DNA of 64,000 bases, taken from assembly GCA_965242725.1 (NCBI GenBank), contig CBDESZ010000004.1, positions 366,195-430,194 of the forward strand, in the 5' to 3' direction. This stretch comes from Alkalispirochaeta sp. (GTDB lineage Bacteria; Spirochaetota; Spirochaetia; DSM-27196; Alkalispirochaetaceae). Below are positions 1-64,000 of the stretch, piece by piece (position 1 is the first letter of the stretch; the number at the start of each line of letters is the position of its first letter). Below the pieces are notes generated by a model. It was given only the letters and a program-made list of their open reading frames with translations, was not told the DNA's origin and ran no database searches. The position numbers and the translations under genes were made by a program.

Positions 1-468
1 GTGAAGGCGAAGTTCAGCGGCAGCGTCAACCTGACGGACCTGGACCCACCGAACGGCTACAAGATCAGCGGCGAAGGCAAAGGCGGCGCGGCCGGTTTCG
101 CCAAGGGCGGGGCGACGGTGCGGCTGGCCGACGGTCCGGACGGCGCGACGGTGCTGAGCTACGACGTCGACGCCAGCGTCGGCGGCAAACTGGCGCAGCT
201 CGGGGCGCGGCTGATCGACGGCACGGCGAAGAAGATGGCGGGCGAGTTCTTCGAGACGTTTGCCGGGGTGGTCGGCGGGGCGCCGACGGGCGCCGAGGCG
301 GAACCGACCCTGGGCGAACCACCGACCGCGGCGGCGGCCGACGAAACCCTGGCGGCGACGCCACAGCCGCCGCCGGTGAAGGAATCGCCGGGTGGGCTGT
401 CGAGCAAGGCGTGGATCCTGCTGCTGGTTATTGTCGTTGTCATCGTGCTGGCCGTATTGTCAGCCTAA
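1..468 (+). CDS. coxG: CoxG/SRPBCC-family protein with C-terminal membrane anchor (5'-truncated)
   Basis: GEGKGGAAGFAKG and VGGKLAQLGARLID motifs; Pro/Ala linker and a hydrophobic C-terminal helix; adjacent to coxS/coxM. Confidence 0.85.
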   Translation: MKAKFSGSVNLTDLDPPNGYKISGEGKGGAAGFAKGGATVRLADGPDGATVLSYDVDASVGGKLAQLGARLIDGTAKKMAGEFFETFAGVVGGAPTGAEAEPTLGEPPTAAAADETLAATPQPPPVKESPGGLSSKAWILLLVIVVVIVLAVLSA

Positions 469-576
469 TCTGTCCGGGCGGCGCTTGACCCCCGGGAATT
501 CGCGGTAAAGTATTCACGCGGTTCGCGCGGCGGCCAGCCGGGTACGGCCGCTATTTGTTTCTTGGGAGGAAGATCG

Positions 577-1047
577 ATGCCAACGGTGACGCTGTCGGTG
601 AACGGCCAGCAGGTGAGCGGCGAGGTGGAGAACCGCACGCTGCTGGTGGATTTCTTGCGCGAGCAGCTGATGCTGACGGGCACCCACGTGGGGTGCGACA
701 CGAGCCAATGCGGGGCGTGCGTCGTCGACCTGGACGGGGTGTCGGCGAAGTCGTGTACGGTGCTGGCGGTGCAGGCCGACGGCCGATCGGTGACGACGAT
801 CGAGGGCCTGGCGACGAGCGACGAACTGCACCCGATGCAGCAGGCGTTCCAGGATCACCACGGGCTGCAATGCGGCTATTGCACGCCGGGCATGGTGATG
901 AGCGCGATCGACCTGGCAAACAGCAAGCCGAACCCGACGGAAGAGGACGTGCGCGACTGGCTGGAAGGCAACCTGTGCCGGTGCACGGGGTATCAGAATA
1001 TCGTCAAGTCGGTGCTGGCCGGCGCCGCGGCGATGCGGGGGGGCTGA
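577..1047 (+). CDS. coxS: (2Fe-2S) small subunit of xanthine oxidase-family/CoxS-type molybdoenzyme
   Basis: [18 protein letters not shown] and GNLCRCTGY motifs; GGAGGA RBS at 565-570 before ATG 577. Confidence 0.93.
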
Positions 1048-1050
1048 GGC

Positions 1051-1848
1051 ATGTACGAATTCAACTATCGGCGGGCGGAGACGGTGGCCGACGCGGTGGC
1101 GCAGCGGGACGCGGCCGAGGACGGCACCTACATGGCCGGCGGCATGACGCTGATCCCGACGCTGAAACAACGCTTGGCGATGCCGAGCGATGTGGTCGAC
1201 ATCGGCGGGATGCGGGACATCCAAGGGGTGCGCGACGACGGCGGCGCGATCGCGATCGGCGCCGGCACGACCCACCGGGCGGTGGCGGGATCGGACATCG
1301 TTTTGGCGCGGATTCCGGCGCTGGCGGCACTGGCCGGCGGGATCGGCGACCCGGCAGTGCGCAGCCGGGGAACGCTCGGCGGTTCGATCGCCAACAACGA
1401 CCCGGCGGCGGACTACCCGGCGGCGTGCCTGGGGCTGGGCGCGACCATCGTCACGGACCGGCGGGAACTGAGCGCCGACGACTACTTCACGGGCATGTTC
1501 GAGACGGCGTTGGAAGACGGCGAACTGGTGACCGAAGTGCGGTTTCCGGTGCCGGCCAAGGCTGCCTACGCCAAGTTCGACAACCCGGCGTCGCGGTACG
1601 CCATCGTCGGGGTGTTCGTGGCACAGACGGACGGCGGGCCACGGGTCGCGGTGACCGGCGCGGGGCAGGACGGGGTGTTCCGGGTGGCGGCGATGGAAGA
1701 GGCGCTGGCCGGGGGCTGGAACGCCGACGCCGTGGCCGGGGTCGCGGTGCCGGCGACGGGGCTGAACGGCGACATTCACTCGTCGGCGGCACACCGGGCG
1801 CAGTTGATCACGGTGATGGCGAAACGGGCGGTGGCGGCCGCCGGCTGA
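1051..1848 (+). CDS. coxM: FAD-binding medium subunit (CoxM-type)
   Basis: AGGMTLIP, RSRGTLGGSIANNDPAADYP and PASRYA motifs. Confidence 0.92.
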   Translation: MYEFNYRRAETVADAVAQRDAAEDGTYMAGGMTLIPTLKQRLAMPSDVVDIGGMRDIQGVRDDGGAIAIGAGTTHRAVAGSDIVLARIPALAALAGGIGDPAVRSRGTLGGSIANNDPAADYPAACLGLGATIVTDRRELSADDYFTGMFETALEDGELVTEVRFPVPAKAAYAKFDNPASRYAIVGVFVAQTDGGPRVAVTGAGQDGVFRVAAMEEALAGGWNADAVAGVAVPATGLNGDIHSSAAHRAQLITVMAKRAVAAAG

Positions 1849-1917
1849 CCGCGGCAACCGCGGGTCGGCGACACCTGACGGTTTCGGGACACTGGGGCGC
1901 GGCTCGTCTATAACCAC

Positions 1918-4900
1918 TTGATGGACCGGCCAGACGAGTCGCGGGCCGAGGTGCCGTCGGGCGACGGCACAGCCGACCACAGCGACGCCGCCGCGGACGA
2001 TGCGGGGGCCCGCTTGCCGGCGGTGGTGACGGTCGAAAAAGCCAAACACGCGGATGACGACGCCGGCGACAACCCGGGCGATGGCGGGGGCGACGACGCG
2101 GATGGGGCGCGGCCGGAGAGCTTTCCGAGCTTCATCGCGTTGCCGCCGCCGGACAAAGTCGGTGTAACCGACTCCGACGACGACGCCGATAACGCCGCAG
2201 AGGCGGAAGACGACCCGTATGCGGCGGCGTTCGCCGACCCGCCCCGGCGGGCAACGATTTGGCCGGCGGTGCTATCGGTGGTGGGGCCGCTGGCGGTGCT
2301 CGGCGCGGCGGGCTGGTGGGTGTGGCAAGAGCGGACAGGTGCTGCCGAGTGGGCGGTGCCGCGGATCGCCGCCCTGGCCGGTTTCGACTTGGGGCTGACG
2401 GTGGTTGGTTTGGAGCCCGACGGGTTGTCGGCGACGGACGTCCGGCTTGGCGGCGGGGTCGAGGCGGCCAGCGTCGCGGCGACCTACAGCATCGCCGGGC
2501 TGTTGCGTGGGCGGGTCGACAGCTTGGCAGTCGACGGGCTGACGATCGAGGCGCGGCGGGCCGAAAGCGGCTGGCAAATCGACGGGCTGACGGACGGCCA
2601 AGGCGGCGCCGCGCCGCTGACGACGGTACCGGACCTGCCGTTCACCACCCTCGACCTGACCGACGCGACGATCAACGTGGCGATCGCGGGCGGGACGATC
2701 GCGGTGGCCGGCGGCGGGGCGGTGACGACAGAGCCGGATGGCGCGGTGGCGGCGACGTGGGACGGGCGCGTTGTTGGCGATGGTGACGGGCGTGCCCTGG
2801 GCGGCGGCGACCTGGCGGTGGCCGGGCGGCTGGCGCCGACGGAGGCGGGACTGGCGCTGGCGGCGGCGATCGAGGTTGACGGCGCGCTAGGAGAAGACGT
2901 GGCGGCGGTGCTGGGCGACGGGTCGTGGGCGCAGGCGGGGGCCAGCGGGGCGGTGGCTGTCGATATGACCATCGGCGACGCGACGAGCGGGTCGATCGAA
3001 TTTTCCGGCGTTTCGTTGGCGGCGCCGTTGCGGGATCTGGCGGTGAGCGGCGTCGACGGCGGTGGGTCGTTCGATTGGCCGCTGGGCGACGTGGACATGC
3101 GGCTGGTGCACGGCGGGGTGACGGTTGGCGATTGGGCGTTCGGCGGCGGGCCGCTGGCGCTGCAGAAGACGGGCGACGAGGTCACCGTCGAGGGGCTGGT
3201 CGATCTGCCCATGGGGCGGTTCGACGCGCGGGTCAGCGGCAGCGCCCCGGACGCGCCGGTGACGGCGACGGTGGCCGGCACCCTGCAGACGGCGAGCGCG
3301 GCGGCGTTGGTCGCCGGCGTCGCGGCCGAGGGGACGGTGGATCTCGATCTGGCGGTGCAAGCGGAGAACGTGGGGAGCGTGGCGGCGGATTTGTCGGCGC
3401 CGGGCGATCTCGCCGGCTGGCTGGCGGTGGCCGACCGGCTGGGATTGGTGGTGGAAGGGCGGATCGACGCCGACGTGGCGGGGGTGACGGCGCTTGGCGT
3501 TTTCACCGGCGGGGCGCTGCGTGGGCCGATCGAGGGGCGGCTCGACCCGGACGGGGTGCAGTTGGCGGCGCTCGGCCCGGTGGCGATGGGGGTGTCGCGG
3601 GTAACGATGCCGGGGCTCGACGGGTTGGCGGGGGTGCTGCCGGCGGAGGTGCTGTTCGGGGGCGACGCCGGGACACCGCTGCGGTTGGACATTCGCCGCG
3701 CGGACGATGGCTTCGAGGTGGCGGCGGTGGGTGGCGTCGCGGTGGACGGGTTGCCGTTCGCGCTGGCGGCGGAGATCGACGGCACGGCGACGGTGACGCC
3801 GGCGGGACTGACGGGCATGGACGTACCGTTCGTGCTGGCGACGGTCGGCGGGATCGACCTGCCGGGCGGGCGGGGCGACGTCGAGGTGTTGCTGAGCGAC
3901 GTGGGCGGGACGTTCGATGACTTGACCGGCGAGGCTTCGGTCGGGTTGGCGGCGCCGCTGCTGGTGGTGGGCGGGGTGACGCTGGCCGGGGTGACCGGCG
4001 AGATCGACGGCGGGGTGGGCTGGGACGGGACGACGCTGGCGGTGACGCCGGCGGCGGGGGTCGCGGGTCGCCCTGGGCGGGGTGTCGGCGGCCGCGGGCT
4101 GGCGGCTGGACGGGCCGGTGGCGTTGGCGCTGGCCGATGGCGCGGCGCAGAAGATCGCCATTGGGCGCGACGGTACGGTGACGGCGGACATCAGCCTGGC
4201 AAACCCGGCGCCGGTGACCGTGGCGCGGGCCGGTGAGACGGTGGCGACCGTCGACTTGGCGGACCTGCGCCTGGAACAGGACAGAGACGGGGCGCGGGCG
4301 CGGTTCGACGGAGCAGCGGTGACGGTGGCGGGGCAGCCGGTGACCCTCGACGACATCGGCGGCGACGTCGCGGTAGTCGATGGGCAGCCGTCGGCAAACG
4401 TGAGCGTCGGGCGGATCGAACACGGGGGAGACCCGGCACCGGTGGTGCCGTTGACGGCGCGGTTGTCGGTGGCGCCGGGGGACGACGGCGTGCTGACGCT
4501 GCAGGGCGAGGCCGGCGACGCGGGCGGGCGGATCCGGCTGGCGTTCGAGGGGCGTCATGACCTGGCGAGCGGCCGTGGCGCAGGCGACGTGACGCTGGAG
4601 CCGCTGGCGTTCCTGCCGACGGTGCTGCAGCCGGAAGCGTTGTTTCCGGTGCTGGCCGGGCGGTTTCGCGAGGTCGACGCCGACATCGGCTTCGCCGGGA
4701 CGGCGCGGTGGGGCGACGGCGGGTTCGCGCTGCCGGGGACGGTGAGCTTCGAGGCGCGGTCGCTGGGCATCGACGAAGTGCGGGTGGAAAACGCGCGCGG
4801 CGACGTGGTGTTCGAGGACCTGGTGGTGCCGCGAACGCCGCCGGGGCAGACGATTTCGGTAGGGCTGATCGACGTCGGGGTGCCGCTGACGGACGGGGAA

Positions 4901-5497
4901 GTGGTGGTGCACCTGCCGGGCGACGGGGCGGTCAACGCGCAACTGACGGAACTGGAGATGTTCGGCGGGTCGCTGGAGAGCGATCCGTTCAGTTTCCGGC
5001 CGCCGTCGCGGGACGTCGAAACGGTGCTGCGGGTCGAGGGGGTGGCGCTGGACCAGATGCTGGCGGCGACCAAGGGGGCCGGCGAACTGGCGGTGAGCGG
5101 CACGCTGGACGGGGTGATCCCGCTGAGCTTCGTCGACGGGGAGGCGTCGATCGCCGGCGGGCAATTGGCGACCAAGGACGGCGGCGGGGTGCTGCGCTAC
5201 GTGCCGGGCGATGTCGGGGCGCTCGACGAGCAGGAGTTCAGCACGGGGCTGTTCCTCGATGCGGTGAAGAATTTCCACTACGACTCGATCAGCCTGAGTA
5301 TCGACGAGGGGGAAGCGGAGGACCTGCGGCTGGGGCTGCAACTGCGGGGCAACAACCCGGACCTGTACGGCGGGGCGCCGCTGGAGCTGAACGTCAACCT
5401 GGAGGGACCGCTGCAACAGGTGCTGAGCCGGGGGCTGGCGACCTATACGCTGCCGTCGCGGCTGGGCCGGGAACTGGGCACCGGGGCGGCCGAGTGA
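1918..5497 (+). pseudogene. ydbH: YdbH-family (AsmA-like) envelope protein split by a +1 frameshift in the G5 run at 4056-4060 (possible sequencing error)
   Basis: ORFs 1918-4236 and 4082-5497 join if one G is removed; N-terminal TM helix; beta-rich body; C-terminal NFHYDS...LRGNNP..YGG...LNVNLEG; followed by ynbE and ydbL. Start codon uncertain. Confidence 0.75.
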
Positions 5498-5501
5498 GGC
5501 C

Positions 5502-5534
5502 GTTCAGGCCCGGTTCAGGCAGGGTGGCGATAAT
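5502..5534 (+). promoter_or_regulatory. GTTCAG-N5-GTTCAG direct repeat followed by a -10-like GATAAT
   Basis: GTTCAGGC at 5502 and 5513 (11-bp period); GATAAT at 5529-5534; upstream of ynbE. Confidence 0.4.
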
Positions 5535-5567
5535 GGCCAAATCCGACGAGACAGTGGGCGTTTTGAC

Positions 5568-5855
5568 ATGATGGGCGGGTTGGCTAAGACTTATCCAAAC
5601 GGGGTACACCACCGAGGGGGGACGATAGTGGGTGACGCCGGCGGCCGAGGTGCGGCACGGTATATTGCGACGCGCCGGTTGGGCGGGGTCGTGCTGCTCG
5701 GCTCGGTGCTGATGGGGTGCCAGCCGACGGTGAAGATCGAGGCGCCGGACGAGCCGATTGTGATCAACCTCAACGTCAAGATCGAACAGGAGGTGCGGGT
5801 TCGCGTCGAACGGGAGATCGATGATCTGTTGCGTGAAAATGATGATCTTTTCTAA
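5568..5855 (+). CDS. ynbE: YnbE-family lipoprotein (true start probably downstream of 5568)
   Basis: Lipobox LMGC, then PTVKIEAPDEPIVINLNVKIEQEVRVRVE...DLF. Confidence 0.85.
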   Translation: MMGGLAKTYPNGVHHRGGTIVGDAGGRGAARYIATRRLGGVVLLGSVLMGCQPTVKIEAPDEPIVINLNVKIEQEVRVRVEREIDDLLRENDDLF

Positions 5856-6183
5856 AGCCTTACGGGTACTGGTCGTGGCCGTTGCGATGCTGATCGCGGC
5901 GCCGCCGGGGGCCTTCGCGGACGAACTGGACGACGCCAAGGCGGCGGGTCTGGTCGGCGAGACCTGGCGCGGCTACCTGGCGCCGGTCAACGCGCCGACG
6001 CCGGAAGTGACGGCGCTGGTGGAGCGGATCAACGCGGCGCGGCGGCAGCGCTATGAAGAAATCGCACGGGATACGGGGGCGTCGCGGGAAGACGTCGAGT
6101 TGCTGACGGCGCAGCGGGTGATCGACCAGGCGGCGTCGGGGACCTATATCCTGGATCAAAGCAACAACTGGCGGCAAAAGTAA
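5839..6183 (+). CDS. ydbL: YdbL family (DUF1318) periplasmic protein
   Basis: Signal peptide; AKAAGLVGE..GYL and IN..RR..Y..IA motifs; overlaps the ynbE stop. Confidence 0.85.
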   Translation: MMIFSKALRVLVVAVAMLIAAPPGAFADELDDAKAAGLVGETWRGYLAPVNAPTPEVTALVERINAARRQRYEEIARDTGASREDVELLTAQRVIDQAASGTYILDQSNNWRQK

Positions 6184-6257
6184 GCTGCGGCGGTCGGCCG
6201 TGGTAGACTGACCGCCGGGCCGGCGGACGGCCCTAACTGGTTTTTTGGAGATCCCCC

Positions 6258-7178
6258 ATGGACTTGCCCCGCAGCGTCGACGCGACGCTTAGCCTCCTTG
6301 CGCATGGCAGCTACGTCGCCGACCGCAGCCTTGCCACGGCGGCGTTCCTGGCGCTCGGCCAGCGCCGGCCGCTGTTCCTGGAAGGCGAGGCCGGGGTCGG
6401 CAAGACGGAAATCGCCAAGGTGCTGGCCGATACCCTGGGGCGCAAGCTGGTGCGGCTGCAGTGCTACGAGGGGCTGGACGTGGCGGCGTCGGTCTACGAG
6501 TGGAACTACGCGGCGCAGATGATCGAGATCCGCATGGCCGAGGCGGAAGGGATCGAGGACAAGGGGCGGCTGTCGCGGGACATCTTCAGCGAGCGGTTCC
6601 TGATCAAGCGGCCGTTGTTGCAAGCGTTGGAACCGGATGCCGCGGGGGCCCCGGTGCTGCTGATCGACGAACTCGACCGGGCCGACGAGCCGTTCGAGGC
6701 GTTCCTGCTGGAGGTGCTGTCGGATTTTCAGATCACGGTGCCGGAACTGGGGACGATCAAGGCGGACGACGCGCCGGTGGTGGTGATCACGTCGAACCGG
6801 ACGCGGGAGATCCACGACGCGCTGAAACGGCGGTGCTTCTACTACTGGGTGGATTATCCCGACGCGGCGCGGGAGTTGGAGATCTTGCGGCTGAAGGCGA
6901 GCGAGACCAGCGAGACGTTGAGCCGGCAAGTGGTCGGGTTCGTGCAGGCGCTGCGGGACAAGGACCTGTTCAAGGCGCCGGGGGTGGCGGAGACCATCGA
7001 CTGGGCGCATGCGCTGACGCAACTCGACACCATCGAACTGGCGCCGGGGGTGATCGACGACACCCTGGGGGTGCTGCTGAAGTACCAGGACGACATCGCG
7101 CGGATTCAGGGCAGCGAAGCGGCGCAGATCCTGGCGCAAGTACAGTCGGAATTGGCGCGGCAACCGGCGGCGCAATAG
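6258..7178 (+). CDS. coxD: MoxR-family AAA+ ATPase (CoxD-like)
   Basis: Walker A GEAGVGKT; LLIDELDR; TSNRTREIHDALKRRC. Confidence 0.9.
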   Translation: MDLPRSVDATLSLLAHGSYVADRSLATAAFLALGQRRPLFLEGEAGVGKTEIAKVLADTLGRKLVRLQCYEGLDVAASVYEWNYAAQMIEIRMAEAEGIEDKGRLSRDIFSERFLIKRPLLQALEPDAAGAPVLLIDELDRADEPFEAFLLEVLSDFQITVPELGTIKADDAPVVVITSNRTREIHDALKRRCFYYWVDYPDAARELEILRLKASETSETLSRQVVGFVQALRDKDLFKAPGVAETIDWAHALTQLDTIELAPGVIDDTLGVLLKYQDDIARIQGSEAAQILAQVQSELARQPAAQ

Positions 7179-7180
7179 CC

Positions 7181-8413
7181 ATGCGCGACGGCGGCGTGCT
7201 CGGCGGCAAGATGGCGGCGAACGTGATGCAGTTCGCGCGGGTGCTGCGGGCCGCCGGGCTGCCGGTGGGGCCGGGGCAAACGCTGCGCGCGGTGGAGGCG
7301 GCGGCGGCGGTGGGCATCGACAACCGCGACGATTTCTATTGGGCGCTGCACGCGGTGCTGGTCAACCGGCGGTCGCAGCGGCCGGTGTTCGACCAGGCGT
7401 TCCAGGTGTTTTGGCGCAACCCGCGGCTGTTGGAACGGCTGCAGTCGCTGTTGCTGCCGACGGTCGACGGCAGCAGCGACGCGACCGAGCAAGGCAGCTT
7501 GTCGCGGCGGGTGATGGAAGCCCTGCGGCAGGACGTGGGTTGGACCCTGGAGGAGGACTCCGAAGGCATTCCGGTGGCGGACCGGCGGGAAACCTGGTCG
7601 AGCCGGGAAGTGCTGAACGACATGGACTTCGAGGACATGTCGACGGCGGAGATCGAGGCGGCGAAACGGGCGATCGCGCGGCTGCGGCCGGCGGCGATGA
7701 TGGTGGCGACACGGCGGTTTCGGCCGGACCCGAGCGGGCCACGGTTCGACATGCGGGCAACGCTGCGGGCGGCGGCGCGGGGCGGCGGCGGGGTGATCCC
7801 GCTGCGGCGGCAGGCACGTCGCCTGCGGCGGCCGCCGCTGGTGGTGCTGTGCGACATCTCCGGGTCGATGGCGCAGTACTCGCGGATGCTGCTGCATTTC
7901 ATGCACGCGCTGGCGCGGGATCAGAACCGGGTGGCGAGCTTCGTGTTCGGGACCCGGCTGAACAACATCACCCGGTATTTGCGGACGCGGGACGTGGACG
8001 AGGCGCTGGCGCAGGTCAGCGCGGCGGTCGACGACTGGTCGGGCGGGACGCGGATCGGCACCTGCCTGGCGACGTTCAATCAGGAATGGGCGCGGCGGGT
8101 GCTGGCGCAAGGGGCGGTGGTGCTGCTGATCAGCGACGGCCTGGACCGGGACGCGGGCGAAGGGCTGGGGCGGGAGATGGCGCGGCTGCACCGGTCGTGC
8201 CGGCGGCTGATCTGGCTCAACCCGCTGATGCGTTACGCCGGCTACGAAGCCAAGGCGCAAGGGGCGCGGGCGATGGCGCCGCATGTTGACGACATGCGGA
8301 CGGTGCACAACTTGACGAGCTTGCAAGACTTGGCGGCGGCGTTGGCGGACGCGATGAGCCAGCGCGGGCCGCGAGTCATGCGATCACGGGAGCCGGCGCA
8401 GGAGGCGGCATGA
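7181..8413 (+). CDS. coxE: VWA-domain protein (CoxE-like)
   Basis: MIDAS CDISGSM, WSGGTRIG, ISDGLD, WLNPL; ATG 7181 within ORF 6461-8413. Confidence 0.9.
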   Translation: MRDGGVLGGKMAANVMQFARVLRAAGLPVGPGQTLRAVEAAAAVGIDNRDDFYWALHAVLVNRRSQRPVFDQAFQVFWRNPRLLERLQSLLLPTVDGSSDATEQGSLSRRVMEALRQDVGWTLEEDSEGIPVADRRETWSSREVLNDMDFEDMSTAEIEAAKRAIARLRPAAMMVATRRFRPDPSGPRFDMRATLRAAARGGGGVIPLRRQARRLRRPPLVVLCDISGSMAQYSRMLLHFMHALARDQNRVASFVFGTRLNNITRYLRTRDVDEALAQVSAAVDDWSGGTRIGTCLATFNQEWARRVLAQGAVVLLISDGLDRDAGEGLGREMARLHRSCRRLIWLNPLMRYAGYEAKAQGARAMAPHVDDMRTVHNLTSLQDLAAALADAMSQRGPRVMRSREPAQEAA

Positions 8414-8745
8414 CGGGTGCAACGTGGGACAGCGACGACGTGCTGGGACAAGCGGCGGCATGGCACGCCGCGGGCGCCGACGTAGCGATCGCGACGGTGG
8501 TGCGGACCTGGGGCTCGAGCCCGCGGCCGGTGGGCAGCCAACTGGCGGTAGACGGCGACGGCAACATGGTCGGCAGCGTGTCGGGCGGCTGTATCGAAGG
8601 CGCGGTGATCGGCGAGGCGCGGGAGGTGATGGCGACGGGGGCGCCGAAGCTGCTTTCCTACGGTGTTTCCAACGAGATGGCGTGGGAAGTGGGACTCGCC
8701 TGCGGCGGTACGGTCGAGGTTTACGTCGAACGCGTAAGCTCATGA
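8410..8745 (+). CDS. XdhC/CoxF family protein, N-terminal domain only
   Basis: TWGSSPRP.GS, GSVSGGCIE, VGLACGG; ATGA overlap with coxE. Confidence 0.88.
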   Translation: MTGATWDSDDVLGQAAAWHAAGADVAIATVVRTWGSSPRPVGSQLAVDGDGNMVGSVSGGCIEGAVIGEAREVMATGAPKLLSYGVSNEMAWEVGLACGGTVEVYVERVSS

Positions 8746-9434
8746 AGTCAGGCGACCTTTCGGCACTGCTTGAAGCGCGGCGTGAAAAACGGCCGGTGGC
8801 GTTGGTGACCGACTTGACGTCCGGGGCGCAAGGGCTTGTCGGCCTTGATGAATCAACGGGCGACCTGGCGCTCGACGGCGACCAGACCGCGGCGGTGCGC
8901 GACGCGCTGCTGCACGACCGGGCGGGGGCGGTCGAGGGCGGTTCGTTGTTCGTGCGGCCGTACAACCCGCCGAAGCGGCTGATCATCGTCGGCGCGGTGC
9001 ACATCGCCCAAGCCCTGGCGCCGATGGCGCAGGTCGCGGGGTTCGACGTGACGATCATCGACCCGCGCGGCGCGTTCGCGACGGCGGCGCGGTTCCCCGA
9101 CGTGACGATGCTGGACGATTGGCCGGATGACGCGATGACGGCGCTGGCGCCGGACAACCGGACCGCCGTCGTCGCACTGACCCACGATCCGAAGCTGGAC
9201 GACCCGGCGCTGCAGGTGGCGCTGGCGTCGGGCGCGTTCTATGTCGGGGCGCTGGGCAGCCGCAAGACCCACGGCGCGCGGCTCGAACGGCTAACCGAGG
9301 CGGGGGTCGAGGAAGCGGCGCTGGCGCGGATTCACGGGCCGATCGGCCTGGCGATCGGGGCGCGGAGCCCGGCGGAGATCAGCATCGCGATCCTGGCGCA
9401 GATCACCGCGGTGTTGCACGGCGCCGCGGCATGA
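8742..9434 (+). CDS. XdhC family protein, Rossmann C-terminal domain
   Basis: GAVHIA, THDPKLDD, YVGALGS, GPIGLAIGARSPAEI; ATGA overlap. Confidence 0.88.
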   Translation: MKSGDLSALLEARREKRPVALVTDLTSGAQGLVGLDESTGDLALDGDQTAAVRDALLHDRAGAVEGGSLFVRPYNPPKRLIIVGAVHIAQALAPMAQVAGFDVTIIDPRGAFATAARFPDVTMLDDWPDDAMTALAPDNRTAVVALTHDPKLDDPALQVALASGAFYVGALGSRKTHGARLERLTEAGVEEAALARIHGPIGLAIGARSPAEISIAILAQITAVLHGAAA

Positions 9435-11026
9435 AGTTCGGGGCGATTCCGGTGGCGACGGCGGCCGGCGCGATCCTGGCGCACTCGCAACGGCTGGCCG
9501 ACGGGGTGTTGAAAAAAGGCCGGGTGCTGAGCGAGGCCGACGTGGCGGCGCTGGCGGCGGCGGGGTTGGACGAGGTGGTGGCGGCGCGCCTGGAGCCGGG
9601 GGACTTGGCGGAAGACGCCGCGGCGGATCGGGTGGCGCGGGCGATCGGCGGGCCGGGTTTGACGCAGACGGCGCCGTTTGCCGGGCGCTGCAACCTGGTG
9701 GCGTCGGCGGACGGGGTGATGGTGGTCGACCGGGCGACGGTCGACGCGCTGAACGCCATCGACGAGGGCCTGACCATCGCGACGGTGGCACCGTATGCGC
9801 TGGTGCGGGCGCGGCAACTGGTGGCGACGGTCAAGGTGATCCCGTTCGCGGTGCATGAACGGACGGTGCAGCAATGGTGCGACGCGGGCGCGGCGTTGCG
9901 GCTGGCGCCGCTGGTGCCGCGGGACGTGGCGCTGATCCAAACGCGGTTGCCGGGGACGCGGGAAGCGGTGCTGGACAAGACGTCGAAGGTGACGGCGGCG
10001 CGCCTGACGGAGCTGGGTAGCCGATTGCGGCGGGACGAGCGCTGCGACCATGACGCGGCGGCGCTGGCGGCGGCGATCGGCGAGGCGGCGGACTGCGACG
10101 TGATCCTGATCAGCGGGGCGTCGGCGATCGTCGACCGGCGTGACGTGGTACCGGCGGGGCTGGTGGCGGCGGGCGGCACGGTGACGCATTTCGGCATGCC
10201 GGTGGACCCGGGCAACCTGATGCTGACGGGGTCGCTCGACGAGCGGCCGGTGCTGGGGCTGCCGGGGTGCGCGCGATCGCCGAAGCTGAACGGGCTGGAC
10301 TGGGTGCTGTGGCGTCTGTTCGCCGGGCTGCCGGTGGACGGCGCCGGGATCGCCGGCATGGGAGTCGGCGGGTTGCTGAAGGAAATCCCGTCACGGCCGC
10401 AGCCGCGGCAGTCGACGGCACCGGCGCCGGGCAGCTTGCCGCGGGTGGCGGCGGTGGTGCTGGCGGCGGGTCAATCGCGGCGCATGGGGGCGACCAACAA
10501 ACTGCTGGCCCCGGTCGACGGGCGGCCGATGGTGCGGCACGCGGTCGACGCGGCGCTGGCCAGCCAAGCCGACCCGGTGGTGGTGGTGACCGGCCACGAC
10601 GCCGCGTCGGTGCGGCAAGCGCTGGACGGCCTGGACGTGCGGTTCGCCGACAACCGCGATTACGGCGACGGGTTAAGCAGCTCACTTAAGGCGGGGATCG
10701 CGGCGGTGGGCGATGCCGACGGCGCCGTGGTGCTGCTGGGCGACATGCCACGAGTGACGGCGGCGCATATCGATACGCTGATCGCCGCGTTCGACCCGGT
10801 GGAAGGGCGCGGTATCTGCGTGCCTACGTGGCAGGGGGCGCGGGGCAACCCGGTGTTGTGGGGCCGGGCGTACTTCGGCGAGATCGCGGCGATCACCGGC
10901 GACGTGGGGGCCAAGCACTTGATCGGGGCCAACGCGGAAGCGGTGGCCGAGGTGGCGTTGGATTCCGACGCGGTGCTGGTCGACGTGGACACGCCGGACG
11001 CGCTGGCGGCGCTAATCGGCGACTGA
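9431..11026 (+). CDS. Molybdopterin-binding domain fused to MocA-like molybdenum cofactor cytidylyltransferase
   Basis: GMPVDPGNL and GLPGCARSP; C-terminal VLAAGQSRRMG..NKLL, LGDMP, GNPVLW, DVDTP. Confidence 0.88.
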   Translation: MKFGAIPVATAAGAILAHSQRLADGVLKKGRVLSEADVAALAAAGLDEVVAARLEPGDLAEDAAADRVARAIGGPGLTQTAPFAGRCNLVASADGVMVVDRATVDALNAIDEGLTIATVAPYALVRARQLVATVKVIPFAVHERTVQQWCDAGAALRLAPLVPRDVALIQTRLPGTREAVLDKTSKVTAARLTELGSRLRRDERCDHDAAALAAAIGEAADCDVILISGASAIVDRRDVVPAGLVAAGGTVTHFGMPVDPGNLMLTGSLDERPVLGLPGCARSPKLNGLDWVLWRLFAGLPVDGAGIAGMGVGGLLKEIPSRPQPRQSTAPAPGSLPRVAAVVLAAGQSRRMGATNKLLAPVDGRPMVRHAVDAALASQADPVVVVTGHDAASVRQALDGLDVRFADNRDYGDGLSSSLKAGIAAVGDADGAVVLLGDMPRVTAAHIDTLIAAFDPVEGRGICVPTWQGARGNPVLWGRAYFGEIAAITGDVGAKHLIGANAEAVAEVALDSDAVLVDVDTPDALAALIGD

Positions 11027-11031
11027 CGCAG

Positions 11032-11727
11032 CTAACGCACCATGGCGTCGAACAGGCGGGCGGCGGCGGGGCCGGACAGCGATTGCAGGAAGTGCCCCTC
11101 CCCCGGTGCGACGAACAACAAAGGTTCCTGACCGAGGTCGCGCAGGGCGGCGTCGACGCGGCGGGCGTTGTCGATCCAGCCGCGATCTTCGGCACCGACG
11201 AACAGCGAAACGTTGATGCCGTCGAGGGCGGCGAGGTTGGCGAAATCCTGCTCGGCCGGCGGAAAGCCGGGCACGACGGTCAGCGAGCGGACCTGATCCG
11301 GGTGGTCCAAGGCGGCGCGGAAGGCGCTGAGGCCGCCGTTGCTGACGCCGGCGACGTCGAGGCGGCCGTCGCGGACGCGGAAGCTGGTCAGCAAATGATC
11401 GAACAGCGGTGGGATGTGGCGGGCGGCGTCGCGGAAGAACAGGCCGCCGGGGGTCTCGGGGCTGACGACGATGAAGCCGCGGGCGGCGCCCTCGGCCTCC
11501 CAATAGGACGCGAGGCCGGCGTCGACCATGGCGCGATCCTGGCTGCCCGGCGGAAACGCCAGCAGCAGTGGGTAGGTGTTGTCGGGGCGGAAACCGTCGG
11601 GCACCGCGATCGCGTAGGTGAGGTCGGTGCCGTCGGGCAAGGTGACGGTCTCGAACTCTGCGGCGTGGGCGTGGGCGGGGGCGGCGAGCAGGAAACTCGC
11701 GAGGAGGATTTTACGTATCACTGACAT
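11032..11727 (-). CDS. Secreted alpha/beta-hydrolase (esterase-like)
   Basis: Signal peptide ending AHA; nucleophile elbow GVSNGG; GAED and GEGH. Confidence 0.7.
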   Translation of the reverse strand: MSVIRKILLASFLLAAPAHAHAAEFETVTLPDGTDLTYAIAVPDGFRPDNTYPLLLAFPPGSQDRAMVDAGLASYWEAEGAARGFIVVSPETPGGLFFRDAARHIPPLFDHLLTSFRVRDGRLDVAGVSNGGLSAFRAALDHPDQVRSLTVVPGFPPAEQDFANLAALDGINVSLFVGAEDRGWIDNARRVDAALRDLGQEPLLFVAPGEGHFLQSLSGPAAARLFDAMVR

Positions 11728-11811
11728 AAGCCCGACGACAGCCGATCGTCGGGAGCGCCGCAAGGGAGGCGGCATCAAACAATGGTGAGGGAAATGGCGG
11801 AGAGGCGCGGG

Positions 11812-12216
11812 TTAGGCGAGGGAATCGAGCAGGGTGCCGGAAAGCTCGTCGGCGACGCGGAGGACGGCGGCGCTGGCCTTGTAGGCATGCTCGGCCTGGG
11901 CCAACTCGACGACGCTGGTGACGAGGTCGACGTTGGCGAGGCCGACGAGGCCGTCGGCGTTGGCATCGGGGTGGCCGGGGTCGAACACCGGCTGAAACGG
12001 CGGGTCGACGGGCACGCGGTTGACCACCGGCAACCCGGTGGGCCCGGTGGTCTGGACAGCGCGGCCGGGCGTGTAGGCGGCCGCGGCCGCCGCCGGATCG
12101 ACGGGCGGGTCGAGGGAGCGCGTGGTGCGGGCGTTGGCGATGTTGTCCGCGGCGATGGAGGCGCGGGCGCCGGCGGCCCGCAAGCCCGCCGCGGCACTGC
12201 TGAATAGGTCCGCCAT
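11812..12216 (-). CDS. Orphan FlgC-like flagellar basal-body rod protein
   Basis: ADNIANA; FDPGHPDANADGLV..NVDL; C-terminal rod helix. Confidence 0.75.
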   Translation of the reverse strand: MADLFSSAAAGLRAAGARASIAADNIANARTTRSLDPPVDPAAAAAAYTPGRAVQTTGPTGLPVVNRVPVDPPFQPVFDPGHPDANADGLVGLANVDLVTSVVELAQAEHAYKASAAVLRVADELSGTLLDSLA

Positions 12217-12384
12217 GGCGGCATTATCCGGCCATACAACGACGCCGTTCAACGCCTATCGCCGCGGGTTCGAGGTGAATTTGGCGGGCATTTTAGGGAG
12301 CGGCCGGGCGGCGCGGATGGCGGCTCCCACCGCCGGATTGGGCGGGTTACGGCGAGTCGGGTTAACTGTGTTAGCGTCGCGGGC

Positions 12385-14187
12385 ATGGTGAGCGATACGG
12401 CGGCGGCGCCACCCTCGGGCGGGGCGTTTCAGGGATTGAAGGAAGGGCTGCGCCGGGTACGGGCGCGGGACATCCGGCTGTGGAGCGGGCTGGTGATGAT
12501 GGCGTTCGTCACCACGCACCTGCTGAACCTGAGCCTGGGGTTGATCTCCCTCGACGCGCTGGAGGGGGGGCGGATCGCCTTCCTGACGGTGTGGCGCGCC
12601 GAGCCGATATCAATCCTGCTGTTCGCGTCGATCCTGAGCCATATCGGGCTGGGGCTATGGGCGCTGTACCAACGGCAGACGTTGCGGATGCGGCCGTCGG
12701 AGGCGGCGCAGTTGGTGCTCGGCCTGCTGATCCCGTTCCTGCTGGTGCCGCACATCATCGGTACGGCGATCGCGGCGCGGTCGTTCGGGATGGACGACAG
12801 CTATTTGCTGATCATCAATAGCCTATGGGTCGACGGGCGCAACCACGGGCTGATGCAGGTGACGGCGACGATCGTGGTGTGGGCGCACGGCTGTATCGGC
12901 GTGCACATGTGGCTGCGGCTGAAGCCGTGGTACCGGCGTTGGCAATCGGTGCTGTACGGCGGGGCGCTGTTGCTGCCGGTGGTGTCGCTGCTGGGCTACG
13001 TGTCGGCGGGGCGGCGGGTGGCGGCACTGGCGGCGCAGGAGGGCTGGCGCGAGGCGCTGTGGCTGGCGTCGAACGCGCCCGACGCAGACGGGTTGGCGTC
13101 ACTGGCGGCAACGGGGCAGACCCTGACGGCGATCAGCGCCGGGCTGATCGTCGTGACCCTGGCCGGGCGGGGGGTGCGCAAGGCGGTGCAGGCGCGGCGC
13201 GGCGTGGTGCGAGTGAGCTATCCCGAACGGCGGCAGGTGTCGATGGTCAAGGGGCCGACGATCCTGGACGCGAGCCGGGCCAACAACATTCCCCATGCCC
13301 ACGTGTGCGGCGGCCGGGGGCGGTGTTCGACGTGCCGGGTGCGGGTGATCGAGGGCGGCGAGAACCTGAGCGAGGCGTCGGCGGACGAGCAGAAGGTGCT
13401 GCGCCGGGTGAGCGCGGCGCCGGACGTGCGGTTGGCGTGCCAGGCGGTGCCGCTGGGCGACGTCACGGTGGCGCCGCTGCTGCCGGCGGACGCGAGCGCG
13501 CGGAAGGGCCACGCCCAGACGGCGGCGATGCGCGGGCAGGAGCGGGAAATCGCGATCATGTTCGTCGACATCCGCAAGTTCACGACGCTGTCGGAGAAGA
13601 AGCTGCCGTACGACGTGGTGTTCATCTTGAACCGATACTTCGCGGGGATGGGCGAGGCCATCGAGGCGGCCGGCGGGCACGTGGACAAGTTCATCGGCGA
13701 CGGGGTGATGGCGCTGTTCGGGATCAACGAGCGGCCGATGGCGGCGTGCGCGCAAGCGCTGAACGCGGCGCGGGCGATCTCGGAGAAGCTGGACAGCCTC
13801 AACGGCCTGCTGGCGAGCGACTTGCCGGCGCCGTTGCAGATCGGCATCGGCATTCACTCGGGGCCGGCGATTGTCGGCGAAATGGGCTACCGGGAAGCGA
13901 CGTCGGTGACGGCGATCGGCGACGCGGTCAACACGGCGAGCCGGCTGGAGGCGGTGACCAAGGAATACGGCGCTCAGCTGGTGGTGTCGCAGCACGTGGC
14001 CGACATGGCGGACGCGGACCTGTCGGCGTATCCGAGCGCGGCGCAGGAGATCCGCGGCCGGGTCGAACCGCTGACGGTGCGGATCGTGGCCGACGCCAGC
14101 GAACTGCCGGCGGTGGCGGTGCCAACGCGCCGCCGACGGGCGCGCGGGGGGCAACGCGACCAGAGGGCGCCCGAGACCGCGTCATGA
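12385..14187 (+). CDS. Class III adenylate/guanylate cyclase with His-containing multi-TM domain and 2Fe-2S ferredoxin domain (CyaC-like)
   Basis: TM histidines (TTH, LSH, VPH, WAH); CGGRGRCSTC...RLAC; FVDIRKFT, DKFIGDG, IGDAVNTASRLE. Confidence 0.9.
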   Translation: MVSDTAAAPPSGGAFQGLKEGLRRVRARDIRLWSGLVMMAFVTTHLLNLSLGLISLDALEGGRIAFLTVWRAEPISILLFASILSHIGLGLWALYQRQTLRMRPSEAAQLVLGLLIPFLLVPHIIGTAIAARSFGMDDSYLLIINSLWVDGRNHGLMQVTATIVVWAHGCIGVHMWLRLKPWYRRWQSVLYGGALLLPVVSLLGYVSAGRRVAALAAQEGWREALWLASNAPDADGLASLAATGQTLTAISAGLIVVTLAGRGVRKAVQARRGVVRVSYPERRQVSMVKGPTILDASRANNIPHAHVCGGRGRCSTCRVRVIEGGENLSEASADEQKVLRRVSAAPDVRLACQAVPLGDVTVAPLLPADASARKGHAQTAAMRGQEREIAIMFVDIRKFTTLSEKKLPYDVVFILNRYFAGMGEAIEAAGGHVDKFIGDGVMALFGINERPMAACAQALNAARAISEKLDSLNGLLASDLPAPLQIGIGIHSGPAIVGEMGYREATSVTAIGDAVNTASRLEAVTKEYGAQLVVSQHVADMADADLSAYPSAAQEIRGRVEPLTVRIVADASELPAVAVPTRRRRARGGQRDQRAPETAS

Positions 14188-14906
14188 TCGTGCTGTTCAC
14201 CGACTTCGGCCGCGACGGGCCGTATGTCGGGCAAATGCACGCGGCGGTACGGGCGGTGACGCCGGACGCGACGATCATCGACCTGATGCATGACGCGCCG
14301 GTCAGCAACCCGCGGCTGGCGGCGTATCTGTTGGCGGCGTATGTGGGGCCGATGGCGGGCGCAAAGGTGTTCGTTTGCGTCGTCGACCCGGGGGTCGGCG
14401 GGGCGCGGGCGCCGGTGGCGCTGAACGCCGACGGCATTTGGTACGTGGGGCCGGACAATGGGCTGCTGGCGGTGGTGGCGCGGCGGGCGGCGGACGCCGC
14501 GTGGCACGACATCGCCTGGCGGCCGGCGGTGATGAGCGCGACGTTTCACGGGCGCGACCTGTTCGCGCCGGTGGCAGCGCAGATCGCCACCGGAACGCTG
14601 ACGGAGCTGCGGCCACGGGACGGCGGCGCGGTGGGCGAGGACTGGCCGGACGACCTGGCGGCGGTGTGTCAGATCGACCGGTTCGGCAACGTGATCACCG
14701 GCACGCGGGCGGCAATGGTCGACCGGGACGCAGTGGTGACGGTGGGTGGCAAACGGCTGCGCTATGCCCGGACGTTCGGCGAGGTGCCTACCGGGGAGCC
14801 GCTGTGGACGGAGAACGCCAACGGCCTGCTGGAGTTGGCGGTCAATCAGGGGCGGGCAGACGTGGTGCTGGGCCTGGGGCTAGGCGACGGCATCGTCGTC
14901 GGCTGA
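14184..14906 (+). CDS. SAM hydrolase/SAM-dependent halogenase family protein (DUF62)
   Basis: FTDFG, VVDPGVG, GPDNGL, SATFHGRDLFAP, DRFGN, LELAVNQG. Confidence 0.9.
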   Translation: MIVLFTDFGRDGPYVGQMHAAVRAVTPDATIIDLMHDAPVSNPRLAAYLLAAYVGPMAGAKVFVCVVDPGVGGARAPVALNADGIWYVGPDNGLLAVVARRAADAAWHDIAWRPAVMSATFHGRDLFAPVAAQIATGTLTELRPRDGGAVGEDWPDDLAAVCQIDRFGNVITGTRAAMVDRDAVVTVGGKRLRYARTFGEVPTGEPLWTENANGLLELAVNQGRADVVLGLGLGDGIVVG

Positions 14907-15631
14907 CAAAGGGCCGAGACGCCGTTGCGGTTGTCGGCGACGTCAATGCCGAGGCTTGATGGCGCCTGGGCGAACAGCTGTTGCGCCATGGCGCAATCGC
15001 CGATCCGGAGTTCGCTCAAGATCCACGCCTGATACGCGTTTTGGGCGACGGGGCGGGCGGCCAGACCGCCGCTCATGTCGGCTAGCTCAAGGGCCTCGCT
15101 GAAGGCGGCGCGGTAGGCCGTCGGGTCGCCGCCGGCGGCGGCGAGGGCGGTGGCATAGCCCCAGGTTGCCTCGGCGCGGGCGAGAATGGTGTCGGCGCGG
15201 CGGCGGGACATGTCGAAGTACCTGACGGCGGTGCGCATGTCGCCGATTTCCATGAATTCGGACGCGAGCGCGAGGTAGTGGGAGAAGCTGAATTGATGGT
15301 CGGCGCGCTCAATAATCGTGCTGGCGTCGCTGACGAGGGCGATCTTTTCGGTGCGCAGTTGCCGGACGATGGCGCGCCCATCATGGGTGGACCCGGCGGC
15401 ACTCAACTGGCGATTGATGTCGCCGACGCGGGTGACGATTTGGGCGATGCGTTGGGTTTGCGCCAGACGCTCGGCGGCGGGGCCGGCGATTGAATGCTGC
15501 CAGGCGGCGAAACCGGCGACGGCTAGGGAAACCAACAACGCGACGACGGCGACCAGGGCGGCGGTGTGATCGCGGTGGGGTACGCGATCGACAACGCGCG
15601 CGGTCGGCGGCGTTTGGTTCGCTCGGCGCAT
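14846..15631 (-). CDS. Hypothetical membrane-anchored helical (TPR-like) protein
   Basis: 261-aa ORF with an N-terminal TM helix and helical repeats; 3' end overlaps the DUF62 gene by 61 bp. Confidence 0.5.
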   Translation of the reverse strand: MRRANQTPPTARVVDRVPHRDHTAALVAVVALLVSLAVAGFAAWQHSIAGPAAERLAQTQRIAQIVTRVGDINRQLSAAGSTHDGRAIVRQLRTEKIALVSDASTIIERADHQFSFSHYLALASEFMEIGDMRTAVRYFDMSRRRADTILARAEATWGYATALAAAGGDPTAYRAAFSEALELADMSGGLAARPVAQNAYQAWILSELRIGDCAMAQQLFAQAPSSLGIDVADNRNGVSALCQPTTMPSPSPRPSTTSARP

Positions 15632-15799
15632 TTCCGCGATGATCCCATCGCAAGGGGTCGGGCGCGGCCCCCGTTTGGGTGACGGTAGCTAAAAAGATAT
15701 TGGTGGCATGTGGGTGGCAGTCGGGTGGCAGATGGCTGGCAAAAACGGGTGCATTCGGTCCGGGGCTGTGGTTTAGTCCGTCGCGGAAGGAGAACAAAT

Positions 15800-16225
15800 A
15801 TGGAACAAAGAGTCAGCTTGATCACCCTGGGGGTGGCGGATTTGGCGCGAGCGAAGGGGTTTTACGAGGGTGTGTTGGGCTGGCAGGCGAAGGACGGGCC
15901 GCCGGGAGTGGTGTTCTTCGACCTGGGCGGGTTGGTGTTCGGGCTTTACCCGCACGATGCGCTGGCGGCGGAGATGGGGCTCGAGGTCGGGACCCTGGGC
16001 CGCTACCGGGGTGGCACCCTGGCGCACAACTTGCGCAGCGAGGCGGACGTCGACGACCTGTTCGTGCGGCTGGCGCAGCGCGACGTGACGATCCTGAAGA
16101 TGCCGGAGAAGGTGTTCTGGGGCGGCTACTCGGGATACTTCGCCGACCCGGACGGCCACATCTGGGAGGCGGCGTTCAATCCGTTTTGGCCGCTGGACGA
16201 CGCCGGGCGGGTGTCGTTGCCTTAA
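15800..16225 (+). CDS. VOC/glyoxalase family protein
   Basis: SLITLGVADL..A..FY; FWGGYSGYFADPDGHIWE; AAGGAG RBS. Confidence 0.9.
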   Translation: MEQRVSLITLGVADLARAKGFYEGVLGWQAKDGPPGVVFFDLGGLVFGLYPHDALAAEMGLEVGTLGRYRGGTLAHNLRSEADVDDLFVRLAQRDVTILKMPEKVFWGGYSGYFADPDGHIWEAAFNPFWPLDDAGRVSLP

Positions 16226-16232
16226 CCGGACG

Positions 16233-17024
16233 TCAAGTCGCCTTCATGGCGCCGCCGTCGACGGCGATGAGGGAGCCGGTGACGTAGCTGGCCGGTTCGC
16301 CGGCGAGGAAGGCGGCGACGGCGGCGAACTCCTGGACGGAGCCATAGCGCGCGGCGGGGATTTGCGCCTTGGTGGCGGCCTCAATTTCGGCGAGGGACTG
16401 GCCGGTGCGCTCGGCGGTGGCGGCGTCGAGTTCGCCGATGCGGTCGGTGGCGATGCGGCCGGGCATGATGACGTTCATGGTGACGCCGTCGGCGGCGACG
16501 GCGAGGCTCAGGGTCTTGGACCAATTGGTGATGGCGGCGCGAATGGTGTTGGAGATGCCGAGCACCGGGATCGGCTGGCGGACGCCGGACGAGGCGACGG
16601 TGATGACGCGGCCCCAGCCGTTGGCGCGCATGGCCGGCAGCAACCGGGTGGTGAGGGTCATCAGGCTCAAGAACATGGCCTGAAACTGGGCCTGCCAGAG
16701 GTCGGCGGCGACATCGGCGATGGGACCGGGCGGCGGGCCGCCGGTGTTGTTGACGAGGATGTCGACGCGGCCGTCGAAGGCGGCCAGGGCGGCGTCGGCC
16801 AAGGCGTCGACCTGACCGGGGTCGGCGACGTCGCAGGCGTGGGGCACGACGCGGACGCCGTGGTCGGCGGCCATGGTTTCGGCGTTGGCTTGCAGGCGGT
16901 CGAGGTTGCGGCTGGCGATCATCAGGTTGGCGCCCTCGGCCGCCAGAGCCTCGGCGATGCCGGCGCCGATGCCGCGGCTGGCGCCCAACACGAGCGCCGA
17001 CTTGCCGTTTAGTCCGAGATCCAT
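16233..17024 (-). CDS. SDR family oxidoreductase
   Basis: GASRGIG, NNTGGPP, SNTIR, PGRIATDR. Confidence 0.9.
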   Translation of the reverse strand: MDLGLNGKSALVLGASRGIGAGIAEALAAEGANLMIASRNLDRLQANAETMAADHGVRVVPHACDVADPGQVDALADAALAAFDGRVDILVNNTGGPPPGPIADVAADLWQAQFQAMFLSLMTLTTRLLPAMRANGWGRVITVASSGVRQPIPVLGISNTIRAAITNWSKTLSLAVAADGVTMNVIMPGRIATDRIGELDAATAERTGQSLAEIEAATKAQIPAARYGSVQEFAAVAAFLAGEPASYVTGSLIAVDGGAMKAT

Positions 17025-17082
17025 GGCCCCTGCCCTGCTGTCAAAAATCCGGCGCTACGGTGCCGGGGTGACAGACGGCAAG

Positions 17083-17808
17083 TCAAGGGAAGGCGCAGCG
17101 GTCGGCGGTGACGTCGATGAAGGACTGGGCGCCGGGGGTCAGGGTAAAGCGGAACTCGCTGTCGCCGACGACGACGGAATGCTGCAGGGGCAGCACGCCG
17201 CGGGCGGTGCTGATGTCGCCGGAGATGTGGGTGAACTTGGCGGCAACGGGCAACGCCGGGTCGTACCAACCGACCAGTTCGCCGGTGCCGTCGCGGGCGG
17301 CCTCGCCGAGGGCGGTGACGGCGATGGTGTTGTCGGCAAAGCTGACGGTGTCGTTGGAGTTGGTGCCGCCGCCGGCGACGTTGGCGATGAACCGGCGGGT
17401 GGTCGGCTCGACATCGCACTGGCGCACGGGGCTGACATTGGCGATGACAAAGGCGATGCGGTCGCCGGCGACGCCGGCGTCGGCGCGGTCCTGGATCATG
17501 TCGAGCATGTCGCGTTCGCTCGGGGTGGGAATCTGGCGGCGGACCTGGGCAAGCTCGGTGCGGGTGCGGGCCAGTTCGGCGGCCAACTCCTCGACCTGGA
17601 CGCGCAGGCCCTCGGACTGCTGCAGGGTGCCGGTGAGCTGGCCTTGGAGGACGGCGACGTCCTGCTGGGCCAGATCGGTGCCGATGTCGTAGGACCAGGT
17701 GCCCGCGGCGGCGACAACGCCGATGCCGATGGCCCAACGAAACAGTGTCCAGAAATTGCGGCGCCGGCGGCGCACGCGTCCGCGTTCCTCGGACAGACCC
17801 AGGGTCAT
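17083..17808 (-). CDS. Hypothetical protein with TM helix, coiled coil and beta-rich C-terminus
   Basis: Arg-rich N-terminus, TM helix, heptad pattern, two Cys; coding-like codon usage. Confidence 0.6.
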   Translation of the reverse strand: MTLGLSEERGRVRRRRRNFWTLFRWAIGIGVVAAAGTWSYDIGTDLAQQDVAVLQGQLTGTLQQSEGLRVQVEELAAELARTRTELAQVRRQIPTPSERDMLDMIQDRADAGVAGDRIAFVIANVSPVRQCDVEPTTRRFIANVAGGGTNSNDTVSFADNTIAVTALGEAARDGTGELVGWYDPALPVAAKFTHISGDISTARGVLPLQHSVVVGDSEFRFTLTPGAQSFIDVTADRCAFP

Positions 17809-17913
17809 GGTTCCGATATTCCCCTTCGCAATCGACCGAAGTTCTAATGCGGGTGCGGGGCGCGTCGCAAGCGGGCGTCGGTGACAAAGCACGGACGCCC
17901 GCTTGGCACGGGG

Positions 17914-20516
17914 TCAGGTCAACAGGGGATCGGTGAGCACCTCGACCAGCACCGGGCCGTCGGCGGCGAAGGCGCGCGCGAACGCGGCGGGCAGGTCGTC
18001 GGGGTCGTCGACGCGGATGCCGAGGCCGCCGCAGAGCTCGGCATACTCGGCGAAGTTGGGGTTTTGCAAGCTGGTCTGCCAGACCTGCCATTCGCCGTCG
18101 CGCTGTTCCTTGGAGATCTTGCCGAGTTCGCCGTTGTGCAACAGCACGTGGACGATGTTCATGCCGTACTTCACGGCGGTGGTGAACTCGGCGAGGTATT
18201 GGCCGAAACCGCCGTCGCCGCTGACGGAGACGACGCGGCGGTCGGCGCCGACGGCGGCCCAGGCGCCCATGGCGGCGGGGAAGCCGAAGCCGATGGAGCC
18301 GAGGTAGCCGGACATGAGCACGGTCTGGCCGGCGCACTCAAAGTAGCGGCCGAAGGAGTAAGTGTTGTTGCGACGTCGACGCTGATCACGGCGTCGTCGG
18401 GGATGGCCTCGGCGAGGTGCTGGAACAGGATGGCCGAGTTGATGCCGGCGCCGTTGTCCTGGGCCTGGCGGGTGGCCTTTTCGGCGCGCCAGTCGGCCCA
18501 CAGAGCGGCGACAGCCGAGCGCTGGTCGGCGCAGGCGCGGTCGGCCGGCAAGCGGTCGCGCATGAGGGCGGCGGTGACGGCGATGTCGCCCCACACGGCC
18601 TCGTCGACGGCGTGGAACTTGCCGAGAGCCATACGGTCGAAGTCGACCTGGATGGTCGGTTTGCGAGCGTCGATGCCGGTGTGGTTGGAGAACGAGGCGC
18701 CGAAGACTATGAGCAGGTCGGCGTCGTTCATCAGGGTGCTGGCGACGGGGGTGCCGCTGCGGCCGAGCACACCGCCGCCTAAGGGGTGGGCGTCGCCAAT
18801 TTGGCCCTTGGCCTTAAAGGTGGTGATGACCGGGGCGGCCAGGGCCTCGGCCAGTTGCACGACCTCGGCCATGCCGTCGCGGGCGCCGTAACCAACGATG
18901 ATCAGCGGCCGCTTGGCGCGGGCGACACGATACATGGCCATGTCGACGGCGCCGGCCGGCGGGGTGATGGCGTGGGCGGCGACGCGGCCCTCGCGCCGGC
19001 CGGGGCCGGCCTCGCCGGCGTCGAGGACCTGGACCTCGTCGGGCAGGATGAGGTGGGCGACGTCGCGTTGGATGATCGCCGTCTTCAGGGCCAGGGAGGT
19101 GAGCTCGGCACCGTCGCTGTCGTGGAGGACGGTTTGGCTGAAGCTGGCGACGGCCTCGAACGCCGATGCCAGGTCGATTTCCTGGAAGGCGCCGGGACCC
19201 ATGACCTGGGTGTTGACCTGGCCGGTCAAGGCGAGGACGGGCGCGCGGTCGACCTTGGCGTCCCACAAGCCGGTCAGCAGATTGGTGGCGCCGGGGCCGG
19301 CGATGGACAGGCAGGCGGCGGGACGGCCGCTGGCCTTGGCGTAGCCGGCGCAGGCGAAGGCGGCGGCGGCCTCGTGGCGGATGCCGAAGAACCGCATGGC
19401 GCCGCGGGACTCCTGAATGCGCAGGGCCTCGGCCATGCCGAGGTTGGAATGGCCGACCATGCCGAACACGGTGTCGACGCCCCACTCGGCCATGGTCTCG
19501 GCGATGACGTGGCTCATGGTCCACTGGGAATGGGCGGGGTCGGGGGCGGCGATTTCGACCTGGCCGTCGACCTCGCGGACCTTGAGGGTGGTGGCGACGT
19601 CGTCGTTGCCGACGCCCTTGCCGGTCTTGAGGTTGAACTTGTAGCCATGCCACGGGCATTGCAGGGCACCATCGCTGACGCTGCCGTCGGCCAAGGGGCC
19701 GCCTTGGTGGGGACAACGGGCATCCATGGCGAACCAGGCGTCGCCGTCGCCGACCAAGGCGACCTGGCTGTTGCCGACGGTGACGAGATGGGGGCGGCCG
19801 GGCGGGAAATCGGCGGCGGCGCCAACGGCGATCCACTTTTCCTCGCCATCGTCGGCGCTGCGCGCGGCGGCGGAGATGGTGCGGCCCTCGTCATCGGCGA
19901 AGGCGGCGTACCAGTGGGTGCCGTCGCAGAACGGCTTGTTGCGGGACCGGCCGCAGCGGCACAGGGCGTAGTGCTCGGTGCCGACGCCCTCGCCGAACTC
20001 GGCACCGTCTAGTTCGATGCCGCCGCGCACCCAATAGGGGCCGTCGCGGGAAACGATGATGGCCGGGTCGCTGAAGTAGTCGGTGTGGACCGCGCCGTCG
20101 CGCTCGTAGGCCAAGGCGCCCGAGGGGCAGGCGTGGATGACGTCGACGGTGTCGGCCGCGGCGGCGCCGTCGGGGTCGATCCACGGCTCCATGGCGCGCC
20201 ATACGGACGGCAACCGGGCGGTGCAAAAACCGGCGTGGGCGCAGGTGCCCCGGTTGTCGCGGACGGTGATGTCGGCGCCGGCGTAGACGTCGAGCTGGTC
20301 GGGGACCCGGTCGTCCTGCTTGGCATCGGTGAAGCCGATGGAGACGTGGGTGCCGTCGCAGAACGGCTTGGTCTTGGAGGCGCCGCAGCGGCACAAGGCC
20401 ATGGTCTTCTTGGTGGCGATGGCCTCGCCGCGGGAGTTTCGGAAATCGGTGACCCCGGTGACCTTCAGGGGTCCGTCGTCGAGGGGTGTGATGGTCGGCT
20501 TCGCGTCCTCGGTCAT
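17914..20516 (-). CDS. CDGSH / divergent ferredoxin / CDGSH / Rieske / ThDP-dependent (pyruvate oxidase-like) fusion, frameshifted near 18371
   Basis: Two CRCG.S..KPFCDGTH motifs; CAHAGFC...CPSGAL; CPHQ...CPWHG; RHE; GPGATN; GDGGF...N motif in the frame of ORF 17914-18594. Adding one G restores VDVGNNTY. Confidence 0.85.
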
Positions 20517-20552
20517 AACTGCCCTTCCCAGCAGAACGACGTCACCCGAGGA

Positions 20553-21452
20553 TCACAATACCTCGCGCAGGACGATCCAGGCCATAGCGACGCCGATGAT
20601 GGCGAACAGGACGGCGATGACCTTCTCCATGGCGTGGCTGGAGATCTTGCCCTGAAGGCGGGGGCCGATCTGGCCGCCGATGATGACGCCGGGGATGGTG
20701 TACATGACCAGGTTCCAGGGCACCGCCGACAGGCCGCCCTCGGCGACCAGGGCGGATATCTGGGTGAAAGAGGCGGAGGCGACGACGACGATGACGACGA
20801 GCACCGACGTGGCGGCGGCGACGGGCACGGGGACGCGGTTACGCTTGACGAGCTGCGGCATCACGACCTCGCCAATGCCGACGGACAACATGCCGGTGAG
20901 GAAGGCGCCGAGGCCGGTGAACACGGCGCCGATGCCCTGGCGCGGCGCGACGTAAGTGTAGGTCTGGCCATCGCGGGCGGTGATGGAGCGGGTCGGCCGG
21001 GCATCGGCGGCGCCGACGGACAGGTTGGCCGGGGCGTCGTCGGCCGCGGGCTGCTCGTGGGGGGCGGTGTGGCGCAGCAGGATGACCGCAAGGACGAGCA
21101 TCAGCACGGCGTAGGCGCCCTTGAGCAGATTGGGCTCGGTGGCCTGGGCGAGGAGCGCGCCGACGATGCCGATGGGCACGCCGACGGCGATGAACTGGAC
21201 GGCGCCGCGGAAATCGATCAGGCGCTTGCGGTAGTAGCCGACGAAGCCGGAAGAAAAGCCGAAGGTCTCGGTCAACAGGGCGACGCCGATGGCGGCGACG
21301 GGGCTCGCCAGGGGATACTCGGGGCCAAGCAGCGGGAAGATGATCAGGAAGATGGGGGTGAACAGGGCGGCGCCGCCGATCCCGCTGAGCATCGCCATGG
21401 TGGCAACGCCCATGGACACCGGCAGCATGAACCAATAGAGGGTAAAGTCCAT
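20553..21452 (-). CDS. TauE/SafE family (sulfite exporter-like) membrane protein
   Basis: GIGGAALFTP, SVGIGE, about 8 TM helices, GGQIG. Confidence 0.85.
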   Translation of the reverse strand: MDFTLYWFMLPVSMGVATMAMLSGIGGAALFTPIFLIIFPLLGPEYPLASPVAAIGVALLTETFGFSSGFVGYYRKRLIDFRGAVQFIAVGVPIGIVGALLAQATEPNLLKGAYAVLMLVLAVILLRHTAPHEQPAADDAPANLSVGAADARPTRSITARDGQTYTYVAPRQGIGAVFTGLGAFLTGMLSVGIGEVVMPQLVKRNRVPVPVAAATSVLVVIVVVASASFTQISALVAEGGLSAVPWNLVMYTIPGVIIGGQIGPRLQGKISSHAMEKVIAVLFAIIGVAMAWIVLREVL

Positions 21453-21582
21453 GGCGCTGAACGAACTCCGCGTGCTTGACTCGTGACCGTACTGGCTGGC
21501 CGAAGCGCGCTCAACGCGGCCGGCGACAAATCTGGCGGGCCGGCTCTCACTTTGTTGTGTATGGCGTTAGGTTTTTCCGACG

Positions 21583-22833
21583 ATGACAATTTCGATGCAA
21601 GTTGCTGAAAACGTTGATGAAAGCCGGCTGTGGCAGCGCCACGTCGAGATGGCGGCGCACGGCGCGCGGGCGGACGGCGGGGTCGACCGCCAGGCGCTAT
21701 CGGCGGCCGACATCGCGGCGCGGCGGCAGCTGATCGCCTGGGCGACGGACCTGGAGCTGACCTGCCTGCACGATGCCATCGGCAACCTGTACGTGCGGCT
21801 GGAGGGCCAGGACCCGGGCGCGGCGCCGGTGATGACGGGCAGCCACCTGGACAGTCAGCCGACGGGGGGCAAGTACGACGGCACCTATGGCGTGCTGGCG
21901 GGGCTGGAGGCGCTGCAGGCGATCCAGGCGACGGGGCGGACGCCGGCGCGGCCGATCGAAGCGGTGGCGTGGACCAACGAAGAAGGCAGCCGGTTCCTGC
22001 CGGGCTGCATGGGGTCCGGGGTGATGACCGGGGCGCTGGCGCTGGACGACGTGCTGAAGGCGGAGGACTGGGACGGGGTCGCCGTGGCCGACGCGCTGCG
22101 CGAGACGCTGGCGGCGGTACCGGCGCTGGCGACGCGGGAGGCGCGGACGCCGGTGGCCTACGTCGAGGCGCACATCGAACAAGGGCCGGTGCTGGAAGGC
22201 GCCGGCTGCACCATCGGGGCGGTGACGGGGATCCAAGGCAACCAGCGGTATCGGGTGCAGGTGACCGGGGCGGAGGCGCATTCGGGGACGACGCCGCGGG
22301 CGGCGCGGCAAGACGCGGTGGCGGCGGCGGCGGCGATGGTAACGGCGCTGTACGAGGCGACGGCGGACGACGGCGACGTGGCGCGGTTTACGGTGGGGCG
22401 GTTCGATGTCAGCCCCGGGGCGGTGAACACGGTGGCCGGGACGGTGACGTTCACGATCGACTTGCGGCATCCGGAGGCCGCGGCGCTGGCCGAACTGGCG
22501 GCGGTGATCGCGCCGACCTGCGAGCGCTTGGCGGGGCGCTGTGCGGTGACCGTCGAGAAGGCATCGGACACGGCGCCGGTGGCATTCGACGGCGACATGG
22601 TGGCGATGGTGGAACGCCACGCGGCGGCGTTGAACCTGCCGACCATGGCGCTGCCGTCGGGCGCCGGGCATGACGCGATCCACCTGGCCGGCGTGTGTCC
22701 GACGGCGATGGTGTTCGTGCCGTGCGCCGGCGGCGTCAGCCACAACCCGGCCGAGAGCGCGACGCCGGGCGACTTGGCGGCGGGCACGCGGGTGCTCGCC
22801 GCGTGCCTGGCGGAGTTAGCGGGTTTGGAGTAA
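21583..22833 (+). CDS. M20 Zn-dependent amidohydrolase (allantoate amidohydrolase/beta-ureidopropionase-like)
   Basis: GSHLDS, GGKYDG, NEEGSRF, EAHIEQGP, SGAGHDA, SHNPAE. Confidence 0.92.
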   Translation: MTISMQVAENVDESRLWQRHVEMAAHGARADGGVDRQALSAADIAARRQLIAWATDLELTCLHDAIGNLYVRLEGQDPGAAPVMTGSHLDSQPTGGKYDGTYGVLAGLEALQAIQATGRTPARPIEAVAWTNEEGSRFLPGCMGSGVMTGALALDDVLKAEDWDGVAVADALRETLAAVPALATREARTPVAYVEAHIEQGPVLEGAGCTIGAVTGIQGNQRYRVQVTGAEAHSGTTPRAARQDAVAAAAAMVTALYEATADDGDVARFTVGRFDVSPGAVNTVAGTVTFTIDLRHPEAAALAELAAVIAPTCERLAGRCAVTVEKASDTAPVAFDGDMVAMVERHAAALNLPTMALPSGAGHDAIHLAGVCPTAMVFVPCAGGVSHNPAESATPGDLAAGTRVLAACLAELAGLE

Positions 22834-22856
22834 ACGGCGCACGGAACCGGGCGGGT

Positions 22857-22995
22857 GGTGCATCGCGCTGCGCTTGATGCACCCTACGCGGGTACTCGTG
22901 GTTGGTGGTGTGTCTGGTGCATCGCGCTTTTGCTCGATGCACCCTACCCTGTCGTTTGTGGTGGATGGGTGCATCGCGCTTTTGCTCGATGCACC
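22857..22995. repeat. Three tandem REP-like palindromes
   Basis: GGTGCATCGCGCT..GCT(T/C)GATGCACC at 22857, 22916 and 22968; copies 1 and 2 end in CCTAC (GTAG on the minus strand); lies between convergent genes. Confidence 0.8.
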
Positions 22996-23002
22996 TCTCG
23001 GG

Positions 23003-24439
23003 TTAAGGGGCGACGTAGGCTGTCTTGACCGTGGTGTAGAACTCGACCGCGTAGCGGCCTTGTTCGCGGCTGCCGTAGCTGGAGCCCTTTCGGCCGCCGA
23101 AGGGGACGTGGTAGTCGACGCCGGCGGTCGGCAGGTTGACCATGACCATGCCGGAGGCGGCGTTGGCCTTGTAGTGGCTGGCGTGCTTTAGGGACGTGGT
23201 GCAGATGCCCGACGACAGGCCGAAGTCGGTGTCGTTGGCGACGGCCACGGCCTCGTCGTAGTCCTTGACCTTGATGACGCTGGCGACGGGGCCGAAGACC
23301 TCCTCGCGATTGATGCGCATGTCGTTGGTGGTGTCGGTGATCAACGCCGGCTGCATGTAGAAGCCGTCCTTGTCGCGTTCGAGGCGGTCGCCGCCGAAGG
23401 CCAAGGTGCCGCCGTCGCGCTGGGCGGTGTCGACGTAGGCCATGTTCTTGGCGAGCTGGTCGGCGTCGACGACGGGGCCGATCTGGGTGCCGTCGGCGAG
23501 GGCGTCGTCGATCTTGAGGTTCTGAATGCCGGAGACGACGGCGTCGACAAACTTGTCGTGGATGCCCGCAGTGACGATCAACCGCGACGAGGCGGTGCAG
23601 CGCTGGCCGGTGGAGAAGAACGCGCCGTTGACGGCACAGCTGACGGCGGTGTCGAGGTCGGCGTCGTCGAGAACCACGAGGGGGTTCTTGCCGCCCATTT
23701 CGAGCTGCACCTTGGCAAGGCGGGCGGCGCAGCGGGCGGCGACGTGGCTGCCGGTTTCGACGGAGCCGGTGAAGCTGACGCCGGCGATGTCGGTGCTGTC
23801 GAGAATGGCCTCGCCGACGACGCTGCCGCGGCCCATGACCAGGTTGAGGACGCCATCGGGCAAGCCGGCGCGCTTGACGATATCGACCAGGGCCCAGGCG
23901 GAGCCGGGAGCGAGGCCGGCGGGCTTAAACACCACGGCGTTGCCGTAGGCGAGCGCGGGGGCGATTTTCCAGGCCGGGATGGCGATGGGGAAATTCCACG
24001 GGGTGATGATGCCGACGACGCCGAGGGGCTCGCGGGTCATTTCGACTTCGACGCCGGGGCGGACGGAGGCGATCTTTTCGCCGGGGATGCGCAGGGCCTC
24101 GCCGGCGAAGAACTTGAACACCATGCCGGCGCGGACGACCTCGCCGATGCCCTCGGGCAGGGTCTTGCCCTCCTCGCGGGACAACAGGCGGCCGAGTTCG
24201 TCCTTGCGGGCGAGGATTTCGGTGCCGGCGGCGTCGAGGACGTCGAAGCGCTGTTGCGGGGTCGACGCGGCCCAGCCGGGCGCGGCGGCCTTGGCGGCGC
24301 CAATGGCGGCGGCGACACCGGCGGTGTCGGCCTGGGCATACTCGCCGACGATGTCGCTGACGTCGGACGGGTTAACGTTGGCGGCGGCGGCGCCTTGGTC
24401 TTGCCACTCGCCACCGATGAGGTTCGCGTGCACGCTCAT
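23003..24439 (-). CDS. Aldehyde dehydrogenase (alpha-ketoglutaric semialdehyde dehydrogenase-like)
   Basis: ITPWNFP, FTGS, LEMGGKNP, GQRCTA, EEVFGPV, PFGGRK. Confidence 0.9.
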   Translation of the reverse strand: MSVHANLIGGEWQDQGAAAANVNPSDVSDIVGEYAQADTAGVAAAIGAAKAAAPGWAASTPQQRFDVLDAAGTEILARKDELGRLLSREEGKTLPEGIGEVVRAGMVFKFFAGEALRIPGEKIASVRPGVEVEMTREPLGVVGIITPWNFPIAIPAWKIAPALAYGNAVVFKPAGLAPGSAWALVDIVKRAGLPDGVLNLVMGRGSVVGEAILDSTDIAGVSFTGSVETGSHVAARCAARLAKVQLEMGGKNPLVVLDDADLDTAVSCAVNGAFFSTGQRCTASSRLIVTAGIHDKFVDAVVSGIQNLKIDDALADGTQIGPVVDADQLAKNMAYVDTAQRDGGTLAFGGDRLERDKDGFYMQPALITDTTNDMRINREEVFGPVASVIKVKDYDEAVAVANDTDFGLSSGICTTSLKHASHYKANAASGMVMVNLPTAGVDYHVPFGGRKGSSYGSREQGRYAVEFYTTVKTAYVAP

Positions 24440-24457
24440 GTCTCTCAATCCTCGGTA

Positions 24458-25087
24458 TTAGGTTAACGGCAGCATGACCAGGTCGCGGAACGGCGCGCGT
24501 TCCGCCAAGCGGTCCTGCCAAGCACGGACGTTGGGGACGTCGTCGGGATGGTCGACGCCATCGAGACGCAAGAAGTGGTCGACGGCGACGCCGATGGGAA
24601 TGTCGCCGACGGTGAGACGGTCGCCGGCGACGTAGTCGCGGCCGGCGAGGTAGCCGTCGAGAATGCGGGTGAGATCACCGGTGGCGCTGGCGCTGGCGGC
24701 GATCTGGGCCGGGTCCTGCTGGTCCGGCGGGGTGCGCAGGACGCCCCAGAAGGCGTTGAAGAAAGCCGGCCAGTAGGTGTTGGTCTGCCAATCCATCCAG
24801 CGTTCGGCGTCGGCGCGGACCTGGAGGTCGGTGGGGTACAGGCCGCCGGTGTCGTGCTTGGCGGCGAGGTAGCGGACGATGGAATTGGCCTCCCACAACA
24901 CAAAGCCGTCGTCGTCGATCACCGGGATCAGGGCATTGGGGTTCATGGCGCGGTACTCGGCTGTGTCGAGGCCGCCGAAGGGCCCGCCGGCGTCGACGCG
25001 GTCGACCGCCAGACCGAGTTCGGCGGCGCACCAGAGCACCTTCTGAACGTTGTTGGAATTATTGCGTCCCCAAACCTTGAGTGCCAT
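24458..25087 (-). CDS. Glutathione S-transferase family protein
   Basis: WGR.NS.NVQKVLW, NPNALIP, LWEANSI, ERWMDWQ. Confidence 0.9.
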   Translation of the reverse strand: MALKVWGRNNSNNVQKVLWCAAELGLAVDRVDAGGPFGGLDTAEYRAMNPNALIPVIDDDGFVLWEANSIVRYLAAKHDTGGLYPTDLQVRADAERWMDWQTNTYWPAFFNAFWGVLRTPPDQQDPAQIAASASATGDLTRILDGYLAGRDYVAGDRLTVGDIPIGVAVDHFLRLDGVDHPDDVPNVRAWQDRLAERAPFRDLVMLPLT

Positions 25088-25111
25088 CCGAGTACCTCTT
25101 GAAAAAACAGG

Positions 25112-26416
25112 TTATGGCGCGCCGATGAAGATGGCGCGGAAGTCGTTGACGTTGGTGTGTGTTGGGCCGGTGACGACAAGGTCGTCCAAGGCGGAAAAGA
25201 AAGCAAGGACGTCATTGTCGGCGAGCAGCGCGCGGGCATCGAGGCCCTTGGCGCGGGCGCGGGCCAGGCTGTCCGGCGCGACGATGACACCCGCGTTATC
25301 GCCGGCGCCGTCGATGCCGTCGGTGTCGGCGGCGATGGCGTAAACGTCGGGCCGGCCGGCGAGTTCGACGGCAAGGCCGAGGGCAAACTCGCTATTGCGG
25401 CCGCCGACGCCGGTGCCGGTGACGGTCACAGTGGTCTCGCCGCCGGAGAGGATGACGGCCGGGGACGCGACCGGCAGGGCGTTGAGGGCAACGGAGGCGG
25501 CGATGCCGGCGAGACCGCGGCCGAGCTCGCGGGCCTCGCCCTCCAACGCGTCGCCGAGGATCAGCGGCGTAACGCCGTGGCCGGTGGCGACCCCGGCGGC
25601 GGCCTTGAGGGAGGCGAGCGGCGCGGCAACCAGTTGGAACGTGGCGTTGGGCAGGCTGCCGGGCTTGGGCGTCTCGTCATTGCGGTCGAGGTGGCGGGCG
25701 ACGGCCGGCGGCGGCGTCAGATCGTAGCGCGCCAGGACCGCGCGGGCGTCGGCGACGGTCGTCGGGTCGGGCACCGTGGGGCCGGAGGCGATGACCGAGG
25801 GGTCGTCGCCGGGGACGTCGGAAATGGCCAGGGTGACGACGCGGGCCGGCGCCGCAGCAGCGGCGAGGCGGCCGCCCTTGACCGCCGACAAGTGCTTCCG
25901 GACGCAGTTCATTTCGTCGATGGTGGCGCCGCTGCGCAGCAGGCTGTCGGTCAGGGCCTGCTTATCGGCGAAGTCGATGCCTTGGGCCGGCGCGGTCAGC
26001 AAGGCGCTGCCGCCGCCGGAGATCAAGCAGAGGACGAGGTCGTCGGCGCCGAGGCCGGCGACCATGTCGACGATGCGGGCGGTGGCGTCGAGGCCGGCCT
26101 GGTCGGGCACCGGGTGGGCCGCCTCGACGACGGCGATGTTGTCGCACGGGACGGCGTGGCCGTAGCGGGTAATGACGAGACCGGTGTAGTTGGCGGTGGG
26201 CGCTGTCTGCCGCCAGTGGTCCTCGACGGCGCGGGCCATGGTGGCGGCGGCCTTGCCGGCGCCGACGACGACGGTGCGGCCGGCGGCCGACGGGGCCGGC
26301 AGATGGGGCGGGACACAGCGCGCCGGCTGGGCGGCGGCGACGGCGGCGTCGAACATCTCCCGAAGAAGTTCCCTGGGGTCGGGATGGGCCACGGATGGGC
26401 TGCTATCTATCGCCAC
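25112..26416 (-). CDS. Glycerate 2-kinase (TtuD/MOFRL family)
   Basis: GAGKAA, ISGGGS, VKGGRL, SGGETTV, GGRNSE, TGPTHTNVNDFR. Confidence 0.92.
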   Translation of the reverse strand: MAIDSSPSVAHPDPRELLREMFDAAVAAAQPARCVPPHLPAPSAAGRTVVVGAGKAAATMARAVEDHWRQTAPTANYTGLVITRYGHAVPCDNIAVVEAAHPVPDQAGLDATARIVDMVAGLGADDLVLCLISGGGSALLTAPAQGIDFADKQALTDSLLRSGATIDEMNCVRKHLSAVKGGRLAAAAAPARVVTLAISDVPGDDPSVIASGPTVPDPTTVADARAVLARYDLTPPPAVARHLDRNDETPKPGSLPNATFQLVAAPLASLKAAAGVATGHGVTPLILGDALEGEARELGRGLAGIAASVALNALPVASPAVILSGGETTVTVTGTGVGGRNSEFALGLAVELAGRPDVYAIAADTDGIDGAGDNAGVIVAPDSLARARAKGLDARALLADNDVLAFFSALDDLVVTGPTHTNVNDFRAIFIGAP

Positions 26417-27041
26417 GTAGGCGGTTGATCTCGGTGACGAACGGAATCCCCTTGCCGGCGACTTGGGCCGGGGTGTCGCCGGGGGCGTAGAGGGCGCCTC
26501 CGAGGCCGAAGCCAGAGGCCCCTACCTGCCAGTAGGATGCCATCTTGCCCGGGACGATGCCGCCAACGGCGAGGACGATGGCGTCCTTGGGCAGGACGGC
26601 GCGCATGGCCTTCAAGGCGGCGGGGGGCAGCATTTCGGCGGGGAACATCTTGAGGCCGTCGGCGCCGGCGGCCAGGGCGGCAAAGCCCTCGGTCGGGGTC
26701 GAGAAACCGGGCAGGCAGACCATGTTACGGCGCTTGGCCTCCTCGACGACGGCGGTGTCGGCGTGGGGCATGACGATGAGGGAGCCGCCGGCGTCCTGGA
26801 CGCGGCCGACGTCATCGACGGAGAGCACGGTGCCGGCGCCGACGAGGGCGCGGTCGGCGAAGTCCTCGGCGATGGCGGCGATGCTGACAAACGGGTCGGG
26901 CGAGTTGAGGGGCACCTCGACCATGGTGAAGCCGGCGCCGACGAGGACCTGGGTGACCGGCACGACGTCGGCCGGGGTGATGCCACGGAGTACGGCGACC
27001 AAGGGGCAGCCGGCCATGGCCTGGGCAAAGTCAATGGTCAT
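26403..27041 (-). CDS. dgoA: 2-dehydro-3-deoxy-6-phosphogalactonate aldolase
   Basis: VLRG, EVPLNSP, GAGTV, LKMFPAE, AVGG. Confidence 0.92.
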   Translation of the reverse strand: MTIDFAQAMAGCPLVAVLRGITPADVVPVTQVLVGAGFTMVEVPLNSPDPFVSIAAIAEDFADRALVGAGTVLSVDDVGRVQDAGGSLIVMPHADTAVVEEAKRRNMVCLPGFSTPTEGFAALAAGADGLKMFPAEMLPPAALKAMRAVLPKDAIVLAVGGIVPGKMASYWQVGASGFGLGGALYAPGDTPAQVAGKGIPFVTEINRLRGDR

Positions 27042-27050
27042 GGCGGGAAC

Positions 27051-28019
27051 CTATCGTATTCCGGCCAAGGCCGACAGGGCCCAAAGGCCGCGGGTGGCGG
27101 CGGCGTCGCCGGGGACGATGGTGGCGGTGAGGCCGATGCTGCCGAGGGCGCGGGCGTAGAGGTCGCAGAGGTTGGGCGAGCCGACCAGGGTCGCCATTTC
27201 GACACCGTCGGTGAGGTCGGCCATGCCGGCGACCTCGTGGCCGACGAGGATGCCCGACAGCAGCGACGGCAGGCTGGTGCCCAACTCGTCGCCGGACAGG
27301 GCCTGGGCGCGGACCGAGAAGATGTGGTGCAACAGGCCGCCGGGCTGGCGCGAGCGCGCGAGGCCGCGGGCAAAGGCGGCGTCGTCGGGGCCATGGCGCT
27401 CTGGCATCAGGCGGCCGAGGATGCTGTGGTGGGTGAGGACGTCGAAGACCTCCCCCGTCATCGTGGTGTGGAAGCGTTCGATGCGGTTGCCGCGGAGGAT
27501 GACCCACTTGCCGTGGGTGCCGGGCAGGACGATCAGGCGCGGGCCGCGGTCGGGGGTCTCCTCGGCCTCGTCGGCGAGGGCGGCGGCGCCGCAGATCTGG
27601 GTTTCCTCGCCACGGATGACGTCGAAGGTGCCCTGCTCCGAGGCGAAGCTGATGCCCGGGACGAGGGTGGCGACGCGGTCGGGGGCGACCTCGAGACGAA
27701 TGCAGGCCTGGGCGATTTCGTCGATGGTCGCGGGGCAGCGGACGTAGGGCGCCTCGACCCAGCCCTGGCGGCTGCCGATCATGCCGCACATGATGATGGG
27801 CGCATCGGGATAGGCGTCGAGCCAATCGCCGGCGAGTTCGGCGAAGGCGGCGGCGAATTTGCCGCCGACGACGTTCATGATACCGGTACGGGCGTTGCGC
27901 ACATCGGCGGCGGTGCCGGCGCCGTCGACCAGGTAAACGCGGCTGTTGGTGGTGCCCCAGTCAAGGGCGATAAGGCGAACGCTGTCCTTCGGTGCGGACG
28001 AAGGCGGGGGCATGGACAC
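27051..28019 (-). CDS. dgoK: 2-dehydro-3-deoxygalactonokinase
   Basis: DWGTT, GMIGSRQGW.EAPY, RGEETQ, PGTH.KW, MTGE. Confidence 0.92.
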   Translation of the reverse strand: MSMPPPSSAPKDSVRLIALDWGTTNSRVYLVDGAGTAADVRNARTGIMNVVGGKFAAAFAELAGDWLDAYPDAPIIMCGMIGSRQGWVEAPYVRCPATIDEIAQACIRLEVAPDRVATLVPGISFASEQGTFDVIRGEETQICGAAALADEAEETPDRGPRLIVLPGTHGKWVILRGNRIERFHTTMTGEVFDVLTHHSILGRLMPERHGPDDAAFARGLARSRQPGGLLHHIFSVRAQALSGDELGTSLPSLLSGILVGHEVAGMADLTDGVEMATLVGSPNLCDLYARALGSIGLTATIVPGDAAATRGLWALSALAGIR

Positions 28020-28131
28020 CCTCTTATTGTTGTTGGCGAGTTATGTGTTGTTGTTGTTTGCGACGGGGGTGCGCGACCATGGTAGCCGATTACCGCAATG
28101 GGTCATAACCCATTGTTGCCGACGCATCGGT

Positions 28132-28866
28132 CTAGAGGGTGAAACCGCCGTCGATGACCTGGGCGGTGCCGGTGGTGAAGGCGGCGGCGTCGCTGGCCAG
28201 GTAAAGGGCCAGGGCGGCGACTTCCTCGGTGGTGCCGAGGCGGCCCATGGGCTGGCGTTCGATGAAATCGCGACGGGCGGTGACCGGGTCGTCGAAGGCG
28301 TTGATGCGCTCGTCAAGGGACGGCGATTGGATGGTGCCCGGGCAGATGGCGTTGCAGCGAATGCCGCGGCGGATGAAGTCGGCGGCGACGGATTTGGTGA
28401 GACCGATGACGGCGGCCTTGGAGGCGCCATAGACGAACCGATTGGGCACGCCGCTGACCGACGAGGCGACGGAGGCGATGTTGACGATGGCGCCGCCGCC
28501 AGCGTCGAGCATGGCCGGCAGGAAAGCGCGGATGATGCGGTACATGGCGCGGGCGTTGAGGTCGAAGGAGAACTCCCAGTCGTCCTCGTCGCAATCGAGG
28601 ATGGTGCCGTGATGGACGAACCCGGCGCAGTTGACGAGGACGTCGCGGGCGCCGAGGCGCTGGGCGATGGCGGTGATGGCCGCGGGGTCGGTGACGTCGA
28701 GGCGTTCGGTAGCGATGTTGAGGCCGGTCAGGGTGGCGAGCGCGGCCTCGTTGATATCGGTGGCGACGACGTCGGCGCCGGCCTCGGCACAGGCAATGGC
28801 GGCGGCGCGGCCGATGCCCTGGCCGGCCGCGGTGACCAGTGCGGTCTTTCCCTGTAAGCTGATCAT
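28132..28866 (-). CDS. SDR oxidoreductase (2-keto-3-deoxy-L-fuconate dehydrogenase-like)
   Basis: TAAGQGIG, NCAGFVHHG, NRFVYGASK, RQPMGRLG. Confidence 0.85.
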   Translation of the reverse strand: MISLQGKTALVTAAGQGIGRAAAIACAEAGADVVATDINEAALATLTGLNIATERLDVTDPAAITAIAQRLGARDVLVNCAGFVHHGTILDCDEDDWEFSFDLNARAMYRIIRAFLPAMLDAGGGAIVNIASVASSVSGVPNRFVYGASKAAVIGLTKSVAADFIRRGIRCNAICPGTIQSPSLDERINAFDDPVTARRDFIERQPMGRLGTTEEVAALALYLASDAAAFTTGTAQVIDGGFTL

Positions 28867-28979
28867 TATCGACTCTCCCCGACCCGGCGGCGCAAAGTTG
28901 TTCGTATTTGTTCGGCGCCAAAGTGGCGTGCCGCGGCGAACAAGTCCAGGCCGGAAAACCAACGACGCGCGGGTGCACC

Positions 28980-30392
28980 ATGGCCGCAAACGATGACAGC
29001 CTCGCCTTCGCGACCATCGGCGAGGTCGGGGCCAAGCTGCGGCGCGGCGAGGTCAGCGCGGCGGCGCTAACGGAAATGATGCTGGGGCGGATCGAGGCGC
29101 TGGACGGCGAACTCAACGCCTACGTCACGGTGACCGCGGATTTGGCGCGGGCGCAAGCGGCGCGGGCCGACGCGGAACTGGCGCAGGGGACCGACCGGGG
29201 GCCGCTGCACGGCATTCCGGTGGCGGCGAAGGACCTGTTCGCGACCAAGGGCATCCGGACGACGGGCGGGACAAAACTCTACGGCGACGTGGTGCCGGAC
29301 CACGATGCCACGGCGATCGTGCGGCTGCGCGAGGCGGGCGCGGTGCTGCTGGGCAAGACGGGGTTGCACGAACTGGCGTGGGGTACGACCAGCGCCAACC
29401 CGTTCTATGGCGCGGTGCGCAATCCGTGGGCGCCGGACCGTCACCCGGGCGGCTCGAGCGGCGGGTCGGCGGCGGCGGTGGCGGCCGGCCTGGCGTATGC
29501 GGCGCTCGGCACGGACACCGGTGCCTCGGTGCGGCAGCCGGCGCACTGTTGCGGCATCACCGGGTTCAAGCCGAGCTTCGGGTTGGTTAGCCGGGCCGGG
29601 GTGTTGCCGCTGGCATGGTCGATGGACCACGTGGGGCCGCTGACCCGCTGCGTCGCCGACGCGCGGGCGCTGCTCGACGTGCTGGCCGGGGCGGACCCGG
29701 CGGACGCCTATACGGTGACGCCGGGGTTGCGGCACTCGCCGATGCCGGCCGGGCGGATCGAGGGGGCGCGGGTCGGGGTGCTGCGGTCGTTCTTCTTCGA
29801 GCCGGCGGCGAACGGCGAATTCGACCAGGACGCGATGATGGTGGTCGACCACGCGCTAGCGGAACTAGGGAACCTGGGTTGCGAACTGATCGAGGTGACG
29901 CTGGACGACGTCGAGATGGCGCACGAAGGGGCGGCGGCGATGTTCGCCGAAGTGCACGCGGCACACGGCGCGGCGTGGCGGGACAACCCGGACGGTTTCA
30001 GCCCGGCGATCAACGCGCGGTTCGAGGGGCTGGCGCAGATCACCACCGACACCTACGTCGCGGCGCGGCATTTCCGGCAGATCTTTCAGGCCAAGGTGCA
30101 GCAGCTGATGCACGACGAGCGGTTGTTGGCGCTGGCGGCGCCGACCTCGGTGGCGACGGCGGGAGCGATCGCGGACGCGCCGCCGTCGGCGGCGAACTGG
30201 CGCAACACGGGCATTTTCAACTTCACCGGCCAGCCGTCGATCTCGGTGCCGTGCGGGTTCACGCCGGCGGGGTTGCCAGTCGGGCTGATGCTGACGGGGC
30301 CGATGTTCGGCGACCAGATCGTGCTCGACCTGGCGCGGGGTTACGAGGAAACGACGGCGTGGCAGCCGCCGCCGATGGCGGTGCTCGGCTAG
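28980..30392 (+). CDS. Amidase signature family protein
   Basis: GIPVAAKD, PGGSSGGS, GTDTGASVR.PA, GLPVGL. Confidence 0.9.
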   Translation: MAANDDSLAFATIGEVGAKLRRGEVSAAALTEMMLGRIEALDGELNAYVTVTADLARAQAARADAELAQGTDRGPLHGIPVAAKDLFATKGIRTTGGTKLYGDVVPDHDATAIVRLREAGAVLLGKTGLHELAWGTTSANPFYGAVRNPWAPDRHPGGSSGGSAAAVAAGLAYAALGTDTGASVRQPAHCCGITGFKPSFGLVSRAGVLPLAWSMDHVGPLTRCVADARALLDVLAGADPADAYTVTPGLRHSPMPAGRIEGARVGVLRSFFFEPAANGEFDQDAMMVVDHALAELGNLGCELIEVTLDDVEMAHEGAAAMFAEVHAAHGAAWRDNPDGFSPAINARFEGLAQITTDTYVAARHFRQIFQAKVQQLMHDERLLALAAPTSVATAGAIADAPPSAANWRNTGIFNFTGQPSISVPCGFTPAGLPVGLMLTGPMFGDQIVLDLARGYEETTAWQPPPMAVLG

Positions 30393-30398
30393 AGCGAG

Positions 30399-33300
30399 CT
30401 ACTGGGCGGCGAAATCGCTGACCAGGCGCTGACCGGCGTCGAGCTCGGCCGGCGACATGCGGCGGGAAATGAGCTCGAGGCTGCGTTCGGCGTCGGCGTC
30501 GCCCTGGCGGGCGGCGAGGGTGAACCACAGGAAGGCGCGGGCGTAATCCTCGGCAACACCATCGCCGTTGGCGTAGATGCTGGCGAGATTGTACTGGGCG
30601 TCGGCCAGTCCTTGGCGGGCGGCGCGGCGATACCAGGTGACCGCCTGGTCGACATCCTGGGCGACGCCGCTGCCCTCGGCGTAGAGGTTGGCGAGGTTGT
30701 ACTGGGCGTCGGCGACGCCTTGGTCGGCGGCGCGGCGGTACCAGCGGGCGGCCTCGGCGATGTCCGGCGGGATGCCGCGGCCGAGGGCGTACATGACACC
30801 GAGGTTGGATTGGGCCTTGGCCTCGCCCTGGTCGGCGGCGCGGCGATACCAGGCGACGGCCTGGGCGTCGTCCTGGGCAATGCCTTCGCCGAGGGCATAG
30901 CGCAGGCCGACGTCGAGCTGGGCCGGGGCAAAGCCCTGTTCGGCGGCCTTGAGGGCCCACTGGGTCGCGGCGACGGGGTCGTTGGGGACGCCGGCGCCGG
31001 TGGCATAGGCGCGGGAGAGGGCCATCTGGGCGGCGGCAACGCCTTGGTCGGCGGCCTCACGGTACCAGCGGGCGGCCTCGCTGGCCCTGTCGGAGAGTTG
31101 GGCGAGGCGGAATTGGGCGCCGGCATCGCCTTGCTGGGCGGCGCGCTCGAACCAGACGCGGGCTTCGTCGGTTTCGCCGATGGCGGTGTCGTAGATCTTG
31201 GCGAGGGCGACTTGGGCGGCGCGGTCGCCCTGCTCGGCCGCCGGGGCGTACCAACGGGCGGCGGCGGCGGGATCGGCGGTGGTGCCCTCACCGGCGGCGT
31301 ACATGGCGGCAAGGCGGACCTGGGCGGGGGTCAGGCCCTGCTCGGCGGCGCGGCGGTACCATTCGAAGGCGGCGGCGAGATCGCGATCGACTCCCTCCCC
31401 GCGGTCGAGGAACCGGGCGAGGCGGAGTTGGGCCTGGGCAACGCCTTGCTCGGCGGCGGCGCGGTACCAGCGGACGGCGGCCTCGGGATCCGGCGGTACG
31501 GGGGCGTCGGCGTCGGGCGCGGCGGCGTAGAACTTGGCGAGGGTGAGCTGGGCGTCGACCTGGCCTTGGGAAGCGGCGTCGGCGAGCAGGGACAAGGCGC
31601 GGGAGGTCTCGGCCGGGCCGCGCTCGAGCAAAATGGCGGCCAAAGCGTATTGGGCCTCGGGATCGCCGGTCTCGGCGACCTCGGCAAACAAATCGGCGGC
31701 GGCGTCGATGTCGCTGTCGCCGTCGGCGTAGAGTTCGGCGAGGGCAAACCGGGCAGTGTTGTCACCCTGGGCGGCGGCGAGGGCATACCAGCGGATGGCG
31801 GCGTCGCGGTCCTGGGCGACGCCGGCATCGCCGGTGGCGTAGATGCGGCCGAGGCGCGCCTGGGCGCGGGGGTCGTTCTGGCCGGCGGCGCTTTCGAGCC
31901 AAGCAAGGCCTTCGGCGGGGTCAACGTCGCGGTCCTCAAGCAGGATGGCGGCGAGGCGGTACTGGGAGTCGCGGTCGCCGGCGGTGGCGGCGCGGCCATA
32001 CCAGAAACGGGCGAGGTCGAGGTCGTTGGCGACGGCGCGGTCCGCGTAGAAGCGGGCGAGGCGGCGCTGGGCGACGACGGCGCCCTGAAGCGCGGCAATG
32101 CGGTGCCAACTGGCGGCGGCGGTAGGACTGGCGGCGACGCCGTCGCCGTCCTGCAAATGGCGGGCGAGGCCGACTTGGGCCTCGGCAATGCCGGCGGCGG
32201 CGGCGGCGCGGTAGAGCTCGACGGCGCGGCGCGGGTCGTCGGCGGCGACGAGGGCGGCCAATTGGGTTTGGGCGCGGGGATCGTCGACGGCGACGGCGCG
32301 TTCCAGCCAATCGACGGCGGCGGGCCGATCGTAGACGGACGAGGCCGGGTCGGCGAGCAACTCACCGAGGCGGACCTGGGCGTCGATGTCGTCGCGGTCG
32401 GCCGCGCGGCGGTACCAGAAGACGGCCTGGTCGACGTCGGCGGCGATGCCGAGGCCTTGATCGAAGATGACGGCCAACTCGTACTGGGCCTCGACATTGC
32501 CTTGCTCGGCGGCGCTGCGATACCAGCGGCGGGCGACGGCGGTGTCCTGGTCGACGCCGAGGCCCTGGTCGTAGAGCAGCGCCAGGCTGACCTGGGCCGG
32601 GGCGTGGCCCTGGCGGGCGGCGCGCAGGTACCACTCGGCGGCGTCCTCGTAGCTGAGGGTGGTGCCGGCGCCCTGCTCGTACATTTCGGCCAGGGCGGTT
32701 TGGGCGCGGGCGACGCCCTGCTCGGCAGCGCGGCGGTACCAGACAAAGGCGGCGCCGTCGTCGGCGGAGATACCGCGGCCGGCGCGCAGCAGCTGGGCGA
32801 GGTTGGTTTGGGCCTCGGCAACGCCTTGCTCGGCGGCGCGGCGATACCAGGCAAACGCCGCCGCGGGGTCGGGCTCCATGCCGAGGCCGGTGTCGTAGAT
32901 GACGCCGAGGTTGGCCTGGGCCTCGGGCAGGCCTTGTTCGGCCGCGGCGGTGTACCAGCGCTGGGCGGTGGCGTAATCGCGGGGCACGCCAACGCCCTCG
33001 GTGTACATCACGGCGAGGTTGAACTGGGCGTCGGCGAGGCCCTGCTCGGCGGCGAGCCGGTACCATTCGGCGGCGGCGGCGCGGTCTTGGGGCACGCCGT
33101 CGCCGGTATCGTAGATGTGGCCGAGGGCAAACTGGGCGCGGGCATCGCCGCGGGCGGCGGCCAGGCGGTACCAGCGGGCGGCAACGGCGGCATCGCGGTC
33201 GACGCCGACGCCGGTGTTGAAAATGGCGCCGAGGCGGCGCTGGGCATCGATGCTGCCGATATGCGCGAGGGGCGCGAGATGGCGCAGGGCGGCGGTGCAG

Positions 33301-33488
33301 CCGGTGCCGGCGCAGCGGGCGAGGCCATGGTTGACGCCGACCCAGGCGCCGGCGGAGAGCACGGCGGCGGCGACGAAGGACCCGGCGACCAGGCGCACGG
33401 TGGCGCGGGACCGCAGGTTCAGGGCAAAGGACTTGCGGCGCCCGCCGGGCGACGGGGTGTCGGCGGGCGCGGGATTTTCACCGGACAT
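30399..33488 (-). CDS. Large SEL1-like repeat protein with N-terminal TM helix
   Basis: More than 20 repeats of AQ..LG..Y..G.GV..D...A..WY..AA.QG. Confidence 0.92.
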   Translation of the reverse strand: MSGENPAPADTPSPGGRRKSFALNLRSRATVRLVAGSFVAAAVLSAGAWVGVNHGLARCAGTGCTAALRHLAPLAHIGSIDAQRRLGAIFNTGVGVDRDAAVAARWYRLAAARGDARAQFALGHIYDTGDGVPQDRAAAAEWYRLAAEQGLADAQFNLAVMYTEGVGVPRDYATAQRWYTAAAEQGLPEAQANLGVIYDTGLGMEPDPAAAFAWYRRAAEQGVAEAQTNLAQLLRAGRGISADDGAAFVWYRRAAEQGVARAQTALAEMYEQGAGTTLSYEDAAEWYLRAARQGHAPAQVSLALLYDQGLGVDQDTAVARRWYRSAAEQGNVEAQYELAVIFDQGLGIAADVDQAVFWYRRAADRDDIDAQVRLGELLADPASSVYDRPAAVDWLERAVAVDDPRAQTQLAALVAADDPRRAVELYRAAAAAGIAEAQVGLARHLQDGDGVAASPTAAASWHRIAALQGAVVAQRRLARFYADRAVANDLDLARFWYGRAATAGDRDSQYRLAAILLEDRDVDPAEGLAWLESAAGQNDPRAQARLGRIYATGDAGVAQDRDAAIRWYALAAAQGDNTARFALAELYADGDSDIDAAADLFAEVAETGDPEAQYALAAILLERGPAETSRALSLLADAASQGQVDAQLTLAKFYAAAPDADAPVPPDPEAAVRWYRAAAEQGVAQAQLRLARFLDRGEGVDRDLAAAFEWYRRAAEQGLTPAQVRLAAMYAAGEGTTADPAAAARWYAPAAEQGDRAAQVALAKIYDTAIGETDEARVWFERAAQQGDAGAQFRLAQLSDRASEAARWYREAADQGVAAAQMALSRAYATGAGVPNDPVAATQWALKAAEQGFAPAQLDVGLRYALGEGIAQDDAQAVAWYRRAADQGEAKAQSNLGVMYALGRGIPPDIAEAARWYRRAADQGVADAQYNLANLYAEGSGVAQDVDQAVTWYRRAARQGLADAQYNLASIYANGDGVAEDYARAFLWFTLAARQGDADAERSLELISRRMSPAELDAGQRLVSDFAAQ

Positions 33489-33560
33489 CGCGGCTCGTCA
33501 CATACCGGAAACTAGGCCGGTATCTTGGCGCCGCGCCGCTAAAGGTTGGTTAACGCCGGC

Positions 33561-34103
33561 TTAGTCTTTGGCCGCCGCGGGCCGCGTGGTGTGGACGTGG
33601 TCGGCGCCGTGGCGGCGCAGCAACTCGGCGGCGTGGGCGGCCTGTTCAGGGGTGGCGACGGCGACCCAGCAGACGACGCCGCCGGCGACGACATGGTCGC
33701 GATAGCGGGCTGCGAGGGCGCTGTCGATGGTGCTGTCGAGGACGCTTTCCAACGAGGTCTCGGCGGCGCTGCCGGCGATGGCGGCAAGGCCAATGGGCCC
33801 GCCGATGGCGTAGGTGACGCCGGCGGCGCCGAGCAGGCCGACGGTGGCGATGCCCTCGGCAACGATGTGGGCGACGGCGCGCAAGGCCTCGCCGGTGGTT
33901 GCCGGGTCACGCGGGGCGCCGGGCATGTCGGCCAAGCTCGCGGCATCGGGCAAGCTGTCGCCGAAATGGCGGCGCAGGACGGCGTGGTCGGCGAGGACGC
34001 TGATGTCGTCGCGCGCGAACCCGGCCGCGACGAGGGCGTCGACGGCGCCGACCAGGGTTTCGGGGCCGCTGAAGATTCCGACTATCTGGGACCGGTTAGT
34101 CAT
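33561..34103 (-). CDS. Hypothetical membrane protein (general stress protein 17M-like pattern)
   Basis: VGIF...AVDALVAAGF..DDISVL; Gly-rich hydrophobic hairpin; C-terminal A...L...GA. Confidence 0.6.
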   Translation of the reverse strand: MTNRSQIVGIFSGPETLVGAVDALVAAGFARDDISVLADHAVLRRHFGDSLPDAASLADMPGAPRDPATTGEALRAVAHIVAEGIATVGLLGAAGVTYAIGGPIGLAAIAGSAAETSLESVLDSTIDSALAARYRDHVVAGGVVCWVAVATPEQAAHAAELLRRHGADHVHTTRPAAAKD

Positions 34104-34135
34104 CACTCACCATAGGCGTCGGTGCAGGGCTATGG

Positions 34136-34149
34136 TTGACGTGGGTCAA
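34136..34149. promoter_or_regulatory. FNR/FixK-type palindrome TTGAC-GTGG-GTCAA
   Basis: Perfect TTGAC-N4-GTCAA centred about 40 bp from both divergent start codons (34103 and 34185). Confidence 0.7.
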
Positions 34150-34184
34150 GGAGGGTATGGGCGCAAGCAAGAAGGCTGGCAACG

Positions 34185-36041
34185 ATGGACAACAAACACG
34201 TTCACTACAACATCTGGTATTTCATCGGCGCCTTGTTCGTCATCCTGCTGCTGCAAGGCTGGCTGGCGCAGCAGCAACGGGTCGAGACGATTCCCTACAG
34301 CGCGTTCCAGGCGCAGCTACGCGACGGCAAGATCGCGTCGATCTCGGTCGCCGATTCATACATCCGCGGGGTGCTGCGAGAACCGAACGCGGCGGGCCAA
34401 ACGGAGATCTTCACGGTGCGGGTCGATCCGGACTTGGCGAAGGACCTCGAGGACTTCGACGTGACCTATACGGGCATCGCCGAAGACACGCTGGTGCGGC
34501 AGATCGCCAGCTGGCTGGTGCCGATGGTGATCTTCCTGTTCATCTGGATGTACGTGTTTCGGCGCGTCGCGGGCGGCGGCGGCTTCGGCCTTGGCGGCAG
34601 CATGGCGATCGGCAAAAGCAAGGCGAAGATCCAGATGGAGACGGACATCAAGGTGACGTTCGACGACGTCGCCGGGGTCGACGAAGCCAAGCAGGAATTG
34701 AACGAGATCGTGCGGTTCCTGAAGGAGCCGGAGGCCTACGGGCGGCTCGGCGCGCACGTGCCGAAGGGGGTGTTGCTGGTCGGGCCGCCGGGGTGCGGCA
34801 AGACGCTGTTGGCGCGGGCGGTGGCCGGTGAAGCCGGGGTGGTGTTCTTTTCGATCAACGGGTCGGAGTTCGTCGAGATGTTCGTCGGGGTCGGCGCGGC
34901 GCGGGTGCGCGACCTGTTCGAGCAGGCGCGGCAGGCGGCGCCGTGCATCATCTTTATCGACGAGTTGGATGCCCTGGGGCGGGCACGCGGGGTGATCCCG
35001 GTGTCCGGCGGCAGCGACGAGAAGGAGCAGACCCTCAATCAGTTGCTGGCGGAACTGGACGGGTTCGATCCGAGCGCCGGCGTGGTGCTGCTGGCGGCAA
35101 CCAACCGGCCGGAGATCCTCGACCAAGCATTGTTGCGGGCGGGGCGGTTCGACCGGCAGGTGCTGGTCGACCGGCCGGACAAGGTGGGGCGGCAGCAGAT
35201 CCTGTCGATCTACCTGCAACGGGTGACGTGCGGGCCCGACCTCAGCGTCGAGGAGATCGCCAGCCTGACGGCGGGGTTTTCGGGCGCCGACTTGGCCAAC
35301 CTGGTGAACGAGGCGGCGATCCTGGCGACCCGGCGCGGCGGGGCGGGGGTGGAAATGGCGGACGTGACGCGGGCCATCGAGCGGATTATCGCCGGGCTGG
35401 AGCGCAAGCACCGGCTGATGAGCCCGCACGAACGCAAGGTGATCGCGACCCACGAGGCCGGCCACGCCTTGGTGGCGCGGGCGCTGCCGGGGACGGACGC
35501 GGTGCACAAGATCTCGATCATCCCGCGCGGGGTCGGGGCCCTGGGGTACACGATCCAGCGGCCGACGGAAGACCGCTACCTGATGGCGCGGTGGGAACTG
35601 GAGAACAAGATGGCGGTGCTGCTCGGCGGCCGGGCAGCGGAGATGCTGGTGTTCGGCGAACTGTCGACGGGGGCCGCCGACGACCTGAACAAGGCGACGG
35701 ATATCGCGCGCAACATGGTCATGCGGTACGGCATGAGCGACGACCTGGGCCATGCGATCTATGTCGAGGACCGGCCCTTGTTCCTGGATGGGGCGGCGCA
35801 GCGGCTCGCGCGCGGCGATACCCACTCCGAAGAAACGGCGCGGGAAATCGACGTCGCGGTGCGGGACCTGGTCGGCGCGGCGTTCGACACGGCGATGGCG
35901 ACGTTGAAGACGCACCGGAACGCGCTGGATGAGGTGGCGCAAGCGTTGCTGGCGAAGGAAACGCTGACGGCGGAGGACCTGCCGGTTTTGCGGGACGAAA
36001 AGGCCTCGCACAGGGACGTCGCCGAGGCGGAAACGACATGA
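34185..36041 (+). CDS. ftsH: ATP-dependent zinc metalloprotease FtsH (probable accessory paralog)
   Basis: Two TM helices, [41 protein letters not shown]. Confidence 0.95.
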
Positions 36042-36490
36042 TCAAACCGGTGATCACCTGGATCTTGGTGGCGGACGCGGGGCGCGCGCGGGTCGTGCAG
36101 CACGACGGGCCCGGCCGCGGCCTGCAGGCGGTGCCCAGGTTAGCGGCACAACAAACGGTGCCGGCGAACCAAGACGAGGCAGCAGACCGCCAAGGCCGCA
36201 GTTTCGCGCGGCAGGGTCCCGGGCGCAGCGCCATGGAACGGCCGAGCGAGCCGGCGCGGCTGGCGAAGAAAGCGTTCGCCAAGGACCTGGCGGCGATGCT
36301 GACGCGGGAACTGGACAAGGGATCGTATGACCGGCTGATCGTCGTGGCGCCGCCGACAAACCTGGGCGACTTGCGCGCCGCGGTGAGCGACCGGGTACGG
36401 GCGACGATCAGCCACGAAATCGACAAGGATCTGACGCACGTCCCGGTGCGCGACCTGGCGGCGTTCCTGGAACCGGTATTGGCCGTTTAA
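36038..36490 (+). CDS. Host attachment protein family (baeRF12/AtsE-like)
   Basis: TWILVADAGRAR; DR.GRSF; LIVVAPP..LGDLR; EIDKDLTH; ATGA overlap with ftsH. Confidence 0.85.
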   Translation: MIKPVITWILVADAGRARVVQHDGPGRGLQAVPRLAAQQTVPANQDEAADRQGRSFARQGPGRSAMERPSEPARLAKKAFAKDLAAMLTRELDKGSYDRLIVVAPPTNLGDLRAAVSDRVRATISHEIDKDLTHVPVRDLAAFLEPVLAV

Positions 36491-36491
36491 G

Positions 36492-37460
36492 GTGACGGCG
36501 GTCCGCCTCGCAACCTTCAACCTGGAAAACCTCGACGACCGGCCAGGGCTGGATCCGCCGTTGGCGGCGCGGTTGCCGGCGCTGCGGCCGCAGCTACAGC
36601 GGCTCGACGCGGATGTCCTGTGCCTGCAGGAGGTCAACGGCCAGCGGGCGGCGCGCGGCGGCGACCGGACCCTGGCGGCGCTGGACACCTTGCTCGACGG
36701 GACGCCGTATGCGGCGTTCGACCGCGCGGTGACGCGGAACGCGGCGGGGCATATCGCCGACGTGCACAACCTGGTGACCCTGAGCCGCTGGCCGATCGGG
36801 GCACGCGAGGTGATTTCCTGCGACACGGTGGTCGCGGCGACGTGGAAATCGGGCGCGGACACGGGGCAGCCGCACACCGTCGGTTACGACCGGCCCGGCC
36901 TGGCGACACGGGTGGACACCCCTGGAGGGCCCATTTGGGTGGTCAACCTGCATCTGAAATCGCCGGCGGCAGCGGCGGTGCCGGGCGCCAAGGAAGACCC
37001 ACACACCTGGCGTAGCGCCGAAGCGTGGGCCGAGGGCTGCTACCTGGCGGCGCTACAGCGCAACGCGCAGGCGCTGGACGCCCGACGGTTTATCGACCGG
37101 GTGTTGGACGACGATGGGGCGGCGCGGATCGCCGTGTGCGGCGACCTCAACGCCGATCTCGACGAGGTCCCGGTGCGGCTGCTGCGGGCGGCGACGGACG
37201 ACACGGGCAACGGTGCCCTGGCCGGCCGGGCCCTGGTGGCGCCGGAACGGGGGTTGCCGGCGACGCGGCGCTACAGCGTGGTGCACCATGGACGGCCGGA
37301 GATGCTCGACCACGTGTTGGTGTCGCGCGCGCTGATGGGGGCGTTTAAGGACATCGAAGTGCACAACGAGGCGCTGGGCGACGAGCTGGTCGGGTTCGCG
37401 ACGGTGCGTCACGACACGGCGTCGTACCACGCGCCGGTGGTGGCAAGCTTCGCGGTATAG
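36492..37460 (+). CDS. Endonuclease/exonuclease/phosphatase family protein
   Basis: ATFNLENL, LQEV, HLKS, GDLN, LDHVLVS, SYHAPV. Confidence 0.88.
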   Translation: MTAVRLATFNLENLDDRPGLDPPLAARLPALRPQLQRLDADVLCLQEVNGQRAARGGDRTLAALDTLLDGTPYAAFDRAVTRNAAGHIADVHNLVTLSRWPIGAREVISCDTVVAATWKSGADTGQPHTVGYDRPGLATRVDTPGGPIWVVNLHLKSPAAAAVPGAKEDPHTWRSAEAWAEGCYLAALQRNAQALDARRFIDRVLDDDGAARIAVCGDLNADLDEVPVRLLRAATDDTGNGALAGRALVAPERGLPATRRYSVVHHGRPEMLDHVLVSRALMGAFKDIEVHNEALGDELVGFATVRHDTASYHAPVVASFAV

Positions 37461-37464
37461 GTAA

Positions 37465-37642
37465 GGAAGGCTGGCTGGCGGGGGTTCGAACGGGGGAGAG
37501 CCCCCCGCCAGCCGTCGCGGAGGCGACCTAGCCGCCGTACACCGCGATCCCTTCGGTTTGTTGGACGCGCCCACCCCCTCATGAGCCGATGACATTGAGG
37601 GGCCGATGACCTTGGACGCGCCCAACGCGCCGTACGTCAGAT
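37465..37642 (-). ncRNA. Candidate FNR/FixK-controlled small RNA
   Basis: Downstream of the box at 37677 and of a minus-strand -10 TAGCGT; internal repeats; ends in a GC hairpin (~37473-37513). Confidence 0.35.
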
Positions 37643-37676
37643 GGGGCGACGCTACCGCGGGGTGGCGGGCAGCGCC

Positions 37677-37690
37677 TTGACGTGAGTCAA
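37677..37690. promoter_or_regulatory. Second FNR/FixK-type palindrome TTGAC-GTGA-GTCAA
   Basis: 13/14 identical to the box at 34136; minus-strand TAGCGT begins at 37654, 29.5 bp from the box centre. Confidence 0.65.
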
Positions 37691-37706
37691 CGCGTCGCCC
37701 ACGGCG

Positions 37707-38357
37707 CTACTGGGTGACGCGGCGGAACGGGATGATGTTGAGGGCGGCGCTGCGCTGGGTGACGTCGCCGTCGCGCACGGCGTAGCGGCGCTGGCAGCCG
37801 CTGCAGATCAGGTCGACGTGCAGCACCGGCATGGTGGCATCGAAGCGCAGCAAGGGTTCGCCACAGCGGCAAATGAAACCGATGGTGCGGGCCGGGTTGC
37901 CGGCGGCGATGTGGAAGTCGGGAACATGGTGGGTGACGACGGCGCCCATGCCGACCATGGCAAACCGGCCGATGTTCAGGTCGGCGCCGACGATGGCACC
38001 GGCGCCGATGCTGGCGCCCTGGGCAATGACGGTGCGCGAGCGCGCGCCGATGTCGGGGCGCATGGCGGACAGGTCGGGTGTGGTGGCGCGGGGGTAACGG
38101 CGGTCGGCCATGATGACGCCGGGGCCGACATAGACGCCGTCCTCGACGGTGGCGCCGGGGCACAGGTGGACGCCGGCCTCGACCCGGACGCGGTCGCCGA
38201 TGTCGACGCCGGCGCCGAAGATAACCCCGGCGCCGATGGCGCAGTCGGCGCCGACGCTGGCCGGGCCGCTGATGTGGGCATGCTGGCGCACGGACGTTCC
38301 CGCGCCGAGGTCCACGCCTGCTTCGATCCAGGCGGTGGGGTCAATACGAACGGTCAT
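37707..38357 (-). CDS. Hexapeptide-repeat acyltransferase (WbpD-like) with C-terminal Cys-pair extension
   Basis: Left-handed beta-helix repeats; GASIGAGA; GNPAR; CRCG...CSGC. Confidence 0.8.
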   Translation of the reverse strand: MTVRIDPTAWIEAGVDLGAGTSVRQHAHISGPASVGADCAIGAGVIFGAGVDIGDRVRVEAGVHLCPGATVEDGVYVGPGVIMADRRYPRATTPDLSAMRPDIGARSRTVIAQGASIGAGAIVGADLNIGRFAMVGMGAVVTHHVPDFHIAAGNPARTIGFICRCGEPLLRFDATMPVLHVDLICSGCQRRYAVRDGDVTQRSAALNIIPFRRVTQ

Positions 38358-38545
38358 ATACGGACGGCATCCCTACAAAACGAACCCGCGCGGACGGCCC
38401 GGTCCCATCGCTGGTGTCCCGCGACGGGGTTTTCGGTACCGACCATGGACGCGAGTTTGGGTCCGTCGGGCAGGGCCGTCAAAACCGCATAAGGCGTTCC
38501 ACGACTTAGTAAACGGCTATGCCGTTTGGCCCGGGGGACGGGGCT

Positions 38546-39244
38546 TTAGCGCACGTAGGCACCGCCATTTAGGTCGATGCATGCGCCGTTGAGGTTGCGC
38601 CAATGGGGCTGGGTCAGGTCGAAAACCTGGGCCGCGAGGTCGGCGATGGCGACAAACTCCCCGGTCGGGGTCTGGCCGCGGTGGCCCTCGCGGATTTCCG
38701 GGGCCATGGCGTCGTGCATGGCGGAATCGGCGATCAGCGCGGGGGCGATGGCATTGACCCGGGTCGCGGGCGCCAGGGCGCGGGCCATGGATTTGACGAA
38801 GCCGAGGACGGCCGCCTTGGCGGCGGCGTAGAACGGGTCGAAGCTGCCGCGCTGGCCGGACACGGATGACATAACCAGGACGGATGAGGGGTCGCGCAAA
38901 TGGGGCAGCAGGGCCTGCAGCAGCAGCGCCTGGCCGGTGAAGTTGACGTCGACGACGCGTTCGGCGAGGGCCGGGTCGTAGGCCGGCAGGTTGTTGCCGG
39001 GCAAGAGACCGGCGAACAGCAGGACGACGTCGAGGCCGCCGCGGTCGGCGACGGCGGTGGTCAGCGCGGCGCGGTCTTGGGGATCGGTGATGTCGGCCTG
39101 GATGTAGGCGGCGGTGGCCGAGGGGTTCGCCGGCGGGTGGCTGTGGTAGGTGGCGGTGACGTGGTCGCCGGCGGCGGAGTAGCGGTCGACGATGGCGGGG
39201 CCGATGCTCGACGAACCGCCGACCAAAAGGACGTTACGCGGCAT
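38546..39244 (-). CDS. SDR oxidoreductase
   Basis: GGSSSIG, SSVSG, YAAAK, VNAIAP; overlaps the manC stop. Confidence 0.85.
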   Translation of the reverse strand: MPRNVLLVGGSSSIGPAIVDRYSAAGDHVTATYHSHPPANPSATAAYIQADITDPQDRAALTTAVADRGGLDVVLLFAGLLPGNNLPAYDPALAERVVDVNFTGQALLLQALLPHLRDPSSVLVMSSVSGQRGSFDPFYAAAKAAVLGFVKSMARALAPATRVNAIAPALIADSAMHDAMAPEIREGHRGQTPTGEFVAIADLAAQVFDLTQPHWRNLNGACIDLNGGAYVR

Positions 39245-40631
39245 CGGTGGCCTCCGTGGCGACGGCGACGACGACCGCGGGGGTGGCGCTCGGGTTGGCC
39301 AGTTCGACGGCGGTGTCGACGGTGACGCTGGCGCCGGCGGCCAGGGACCGGCCGGCGACGGTGAGCGGCGCGGCGGCGGTGCAGTGGACGGGTGCGCCGG
39401 GGTGCCAGGTGCCGGTGGCACCGGGTTGGACGGTGATCTCAAACACTGTATGGCCGTCGCCGCGGCTGAGGACGCGGGTACTGCCCCAGGCGTGGGGCAC
39501 GGTGGCGGTGCGGTCGAGTTCGGGCCGGCCGGCGATGCGGTCGACGGCGGCGCGTAGGTCGTTGCCGTCGGCGCCCAAGCCGGCGACGAGCACCGCGTCG
39601 GGGGTCTCGAGGACGGCGACGTTGTCGACGCCGACGCAGACGACAAGGCGGCCGTCGGCGGCGACCAGGTTGTTGTGGGCGGCGGCGACGACAACGTCGC
39701 CGGTGACGGCGTTGCCGGCGTCGGTCTTGGCGGCGGCCTCCCACCAACTCTGCCACGAGCCGACGTCGGACCAACCGAGGTCGTCGCAGGGCACGACGGC
39801 GACGTCGGGCGACTGCTCCATCACCGCGGTGTCGACGGGCATTGAGGGGATGGCGGCGTATGCCTCGGCGTCGAGGGTGCAGGTGCGGTCGTCGACGCGG
39901 TGAGTGTCGAAGGCGCCGCAGACGGCGGCGTGGAGGCCGGTCTCGGCATTGCGTAGTTCGGCCAGCAGCTTGTCGGCCGGCAGGACGAACATGCCGCTGT
40001 TCCACTTGTGGCCGGCCTTGACGAATTTGGCGGCAAGGTCGGCGTCGGGCTTTTCGAGGAACTGGCTGACCGTGCTGACGGCGGACTCGCCGATCGTCTC
40101 GCCCTGTTCGATGTAGCCGTAGCCGGTTTCGGGGCGGGTCGGGGTGATGCCGAAGGTGACCAGCTTGGCATGGTCGACGGCGGCGCGGGCCGCGGTCGCG
40201 ACGTATTCCTGCAGCTTGGCCTCGTTGGCGATGACGTGGTCGGCGGCGAGGACCCAGAGGGTGGACTCGGCGATGTGGGCGCGGGCGTAGAGCGCGGCAA
40301 AGGCAATGGCGGCGGCGGTGTTGCGGGCCGACGGTTCGAGCAGGTAGTGGACGCGGGCGGCGACGTCGAGGGCCTCGACCTGGCGGCGCAAGGGCGCGAC
40401 GAGATCGGCCAAGGTGACGACGAGGATATCGGCGGCGCCGGCGGTGACGGCGCGGCGCACGGCGGCCTGGAACAGGGAAACGTCGCTGCCGCCGACGCGG
40501 TGGAGTTGCTTGGGAAAATCGGTGCGGCTCAACGGCCAGAGGCGGCGGCCGGCGCCGCCGCACAGGATCACCGGGACCAGGGGCCGGTCGGGCGGTGCCG
40601 GCGGCTCAAAGGCGCGCGGTTGAAATGCCAT
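39234..40631 (-). CDS. manC: Mannose-1-phosphate guanylyltransferase with degenerate C-terminal cupin
   Basis: ILCGG.G.RLWPLSR..PKQ, RNTA, PETGYGYI, FLEKP, WNSGMF, GWSDVGSW. Confidence 0.9.
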   Translation of the reverse strand: MAFQPRAFEPPAPPDRPLVPVILCGGAGRRLWPLSRTDFPKQLHRVGGSDVSLFQAAVRRAVTAGAADILVVTLADLVAPLRRQVEALDVAARVHYLLEPSARNTAAAIAFAALYARAHIAESTLWVLAADHVIANEAKLQEYVATAARAAVDHAKLVTFGITPTRPETGYGYIEQGETIGESAVSTVSQFLEKPDADLAAKFVKAGHKWNSGMFVLPADKLLAELRNAETGLHAAVCGAFDTHRVDDRTCTLDAEAYAAIPSMPVDTAVMEQSPDVAVVPCDDLGWSDVGSWQSWWEAAAKTDAGNAVTGDVVVAAAHNNLVAADGRLVVCVGVDNVAVLETPDAVLVAGLGADGNDLRAAVDRIAGRPELDRTATVPHAWGSTRVLSRGDGHTVFEITVQPGATGTWHPGAPVHCTAAAPLTVAGRSLAAGASVTVDTAVELANPSATPAVVVAVATEATDAA

Positions 40632-40716
40632 TGGTGCCCCTCACAACCAGCATTCACGAAGACGCCGGCACATCATAATGCGCCGGCGTCAAACGGATAC
40701 ACCAAACGGCGTCGGG

Positions 40717-42942
40717 TCAGCTCGTGTAGTACTTCGAGAACTGCTTGGTGTAGAGCATGGAGTCGCCGTAGTTGTAACCGGCGTTCTTGGCGACGTTGAC
40801 CTGGTTGAGGACAACGCCGGCGACGTTACCACCGGCCTCGGCGACCTGCTTGATGGTGGCACCGACGGCGGCCCGCTGGGTCGACTGCCACTTGGCGACG
40901 ACAACGGTCTGGTCGGCGCGGGCGGCGAGCAGCAGGCCGTCGGCGACGGCGAGGATCGGCGGGGCGTCGATCAGGACGATGTCGTAGCGCGACCGCAGTT
41001 CCTCGAGGATCTCGCGGAAGCGCGGGCTCTCCAACAGGTTCATCGGACGGACGAAGTCGGTGCCGGCCTTGATGTAGTGGAGGCCCGAGCGGGTGTCCTC
41101 GTTGAGCACGCTGTCGATGGAGTCGTCGTCGAGGAGCAACTGCATCAGGCCGCGGCCGTTACCGTCGTCGCCCAAGGCGCGGTGCAAGCGCGGGCGGCGG
41201 AAGTCGCAGTCGATGACGACGACCTTGCGGCCGAGGGCGGCGACGACGCGGCCCATGGCGGCGACCAGGGTGGTCTTGCCCTCGCCCGGCATGGCCGAGG
41301 TGAAGACAATGCTCGACTGGCCGGGATCGCCGTCGTGCAGCAGCACGGTGGTATAGAGCCGGCGCATGGCTTCGGCGTAGTGGGATAAGGGGTTGTCGAG
41401 AACCACTTCCTCCAGGACACGCTTGAAGCCGGGCATGGAGCGGACTTCCGGCACGAGGCCGAGGCCGCTGACGCCGAAGGACTTCTCGATCTCCTCGGCG
41501 CTGCGGAAGCCGCCCTCGAGGAGTTCGACCGCGAAGGCCAGGGTCAGGGCAAAGCCGAGGGCCATGCCGAGGGACGCCACCGCGAGGAGCTTGCGGTTGG
41601 GGAAGGCAGCGCGATCCGGGACCTCGGCCGGCGAGATGATGCGGGCGTTGGACTGGACGAAGTCGGAGGCGCCGGCGGCGTTCATCTGATCTAGGAACGT
41701 CGTGTAGAGCAGGCGGTTGGATTCGACCTCGCTGCGCAGGGCGGCAAGCTGGATCTCGGCACCGGACCGGCCGGCGATTTCGGAATCCAGCGCGTTGAGG
41801 GTTTGGTTGAGGGCGTTGACACGGGACTGGGCCAACGAGGCCTCGTTGCGGATGCCGGCGATGACGCGGTCCATCTCGGCCTGCATGCGGGCGGCGGCGC
41901 TGTCGCGCTCGGCCTGCAGGTTGATCATGACCGGGTGGCGGGGGCCGAACTCGGCGGTGGCCTGGGCCATGCGGGCGTCGATCTCGATGACCTGGGCGTT
42001 GAGGTCGAGAATGATGTTGGACTGCAGCACGTCGGGCAGCGCGGCGACGCCGCCGACGGAGTTGCGGGCGCGCTCGACCAGGGCGGCGCGGGCCTGGGCC
42101 TCGGCCAAGGCGGAGCGGGCGCGGGACAGCTCGGCGCTGACGTCGGAGATCTGCGACTGCAGGATACTGACGTCGTCGGCACCGAGGGTGATGTTCTGCT
42201 GCTCGCGGTAGCTGGCGAGGGCTTCCTCGGACTCGGTGAGCTTGGCGCGCAGTTCGGCGACCCGGGTGTTGAGCCAGGTAGTCGCCTCCTGGATCGCCTC
42301 GAAGCGGCTCTCCAGATGGTCGACGACGTAGAGGTCGGCGACGGTGTTGGCGGCCAGGGCGGCGAGCACCTTGTCCTCGGACTCGAACGTCACCTCGATA
42401 ACGCGGGAGCGGCCGGCGGTGCCGACGTTGAGGCGCTTCAAGAAGCTGGTGACGAGGCGGTTGCGTTCGTCGGCGGCGGACACGACCTCGGTCTCGTCCT
42501 CGCCGAAGCTCAAGAGACCGCGCAGGCCCTCGGGCAACAGGCCGGCGATGGCCGACTCCTGGGGCTCGGCGGAAAACTCGAAGTGGCTGCCGAGGTCGAG
42601 CTTGTCGACGACGCGGCCGACGAGCTTGCGGGATTCGATGATTTCGATCTGGCTTTGGATGGTCTCGGCGGCGCTGTCGAGGCCGGTGGTGAAGTCGGTC
42701 GGGTTGAACAGGTTCTTGTCCGGCTCGATGAGGACCTCGGCGGTGGCCTCGAAACGCTCGGTCAGGGAAATGATAGCGAACAGGGCGCCGGCCATGAGGA
42801 CGGTCACGGTGACGCCAATGAGCCAACGCCGCCGTTTAATGATGGCGAACAGTTCGGACAAACTCAGGCCGCCGAGGACCTTTTCTTCAGGGCTCGACTG
42901 GCGGAGTTGGGAGATGAAAGGAACCGACTTCATGGTTGTCAC
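40717..42942 (-). CDS. wzc: Polysaccharide co-polymerase / BY-kinase (Wzc/ExoP/GumC)
   Basis: Wzz-like N-terminus with TM; coiled coil; GPRHP; second TM; Walker A PGEGKT; DCDFRRP; DAPP; Tyr-rich tail. Confidence 0.9.
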   Translation of the reverse strand: MTTMKSVPFISQLRQSSPEEKVLGGLSLSELFAIIKRRRWLIGVTVTVLMAGALFAIISLTERFEATAEVLIEPDKNLFNPTDFTTGLDSAAETIQSQIEIIESRKLVGRVVDKLDLGSHFEFSAEPQESAIAGLLPEGLRGLLSFGEDETEVVSAADERNRLVTSFLKRLNVGTAGRSRVIEVTFESEDKVLAALAANTVADLYVVDHLESRFEAIQEATTWLNTRVAELRAKLTESEEALASYREQQNITLGADDVSILQSQISDVSAELSRARSALAEAQARAALVERARNSVGGVAALPDVLQSNIILDLNAQVIEIDARMAQATAEFGPRHPVMINLQAERDSAAARMQAEMDRVIAGIRNEASLAQSRVNALNQTLNALDSEIAGRSGAEIQLAALRSEVESNRLLYTTFLDQMNAAGASDFVQSNARIISPAEVPDRAAFPNRKLLAVASLGMALGFALTLAFAVELLEGGFRSAEEIEKSFGVSGLGLVPEVRSMPGFKRVLEEVVLDNPLSHYAEAMRRLYTTVLLHDGDPGQSSIVFTSAMPGEGKTTLVAAMGRVVAALGRKVVVIDCDFRRPRLHRALGDDGNGRGLMQLLLDDDSIDSVLNEDTRSGLHYIKAGTDFVRPMNLLESPRFREILEELRSRYDIVLIDAPPILAVADGLLLAARADQTVVVAKWQSTQRAAVGATIKQVAEAGGNVAGVVLNQVNVAKNAGYNYGDSMLYTKQFSKYYTS

Positions 42943-42980
42943 GTCGTGACGCTCCTAAAAATACGTGTTGGGTAGCGCGG

Positions 42981-43595
42981 TTAGCGAATCAACCGAGCCG
43001 GAATCTCTAAAATGTCTCCTGGAAAAACAGGGTCCGTGCCGTTGGCAAACTCACTGGTGCCGGAGGTGTTGGACGCGCGGATAATGAGCGGCTGCTTGTC
43101 GGGCAGCGCGGCGGCGGAACGGCCGCCGGCAGCGGCGATGGCGGCCAACACCGTCATGCCCGGCCGATAGGCCAGGTTGCCGGGCTGATTGACGCCGCCG
43201 AGCACAGCCACGGGCCGGTATTCAATAACCCGGACCGTGACGTTGGGGTCGCGGAGGAAATCGCCACGATAGCGCTCGGCGATTTCGGCCTCGACTTCGT
43301 CCTGGGTGCGGCCGGCAACGCGGACGTTGCCGATGAGCGCCATGGCGATCTGGCCGTCGCCACCGATGGGGAAGACGCCGGAGAGATCGTCGTGGCGCAG
43401 GATCGTCACCTCGATGGTGTCGCCGGTACCCAAGGGGAAGGACCGGCCGGAATTGGCAACGGGGGCGTTGGGGTCGAAAACCGGAATGTCCGGCCGCGCC
43501 GGGATCGGCAGATTGCCTTGGCTCGGGGCACAGGCGGCAAGCACGAAAATGCCGAAAACGATGACGCCCAAGCGGCGGGTCAGTTGCATAACCAT
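42981..43595 (-). CDS. wza: Polysaccharide export lipoprotein (Wza/OPX)
   Basis: Lipobox LAAC; LG.GD.I.V; G.I...LIG; FLRDP.V.V; GGV..PG; PGD. Confidence 0.88.
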   Translation of the reverse strand: MVMQLTRRLGVIVFGIFVLAACAPSQGNLPIPARPDIPVFDPNAPVANSGRSFPLGTGDTIEVTILRHDDLSGVFPIGGDGQIAMALIGNVRVAGRTQDEVEAEIAERYRGDFLRDPNVTVRVIEYRPVAVLGGVNQPGNLAYRPGMTVLAAIAAAGGRSAAALPDKQPLIIRASNTSGTSEFANGTDPVFPGDILEIPARLIR

Positions 43596-44022
43596 TGCCG
43601 AAAATCCTTACCCTTAGTCCAGTCGCGACCTACACAATTCCGGACCGCGCCGCCGTGAAAGGGAGGCAGGCGCAGCAGACTCCCGCGCCCGGAAATTCGG
43701 CGAATTATGGGACCGTGCAAATTCACCTGCTAGCCTCTCAGAAGTGGGATATTTAGCGAATAGGGGTAAGTTCGACGCGCCAATGGGAATAGCGGCGCGG
43801 GCCCCCGGTTGCGACCGGCTTAGGCCGCATGAAACGTCGTTTTAAGCGATGCGCGGCGGGTTTGGTGCGGACCCTTTTGCTTACTCCCAATGCGACAAAG
43901 CGCGGGCCTGGGGGCGTGATAGTTTGCCGCGATCCGCGTCCTGAGGCTTGCGACCTACCAAAATAGTGCAACGGGCAACGACGCGGTAAACGCCCCGGCA
44001 ACTGCGTTATCGTCGACCCGAA

Positions 44023-45312
44023 ATGCTGCAGCGTTACCTTCTGACTTTCTGCAACCAAGGCATCGTCAGCCTGTTTAACTTCGTGTTGACGCTGTCGCTG
44101 GTGCGGCAATGGGAAGTCTACGACTTCGGCATTTTCGCGCTGATCCTGCAGATTACGCTGACGCTGGAGGGCTTCCAGAACGCGCTGGTGGCGACGCCGC
44201 TGAGCGTGTGGGCACCGGCGATGACGCGGCGGGCGCCGCGGGTGCGGATCGAGACGACCCTGTGGAGCGTCGGCAGCGTGCTGATGATCGGCGTGGCGAT
44301 CGGCGCGGCGCTGATCACGGCGATGCTGACGGACGACGGCGGCTGGCTGGTGGCGGCGGCGGTGAGCGGGTTCCTGGTGGCGCGGCTGGTGCGCCACTAT
44401 GGCCGGGCGTACCTGTTCGCGCGACTGCAGCCGGGCAAGGTGGCGATCGCCGACGTCGGCTATGTGGCGATCGGCAGCGTCGCCGTCGCGTTGGTGTGGT
44501 GGGCGCCGGACGCGGCGAGCCTGATCGTGGTGCTGGCGCTACTGACCGCCGGGTCGCTGATCGGCACGGTGGCGAGCCTGGTGGCGGCGGGATGCCGGCT
44601 GCGGCCGGCGTGGCGGCGGCGGACCCTGGCACACTACCTGGTGCCGTGGCGGACCGCGCGGTGGGGCCTGGTCGGGGTGACGACGACGACGATCCATACG
44701 CGGTCTCACGCGGCGGTGGTGACCGGGTTCTTCGGGCCGGAGCTGTTTGCGGTGCTGGCCGCCGGGGAGGCGCTGGTGGGGCCGATCCGCACGGCGCTGC
44801 AAGCGTGGGGCATGATCACCCGGCCGACGATGGCGACGGCCTACGGGCGCAACGACCAGCCGGCGATCGACCGGATGAACGGGATTTCGCTGCTGCTGCT
44901 GGGTGGCGGCTTGGCTGCGTTCGCGGCCCTGCTGTGGGCGGCCTGGGGGCCGATCAGCAACGCCGTCTACGGCGACAAATACGCCGATATGTCGCTGATC
45001 GTCGGGCTGTGGGTGGTCATCGTGTCGCTGTTGGCGCTGCGGACCATCATCAGCATCACCCTGCAAGCAATGCGGGCGTTCCGGGAGTTGGCGTTCGCCA
45101 CGGCCTACGGCGCCGGGGTCAGTCTGGCGGCCGTGACCGGGCTGGCGCTGGTGTTCGGGTTCGAATACAGCCTGATCGGGCTGGCGCTCGGCGAGGCGGT
45201 GGTGCTCGGCCTGCTAACCCGGGCGTACCTGCGGCTGCGCACGGTGTCCGGGACGGCGCGGGAGGCGGTGGTGCCGGAGAGCCAGCCGGCGCATCCCCTC
45301 GCGCCAAGGTGA
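44023..45312 (+). CDS. wzx: Polysaccharide flippase (Wzx/MOP family)
   Basis: About 12 TM helices; NQ.IVSL.NF...R.....DFG; located in the EPS locus. Confidence 0.75.
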   Translation: MLQRYLLTFCNQGIVSLFNFVLTLSLVRQWEVYDFGIFALILQITLTLEGFQNALVATPLSVWAPAMTRRAPRVRIETTLWSVGSVLMIGVAIGAALITAMLTDDGGWLVAAAVSGFLVARLVRHYGRAYLFARLQPGKVAIADVGYVAIGSVAVALVWWAPDAASLIVVLALLTAGSLIGTVASLVAAGCRLRPAWRRRTLAHYLVPWRTARWGLVGVTTTTIHTRSHAAVVTGFFGPELFAVLAAGEALVGPIRTALQAWGMITRPTMATAYGRNDQPAIDRMNGISLLLLGGGLAAFAALLWAAWGPISNAVYGDKYADMSLIVGLWVVIVSLLALRTIISITLQAMRAFRELAFATAYGAGVSLAAVTGLALVFGFEYSLIGLALGEAVVLGLLTRAYLRLRTVSGTAREAVVPESQPAHPLAPR

Positions 45313-45346
45313 ACGCACGAAAGCCCGTGTAACACGGAAGAGTTGG

Positions 45347-45374
45347 TTGACAATATGCGGGCCCGTTCCAAACT
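45347..45374 (+). promoter_or_regulatory. Putative sigma70 promoter
   Basis: TTGACA at 45347, 16-bp spacer, CAAACT; upstream of ATG 45417. Confidence 0.4.
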
Positions 45375-45416
45375 TCCGGGGACCCCTGACGCCCTTCCCG
45401 GGAACGAAAGCTGACC

Positions 45417-46577
45417 ATGAGAATTGCCCGATCCGCGCCCCTGGCCGCGGCCGTTTTGGCTGCCGTAACCGCCCTCAGCGGCACGGCGGCGGCTGAGGTC
45501 ATCAACGCCAAGAGCGGCGCCAGAGACGACATCCAGGCGGCGATCGACGCCGCGAGCACCGGCGATGTCGTGCAGATCCCGGCCGGGGTCTTCGAATTCG
45601 AGGGCATCGTCAACGCCCCGGACGGCATTCACATTCGCGGCGCGGGCCGGGACGAGACCTTCTTGGTTAAGACCGACCGCATCTCGATGTGGGACGCGAT
45701 GATTAACGTCGATTGCTCGACCGGGGAGCCGTTCCTGTTTTCGGGCATTTCGATGCAGGGCACGGGACGGTTCATCCAGGGCAACAGCACGCGCAAGGGG
45801 CCGGTGCGGGACCAGGGGCTGAACCTGTTCGGCCAGTGCATCGACTTCGAGATCTTCGACAGCCGGTTTACCAAGTTTAGCCGGGCCGGGATCGAGATCG
45901 TGGCGCGCAACGGCTCGAACCCGGGCGAGGCGCGTGGGGTGATCTACAACAATCAGTTCTTCGACATCTGGTACCCCAACAACGGCTATGGCATCGAGGT
46001 CGTGGGGCACGAGAACGCCTGGGACAAGCCGCTCGACCTAGGCACGGAACGGGCGGTGTTCATCGAGGACAACTACTTCGAACTGACCCGACACACGGTG
46101 GCGGCGAACAACGGGGCGCGCTACGTGTTCCGGTTCAACACCATCCGCAACAACTACGACCGGGCGGCGGCGATCGACGCCCACGGGTTGGCGTCATGGC
46201 CGCGCGGGACGCGGACCTACGAAATCTACGGCAACACGGTGCACAACGACGAAGAACGCTGGGCCGGGATCGGCATCCGCGGCGGCGACGGGGTGGTGTT
46301 CGACAACCAGATCGTCGGCGTCAAGTACGGCATTCTGCTGATGAACGAGAAGCACTCGACGTTCGACCGCTACCCAAAGAAGGACCAGATCCGCGACGTC
46401 TGGGTGTGGGACAACAGCGTTAACGGGCGCGAAGGGCGCGGTATCGAGTTCTGGGCGCGGCAGAAGGGGGTCGGGCGGCTGCTCAAGGAAGGCCGCGACT
46501 ATCACCTGACGCAGCGGCCGGATTACACGCCGTACCCCTACCCGCACCCGCTGCGCGCCGACAACAACGACAGCTAA
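45417..46577 (+). CDS. Secreted right-handed parallel beta-helix protein
   Basis: Signal peptide; IQAAIDAA..GD.V.IPAG; Asn-ladder repeats (IYNNQF, IEDNYF, FRFNTI, IYGNTV, VFDNQI). Confidence 0.8.
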   Translation: MRIARSAPLAAAVLAAVTALSGTAAAEVINAKSGARDDIQAAIDAASTGDVVQIPAGVFEFEGIVNAPDGIHIRGAGRDETFLVKTDRISMWDAMINVDCSTGEPFLFSGISMQGTGRFIQGNSTRKGPVRDQGLNLFGQCIDFEIFDSRFTKFSRAGIEIVARNGSNPGEARGVIYNNQFFDIWYPNNGYGIEVVGHENAWDKPLDLGTERAVFIEDNYFELTRHTVAANNGARYVFRFNTIRNNYDRAAAIDAHGLASWPRGTRTYEIYGNTVHNDEERWAGIGIRGGDGVVFDNQIVGVKYGILLMNEKHSTFDRYPKKDQIRDVWVWDNSVNGREGRGIEFWARQKGVGRLLKEGRDYHLTQRPDYTPYPYPHPLRADNNDS

Positions 46578-46578
46578 C

Positions 46579-47514
46579 TCAGTAGAAGTTAACCCGGAAC
46601 GGGAACAGGACTTTGCCGAGACCGCGGGCAAAGACCAGGCGCATTTGCGCCAGGCGCGGGGTCGGGTAGCGGTAGGAAATCAGCGCCGGGAAGAAGAAGA
46701 AGACGAGCTGGACCGACGCGGTCGCCATGATCATGGCGAAGTCGCGGATGCGGCGGTCGCTATGGCGCAACCGGGTGCGGACGTAGACCTGGGTCTTGGT
46801 AAACGTGCGGCGCGACCAATAGGCCAGCGACATACGCGACGTCGGCAGGAATTCGGTGACGACGGCGTCGGCGCACCAGACGAGGGTGCGGCCGCGGCGG
46901 TGCAGCCGCATGGTGAGGTCGGTGTCGGAGCCGCCGGTCAGGCCGAGGCCGGGATCGAAGGGCTCGGCATCGGGAAAACAGGTGGCGGCGCGAAACAGGA
47001 TGTTGCAGGTCGGGCCGTGGGGCACGGGGGAGCCGCTGGGCAGGCGTTTGTCGCGGACGGGCAGCTTGCCCTGGGGGTCCCACGCCGGCGGCGAGCCGCC
47101 CTCGAACGATGGATAGACCGGGCCGATGACGACATCGGCGGCGCTGCCACGGGCGGTGTCGACGATGGCGTCGAGCCAGGTCGGCGCGGCGATTTCGTCG
47201 TCGTCGATGAAGGCGACATATTCGGCGGTGCTGGCGGCGATGCCGGCGTTGCGGGCGCGGGCGATGTTGCGGCGCGGTTCGTGGACGTAGCGCAAGGGAT
47301 GGGGCGCCGACGCGGCCATCGCCTCGATCCGCTCACGAGATTTTCCGGCCGGGCTGTTGTCGACGACGATGACCTCGAACGTGACGCCGGCGCGGTTGTG
47401 CTGGGCCATCACGGACTCGATGGTGCGGTCGGCCATCTCGAACCGGTCGACGGTGAGGATGATGACCGAAACGTCGACGGTATCGGCCGCGGGAGTGGCG
47501 GCCGCCTCAGGCAT
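46579..47514 (-). CDS. GT2 glycosyltransferase (ExoM-like)
   Basis: VVDNSP, NIARARN, AFIDDDE, GGSD. Confidence 0.9.
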   Translation of the reverse strand: MPEAAATPAADTVDVSVIILTVDRFEMADRTIESVMAQHNRAGVTFEVIVVDNSPAGKSRERIEAMAASAPHPLRYVHEPRRNIARARNAGIAASTAEYVAFIDDDEIAAPTWLDAIVDTARGSAADVVIGPVYPSFEGGSPPAWDPQGKLPVRDKRLPSGSPVPHGPTCNILFRAATCFPDAEPFDPGLGLTGGSDTDLTMRLHRRGRTLVWCADAVVTEFLPTSRMSLAYWSRRTFTKTQVYVRTRLRHSDRRIRDFAMIMATASVQLVFFFFPALISYRYPTPRLAQMRLVFARGLGKVLFPFRVNFY

Positions 47515-48235
47515 TATAGTAGCCGCGCATGTAGCGCATCATGACGGCGAGGACGCGGAACCCGTAGGTGATGGGGTTGAGGTGGGATTCCTCGTCGCCG
47601 TAGTGGGTGGGGATGCCGAGTTCGTCGATCTTGAGGCCACGACGGCGGGACGCGGCGATGACCTCGACATCGAAATCGAAGGAGTGGCTGAGCTGCTCCA
47701 TAGGCAAGCTGTTAGCGGCGCGGCGGCTGTAGAGCATGTAGCCGGAGTGGTAGTCGGTGAGGTTGAGGCCGAACACCCGGTTTTCCATCCAGGTCAGGAT
47801 CTTGCCGGCGACGGCCTTGTAGCGCGGCATGCCGCCGGCCAGGGCGGTGCCGTCCTTGTGGCGGGAGCCCTGCAGCACGTCGACGCCGTTGGCGGCCATG
47901 TAGCGGACGAATTCAGGCATCTTTTCCGGTGGGTACTGACCGTCGGCGTGGAGACAGACGATGTACTCCGCCGCGGTTTCGAGACACAGGGACAGCCCCT
48001 GGCGAACGGCGGCACCGTAGCCGCTGTTCTGGGCAAAACTGTGGAGCACGACCTTGGGGAACCGTTCCTTGAGCGCGGTGACGACCTCTGCGGTGTCGTC
48101 GGCGCTGCCGTCGTTGACGACAAACACGGTGTCGATGGCGGGCCACGCCTCGGCCGGGATGCGGTCGAGGACGCCGCCGACGGTGGTGGCGGCGTTGTAG
48201 GCGGGGATGAAGATCGAAATGCTCGGTAGTTCCAT
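47507..48235 (-). CDS. GT2 polyprenyl-phosphate glycosyltransferase (DPM1/Ppm1-like)
   Basis: IPAYN, NDGSAD, N.GYGAA, HADGQY, GSR, TDYHSG, PTHYG; no TM tail. Confidence 0.85.
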   Translation of the reverse strand: MELPSISIFIPAYNAATTVGGVLDRIPAEAWPAIDTVFVVNDGSADDTAEVVTALKERFPKVVLHSFAQNSGYGAAVRQGLSLCLETAAEYIVCLHADGQYPPEKMPEFVRYMAANGVDVLQGSRHKDGTALAGGMPRYKAVAGKILTWMENRVFGLNLTDYHSGYMLYSRRAANSLPMEQLSHSFDFDVEVIAASRRRGLKIDELGIPTHYGDEESHLNPITYGFRVLAVMMRYMRGYYNA

Positions 48236-48255
48236 GGATATGTCCCGTTAACCCG

Positions 48256-48603
48256 TTAACCCCGGCCGACCAAGGCGACGCCACCGCAGATCAAGGCGAC
48301 GCCGATGGCGTAGCGGACGTCGACACGCTCGCCGAACATGACCCAACTGGCCGCGGGGACCAGGACAAAGGCGATGGCCATGTAGGGGTAGGCGCGGCTG
48401 AGGTCGATGAACTGCAGGACCCAGACCCAGGCGAGGGTCGCCGTGCCGTAGACGAAAAACGCCGAAAACAGGGGCAGCAGCACCGACATCTGAAAGATGC
48501 CGTCGGTGGCCCGCATGCTGTTGGCGGCGAGTTTGAACAATACTTGGCCGACCGCGATCGCGACGACAATGCTGACCACGGTCAGGTTGGTCCAAATCGT
48601 CAT
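48256..48603 (-). CDS. Small 4-TM EamA/SMR-type protein (ArnE/ArnF-like flippase)
   Basis: 115 aa; GQVLFK; W...L....LSRAYP; FGE; G..LI..G. Confidence 0.8.
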   Translation of the reverse strand: MTIWTNLTVVSIVVAIAVGQVLFKLAANSMRATDGIFQMSVLLPLFSAFFVYGTATLAWVWVLQFIDLSRAYPYMAIAFVLVPAASWVMFGERVDVRYAIGVALICGGVALVGRG

Positions 48604-48740
48604 TTACGGCATTTCCCGACCAAAAAAGGCCCGGCCGGCGTGGGCCAGGCCGCGAAAACGCGCACAGGGTACCGCCTTGGGCTGGCCGGCAAAGTCTCTC
48701 AGAAGGCGGAGCGGGTTACGAATTAGGGGTAGGCGGCTGC

Positions 48741-50639
48741 CTACCACAGCCGTTGTTTGTCGACGAAGATCATGTGCCAAAGTTCGAGAATTACCAGTGA
48801 ATACATCTGCTTGATGTAGACGAATTCTCGGGAGTCGACTTTTTCTTTCAAACTCTTGACGTACCCATAATCAAAATACCCGCGTTTATTTACGGCGTCT
48901 TCGTTCAGGGTCATGTCGACGAGTTCCTGGGCCGCGGGATTGCCGTAAAAGTGCTCAAGGGGGAAGTAAAACGGGTTCTTGGCGCGTTTTGCCGAGGCCT
49001 GGGGCAAGGTGCGGCGCGCGTATTCGCGCTCGATGTACTTGTCGGTCAGGCCGCGCACCTTGAGGTTGGGCGGGGTGCGGAAGGCGAGTTCGATGAGGCG
49101 GTGGTCGAGGAACGGGGCGCGCAGCTCGAGGGAGTGGGCCATGGTGTTTTTATCCTGCCGTAACAGCAGGTTATCCTGGAGCCAATCGTTGAATTGGAGC
49201 TTCAGCAGGCGGTCGAGGACGGCGCCGCCGGCGTCGCAGGACTCGCGCAGCAGGGCGTCGGTGGCGCGGTCGCGGAAGGCAGGGGCGTAGACCGCCCGGC
49301 GCTCGTCGTGGTCCCACAGGGTGCGCAGGAAGGCGTAGTTTTGCGCCAGGCTGCGTTCGGGAAAATCGCGTAAGTATTTGATAACGCGATCTTTTCCCTT
49401 GGTGCCGAGGTATGCCGGGTAGTTGAACAGGCGGTTCAGGGCGGCGACGGGGGTGGCCTGGAGCATGGGTAGCGCCAGACCGCGCTGGGCAATGCCCGGG
49501 ACGATGCGGTTCCACAGGTCGGTGTAGCGGATGATCTTGTGGAACGAATAGCCGGCGAACAGTTCGTCGGCGCCCTCCCCGCTGAGCACCACCTTGACCT
49601 CGGACGCGGCGGCCTTGGCGAGGTGGTAGTAGGCGAGGACGAGGGCGTCGCCGATGGGCCGCTCAAGGTGCCAGATGGCCTTGGGCAGGTCGGCGAATTG
49701 GGCCGGGCCGATGACGACCTCGTGGTGTTCGGTGCCGAAATGGTCGGCCAGGGCGCGGGCGTCGGGCAGCTCGTCGATGGGCGAGCCGAAGCCCAAGGAG
49801 AAGGTCTTAAAGCGGTCGACGAATTTGGCCATGGTGCCGACGACCAAGCTGGAATCGACGCCGGCGCTGAGATAGGCGGCGACGGGCACGTCGGAGCGCA
49901 GGGTGAGGCGGACGGCGTCGACGAAGGCGTCGTCGAAGGCGGCCAGGTACTCGTCGGCGTCGGCATAGGGACCGGCGGAAAGCTCGATATTCCAGTAGCG
50001 TTCGACGGTCAGGTCGGCGCCGGAGAGGCGCAGGGTGTGGCCGGCGGGCAGGACCTGGACGTCCTGAAACATGGTTTGCGGCTGGGGCGTGTAGCGCAGA
50101 CCGAGGAAACCGTCGATGGCGGCGGGATTGCAGGCGGCGGTGACGTGCATCGACTCGAGGATCGACTTGACCTCGGAGCCGAACAGGAACCGGCCGTTTT
50201 TATGTATATAATACAATGGCTTCTGGCCGGCGCGGTCGCGGGCCATGAAGACTTCGCCGGTGCGGGTGTCGTAGATGCAGAAGGCGAACATGCCGTTGAG
50301 GTGCTGGACGACGTCGGCGCCCCATTCCTCGTAGCCGTGAACCAGGACCTCGATGTCCGAATTGGTGGCGAACTTGTAGCCGGCGCCGCGCAGTTCGTTG
50401 CGCAGTTCGACATAGTTGTAGATCTCGCCATTGGCGACGACGGCGATGGTGCGGTCGGCGTTGAAGATGGGCTGGTCGCCGGTGTCGAGGTCGATGATCG
50501 ACAGGCGGCGCATGCCCATGGCGAACCGGTCATGCTCGAAGAAGCCCTCGCCATCGGGGCCGCGATGGACGATGACATCGGCCATGCGGCGCAGAAGCCC
50601 AGGTTCCTCGAATCCGGCGAAGCCGAATATTCCACACAT
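48741..50639 (-). CDS. asnB: Glutamine-dependent amidotransferase, asparagine synthase B family
   Basis: MCGIFG, HRGPD, RLSIID, NGEIYN, LSAGVDSS, SGEGADE, LELRAPFLD. Confidence 0.9.
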   Translation of the reverse strand: MCGIFGFAGFEEPGLLRRMADVIVHRGPDGEGFFEHDRFAMGMRRLSIIDLDTGDQPIFNADRTIAVVANGEIYNYVELRNELRGAGYKFATNSDIEVLVHGYEEWGADVVQHLNGMFAFCIYDTRTGEVFMARDRAGQKPLYYIHKNGRFLFGSEVKSILESMHVTAACNPAAIDGFLGLRYTPQPQTMFQDVQVLPAGHTLRLSGADLTVERYWNIELSAGPYADADEYLAAFDDAFVDAVRLTLRSDVPVAAYLSAGVDSSLVVGTMAKFVDRFKTFSLGFGSPIDELPDARALADHFGTEHHEVVIGPAQFADLPKAIWHLERPIGDALVLAYYHLAKAAASEVKVVLSGEGADELFAGYSFHKIIRYTDLWNRIVPGIAQRGLALPMLQATPVAALNRLFNYPAYLGTKGKDRVIKYLRDFPERSLAQNYAFLRTLWDHDERRAVYAPAFRDRATDALLRESCDAGGAVLDRLLKLQFNDWLQDNLLLRQDKNTMAHSLELRAPFLDHRLIELAFRTPPNLKVRGLTDKYIEREYARRTLPQASAKRAKNPFYFPLEHFYGNPAAQELVDMTLNEDAVNKRGYFDYGYVKSLKEKVDSREFVYIKQMYSLVILELWHMIFVDKQRLW

Positions 50640-50920
50640 GCTGACCAAAACCAGGGTGGCGGCATCCACCGAAGCGTTCGCCCAAGCGCGGTTTTTGCCG
50701 GAAATCCGCGCCGATCCGCGGCCATGATGCAGCGTTGGTGTGGCGGCAACTATGACCCTTCGTCACTAGACGTATGCTCTTTGGAATTAGATTTCGGATC
50801 GATCGGGATACGCCCGTACCCATAGCGCTAGACTGCGGGCGGGCCGGTATGGCGCTAGATTCGGGCCGCGGAATTGGCGCCACCGCCGGGATTGGCGCGC
50901 CACCGGAGCGGCCGAAAGCG

Positions 50921-52495
50921 ATGAACAACAGCGCGGTAGAAGACCCGATGGTCGCGGTGCGGCCGAGTGAGCGTACAGGGACCCGGTGGGCCGTGGTGTT
51001 GCTCGGCCTGGTCGGCGTCGGCCTGGTGTTGCGCCTGTTGGAGCTGACCAGCCATAGCCTGTGGTTCGACGAGGGGTTGAGCCTGAGTACCGCCCTGCCG
51101 GCGACGTTCGGCGGGTTCATGGCCAACCTTTCGGAAATGGGGCCCGGCCAGATCACGCAGCCGCTGTATTTCCTCATCCTGCACTGGTGGATCAAAATCG
51201 CCGGGGCGGGCGATGCCAGCCTGCGGCTGCTGTCGGTGCTGTTGGGCACGGCGGCGGTCGGGGTGACCACGATCGCGGCGCTGCAGATTTTTGGCCGGCG
51301 GCACGCGATGTGGGCGACGGCGTTCATGGCGACGAGCGGCTTCGCGGTCTACTACAGCCAGGAGATCCGGCCGTACGCGCTGCTGATGCTGCTGACGGCG
51401 TTGCTGGTGTGGGCGTACATGCGGGTCGCGGTGGCGCCGCGCTTGAGCGCCGGGCTGATTGCCGCGCTGACGGTGACGACGGTGTTGTCGCTGCTCGGCA
51501 GCTTCATTTTCGTGTTCTTCCTTACCGCCCTGGCGCTGGCCGACCTGGCGATCACGCTGCCGCGCAAGCCGGGCGGCTTCAAACGGTGGTTTCTGACCTG
51601 GCTGGTGCCGGGACTGGCGGCGCTGCCGGTGCTGGCGGTGTTTCTGGCGGCGTGGCCGTCGACGACGTCGGTGAGCGCGCCGCCGAACCCGTTGCTGAAC
51701 CTGTTCTACGTGCCGTTCGGGCTGATCGTCGGGCAGACTTTCGGGCCGCCGCTGGACACGCTGCGCGGCAGCGATGTGGTGCAGGTGGTGCTGCGGCAGT
51801 GGCCGCAGTTGCTGGCCCTGGCGGTGACCGGCCTGTTGTTGCTGGTCCAATTGCGGCGGCTGGTGATCAACGACGCCATGACGGCGCCGGCGCTGGCAGC
51901 GGTTCGCGCCGTGGGGCTGAGCATCGTGATTTCCTACGCCATCGGCGTGGTGATGGTGTTCGGGCTCGACTTCAACTGGTTGCCACGGCGGGCGTTCTAC
52001 CTGCTGGTGCCGTTGGCCTTGGTGCTGCCGGTGGCGGCGATGAGCGTCGAGCGGCGCTGGCTGGCGGGGATCCCGCTGGCGGCGCTGATCGCGCTGAACC
52101 TGATTTCGGTCAACACCTACTTCTTCGACCCGACCCATCGGCGGGACGAATACCGGGAGGCGTTGGCCTATCTCGACGGCCTGACCGACGCGCCGGCGGC
52201 GGCGGTGATCCTGGAAGGCAACCTGGAAGTGCTGAGGCACTACGGCCACCCGGAGATCATGGACGGGGTGTTCGCGTCGAAGACGGACGACTTCCTAGGG
52301 GCGATCGGCGAGCTGAGCGGCGGCGCCGACGCGCTGACGGTGCTGATCGCGCGGCCTTGGGATTTCCGGCGGCACTTTTCGGCGCGCAACGACCGGCCGT
52401 TCCTCGAGGTGATGGCCGACGATTGGACGCTGGCGGACCGGCAGAGCTTCGTAGCGATCGACGTCTATCGCTTTACCCGGCTACCGCAGAACTGA
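50921..52495 (+). CDS. GT-C fold membrane glycosyltransferase (PMT/ArnT-like)
   Basis: SLWFDE after TM1; PLYF..LH; LRLLS; YYSQEIRPY; about 11 TM helices; periplasmic C-terminus. Confidence 0.82.
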   Translation: MNNSAVEDPMVAVRPSERTGTRWAVVLLGLVGVGLVLRLLELTSHSLWFDEGLSLSTALPATFGGFMANLSEMGPGQITQPLYFLILHWWIKIAGAGDASLRLLSVLLGTAAVGVTTIAALQIFGRRHAMWATAFMATSGFAVYYSQEIRPYALLMLLTALLVWAYMRVAVAPRLSAGLIAALTVTTVLSLLGSFIFVFFLTALALADLAITLPRKPGGFKRWFLTWLVPGLAALPVLAVFLAAWPSTTSVSAPPNPLLNLFYVPFGLIVGQTFGPPLDTLRGSDVVQVVLRQWPQLLALAVTGLLLLVQLRRLVINDAMTAPALAAVRAVGLSIVISYAIGVVMVFGLDFNWLPRRAFYLLVPLALVLPVAAMSVERRWLAGIPLAALIALNLISVNTYFFDPTHRRDEYREALAYLDGLTDAPAAAVILEGNLEVLRHYGHPEIMDGVFASKTDDFLGAIGELSGGADALTVLIARPWDFRRHFSARNDRPFLEVMADDWTLADRQSFVAIDVYRFTRLPQN

Positions 52496-52504
52496 CACCC
52501 CCCC

Positions 52505-52573
52505 AAAAAAAAATGCCGCCCCCAGGCGGCGGGCAAAAAAAGTGCCGCCCGCCGGGCGAACCCGACGGGCGGC
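52505..52573 (-). terminator. Two tandem intrinsic terminators
   Basis: Hairpins at 52515-52530 and 52544-52573, each preceded by an A-tract on + (U-tract on -). Confidence 0.7.
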
Positions 52574-52599
52574 GGGGCGCTCCGCCAATCGGCGATAAC

Positions 52600-53559
52600 C
52601 TAAGCCGTGGTCGGATGATCCTCGGGCAGGGCATCGACCAGGGTGTCGGCACCATCCATTTCGATGGGGAACGAGCGCTGCATGCCCTCGTGGACACCGA
52701 TGGGGTCGTAGCCGAAGTCGCGCACGTTGGGCTGCCAATCGGGGTTGGCATCCTGGCTGAGGCCGGCGATGCCCTGCCAGGTAACCGGCGGGTTCTTCAT
52801 CACCAGGCCCATGACAAAGGCGGCGAACCGCAGGACGGGCACCGGCACGGGGATGAACAACTTGGCGCCGACGCCGCGGTGCTTGAGGATCAGCCGGGCG
52901 AAATCCCACATGGAGATCTCTTCACTGCCCGAGAAGGCGTAGGTCTTGCCGTAGGTGTTGGGGTTTTTGTAGAGGGCGAACAGGCCGCGTTCCATGTCCG
53001 AGACATGAACCGGGTTCTTCACGGCGTTGCCCAAACCGACCATGGGCACGACGGGCAGGCGCAACAACATGTCCATGAACTTCATGAACTCGATGCCGCC
53101 GTCGGGGCCGTAGGCCAAGGTGGGCCGGACGATGGTGTAGTGCATCGCCTTCTGCTCCTTGATCATGCGCTCGCCTTCGCGCTTCGACAGGGAATATTCC
53201 GTCGGGTGCGGGTAGGTGACCGAGATCGAGGAAACAGAAATGAAGTGGTTAACGCCGGCGTCGATGGCGCCGTCGATCATGTTGCGCGTGCCGTCGACAT
53301 TGACCTTTTGGAACAACGCCGGGGTCGGGGGCAGCAATACCGCCGCCAAGTGGTAGACGGTATCAACCCCATCGAAGACGCCGTCGAGGCTGGAAGCGTC
53401 GGACACATCGCCATAGCGAATATCGACATCCAGGCCCTTGAGGCGGGGCTCACCCGGGTCATTCGGAAGGATTAGGACGCGCACCCTTTCGCCGCGTTCG
53501 ATGAAGCCACGCACCAGCGAGGACCCCATGAAACCAGCGCCGCCAGTAATCAGGATCAT
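52600..53559 (-). CDS. NAD(P)-dependent epimerase/dehydratase family (extended/atypical SDR)
   Basis: ITGGAGFMG, HLAA, YSLSK, RPTLAYG. Confidence 0.85.
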   Translation of the reverse strand: MILITGGAGFMGSSLVRGFIERGERVRVLILPNDPGEPRLKGLDVDIRYGDVSDASSLDGVFDGVDTVYHLAAVLLPPTPALFQKVNVDGTRNMIDGAIDAGVNHFISVSSISVTYPHPTEYSLSKREGERMIKEQKAMHYTIVRPTLAYGPDGGIEFMKFMDMLLRLPVVPMVGLGNAVKNPVHVSDMERGLFALYKNPNTYGKTYAFSGSEEISMWDFARLILKHRGVGAKLFIPVPVPVLRFAAFVMGLVMKNPPVTWQGIAGLSQDANPDWQPNVRDFGYDPIGVHEGMQRSFPIEMDGADTLVDALPEDHPTTA

Positions 53560-53939
53560 GGTATCAACACATTCCAAATATCGCGGTTAAACAAAATATC
53601 AGTAAGCGTTACCGATCTAACTGTAACCCAATCCGAAATCTCGCTGCCCGCGCATTTATCGGTAAAGGCTTCGTTATGCATGGGTACCTCGTTAACGATT
53701 TCCGATCCGACTGGGTTACCCCATTTTAGACCTGTCGCTTCGTTATATTTTTCCGCGTTATCGGTGGTGGGTTTATTGTTCGACGGGTAAGCAATTCGGC
53801 GGCGGTTTTCGTGGCGCTTATCCCAAACGGTTCGTTGATCTGGAATTGGTTCGCTGGCTATATCCGTTGAGTTTTCCCGCTCAAGGCGCCCGGCAAGATT
53901 TGACGGCCCGGCGTCGAGAGTCCCCTGGAGGCAAGATCG

Positions 53940-54770
53940 ATGTCGGTGAAAGCCGCCTCGTCTAATTGTGAAATCGCCGCCGACACGCCGCCGTCCGCAC
54001 GGGTCAACGTGCTGGGTGTCGGGGTCAGCGCGGTCAACCTGACGTCGGCGACCGAGACCATCGGCCGGTGGATCGACACGCGGGCCAATACCTACGTCTG
54101 CATCACCGGGGCGCACGGGGTGATCGAGAGCCAGAAGGACGACACCCTGCGCGGCATTCACAACGCCGCGGGCATGGTAACGCCGGACGGCATGCCGCTG
54201 GTGTGGCTGAGCCGGTTGCGCGGGCAACGGACGGTGGACCGGGTTTACGGCCCCGACCTGATGGCCGAGGTGTGCGACAAGATGCGTGAGCGCGGTTGCC
54301 GGCATTTCCTGTACGGCGGCAACACCGGGGTGGCGGAGAAGCTGGCCGACGCGCTCAGGGCGCGGTTCCCGGGGATCGAGATCGCCGGCACCTACACGCC
54401 GCCGTTCCGGGCGTTGACGGACGAGGAAGACGCGGCGGTCGTCGAGATGATCAACGACAGCGGCGCCGACATCGTCTGGGTCGGGCTGAGCACGCCGAAG
54501 CAAGAGTATTGGATGTCGGCGCACGCCGGGCGGACCAACGCCGCGGTGATGGTCGGCGTCGGCGCGGCGTTCGATTTTCACGCCGGGCTCAAGGAGCAGG
54601 CGCCGCGGTGGATACAGCGCAGCGGCTTCGAATGGCTTTTCCGGCTGGTGACGGAGCCGAAGCGGCTGTGGCGCCGGTATGCGGAGATCGTGCCGTTGTT
54701 CCTGCTGCTGGTCGCGCTGGAGAGCCTCGGGCTGAGGCGGCGCCGGCTGGATCAGGGTTCGGCGGCTTAA
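53940..54770 (+). CDS. WecB/TagA/CpsF glycosyltransferase (GT26)
   Basis: PDGMP, RVYGPDL, GL.TPKQE, GVGAAFDF, GFEWLFRL..EPKRLWRRY. Confidence 0.92.
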   Translation: MSVKAASSNCEIAADTPPSARVNVLGVGVSAVNLTSATETIGRWIDTRANTYVCITGAHGVIESQKDDTLRGIHNAAGMVTPDGMPLVWLSRLRGQRTVDRVYGPDLMAEVCDKMRERGCRHFLYGGNTGVAEKLADALRARFPGIEIAGTYTPPFRALTDEEDAAVVEMINDSGADIVWVGLSTPKQEYWMSAHAGRTNAAVMVGVGAAFDFHAGLKEQAPRWIQRSGFEWLFRLVTEPKRLWRRYAEIVPLFLLLVALESLGLRRRRLDQGSAA

Positions 54771-54806
54771 TCAAATTCAGAGCATTGGATTTTTGGAGGA
54801 GTGTTG

Positions 54807-55805
54807 ATGTTGGATCTTGATAATGAAGTTCTGGTGACGGGAGCCGGGGGCTTCATTGGCGGGCACCTGGTCGCGCACCTGTTGAAGCACGGGCACCAGA
54901 AGGTGCGGGCCGTCGACGTCAAGCCGATGAGCCAGTGGTACCAGGTGTCGGCGGACGCGACGAACCTGCAGCGCGACCTGATGGACAAGGGTGCGTGCGA
55001 GGAAGCGGCCGACGGCGTCGGCTACATCTACAACCTGGCGGCCGACATGGGCGGCATGGGGTTCATCGAGAACCACAAGGCCGACTGCATGCTGTCGGTG
55101 CTGATCAACACCCACCTGCTGATGGCGGCGCGGGACGCCGGCGTGAAGCGGATGTTCTTCTCGTCGTCGGCATGCGTGTACGCGGCGGACAAGCAGACCT
55201 CGGCGGACGTTGAGCCGCTGCGGGAGGCCGACGCCTACCCGGCGATGCCGGAAGACGGCTACGGCTGGGAGAAGCTGTTCAGCGAGCGCATGTGCCGCCA
55301 CTTCAGCGAAGACTTCGGCATCGAGACGCGGGTGGCGCGCTACCACAACGTGTACGGGCCGAACGGCACCTATGACGGCGGCCGCGAGAAGGCGCCGGCG
55401 GCGATCTGCCGCAAGGTGATCGAGGCGAAGATGTCCGGCAAGCACGAGATCGAAATCTGGGGCGACGGCGAGCAGACCCGCAGCTTCATGTACATCGACG
55501 ACTGCCTGAAGGGCACCGACATGATCATGCGCGGGCACTTCAGCGAACCGCTGAACCTGGGCAGCGACGAGTTGGTGACGATCAACCAGCTGGTCGACGT
55601 GGTCGAGAAAATCGCCGGGGTCGAGCTGAAGCGGAACTACAAGCTCGACGCGCCGAAGGGCGTGCGGGGCCGGAACAGCGAAAACTCCCTGATCAAGGAA
55701 GTGTTCGACTGGGCGCCGAACATCTCCCTGGAGACCGGCATGGAGAAGACCTACCGCTGGATCCACGACCAAATGGCGGCGCGCTACGCCGTCGCGGCCA
55801 AGTAA
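54807..55805 (+). CDS. GDP-mannose 3,5-epimerase-like protein
   Basis: NLAADMGGMGFI, SSACVY, YGWEK, GGREKAPAA.CRK, GVRGRNS: motifs recalled from plant GME. Confidence 0.85.
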   Translation: MLDLDNEVLVTGAGGFIGGHLVAHLLKHGHQKVRAVDVKPMSQWYQVSADATNLQRDLMDKGACEEAADGVGYIYNLAADMGGMGFIENHKADCMLSVLINTHLLMAARDAGVKRMFFSSSACVYAADKQTSADVEPLREADAYPAMPEDGYGWEKLFSERMCRHFSEDFGIETRVARYHNVYGPNGTYDGGREKAPAAICRKVIEAKMSGKHEIEIWGDGEQTRSFMYIDDCLKGTDMIMRGHFSEPLNLGSDELVTINQLVDVVEKIAGVELKRNYKLDAPKGVRGRNSENSLIKEVFDWAPNISLETGMEKTYRWIHDQMAARYAVAAK

Positions 55806-55860
55806 CGGGCTTGGGGCGGGCGCCGGCCGACGGTGCCCGTCTAAACAACCACCGTTTGAC

Positions 55861-57225
55861 GTGACCGCACAGGCCGAAATCTACGAAGCCGCCGATCGCC
55901 GGGCCGCCATGTACGAGCGGCTCGGCGTCTGGCTTTTCGTCGCCATCCTGCTGTTCGTGGCGATCGGGACATCGCCGTTTTCGGCGCTAGAGGTGGTCGA
56001 ATCGCCGGCCGACGGCGGCAACTTCATCAACCGGGTGACGTGGGTGACCTTCGCCATCGTGTCGTTGGCGCTGGGCTTCGCCCGGGACTCGACGGCGGCG
56101 TTGCGATTGTTCGTGCGGGCCTGGCCGGCCTGGCTGGTGATCGGCTGGGCGTTGCTTTCGTTTATGTGGGCCGACCACCCGGACCTGGCGGTGCGGCGGT
56201 CGGTACGGTTGGCGATTGTCGCGGTGACCGGCTTCGGGTTGGCGTTGACGATGCCGGACCCGAAGAAGTTCATGCCGCTGATGCTGGTGGTGACCGGCAT
56301 CGTGCTGACGATCAACGTGCTCGGCAGCGTCGCCCTGCCGCACATCGCGGTGAGCGAATCCGGTTACCGGGGCATGCATTCGCACAAGAACACGGCGGGT
56401 CAGGTGACGCTGGTCGCGGTGCTGGCGTGGATGGTGGCGGCGGCCATCGTACGCGACGTGCGGGCGCGGATGCTGGTGACGCTGGGCGCCGTGGCGTGGG
56501 CCGGCTTCCTGGTGCTGACCCAGTCGAAGACCAGCTTGGGTGCGGCGGCCATCGTACCGCTGGCGCTGATCGCCGGGAACATGGTGATGCGCGCCGAACG
56601 GCTGCCGGGGCGGGCGCTGGCGGCCTTGTTCTTCTCCATTCTGATGGCGCTGTGGTTTGCCATGCTGGCGCTTGGATTGGATTGGACCGACTTCGCCTTA
56701 TTCTTCTTCGATGACCTGACGTTCACCGGCCGGACGTCGTTGTGGTCGTTCATCTCGACGGAGATCCGGGAGTCGCCATGGCTCGGGGTGGGATACGGCT
56801 CGTTCTGGCAGACCGGGCTGCGTTTCAGTCCCCTGGAGTACACCCGGGAATGGTTCAACAACGCGTCGCAATCGCATAACGGCTACCTGGACCTGATCCT
56901 GCACCTGGGCTTCATCGGCCTGGGCCTGGGACTGCTGGCGATCGTGCAGTCCTTGGTCGCGGCACTGCGGCTGTTGGGGCGGCCCAACATCGGCACCGCC
57001 GAACAGGGCGCTTACCTGATGGCGATGGCGTTCCTGCTCGGCATCATGGTGATGAACTTCATGGAAACGTCCTACTTCCGGTCGGCCGGGTATCTCGGGA
57101 CGATCTTCCTGTTTGTGTACTTCGCGGTGATCCGTTGGGGACTGGACGCACCGGAGTCGGCGACGGATTCCGAGGAGGCTGGGCAAGGGCCGCGACTCGT
57201 CGCGGCAGACGCAACCGTTCGGTAA
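55861..57225 (+). CDS. Wzy polymerase / O-antigen ligase family (ExoQ-like)
   Basis: Multi-TM; HKN..G; SKTS; TFTGRT..W; PWLGVGY..FW; SHNGYLD. Confidence 0.85.
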   Translation: MTAQAEIYEAADRRAAMYERLGVWLFVAILLFVAIGTSPFSALEVVESPADGGNFINRVTWVTFAIVSLALGFARDSTAALRLFVRAWPAWLVIGWALLSFMWADHPDLAVRRSVRLAIVAVTGFGLALTMPDPKKFMPLMLVVTGIVLTINVLGSVALPHIAVSESGYRGMHSHKNTAGQVTLVAVLAWMVAAAIVRDVRARMLVTLGAVAWAGFLVLTQSKTSLGAAAIVPLALIAGNMVMRAERLPGRALAALFFSILMALWFAMLALGLDWTDFALFFFDDLTFTGRTSLWSFISTEIRESPWLGVGYGSFWQTGLRFSPLEYTREWFNNASQSHNGYLDLILHLGFIGLGLGLLAIVQSLVAALRLLGRPNIGTAEQGAYLMAMAFLLGIMVMNFMETSYFRSAGYLGTIFLFVYFAVIRWGLDAPESATDSEEAGQGPRLVAADATVR

Positions 57226-57581
57226 AGGTAGCGCCGTTATCGCCCGCGCGTTTGGGTTATCACTACATCGAAAGCGGTAACCGGCCCTCCGAAATCACTT
57301 CGGGGTTTGGCGCGGCATCGTGTTTGGAGATCTGGAGGGACCGTCCCCAGTCATTGTTACTACTTCAGGTACTCCAAATTAGTCAGGGTTTACTCCTTCC
57401 ATCGTCTTTCCGCCGTTCTGAAAGGTTGCGAATAATGCCTCCTCAGCATGAGGGGCCACCCCGCGAGCATATTCACTATCGGGGCAGCCATCACGCTGAG
57501 GTTCGGCATGCGGATTTTGGCGTGCGTGTTATTGACCGGTCCGCCACGGAATCGGCTTTTAACAGAGGGTAGCTTAGGAAT

Positions 57582-58676
57582 ATGCAAATCAAAAATATCC
57601 TGATTTTGGGCTGTGGCGGTTTTATTGGCAGCCACCTGCTGGACCGGCTTCTGGCCGACGGCGGTTTCAATATTATCGGTTGGGATTTGAGCGCCGAGAA
57701 GATTGCGAGCCAATTGGACAATCCGCGGTTTGACTTCCGGCAGAACGATGCGTTCTCCGACGAGAAACTTGACGAGCTGGAGCGGGCGGTTATCGACGCC
57801 GACGTGGTGATCTCGCTGGCGGCGATCTGCAACCCGTCGCGGTACAACACCGAGGCGATCGCGACGATCCACTCGAACTTCACCCACTTGGCGAAACTCG
57901 CCGAGGTGTGCGCCAAGCACAAACGCTGGATCATTCATGCGTCGACCAGCGAGGTTTACGGCCGGACCCTGACCAGCTACCTGCCGAACAACACCTACGA
58001 CGATCCGAAACTGTACGAGCAGATCGAGGACGAGACCCCGCTGATCATGGGGCCGATCACCAACCAGCGCTGGAGCTATGCGTGCGCCAAGCAGCTGTCG
58101 GAGCGTCTGCTGTACGCGTATCACACCGAGCACGACATGCCGATCACCATGTTCCGGCCGTACAACTTCTTCGGCCCCCGCATGGACTTCATCCCGGGGC
58201 GCAACGGCGAAGGCGTGCCGCGGGTGCTGGCGTGCTTCATCACGGCGCTGCTCGACCGGACGCCGATGCAGTTGGTCGACGGCGGCCACGCCCGCCGGGC
58301 GCTGCTGTACATCGACGACGCGGTGGACGCGCTGTACCGCATGTTGAAGATGCCGATGGCGGCGCAGAACCAGATCTTCAACCTGGGGAGCCGGCAGAAC
58401 GAGCTGTCGATCCGCGAGTTGGCGGAGATGATGCGCACGGCGTACGCCGAGGTGACCGGCGACGCGACCTACTACCAGCACCCGATCGTGGAGACCACGG
58501 GCGAGGCGTTCTACGGCGAAGGCTACGAGGATTGCGACCGGCGGGTGCCGGACGTGACCAAGGCGCGCCGCCTGCTGGGCTGGGAGCCGCAAGTCGGTCT
58601 GCAAGAGACCATCAACAACACCGTCCGTTACTTCTACAACGAGTTCGGCCGGACCGCTGTTGAAGCGGCTGAGTAG
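57582..58676 (+). CDS. UDP-D-apiose/UDP-D-xylose synthase (plant AXS-like bacterial UAS)
   Basis: GGFIGSHL, LAAICNP..YNT, QRWSYACAKQL, GPRMDFIPG, EGVPRVLACF, LVDGG, FYGEGY. Confidence 0.85.
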   Translation: MQIKNILILGCGGFIGSHLLDRLLADGGFNIIGWDLSAEKIASQLDNPRFDFRQNDAFSDEKLDELERAVIDADVVISLAAICNPSRYNTEAIATIHSNFTHLAKLAEVCAKHKRWIIHASTSEVYGRTLTSYLPNNTYDDPKLYEQIEDETPLIMGPITNQRWSYACAKQLSERLLYAYHTEHDMPITMFRPYNFFGPRMDFIPGRNGEGVPRVLACFITALLDRTPMQLVDGGHARRALLYIDDAVDALYRMLKMPMAAQNQIFNLGSRQNELSIRELAEMMRTAYAEVTGDATYYQHPIVETTGEAFYGEGYEDCDRRVPDVTKARRLLGWEPQVGLQETINNTVRYFYNEFGRTAVEAAE

Positions 58677-58714
58677 CCAGTAATCGCGGGACCGCGGTCG
58701 GACGCCCAAACGAG

Positions 58715-60283
58715 ATGTCCGACCGCGGCCGCAGCGCAAAGGATAGCAACGTGACCTTCGGGGCTGCAGGTAGCGGGCCCACGTTGGGGACCGACGTTCC
58801 GCACGCGCCGGCCCCACCCGCCATGGGCGAAGGTGCCGCGCGGTACGTCGACCGTGGCGGCCGCGTCAAACCAACCATAGATCGCGATATCGTCACCGGG
58901 CTGCTGCGGGTGTTCGACCTGTTGGCGGTGGCCGGCAGCGGCATCGGCGTGGCCTACGCGACGACGGGCATGAGCGCGGCGTGGCAGGTGCTGGCGGCGC
59001 TGCTCGCCGCCATCGTCACGGAACGGGTGCTGAGCCTGTCGGGGCTCTACACGCCGGCGGCGTTACGGCGGCTCGGCCGGGTGCCGACGGCGACCCTGGC
59101 GGCCGGGGCGGTGTTTGTCGTCGGCGCGGCGCTGGTGGTGGCGAGCGGCATCAGCATGCTGGCGATGTCCGACCTGCCGACGCTGCCGTGGGATCTGGCG
59201 TGGGGCGCGGCGGCGGCGAGTGCCGCGCTGGTGGCGCTGATCGCCGGGCGGCTGGTGCTGGCCGGGCTGATCGGGCTGTGGCAGCGGCGCGGGCTGTGGG
59301 CGGAAAAAGTGGTGATCGCCGGGCGGGAGGCCGATGCCTGGCGGGCGGCGACGGAGCTGACGGCGGAGAGCGACGGCGACGTCGCCGTGGTCGGCGTGTT
59401 CGCCGACAACATGTCGCCGCGGCTGGCCGGCCTGAGCCGGCCGGACATGGGCGAGATCGAGGTCGGCCACATCGACGAGGCGGTGCGCTTCTGCCACGCC
59501 CAGCGGGTCGACACGGTGATCATGACGGCGCCGGAAGTGGGCAGCCAGAGCACCCAAGGCTGGATGGCGCGGCTGTCGGAGCTGGCGACGCGGATCGAGG
59601 TGCTGCCGAACGCGGCCTCGCTGCCGCAGGGCACCGCGCTCGGGGCACGGCGGGTGGTGCTGCTGCCGCGGCCGCACACGGGTTGGGCGCGGGTCGCCAA
59701 GACCCTGGAGGACCGGGTGCTGGGCTCGCTGATCTTCCTGGGCATCCTGCCGATCATGATCGCGATCGGCGTCGCCATCCGGCTCGACAGCCGGGGACCG
59801 GCGCTGTTCCGGCAAGAGCGCATGGGCTACGACAACAAGCCGTTCACGGTGCTGAAGTTCCGCACCATGCGGGTCGAAACCGGGTCCGACGGGGCCAATC
59901 AAACCCGGCCGGACGATGACCGCATCACGCGGATCGGCGCGTTTCTGCGGGCGAAGAGCCTGGACGAGTTGCCGCAGTTCTGGAACGTGGTGACCGGCAG
60001 CATGTCGATCGTCGGGCCGCGGCCGCACCCGCCGGTGATGCTGACGGAAGGGCGGCGGCACGAGGACGTGGTGCCGCTGTACGGGCGGCGGCACCGGGTG
60101 AAGCCCGGGATCACCGGCTGGGCGCAGATCAGCGGCTGGCGCGGCGCGACGCACACCCAAGAGCAACTGCGCCAACGGGTGGCGCACGACCTGGCGTACA
60201 TCGACAATTGGTCGCTGTGGTGGGACCTGAAGATCATCGCCAAGACGGCGCTGACCGGGTTTTCCGACGAAGCGGCATACTGA
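58715..60283 (+). CDS. Initiating polyprenyl-phosphate glycosylphosphotransferase (WcaJ/GumD-like)
   Basis: N-terminal TM helices; FRQERMG, KFRTM, SLDELPQF.NV..G.MSIVGPRP, KPGITGWAQ, DL.YIDNWSLW.DL. Start codon uncertain. Confidence 0.9.
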   Translation: MSDRGRSAKDSNVTFGAAGSGPTLGTDVPHAPAPPAMGEGAARYVDRGGRVKPTIDRDIVTGLLRVFDLLAVAGSGIGVAYATTGMSAAWQVLAALLAAIVTERVLSLSGLYTPAALRRLGRVPTATLAAGAVFVVGAALVVASGISMLAMSDLPTLPWDLAWGAAAASAALVALIAGRLVLAGLIGLWQRRGLWAEKVVIAGREADAWRAATELTAESDGDVAVVGVFADNMSPRLAGLSRPDMGEIEVGHIDEAVRFCHAQRVDTVIMTAPEVGSQSTQGWMARLSELATRIEVLPNAASLPQGTALGARRVVLLPRPHTGWARVAKTLEDRVLGSLIFLGILPIMIAIGVAIRLDSRGPALFRQERMGYDNKPFTVLKFRTMRVETGSDGANQTRPDDDRITRIGAFLRAKSLDELPQFWNVVTGSMSIVGPRPHPPVMLTEGRRHEDVVPLYGRRHRVKPGITGWAQISGWRGATHTQEQLRQRVAHDLAYIDNWSLWWDLKIIAKTALTGFSDEAAY

Positions 60284-61464
60284 TGACCCCGGCAACGCGC
60301 AACGTCTTGATCGTCTACGAGATGGTCAAGCACTACCGCGCGCCGTTCTACGAGGCGTTGCATGACCGCCTGCTGGCGCGGGGGGTGAAGCTGCGGGTGG
60401 CCTACGGCAAGCCGCGGGGCAGCCACGCGAAGATGCGCGACCTGGTGCGGCTGCGCGACGACATCGAGCTGGTGGTGCCGGCGCGGTGGTTCCTGCGCGA
60501 CAAGCTTGTCTACATGGGGATAGGCCGGGCGGTGGCGCAAGCCGACCTGGTGATCGTCGAGCAGGCGGTGAAGTACGTGTGGAACGTGCCGCTGGTGCTG
60601 GGCTCGATGCTCGGGCTGGTGCGCCTCGGGCAATGGGGGCACGGCTGGAACCGGGTCAAAGGCACCGGGCCCGTCGAATGGCTGAAGCGTAAGGCGATCC
60701 GGCACTGCGACTGGTGGTTCGCCTACACCCAAGGCACGGCGGATTATGTGATCAAACACGGGATGCCGGCGGACCGGGTGACGGTGACGTGGAACGCGCT
60801 GGACATGGCGCCGCTACAAAACGCGATCGACGGCACCACGGATGCCGACCTGGCGGCGCTGCGGACGGCACACGGCATCCCGGGCGACGCCAAGGTCGGG
60901 ATCTACGCCGGCGGGTTGTACGACCTGAAGCGGCTGCCCGACCTGCTGGACGCCGCCGAGGCGGTGAAGGCGCGGGTGCCCGACTTCCACCTGCTGATCT
61001 TGGGCGACGGCCCGGAAGGCGACATGGTGCGGGCGCGGGCGGCGGCGACCGACTGGATACACACGCTGGGGCCGACGTTCGGCGCCGCCAAGGCGCACTG
61101 CCTGCGGCTGGCCGACGTGTTCCTGTGCCCCGGGGTGATGGGGCTGGCGGTGCTCGACGCGTTCGCCGGGGCGATGCCGATCCTGACCATGGACATCGTC
61201 GGGCACGGGCCGGAAGAAGAGTACCTGGAGCACGGCGTCAACGGGTTGCGGACGGCGGCCAGCGCGGCGGCCTTCGGGACGGCGACGGCGGATCTGCTGA
61301 ACGACGCGGAGCGGCTGGCGGCGATGAAGGCGGCGGCGGCCGAGGCGGCCGGGACCTACACCCTGGACCGGATGGTCAGCGCCTTCGAGGATGGGATCCT
61401 GAAGGCGCTGGGCGAGGTACCGGCCGAAGCCTCCCCGGCGACGCCGGCGCCGGCCAACGCCTAG
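60283..61464 (+). CDS. GT4 glycosyltransferase
   Basis: HYR.PF, WGHG, K.L..L, GDGP, GLAVLDAF, GPE.EY. Confidence 0.85.
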   Translation: MTPATRNVLIVYEMVKHYRAPFYEALHDRLLARGVKLRVAYGKPRGSHAKMRDLVRLRDDIELVVPARWFLRDKLVYMGIGRAVAQADLVIVEQAVKYVWNVPLVLGSMLGLVRLGQWGHGWNRVKGTGPVEWLKRKAIRHCDWWFAYTQGTADYVIKHGMPADRVTVTWNALDMAPLQNAIDGTTDADLAALRTAHGIPGDAKVGIYAGGLYDLKRLPDLLDAAEAVKARVPDFHLLILGDGPEGDMVRARAAATDWIHTLGPTFGAAKAHCLRLADVFLCPGVMGLAVLDAFAGAMPILTMDIVGHGPEEEYLEHGVNGLRTAASAAAFGTATADLLNDAERLAAMKAAAAEAAGTYTLDRMVSAFEDGILKALGEVPAEASPATPAPANA

Positions 61465-61494
61465 GCGTCCCTCTTAACCCGTTATAAAACCACA

Positions 61495-61528
61495 AAAAAC
61501 CCGCCGCGGCGACGCGGCGGGTTTTGTT
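61495..61528. terminator. Bidirectional intrinsic terminator
   Basis: AAAAACCCGCCGCG-GCGA-CGCGGCGGGTTTT between the convergent GT4 and ugd genes. Confidence 0.85.
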
Positions 61529-61547
61529 CGATGGGCTGTAGCGGGCC

Positions 61548-62894
61548 CTACTCGGCGACGTCGATTTGCTCGGTCCAGCGCGGGATCCAGGCGCGGCCGA
61601 CGCTGACGTAGTCGATGCCGGCGGCGGCCATGTCGGCCGGGTCGTAGAGGTTGCGCAGGTCAACGACCTGGGGTTCACGGAGCAGCGCCTTCATGCGGGT
61701 GATGTCGAGGCGCTTGAACTCGTCCCATTCGGTGACGATGACCGCGACATTGGCGCGGGCGACGGCGCTGTAGGGGTCGTCGACCCACTCGACGCCCTGG
61801 GTCAGGGCAGCGGCCTGTTGCATGGCCTCGGGGTCGTAAGCGCGGACGTGGACACCGGCGGCCTGGAGGCCGGCGATGATGTCGAGGGCCGGGGACTCGC
61901 GCATGTCGTCGGTGTTGGCCTTAAAGGCGACGCCGAGGAGGGCGGCGGTGGCACCGACGGTGTTGCGGCCGAGCATGCCGAGGACCTTTTCGGTCATCTC
62001 GCGCTTGCGAGCGTCGTTGGCGTCGATGGCGGCCTCGGTAATGCGCAGGGTCTTGCCGTTGGCGCGGGCGATGTTGCGCAGGGCACGGGTGTCCTTGGGG
62101 AAGCAGGAACCGCCGTAGCCGGGCCCGGGATTGAGGAATTGCGGACCGATCCGGCTGTCGAGGCCCATGCCGGCGGCGACGTCGGAGATATCGGCGCCGA
62201 CCATCTCGGCGAGGTCGGCGACCTCGTTAATGAAGCTGATCTTGGTCGCCAGGAAGCTGTTGGCGGCGTACTTGATGAGCTCGGCGGTGTCGATATTGGT
62301 AAACAGGGTGCTGGCGCCGCGCTCGGCCAACGGGCGGTAGAGGATGCGCATGAGGCGGCGGGCGCGGCGATCGGCGGTGCCGATGACGACGCGGTCGGGG
62401 TTCAGGAAATCGCCGACGGCGCTGCCCTCGCGGAGGAACTCGGGGTTGGAGACGACCGCGAAATCGAGGTCGGGGCGGAGCTGGCGGATGCGCTTTTCGG
62501 TGGCGCGGCCGGTGCCGACGGGCACGGTCGACTTGTTAACCACGACGGTGAAGCCCCGGAAATGGGGGACGGCGTCCTCCAGGGCGGCGAACAGCTGGCT
62601 GAGGTCGGCGTCGCCGTCTTCGTCCTTGGAGGGGGTGCCGACGGCCATGAACACGGCGTCGGCGTTGCTGACGGCGGCGGCCATGTCATCGGTGAAGGTG
62701 AGGCGGCCGGCGGCGACGTTGGCGACGACGAGGTCGGAGAGGCCGGGCTCAAAAATCGGGATCTGTCCGTCGGTCAGAGCGGCGATCTTGGACGTGTCCT
62801 TGTCCATGCAGGTCACGGACCAGCCCAACTCCGCAAAACACGTGCCCGCAACCAGGCCTACATAGCCCGTACCAATAACTGCTACCCGCGTCAC
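61548..62894 (-). CDS. ugd: UDP-glucose 6-dehydrogenase
   Basis: GTGYVG, KSTVPVG, NPEFLREG, KYAAN.FLATKISFIN, GYGGSCFPKD, AFK.NTDDMRE. Confidence 0.95.
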   Translation of the reverse strand: MTRVAVIGTGYVGLVAGTCFAELGWSVTCMDKDTSKIAALTDGQIPIFEPGLSDLVVANVAAGRLTFTDDMAAAVSNADAVFMAVGTPSKDEDGDADLSQLFAALEDAVPHFRGFTVVVNKSTVPVGTGRATEKRIRQLRPDLDFAVVSNPEFLREGSAVGDFLNPDRVVIGTADRRARRLMRILYRPLAERGASTLFTNIDTAELIKYAANSFLATKISFINEVADLAEMVGADISDVAAGMGLDSRIGPQFLNPGPGYGGSCFPKDTRALRNIARANGKTLRITEAAIDANDARKREMTEKVLGMLGRNTVGATAALLGVAFKANTDDMRESPALDIIAGLQAAGVHVRAYDPEAMQQAAALTQGVEWVDDPYSAVARANVAVIVTEWDEFKRLDITRMKALLREPQVVDLRNLYDPADMAAAGIDYVSVGRAWIPRWTEQIDVAE

Positions 62895-63424
62895 TGCCGC
62901 CTCTCTTACTTACAAAAATGCGCCTGAAAAAATCGCCAATGGTGGTGCCGCACCGAGCCGGGTCCACGTTGTGGGAGGGACCAAGCTCTTGGGGGTATCG
63001 AAAGCCCAAAACGGAACGGTGTCCACCGCAAGGAAGCGGTACCTCGAAGGCTCGTAAGTCCTTCTGCCGACAGGGGTAAATTGGGGGTCAGAATTGGGGG
63101 TGGTGCCCCCCGTTCGACATGTCGGCCGTCGCTAAGCCGCGGATTCGCGGGGTTTCCGAAGGCCGCCCGCGAGGGTCGAACGCGCCGCGCTAACGCGGCG
63201 AGATAGGGAACCACACGACCGGCATCGGCGAAATCCGAAAACGCCGGGGGCGTGGCGAATCGGGAACGGTGTGTCCCTTCGATCACACAAGTCCGGCGAT
63301 TGCCCGGCGGGGGGCCGGCGGGGCCGAGATGGGTGGCGCAAACGGGTGGGTGGGTTTGGGTGATTTGGCAGGCGCGGCGGGAATTGATAAAGCAGCGGGA
63401 CGACCTTGAGCGGGGGCCGCTGTT

Positions 63425-64000
63425 GTGAAAGTCGTCATTACCGGTGGCAGCGACGGTCTGGGCGCAGCGTTGGCCGGGCTGATGGCCGATGCCGGCCATG
63501 ACGTGCTGGCGATCGGACGGCGGCCGGACGGCGGCGGCCGGGTGCCGTACGTGCAGGCGGACCTTACGACCAAAGAAGGACTCGAACGGGCGTGCGTGGC
63601 GGTCGCCGGATGGCCGCGGATCGACCGGCTGGTTCACAATGCCGCGACCGGGCAGGTCGCCGACATCGCCGACCACACGACGGGCGATATCGACGGCCAG
63701 ATCGCGCTGAACCTGGTGGCGCCGATGGCGCTGACGCATGCGCTGATGGCGCAGGTGGCGGCGGCGCGAGGCCAGGTGGTGTTCGTCAGCTCGACGGCGG
63801 TGCGGCGGCGGCGGCCGGCGTTTCCGGTCTATACGGCGAGCAAGGCGGCGATCGAGGCATTCGCGCGCAACCTGCGGACGGAGGCCAAGGGACAGATCGA
63901 CGTGGTGGTGCATCGGCCGGGGCCGATGCGGACCGGGTTTCACGCGCGGGCGGGGTTGCCGCCGGGGCCGCTGCACCGGCTGTTCACGCCGCCGCGGCGG
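63425..64000 (+). CDS. SDR oxidoreductase (3'-truncated; absent from the ORF track)
   Basis: Translated by hand from GTG 63425: MKVVITGGSDGLG...HNAA...YTASK...RPGPMRT; open to the window end. Confidence 0.85.
   Translation, partial: MKVVITGGSDGLGAALAGLMADAGHDVLAIGRRPDGGGRVPYVQADLTTKEGLERACVAVAGWPRIDRLVHNAATGQVADIADHTTGDIDGQIALNLVAPMALTHALMAQVAAARGQVVFVSSTAVRRRRPAFPVYTASKAAIEAFARNLRTEAKGQIDVVVHRPGPMRTGFHARAGLPPGPLHRLFTPPRR

Follow-up and report, generated by a model that had tools for sequence, protein, structure and literature searches.

The DNA analysed here, a 64,000-nt stretch from Alkalispirochaeta sp. (hereinafter the window), encodes at 57582..58676 a protein that, as far as its sequence tells, very probably acts as a synthase of UDP-apiose and UDP-xylose (UAS) of the type known from plants as AXS1. 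The gene lies in a probable Wzx/Wzy-type polysaccharide locus, and its family is linked across phyla to a glycosyltransferase whose nearest relatives use polyprenyl phosphate, in the window encoded at 47507..48235. We propose that the pentose made by the window UAS probably passes to a lipid carrier instead of being consumed as the nucleotide sugar. The genes on which this proposal draws are the following.

40717..42942, reverse strand: Wzc-type chain-length and tyrosine autokinase protein (Wzz and kinase domains)
42981..43595, reverse strand: Wza-type polysaccharide export protein (Poly_export, SLBB)
44023..45312, forward strand: polytopic membrane protein, candidate Wzx flippase (~9 hydrophobic segments; language-model look-alikes, some with Polysacc_synt)
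46579..47514, reverse strand: second GT2, EpsD-like and 311 aa long; its gene overlaps that of the first GT2 at the end of the latter
47507..48235, reverse strand: first GT2, a predicted polyprenyl-phosphate pentosyltransferase of the DPM1/PpgS/ArnC type, soluble, ~242 aa (PF00535, PDB matches, linkage)
48256..48603, reverse strand: small ArnE-like membrane protein with four helices (EamA/SMR type), predicted flippase subunit for a lipid-linked sugar (ArnE likeness)
48741..50669, reverse strand: asparagine-synthase-type amidotransferase, opening an asnB/arnE-like/GT2/GT2 run (Pfam/NCBIfam)
50921..52495, forward strand: glycosyltransferase with a GT-C fold (PMT_2/GT39/ArnT-like); the called start gives 524 aa, in an ORF open from 50774
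52600..53577, reverse strand: HpnA/3-beta-HSD/NDUFA9-like SDR, recurrent third member of the cassette (Pfam/NCBIfam, recurrence)
53940..54770, forward strand: WecG/TagA/CpsF family (GT26) glycosyltransferase (Pfam/NCBIfam)
54801..55805, forward strand: extended SDR (Fcl/GalE-like), nucleotide-sugar enzyme (all matches under cut-offs)
55861..57225, forward strand: Wzy_C-domain polymerase/ligase-like membrane protein (PF04932, 41.8 bits; 8 hydrophobic segments)
57582..58676, forward strand: SDR gene resembling bacterial UAS (bUAS), a single ORF with an ATG start, 364 aa (AXS1-like motifs)
58715..60283, forward strand: WcaJ-like polyprenyl glycosylphosphotransferase, the initiating enzyme (Bac_transf; EPS_sugtrans 356 bits, cut-off 295.55)
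60208..61464, forward strand: GT4 glycosyltransferase (Pfam/NCBIfam)
61548..62894, reverse strand: Ugd, UDP-glucose 6-dehydrogenase (three UDPG_MGDP_dh domains; NDP-sugar dehydrogenase 438.7 bits, cut-off 189.8)

The putative synthase and its family

All of the AXS1-type motifs quoted in the first-pass annotation (LAAICNP, QRWSYACAKQL, GPRMDFIPG, EGVPRVLACF and FYGEGY, as well as STSE within HASTSEVYG) are present in the translation of the single ORF at 57582..58676. The GC content at its third codon position is 0.88, similar to that of neighbouring genes, and a purine-rich stretch, GGGTAGCTTAGGAAT, stands upstream of the ATG at 57582. The protein scores 144 bits with PF01370 and has the features of an extended SDR, with the NAD site GCGGFIGS at residues 10-17 and with T122, Y166 and K170 retained. 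When it is searched against the PDB with phmmer, the top match is 6h0n, UDP-D-apiose/UDP-D-xylose synthase 1 (Arabidopsis AXS1), at 332 bits (E 3.8e-98, residues 5-358), followed by weaker scores for ArnA (212 bits), PbgP3 (187 bits) and human UXS (97 bits); the resemblance to AXS1, judged on these alignments, is far above chance. The window UAS shares 58% identity (488 bits) with the Geminicoccus roseus protein named UAS in sources (GrUAS), and both SDR family and length are shared with GrUAS, XpUAS and CeUAS (PMC5607165) and with plant AXS1/UAXS (6h0n, 6h0p). The phmmer alignments also reveal a 13-residue stretch (query ~134-148) that is common to the window UAS and AXS1 and absent from ArnA, and ArnA diverges in the GPRMDFIPG and EGVPRVLACF regions, in agreement with the earlier statement that it reads differently at the AXS1-type motifs.

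We compared the protein with the AXS1 signature residues compiled in Table 3 of PMC12820599, where Cys100 is tied to ring opening and where UXS and ArnA have Ala at this position. Nine of the ten residues are kept (Y88, T122, E124, R163, Y166, K170, N195, R321 and C83), corresponding to the catalytic Tyr, Lys and Thr of AXS1 together with Glu141, Arg182, Arg341, Asn214, Tyr105 and Cys100. The Cys100 equivalent is C83, which lies in LAAICNP; Cys occupies this position in 79 of 79 bUAS-like rows of the alignment, whereas all six UXS-like rows, like E. coli ArnA, have Ala there. The lone signature residue that differs is at Cys140 of AXS1 (STCE), where the window UAS has Ser123 (STSE). The suggestion that this substitution might shift the apiose:xylose ratio is not borne out, because Ser is the majority state at this position (55 of 79 bUAS rows) and because GrUAS, which also reads STSE, yields a plant-like Api:Xyl ratio of ~1.7:1 as a recombinant enzyme (PMC5607165). 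A literature search for the effect of C140S returned nothing.

In a tree built without plant AXS1, XpUAS and CeUAS (Entotheonella) sequences, all 79 bUAS rows stand apart from ArnA and, with a support of 100, from the UXS-like rows, and the window UAS groups with the bUAS rows, as the first-pass annotation had anticipated. It is placed in a 21-row sub-clade (support only 80) whose members are for the most part linked to a polyprenyl-phosphate GT2 and, in the tree used, include no characterised enzyme; the other bUAS clade contains GrUAS together with the Alloyangia (Yangia) sequences. The best PDB match, the identity to the G. roseus protein, the tree and the signature residues thus all uphold the earlier reading of a plant-type UAS as opposed to ArnA or UXS.

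The window UAS scores 282.1 bits with the UDP-4-keto-pentose synthase model NF008872 (cut-off 294) and 251.6 bits with NF005998 (cut-off 777). The near-cut-off score with NF008872 is generic for bUAS, because GrUAS scores 277 bits, whereas the C-terminal domain of true E. coli ArnA scores 507. Membership in the ArnA/RsU4kpxs group was rejected on the grounds that the protein falls under both equivalog cut-offs and has Cys, not Ala, at the Cys100 position. Searched with the ArnA model, its own genome returns the window UAS, two formyltransferase-domain matches and nothing else. A UAS-like protein from another locus (L088) reaches 306.5 bits, above the NF008872 cut-off; since NCBIfam holds no UAS model and UAS proteins score near or above that cut-off, they are at risk of being misnamed.

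The polysaccharide locus and the genes linked to UAS

The locus around UAS is probably of the Wzx/Wzy type and includes ugd, as had been claimed: alongside Ugd, which is predicted to supply UDP-glucuronate, it encodes the WcaJ-like initiating phosphoglycosyltransferase, with a score above its model cut-off, proteins with Wzy_C, Poly_export (Wza) and Wzz plus kinase (Wzc) domains, and GT2, GT4 and GT26 enzymes. UAS and the initiating transferase share a strand, UAS being the upstream gene, with 38 bp between them. The claim of a flippase holds to the extent that a polytopic membrane protein is encoded at 44023..45312; its assignment as Wzx is a lead from hydrophobic segments and language-model look-alikes, as neither Pfam nor NCBIfam returned a match.

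The first GT2 (47507..48235) has a GT-A domain of the GT2 family (PF00535, 90 bits) with a DxD-type motif, and NDGS.D and HADGQYPPE are invariant. All four of its PDB matches are dolichyl-phosphate-mannose synthase (DPMS) or ArnC, its best NCBIfam models are PpgS, AglJ, a dolichyl-phosphate hexose transferase and ArnC, and E. coli ArnC aligns with it at 24% identity (E 7e-13). On the evidence of these nearest relatives, which are polyprenyl-phosphate users, the enzyme is predicted to transfer a sugar to polyprenyl phosphate. Neither it nor the ArnE-like protein nor the SDR at 52600..53577 reaches the curated cut-off of any NCBIfam model.

This GT2 is the only neighbour family widely shared among 80 UAS-seeded genome loci, the second being Ugd with 8 loci. 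By tblastn, orthologues 54-68% identical to the window GT2 occur in 20 of the 80, and 17 of the 20 lie no more than 300 bp from UAS; Roseobacter sp. HKCCA0434 (L045) is among the carriers of an adjacent pair. In the two closest genomes (L009 and L010) the GT2 is 75% and 73% identical, in a locus laid out like that of the window. The reverse test, with the GT2 alone as the seed, recovers a UAS-like gene in 62 of 80 metagenome loci, 57 of them with the gene within 300 bp; of the 18 GT2-seeded loci lacking UAS, 13 have less than 1.5 kb of flanking sequence on one side; in the other five, whose flanks are ample, UAS is absent over 6 kb. In favour of the linkage, a search of five UAS genomes without a GT2 neighbour found no orthologue (best match 34% identity). 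The linkage is not universal, as 57 of the 80 UAS-seeded loci have no GT2 partner. In the window itself the two genes are not adjacent, the GT2 lying 9.3 kb from UAS on the opposite strand. Greedy ORF picking generated numerous shadow ORFs in these high-GC loci, and the neighbour counts are based on tblastn and Pfam.

The product of 50921..52495 has at least 10 hydrophobic segments. Its homologues match PF13231 and are named GT39 or ArnT-like in sources, and the acidic motif of its first periplasmic loop (D50 and E51 in LWFDEG) is invariant in 25 sequences. BLAST against E. coli ArnT gives no significant similarity, and a PDB sequence search gives a chance-level match only. The GT-C assignment is settled by a fold search with an AF2 model (pLDDT 87.5, pTM 0.89), for which Foldseek ranks ArnT (5f15) first, with E 3.9e-7 and a TM score of 0.58, followed by STT3, PMT, DPY19 and Aft; every strong match is a GT-C enzyme. 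GT-C genes of the PMT_2 or GT87 type are present in 10 of 82 UAS-GT2 loci.

The ArnE-like protein (48256..48603) contains four hydrophobic segments. It scores 48.7 bits with the ArnE model (cut-off 92) and 35.8 with ArnF, and E. coli ArnE aligns with it at 38% identity across 55 aa (E 7e-10). Copies that are 65-70% identical occupy the equivalent position in L089 and L090; a tblastn search of the 80 UAS-seeded loci detected no relative at E<=1e-3, and with copies confined to L089 and L090, the evidence for a conserved flippase partner does not extend beyond the closest genomes. The same two loci retain the neighbouring amidotransferase (48741..50669) at 72% identity, and a copy in L096 is 88% identical across the 161 residues present. 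The second GT2 (46579..47514), likely a repeat-unit transferase, follows the first in L089, L090 and L096.

The SDR at 52600..53577 has homologues in L009, L010 and L088 and in 32 of the 80 metagenome loci seeded with the GT2, where UAS-GT2-SDR is a frequent gene order. It possibly modifies the lipid-linked sugar.

A predicted lipid-carrier route and competing readings

In the proposed route, the ArnC/DPM1-like GT2 (47507..48235) would load apiose, or xylose, onto polyprenyl phosphate on the inner side of the membrane, and the ArnE-like protein (48256..48603) would help to flip the lipid-linked pentose. The ArnT-fold GT-C (50921..52495) would then attach the pentose, once in the periplasm, as a side residue of the polysaccharide made by the putative Wzx/Wzy genes, and the conserved SDR (52600..53577) may remodel the lipid-linked sugar. 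The presence of the GT2, ArnE-like and GT-C genes and the linkage between UAS and GT2 lead us to predict periplasmic apiosylation or xylosylation from a lipid carrier, not a cytoplasmic Leloir step. This comparative evidence runs counter to the first-pass assumption that UDP-apiose itself is the donor for one of the transferases encoded in the locus. From gene content and linkage we judge the carrier route for the UAS product to be probable, and should it hold, we would lean towards apiose over xylose as the sugar transferred. A more specific version is advanced tentatively: the donor might be polyprenyl-phosphate-apiofuranose, a new lipid-linked sugar, made by a GT2 that co-evolved with UAS over many phyla, at times accompanied by an SDR acting on the lipid-linked sugar, and used by GT-C enzymes to decorate envelope glycans, with an apiosylated exopolysaccharide as the first concrete candidate acceptor. 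No description of a lipid-carrier route for apiose was found in the literature searched.

The Arn pathway (ArnA, ArnC, ArnE/F, ArnT) follows the same logic with related parts: a UDP-glucuronate decarboxylase of the ArnA/UAS/UXS family, a GT2 acting on undecaprenyl phosphate, a flippase of the small SMR/EamA type and a periplasmic GT-C. The window cassette differs from it in having no formyltransferase domain, and no ArnB or ArnD among the ORFs scanned, in a UAS-type decarboxylase with Cys in place of the Ala of ArnA, in a GT2 of ~240 aa that is soluble, with no hydrophobic segment counted, compared with the 322 aa of ArnC, and in its location in an exopolysaccharide locus, whereas the Arn genes form a lipid A operon. 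GtrABC and mycobacterial PpgS/Rv3779 are further three-component extracytoplasmic systems with a lipid-phosphate-linked sugar donor.

A pentofuranose system of this kind is that of Citrobacter youngae O1/O2, comprising a polyprenyl-phosphoribose synthase, a MATE flippase, a GT136 GT-C and the SDR epimerase ORF13 (Kelly et al. 2024, PMC11127046). There, as proposed for the window, a lipid-phosphate donor arises in the cytoplasm and, after flipping, serves a GT-C that extends a finished or growing polysaccharide, and an auxiliary cytoplasmic SDR alters the lipid-linked pentose (PMC11127046), a role that the SDR at 52600..53577 may play in the window. Apiose, like the C. youngae sugar, is a pentofuranose. 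The two systems differ in the source of the donor (PRPP and a UbiA-type phosphoribosyltransferase, versus a UDP-sugar and a GT2), in the flippase (MATE versus an SMR/EamA-type candidate) and in the GT-C (GT136 versus PMT_2/ArnT-like), and the word apiose does not occur in PMC11127046 as listed.

A different use of the synthase is known from the apiose operon of Xanthomonas pisi, which encodes XpUAS, XpApiT (GT90-like) and XpXylT (GT2, pfam13704) (Smith & Bar-Peled 2018, PMC6193724). As predicted for the window, UAS is encoded together with transferases that use its two products; the X. pisi transferases, however, are Leloir enzymes that take UDP-apiose and UDP-xylose directly, whereas the partner of the window UAS is a DPM1/ArnC-type GT2 with a GT-C, which implies a lipid-phosphate donor. 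The 2017 description of bUAS gives no conserved operon (PMC5607165), in contrast to the putative full Wzx/Wzy-type locus found here.

Three other readings were weighed. The window UAS could serve as the UDP-xylose source of the cell, with xylose reaching the polymer by either route and UDP-apiose being a decaying by-product; we regard this as rather unlikely. All characterised UAS enzymes also form UDP-xylose, and UDP-apiose is unstable in vitro (PMC5607165); X. pisi employs both products (PMC6193724). No UXS-like gene was found in the genome of the window, where the next-best relative of UAS has E 5.8e-8, whereas in 7 of 16 congeners there is a gene, ~33% identical to the window protein, that we read as UXS-like. 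Since UDP-xylose is always a co-product of UAS and a separate UXS-like gene was not found in this genome, xylose supply may be the selected function. Against this, the Cys that PMC12820599 ties to ring opening is fully conserved among the bUAS rows and replaced by Ala in UXS and ArnA, which argues for selection on apiose-forming chemistry, and a plain UXS would be a cheaper supply of xylose.

Unlikely, in our estimate, is direct use of UDP-apiose by a cytoplasmic Leloir transferase (the GT2 at 46579..47514, the GT26 or the GT4), with the repeat unit built on undecaprenyl diphosphate and the GT2/ArnE-like/GT-C module serving another sugar. Such use has a real precedent, since the X. pisi apiosyltransferase, encoded beside UAS, is a soluble, cytoplasmic GT90-like Leloir enzyme (PMC6193724), and it must be common, because so many UAS loci (57 of 80) lack a GT2 partner; in the window, moreover, Wzy and the initiating transferase flank UAS on its strand and three Leloir transferases are encoded. 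Yet Pfam identifies no GT90-like protein among the 34 window ORFs scanned, and the three Leloir transferases were not seen again with UAS beyond the two closest genomes, whereas the polyprenyl-phosphate GT2 recurs with it over many phyla, with UAS in 62 of 80 loci when the GT2 is the seed. Highly improbable is an ArnA/RsU4kpxs-type decarboxylase making UDP-4-keto-pentose from which, as in the Arn pathway, an amino-pentose for lipid A or some other target would derive, a reading which would account for the ArnC-, ArnE- and ArnT-like genes but is contradicted by the NF008872 score, under the cut-off and equalled by the proven apiose synthase GrUAS, by the lead of 120 bits that AXS1 holds over ArnA among PDB scores, by Cys83 in place of Ala, and by the absence of an ArnB-type aminotransferase and an ArnD-type deformylase among the scanned ORFs of the locus.

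Significance and distribution

Apiose has long been regarded as a plant sugar. On the bacterial side, PMC5607165 and PMC6193724 present the synthase and one X. pisi transferase as the only characterised components and define no apiose-bearing bacterial glycan. The link between UAS and GT2, with GT-C enzymes nearby, offers a testable route with named enzymes. In the window, a single polysaccharide locus contains the cassette along with genes for Ugd, the initiating enzyme, polymerase and export, and the question of the acceptor is thereby narrowed to one polymer. If the lipid-carrier route is correct, the three-component scheme of the Arn, Gtr and pentofuranose systems would extend to a branched-chain sugar, the PRPP-fed pentofuranose systems would have a counterpart fed by a nucleotide sugar, and donor/transferase pairs new to glycoengineering would become available.

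Bacterial UAS has been known since 2017 from GrUAS, XpUAS and CeUAS, and recombinant GrUAS forms both UDP-Api and UDP-Xyl (Smith & Bar-Peled 2017, PMC5607165). The view that it is limited to a few species can no longer be held: across ~185,600 species genomes, 200 of 221 candidate stretches encode a relative, and the best 80 UAS-bearing genome loci span at least 12 phyla. At E<=1e-20 the window UAS retrieves 6333 protein clusters, a count that takes in more distant SDRs too, and many of these clusters are named UDP-apiose/xylose synthase by JGI. Among 41 relatives searched, UAS and the GT2 at 47507..48235 were both found only in the genome of the window, and GC content falls to 0.62-0.68 over 42-58 kb of the window, a combination that fits joint acquisition of the two genes.

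[quoted passage not shown]

The candidate UDP-apiose/UDP-xylose synthase (hereafter UAS) gene at 57582..58676 (+) starts with ATG 3' of a purine-rich stretch, encodes 364 aa, and has a third-position GC of 0.88, matching the adjacent genes. Its product is an extended SDR by Pfam (PF01370, 144 bits) and contains all of the motifs quoted in the first-pass annotation (LAAICNP, QRWSYACAKQL, GPRMDFIPG, EGVPRVLACF, FYGEGY and STSE). The likeness to plant AXS1 over ArnA and UXS proposed there is borne out by a search of all PDB chain sequences, in which Arabidopsis UDP-apiose/UDP-xylose synthase 1 ranks first (6h0n, E 3.8e-98, 332 bits, residues 5-358), ahead of ArnA (212 bits), Burkholderia PbgP3 (187 bits) and human UXS (97 bits). 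ArnA does read differently: in the printed alignments a 13-residue stretch common to the window UAS and AXS1 is missing from ArnA. The only difference between 6h0p and 6h0n in these alignments is the LAAIC(T)P cysteine, and PMC7984243 describes 6h0p as the C100A variant.

Searching a 5.8-billion-protein collection with the window UAS gave 6333 clusters at E<=1e-20, more distant SDRs included, the nearest at 95, 86, 76, 74 and 70% identity, and many entries bear the JGI name UDP-apiose/xylose synthase. P0034 (58% identity, 488 bits) is a Geminicoccus roseus protein by its sources' naming and a UDP-apiose synthase by that of UniRef; according to PMC5607165, the G. roseus enzyme forms UDP-apiose and UDP-xylose at a ratio of ~1.7:1. 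The window enzyme is a new member of the known bacterial UAS (bUAS) family, defined in 2017.

We built a quick IQ-TREE phylogeny of 86 rows, comprising the window UAS, 77 of 80 genome loci, P0034, the E. coli ArnA C-terminal domain and six congener UXS-like proteins, without plant, X. pisi and Entotheonella UAS sequences; L061, L072 and L077 (short) and L007 (internal stop) were dropped. All bUAS-like rows stand apart from the UXS-like rows (support 100), and ArnA lies on a very long branch. The window UAS clusters with those of two Alphaproteobacteria MAGs, L009 and L010 (support 100), and this trio is nested in a 21-row sub-clade (SH-aLRT 80); the other clade (56 rows, support 92) holds the G. 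roseus protein and Alloyangia (formerly Yangia) sequences.

Of ten AXS1 signature residues taken from Table 3 of PMC12820599, the window UAS keeps nine (Y88, T122, E124, R163, Y166, K170, N195, R321 and C83). The AXS1 Cys100 equivalent is Cys in all 79 bUAS-like rows and Ala in ArnA and all six UXS-like rows. The tenth, equivalent to AXS1 Cys140, is Ser in the window UAS; since Ser also occupies this position in the G. roseus protein and 55 of the 79 bUAS-like rows, the suggestion that STSE shifts the product ratio loses its basis.

Although rare, bacterial UAS has a wide phylogenetic range. Across one genome per species (~185,600), a UAS relative is encoded in 200 of 221 candidate stretches, and the best 80 of these 200 loci fall in Pseudomonadota (40), Myxococcota (8), Cyanobacteriota (6), Actinomycetota (6), Thermodesulfobacteriota (4), Acidobacteriota (3) and six more phyla with one locus each, seven loci having no assigned phylum. 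No UAS orthologue was found among 40 relatives of the host genome (16 of them congeners), and seven of the 16 congeners encode a protein ~33% identical to the window UAS that we read as UXS-like. No UXS-like gene was found in the host genome (91.8% complete), where the next-best match has an E of 5.8e-8. One delta-proteobacterial MAG carries two near-identical UAS copies on two contigs (L039 and L042).

The polysaccharide locus

The first-pass annotation placed the UAS gene in a polysaccharide locus with ugd, polymerase, export and transferase genes, all of which were located; the Wzx is a lead only.

Genes of the polysaccharide locus, assigned by Pfam and NCBIfam scans
39234-40631 (-) ManC
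40717-42942 (-) Wzc
42981-43595 (-) Wza
44023-45312 (+) 429-aa polytopic protein, candidate Wzx (lead only)
45417-46577 (+) beta-helix protein
46579-47514 (-) GT2
47507-48235 (-) GT2, polyprenyl-phosphate type
48256-48603 (-) ArnE-like protein
48741-50669 (-) AsnB-type amidotransferase
50774-52495 (+) polytopic protein, GT-C
52600-53577 (-) HpnA-like SDR
53940-54770 (+) GT26
54801-55805 (+) SDR
55861-57225 (+) Wzy_C protein
57582-58676 (+) UAS
58715-60283 (+) WcaJ-like initiating transferase
60208-61464 (+) GT4
61548-62894 (-) Ugd

GC is 0.62-0.68 over 42-58 kb, compared with 0.68-0.74 in the rest of the window. The AsnB-type amidotransferase heads the arnE-like/GT2/GT2 run, recurs in L089, L090, L096, L111 and L113 at 58-88% identity and, with Ugd in the locus, may amidate a uronic acid in the polymer. 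Sel1 repeats, matched in 16 stretches (550 bits), make up almost all of a 1029-aa protein (30399-33488 (-)) that is encoded upstream of the locus, adjoining an FtsH gene.

A GT2 as conserved neighbour of UAS

When 23 window proteins were compared with 80 UAS-seeded loci (+/-10 kb), the sole widely recurring one was the 242-aa GT2 at 47507-48235, copies of which (54-68% identity) occur in 20 of the 80 loci, within 300 bp of UAS in 17 of those 20, with a fragment in L022. All-against-all clustering of 4525 ORFs agreed: apart from GT2 no neighbour family was broadly shared, and Ugd ranked second with eight loci. Carriers include Myxococcota, Spirochaetota, Acidobacteriota, Binatota, Bacteroidota, Fibrobacterota and several Pseudomonadota. 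The L009 and L010 genomes encode GT2 (75 and 73% identical) just outside the locus edge, in an asnB/arnE-like/GT2/GT2 run of the same order as in the window, and their loci also contain the polytopic protein (46-49%), the SDR (74-77%), Wzy, an initiating transferase and GT4. On the UAS tree the GT2 label changes seven times against a shuffled mean of 19.7, and 17 of the 20 other rows of the window sub-clade carry GT2, both counts being inflated by kinship. Five UAS genomes without a neighbouring GT2 (Geminicoccus harenae, Alloyangia pacifica, Waterburya, Actinoplanes and Halomonas tibetensis) have no orthologue genome-wide, nor do the 40 relatives of the host genome (best 34% identity in each set).

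In the reverse test, an 18-sequence GT2 alignment (mean column identity 69%) was scanned over metagenome contigs. A GT2 relative is encoded in 324 of 438 stretches; among the best 80, a UAS-like gene (>=40% identity) is present in 62, within 300 bp in 57. Thirteen of the 18 loci without UAS have a flank below 1.5 kb on one side, and the remaining five have ample flanks with UAS absent within 6 kb.

In L116, L117, L122 and L138, all GT2-seeded metagenome loci, the HpnA-like SDR lies directly 5' of GT2 and UAS is absent within the flanks examined (2.7-6 kb); either UAS is farther off, which is its arrangement in the window, or another sugar source can serve the GT2-SDR pair. GT2 lies within 10 kb of only one of the L039 and L042 UAS copies. 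Two UAS-less congeners, L003 (G013:C90; 1474-2445, 2897-3859) and L004 (G004:C160), encode a UXS-like decarboxylase (~33% identical to the window UAS) no more than ~500 bp from a polyprenyl-phosphate GT2 that is AglJ/PpgS-like and shares 27-31% identity with the window GT2. UDP-GlcA decarboxylases may therefore be paired more widely with lipid-carrier GT2 enzymes, possibly for lipid-linked xylose.

A putative lipid-carrier route and its alternatives

At E<=1e-5 the GT2 matches just four PDB sequences, one a Pyrococcus dolichyl-phosphate-mannose synthase and the other three ArnC; its identity to E. coli ArnC is 24% (E 7e-13). Its best NCBIfam models (PpgS, AglJ, dolichyl-phosphate hexose transferase and ArnC) all score under cut-off, no hydrophobic segments were counted in it, and its 2466 clusters at E<=1e-40 in the protein collection carry generic names throughout. 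The 115-aa protein at 48256-48603 scores 48.7 bits with the ArnE model (cut-off 92) and is 38% identical to E. coli ArnE across 55 residues (E 7e-10). The polytopic protein has no BLAST similarity to ArnT; its homologues, annotated as GT39 or ArnT-like, match PF13231 (PMT_2), and D50 and E51 (LWFDEG) are invariant in 25 sequences. Its AlphaFold2 model (pLDDT 87.5, pTM 0.89) best matches Cupriavidus ArnT (E 3.9e-7, TM 0.58), followed exclusively by GT-C enzymes (STT3, PMT, DPY19, ALG and Aft). PMT_2 or GT87 proteins, several matched weakly, occur in 10 of 82 UAS-GT2 loci (UAS-GT2-GT87 in L052, PMT_2-GT2-UAS in L065), which contain many more polytopic ORFs without a Pfam match. The SDR at 52600-53577 resembles 3-beta-HSD, HpnA and NDUFA9-type SDRs and has homologues in L009, L010, L088 and 32 of the 80 loci seeded with GT2, UAS-GT2-SDR being a common order; an MBOAT gene comes next in eight.

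Two UAS-GT2 loci (L065:3-2678 (-) and L130:8459-11203 (+)) encode a ~900-aa fusion of N-terminal PMT_2 (GT-C) and C-terminal pectic acid lyase (PF09492), odd near genes for apiose, a sugar best known from pectin. The Fibrobacterota-type cassette runs UAS, GT2, SDR, small ORF and MBOAT (L088:13343-18437; L140, L142, L143, L144, L147, L159, L163), with two AlgX-like SGNH proteins as well in L088; the MBOAT and AlgX-like genes suggest that the same target glycan is O-acylated.

We propose that Ugd would supply UDP-GlcA, which UAS would convert into UDP-apiose plus UDP-xylose; GT2 would move the pentose onto polyprenyl phosphate, the ArnE-like protein would aid flipping, and the GT-C protein would add the pentose in the periplasm to the putatively Wzx/Wzy-assembled polysaccharide. 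The SDR might epimerise or otherwise alter the lipid-linked sugar, for which Citrobacter youngae O2 ORF13, converting undecaprenyl-phosphate-ribofuranose to the xylofuranose form, offers a precedent (PMC11127046). The observations behind this route concern protein families, fold, residue conservation and linkage between genes; from them we infer every activity, as well as which sugar is carried and which acceptor receives it. In vitro, UDP-apiose is unstable (PMC5607165), so tight coupling to a transferase would be sensible. The 9.3 kb between GT2 and UAS in the window counts against this proposal, as does the lack of characterised enzymes in the window sub-clade of the tree.

The whole UAS/GT2/GT-C cassette resembles the known three-component lipid-carrier glycosylation systems, with which we class it as a variant. 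Neither a lipid-linked apiose donor nor UAS-GT2 pairing is described in the literature searched, which excluded most subscription journals and supplements, and the bUAS-defining paper (PMC5607165) reports no conserved operon. New from the window is that an apparently complete polysaccharide locus surrounds the cassette, pointing to a specific acceptor polymer.

Direct use of UDP-apiose in the cytoplasm is a real alternative to the carrier route, because the X. pisi apiosyltransferase is of the Leloir type (PMC6193724) and GT2 is missing from most UAS loci. Xylose may instead be the sugar that matters, since UAS always yields it too and the host genome lacks UXS. It is unlikely that the enzyme is of an Arn type that yields a 4-keto-pentose. 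UAS is not represented by a model in NCBIfam, and the near miss of the window UAS to NF008872, the UDP-4-keto-pentose synthase model (282.1 bits, cut-off 294), is generic for bUAS: scores are 276.7 for the G. roseus protein, 265.4 for L009 as the closest homologue and 306.5 for the Fibrobacterota UAS-like protein L088:9998-11071, against 506.6 for the E. coli ArnA C-terminal domain. The L088 protein keeps the AXS1 Cys100 equivalent, yet exceeds the cut-off.
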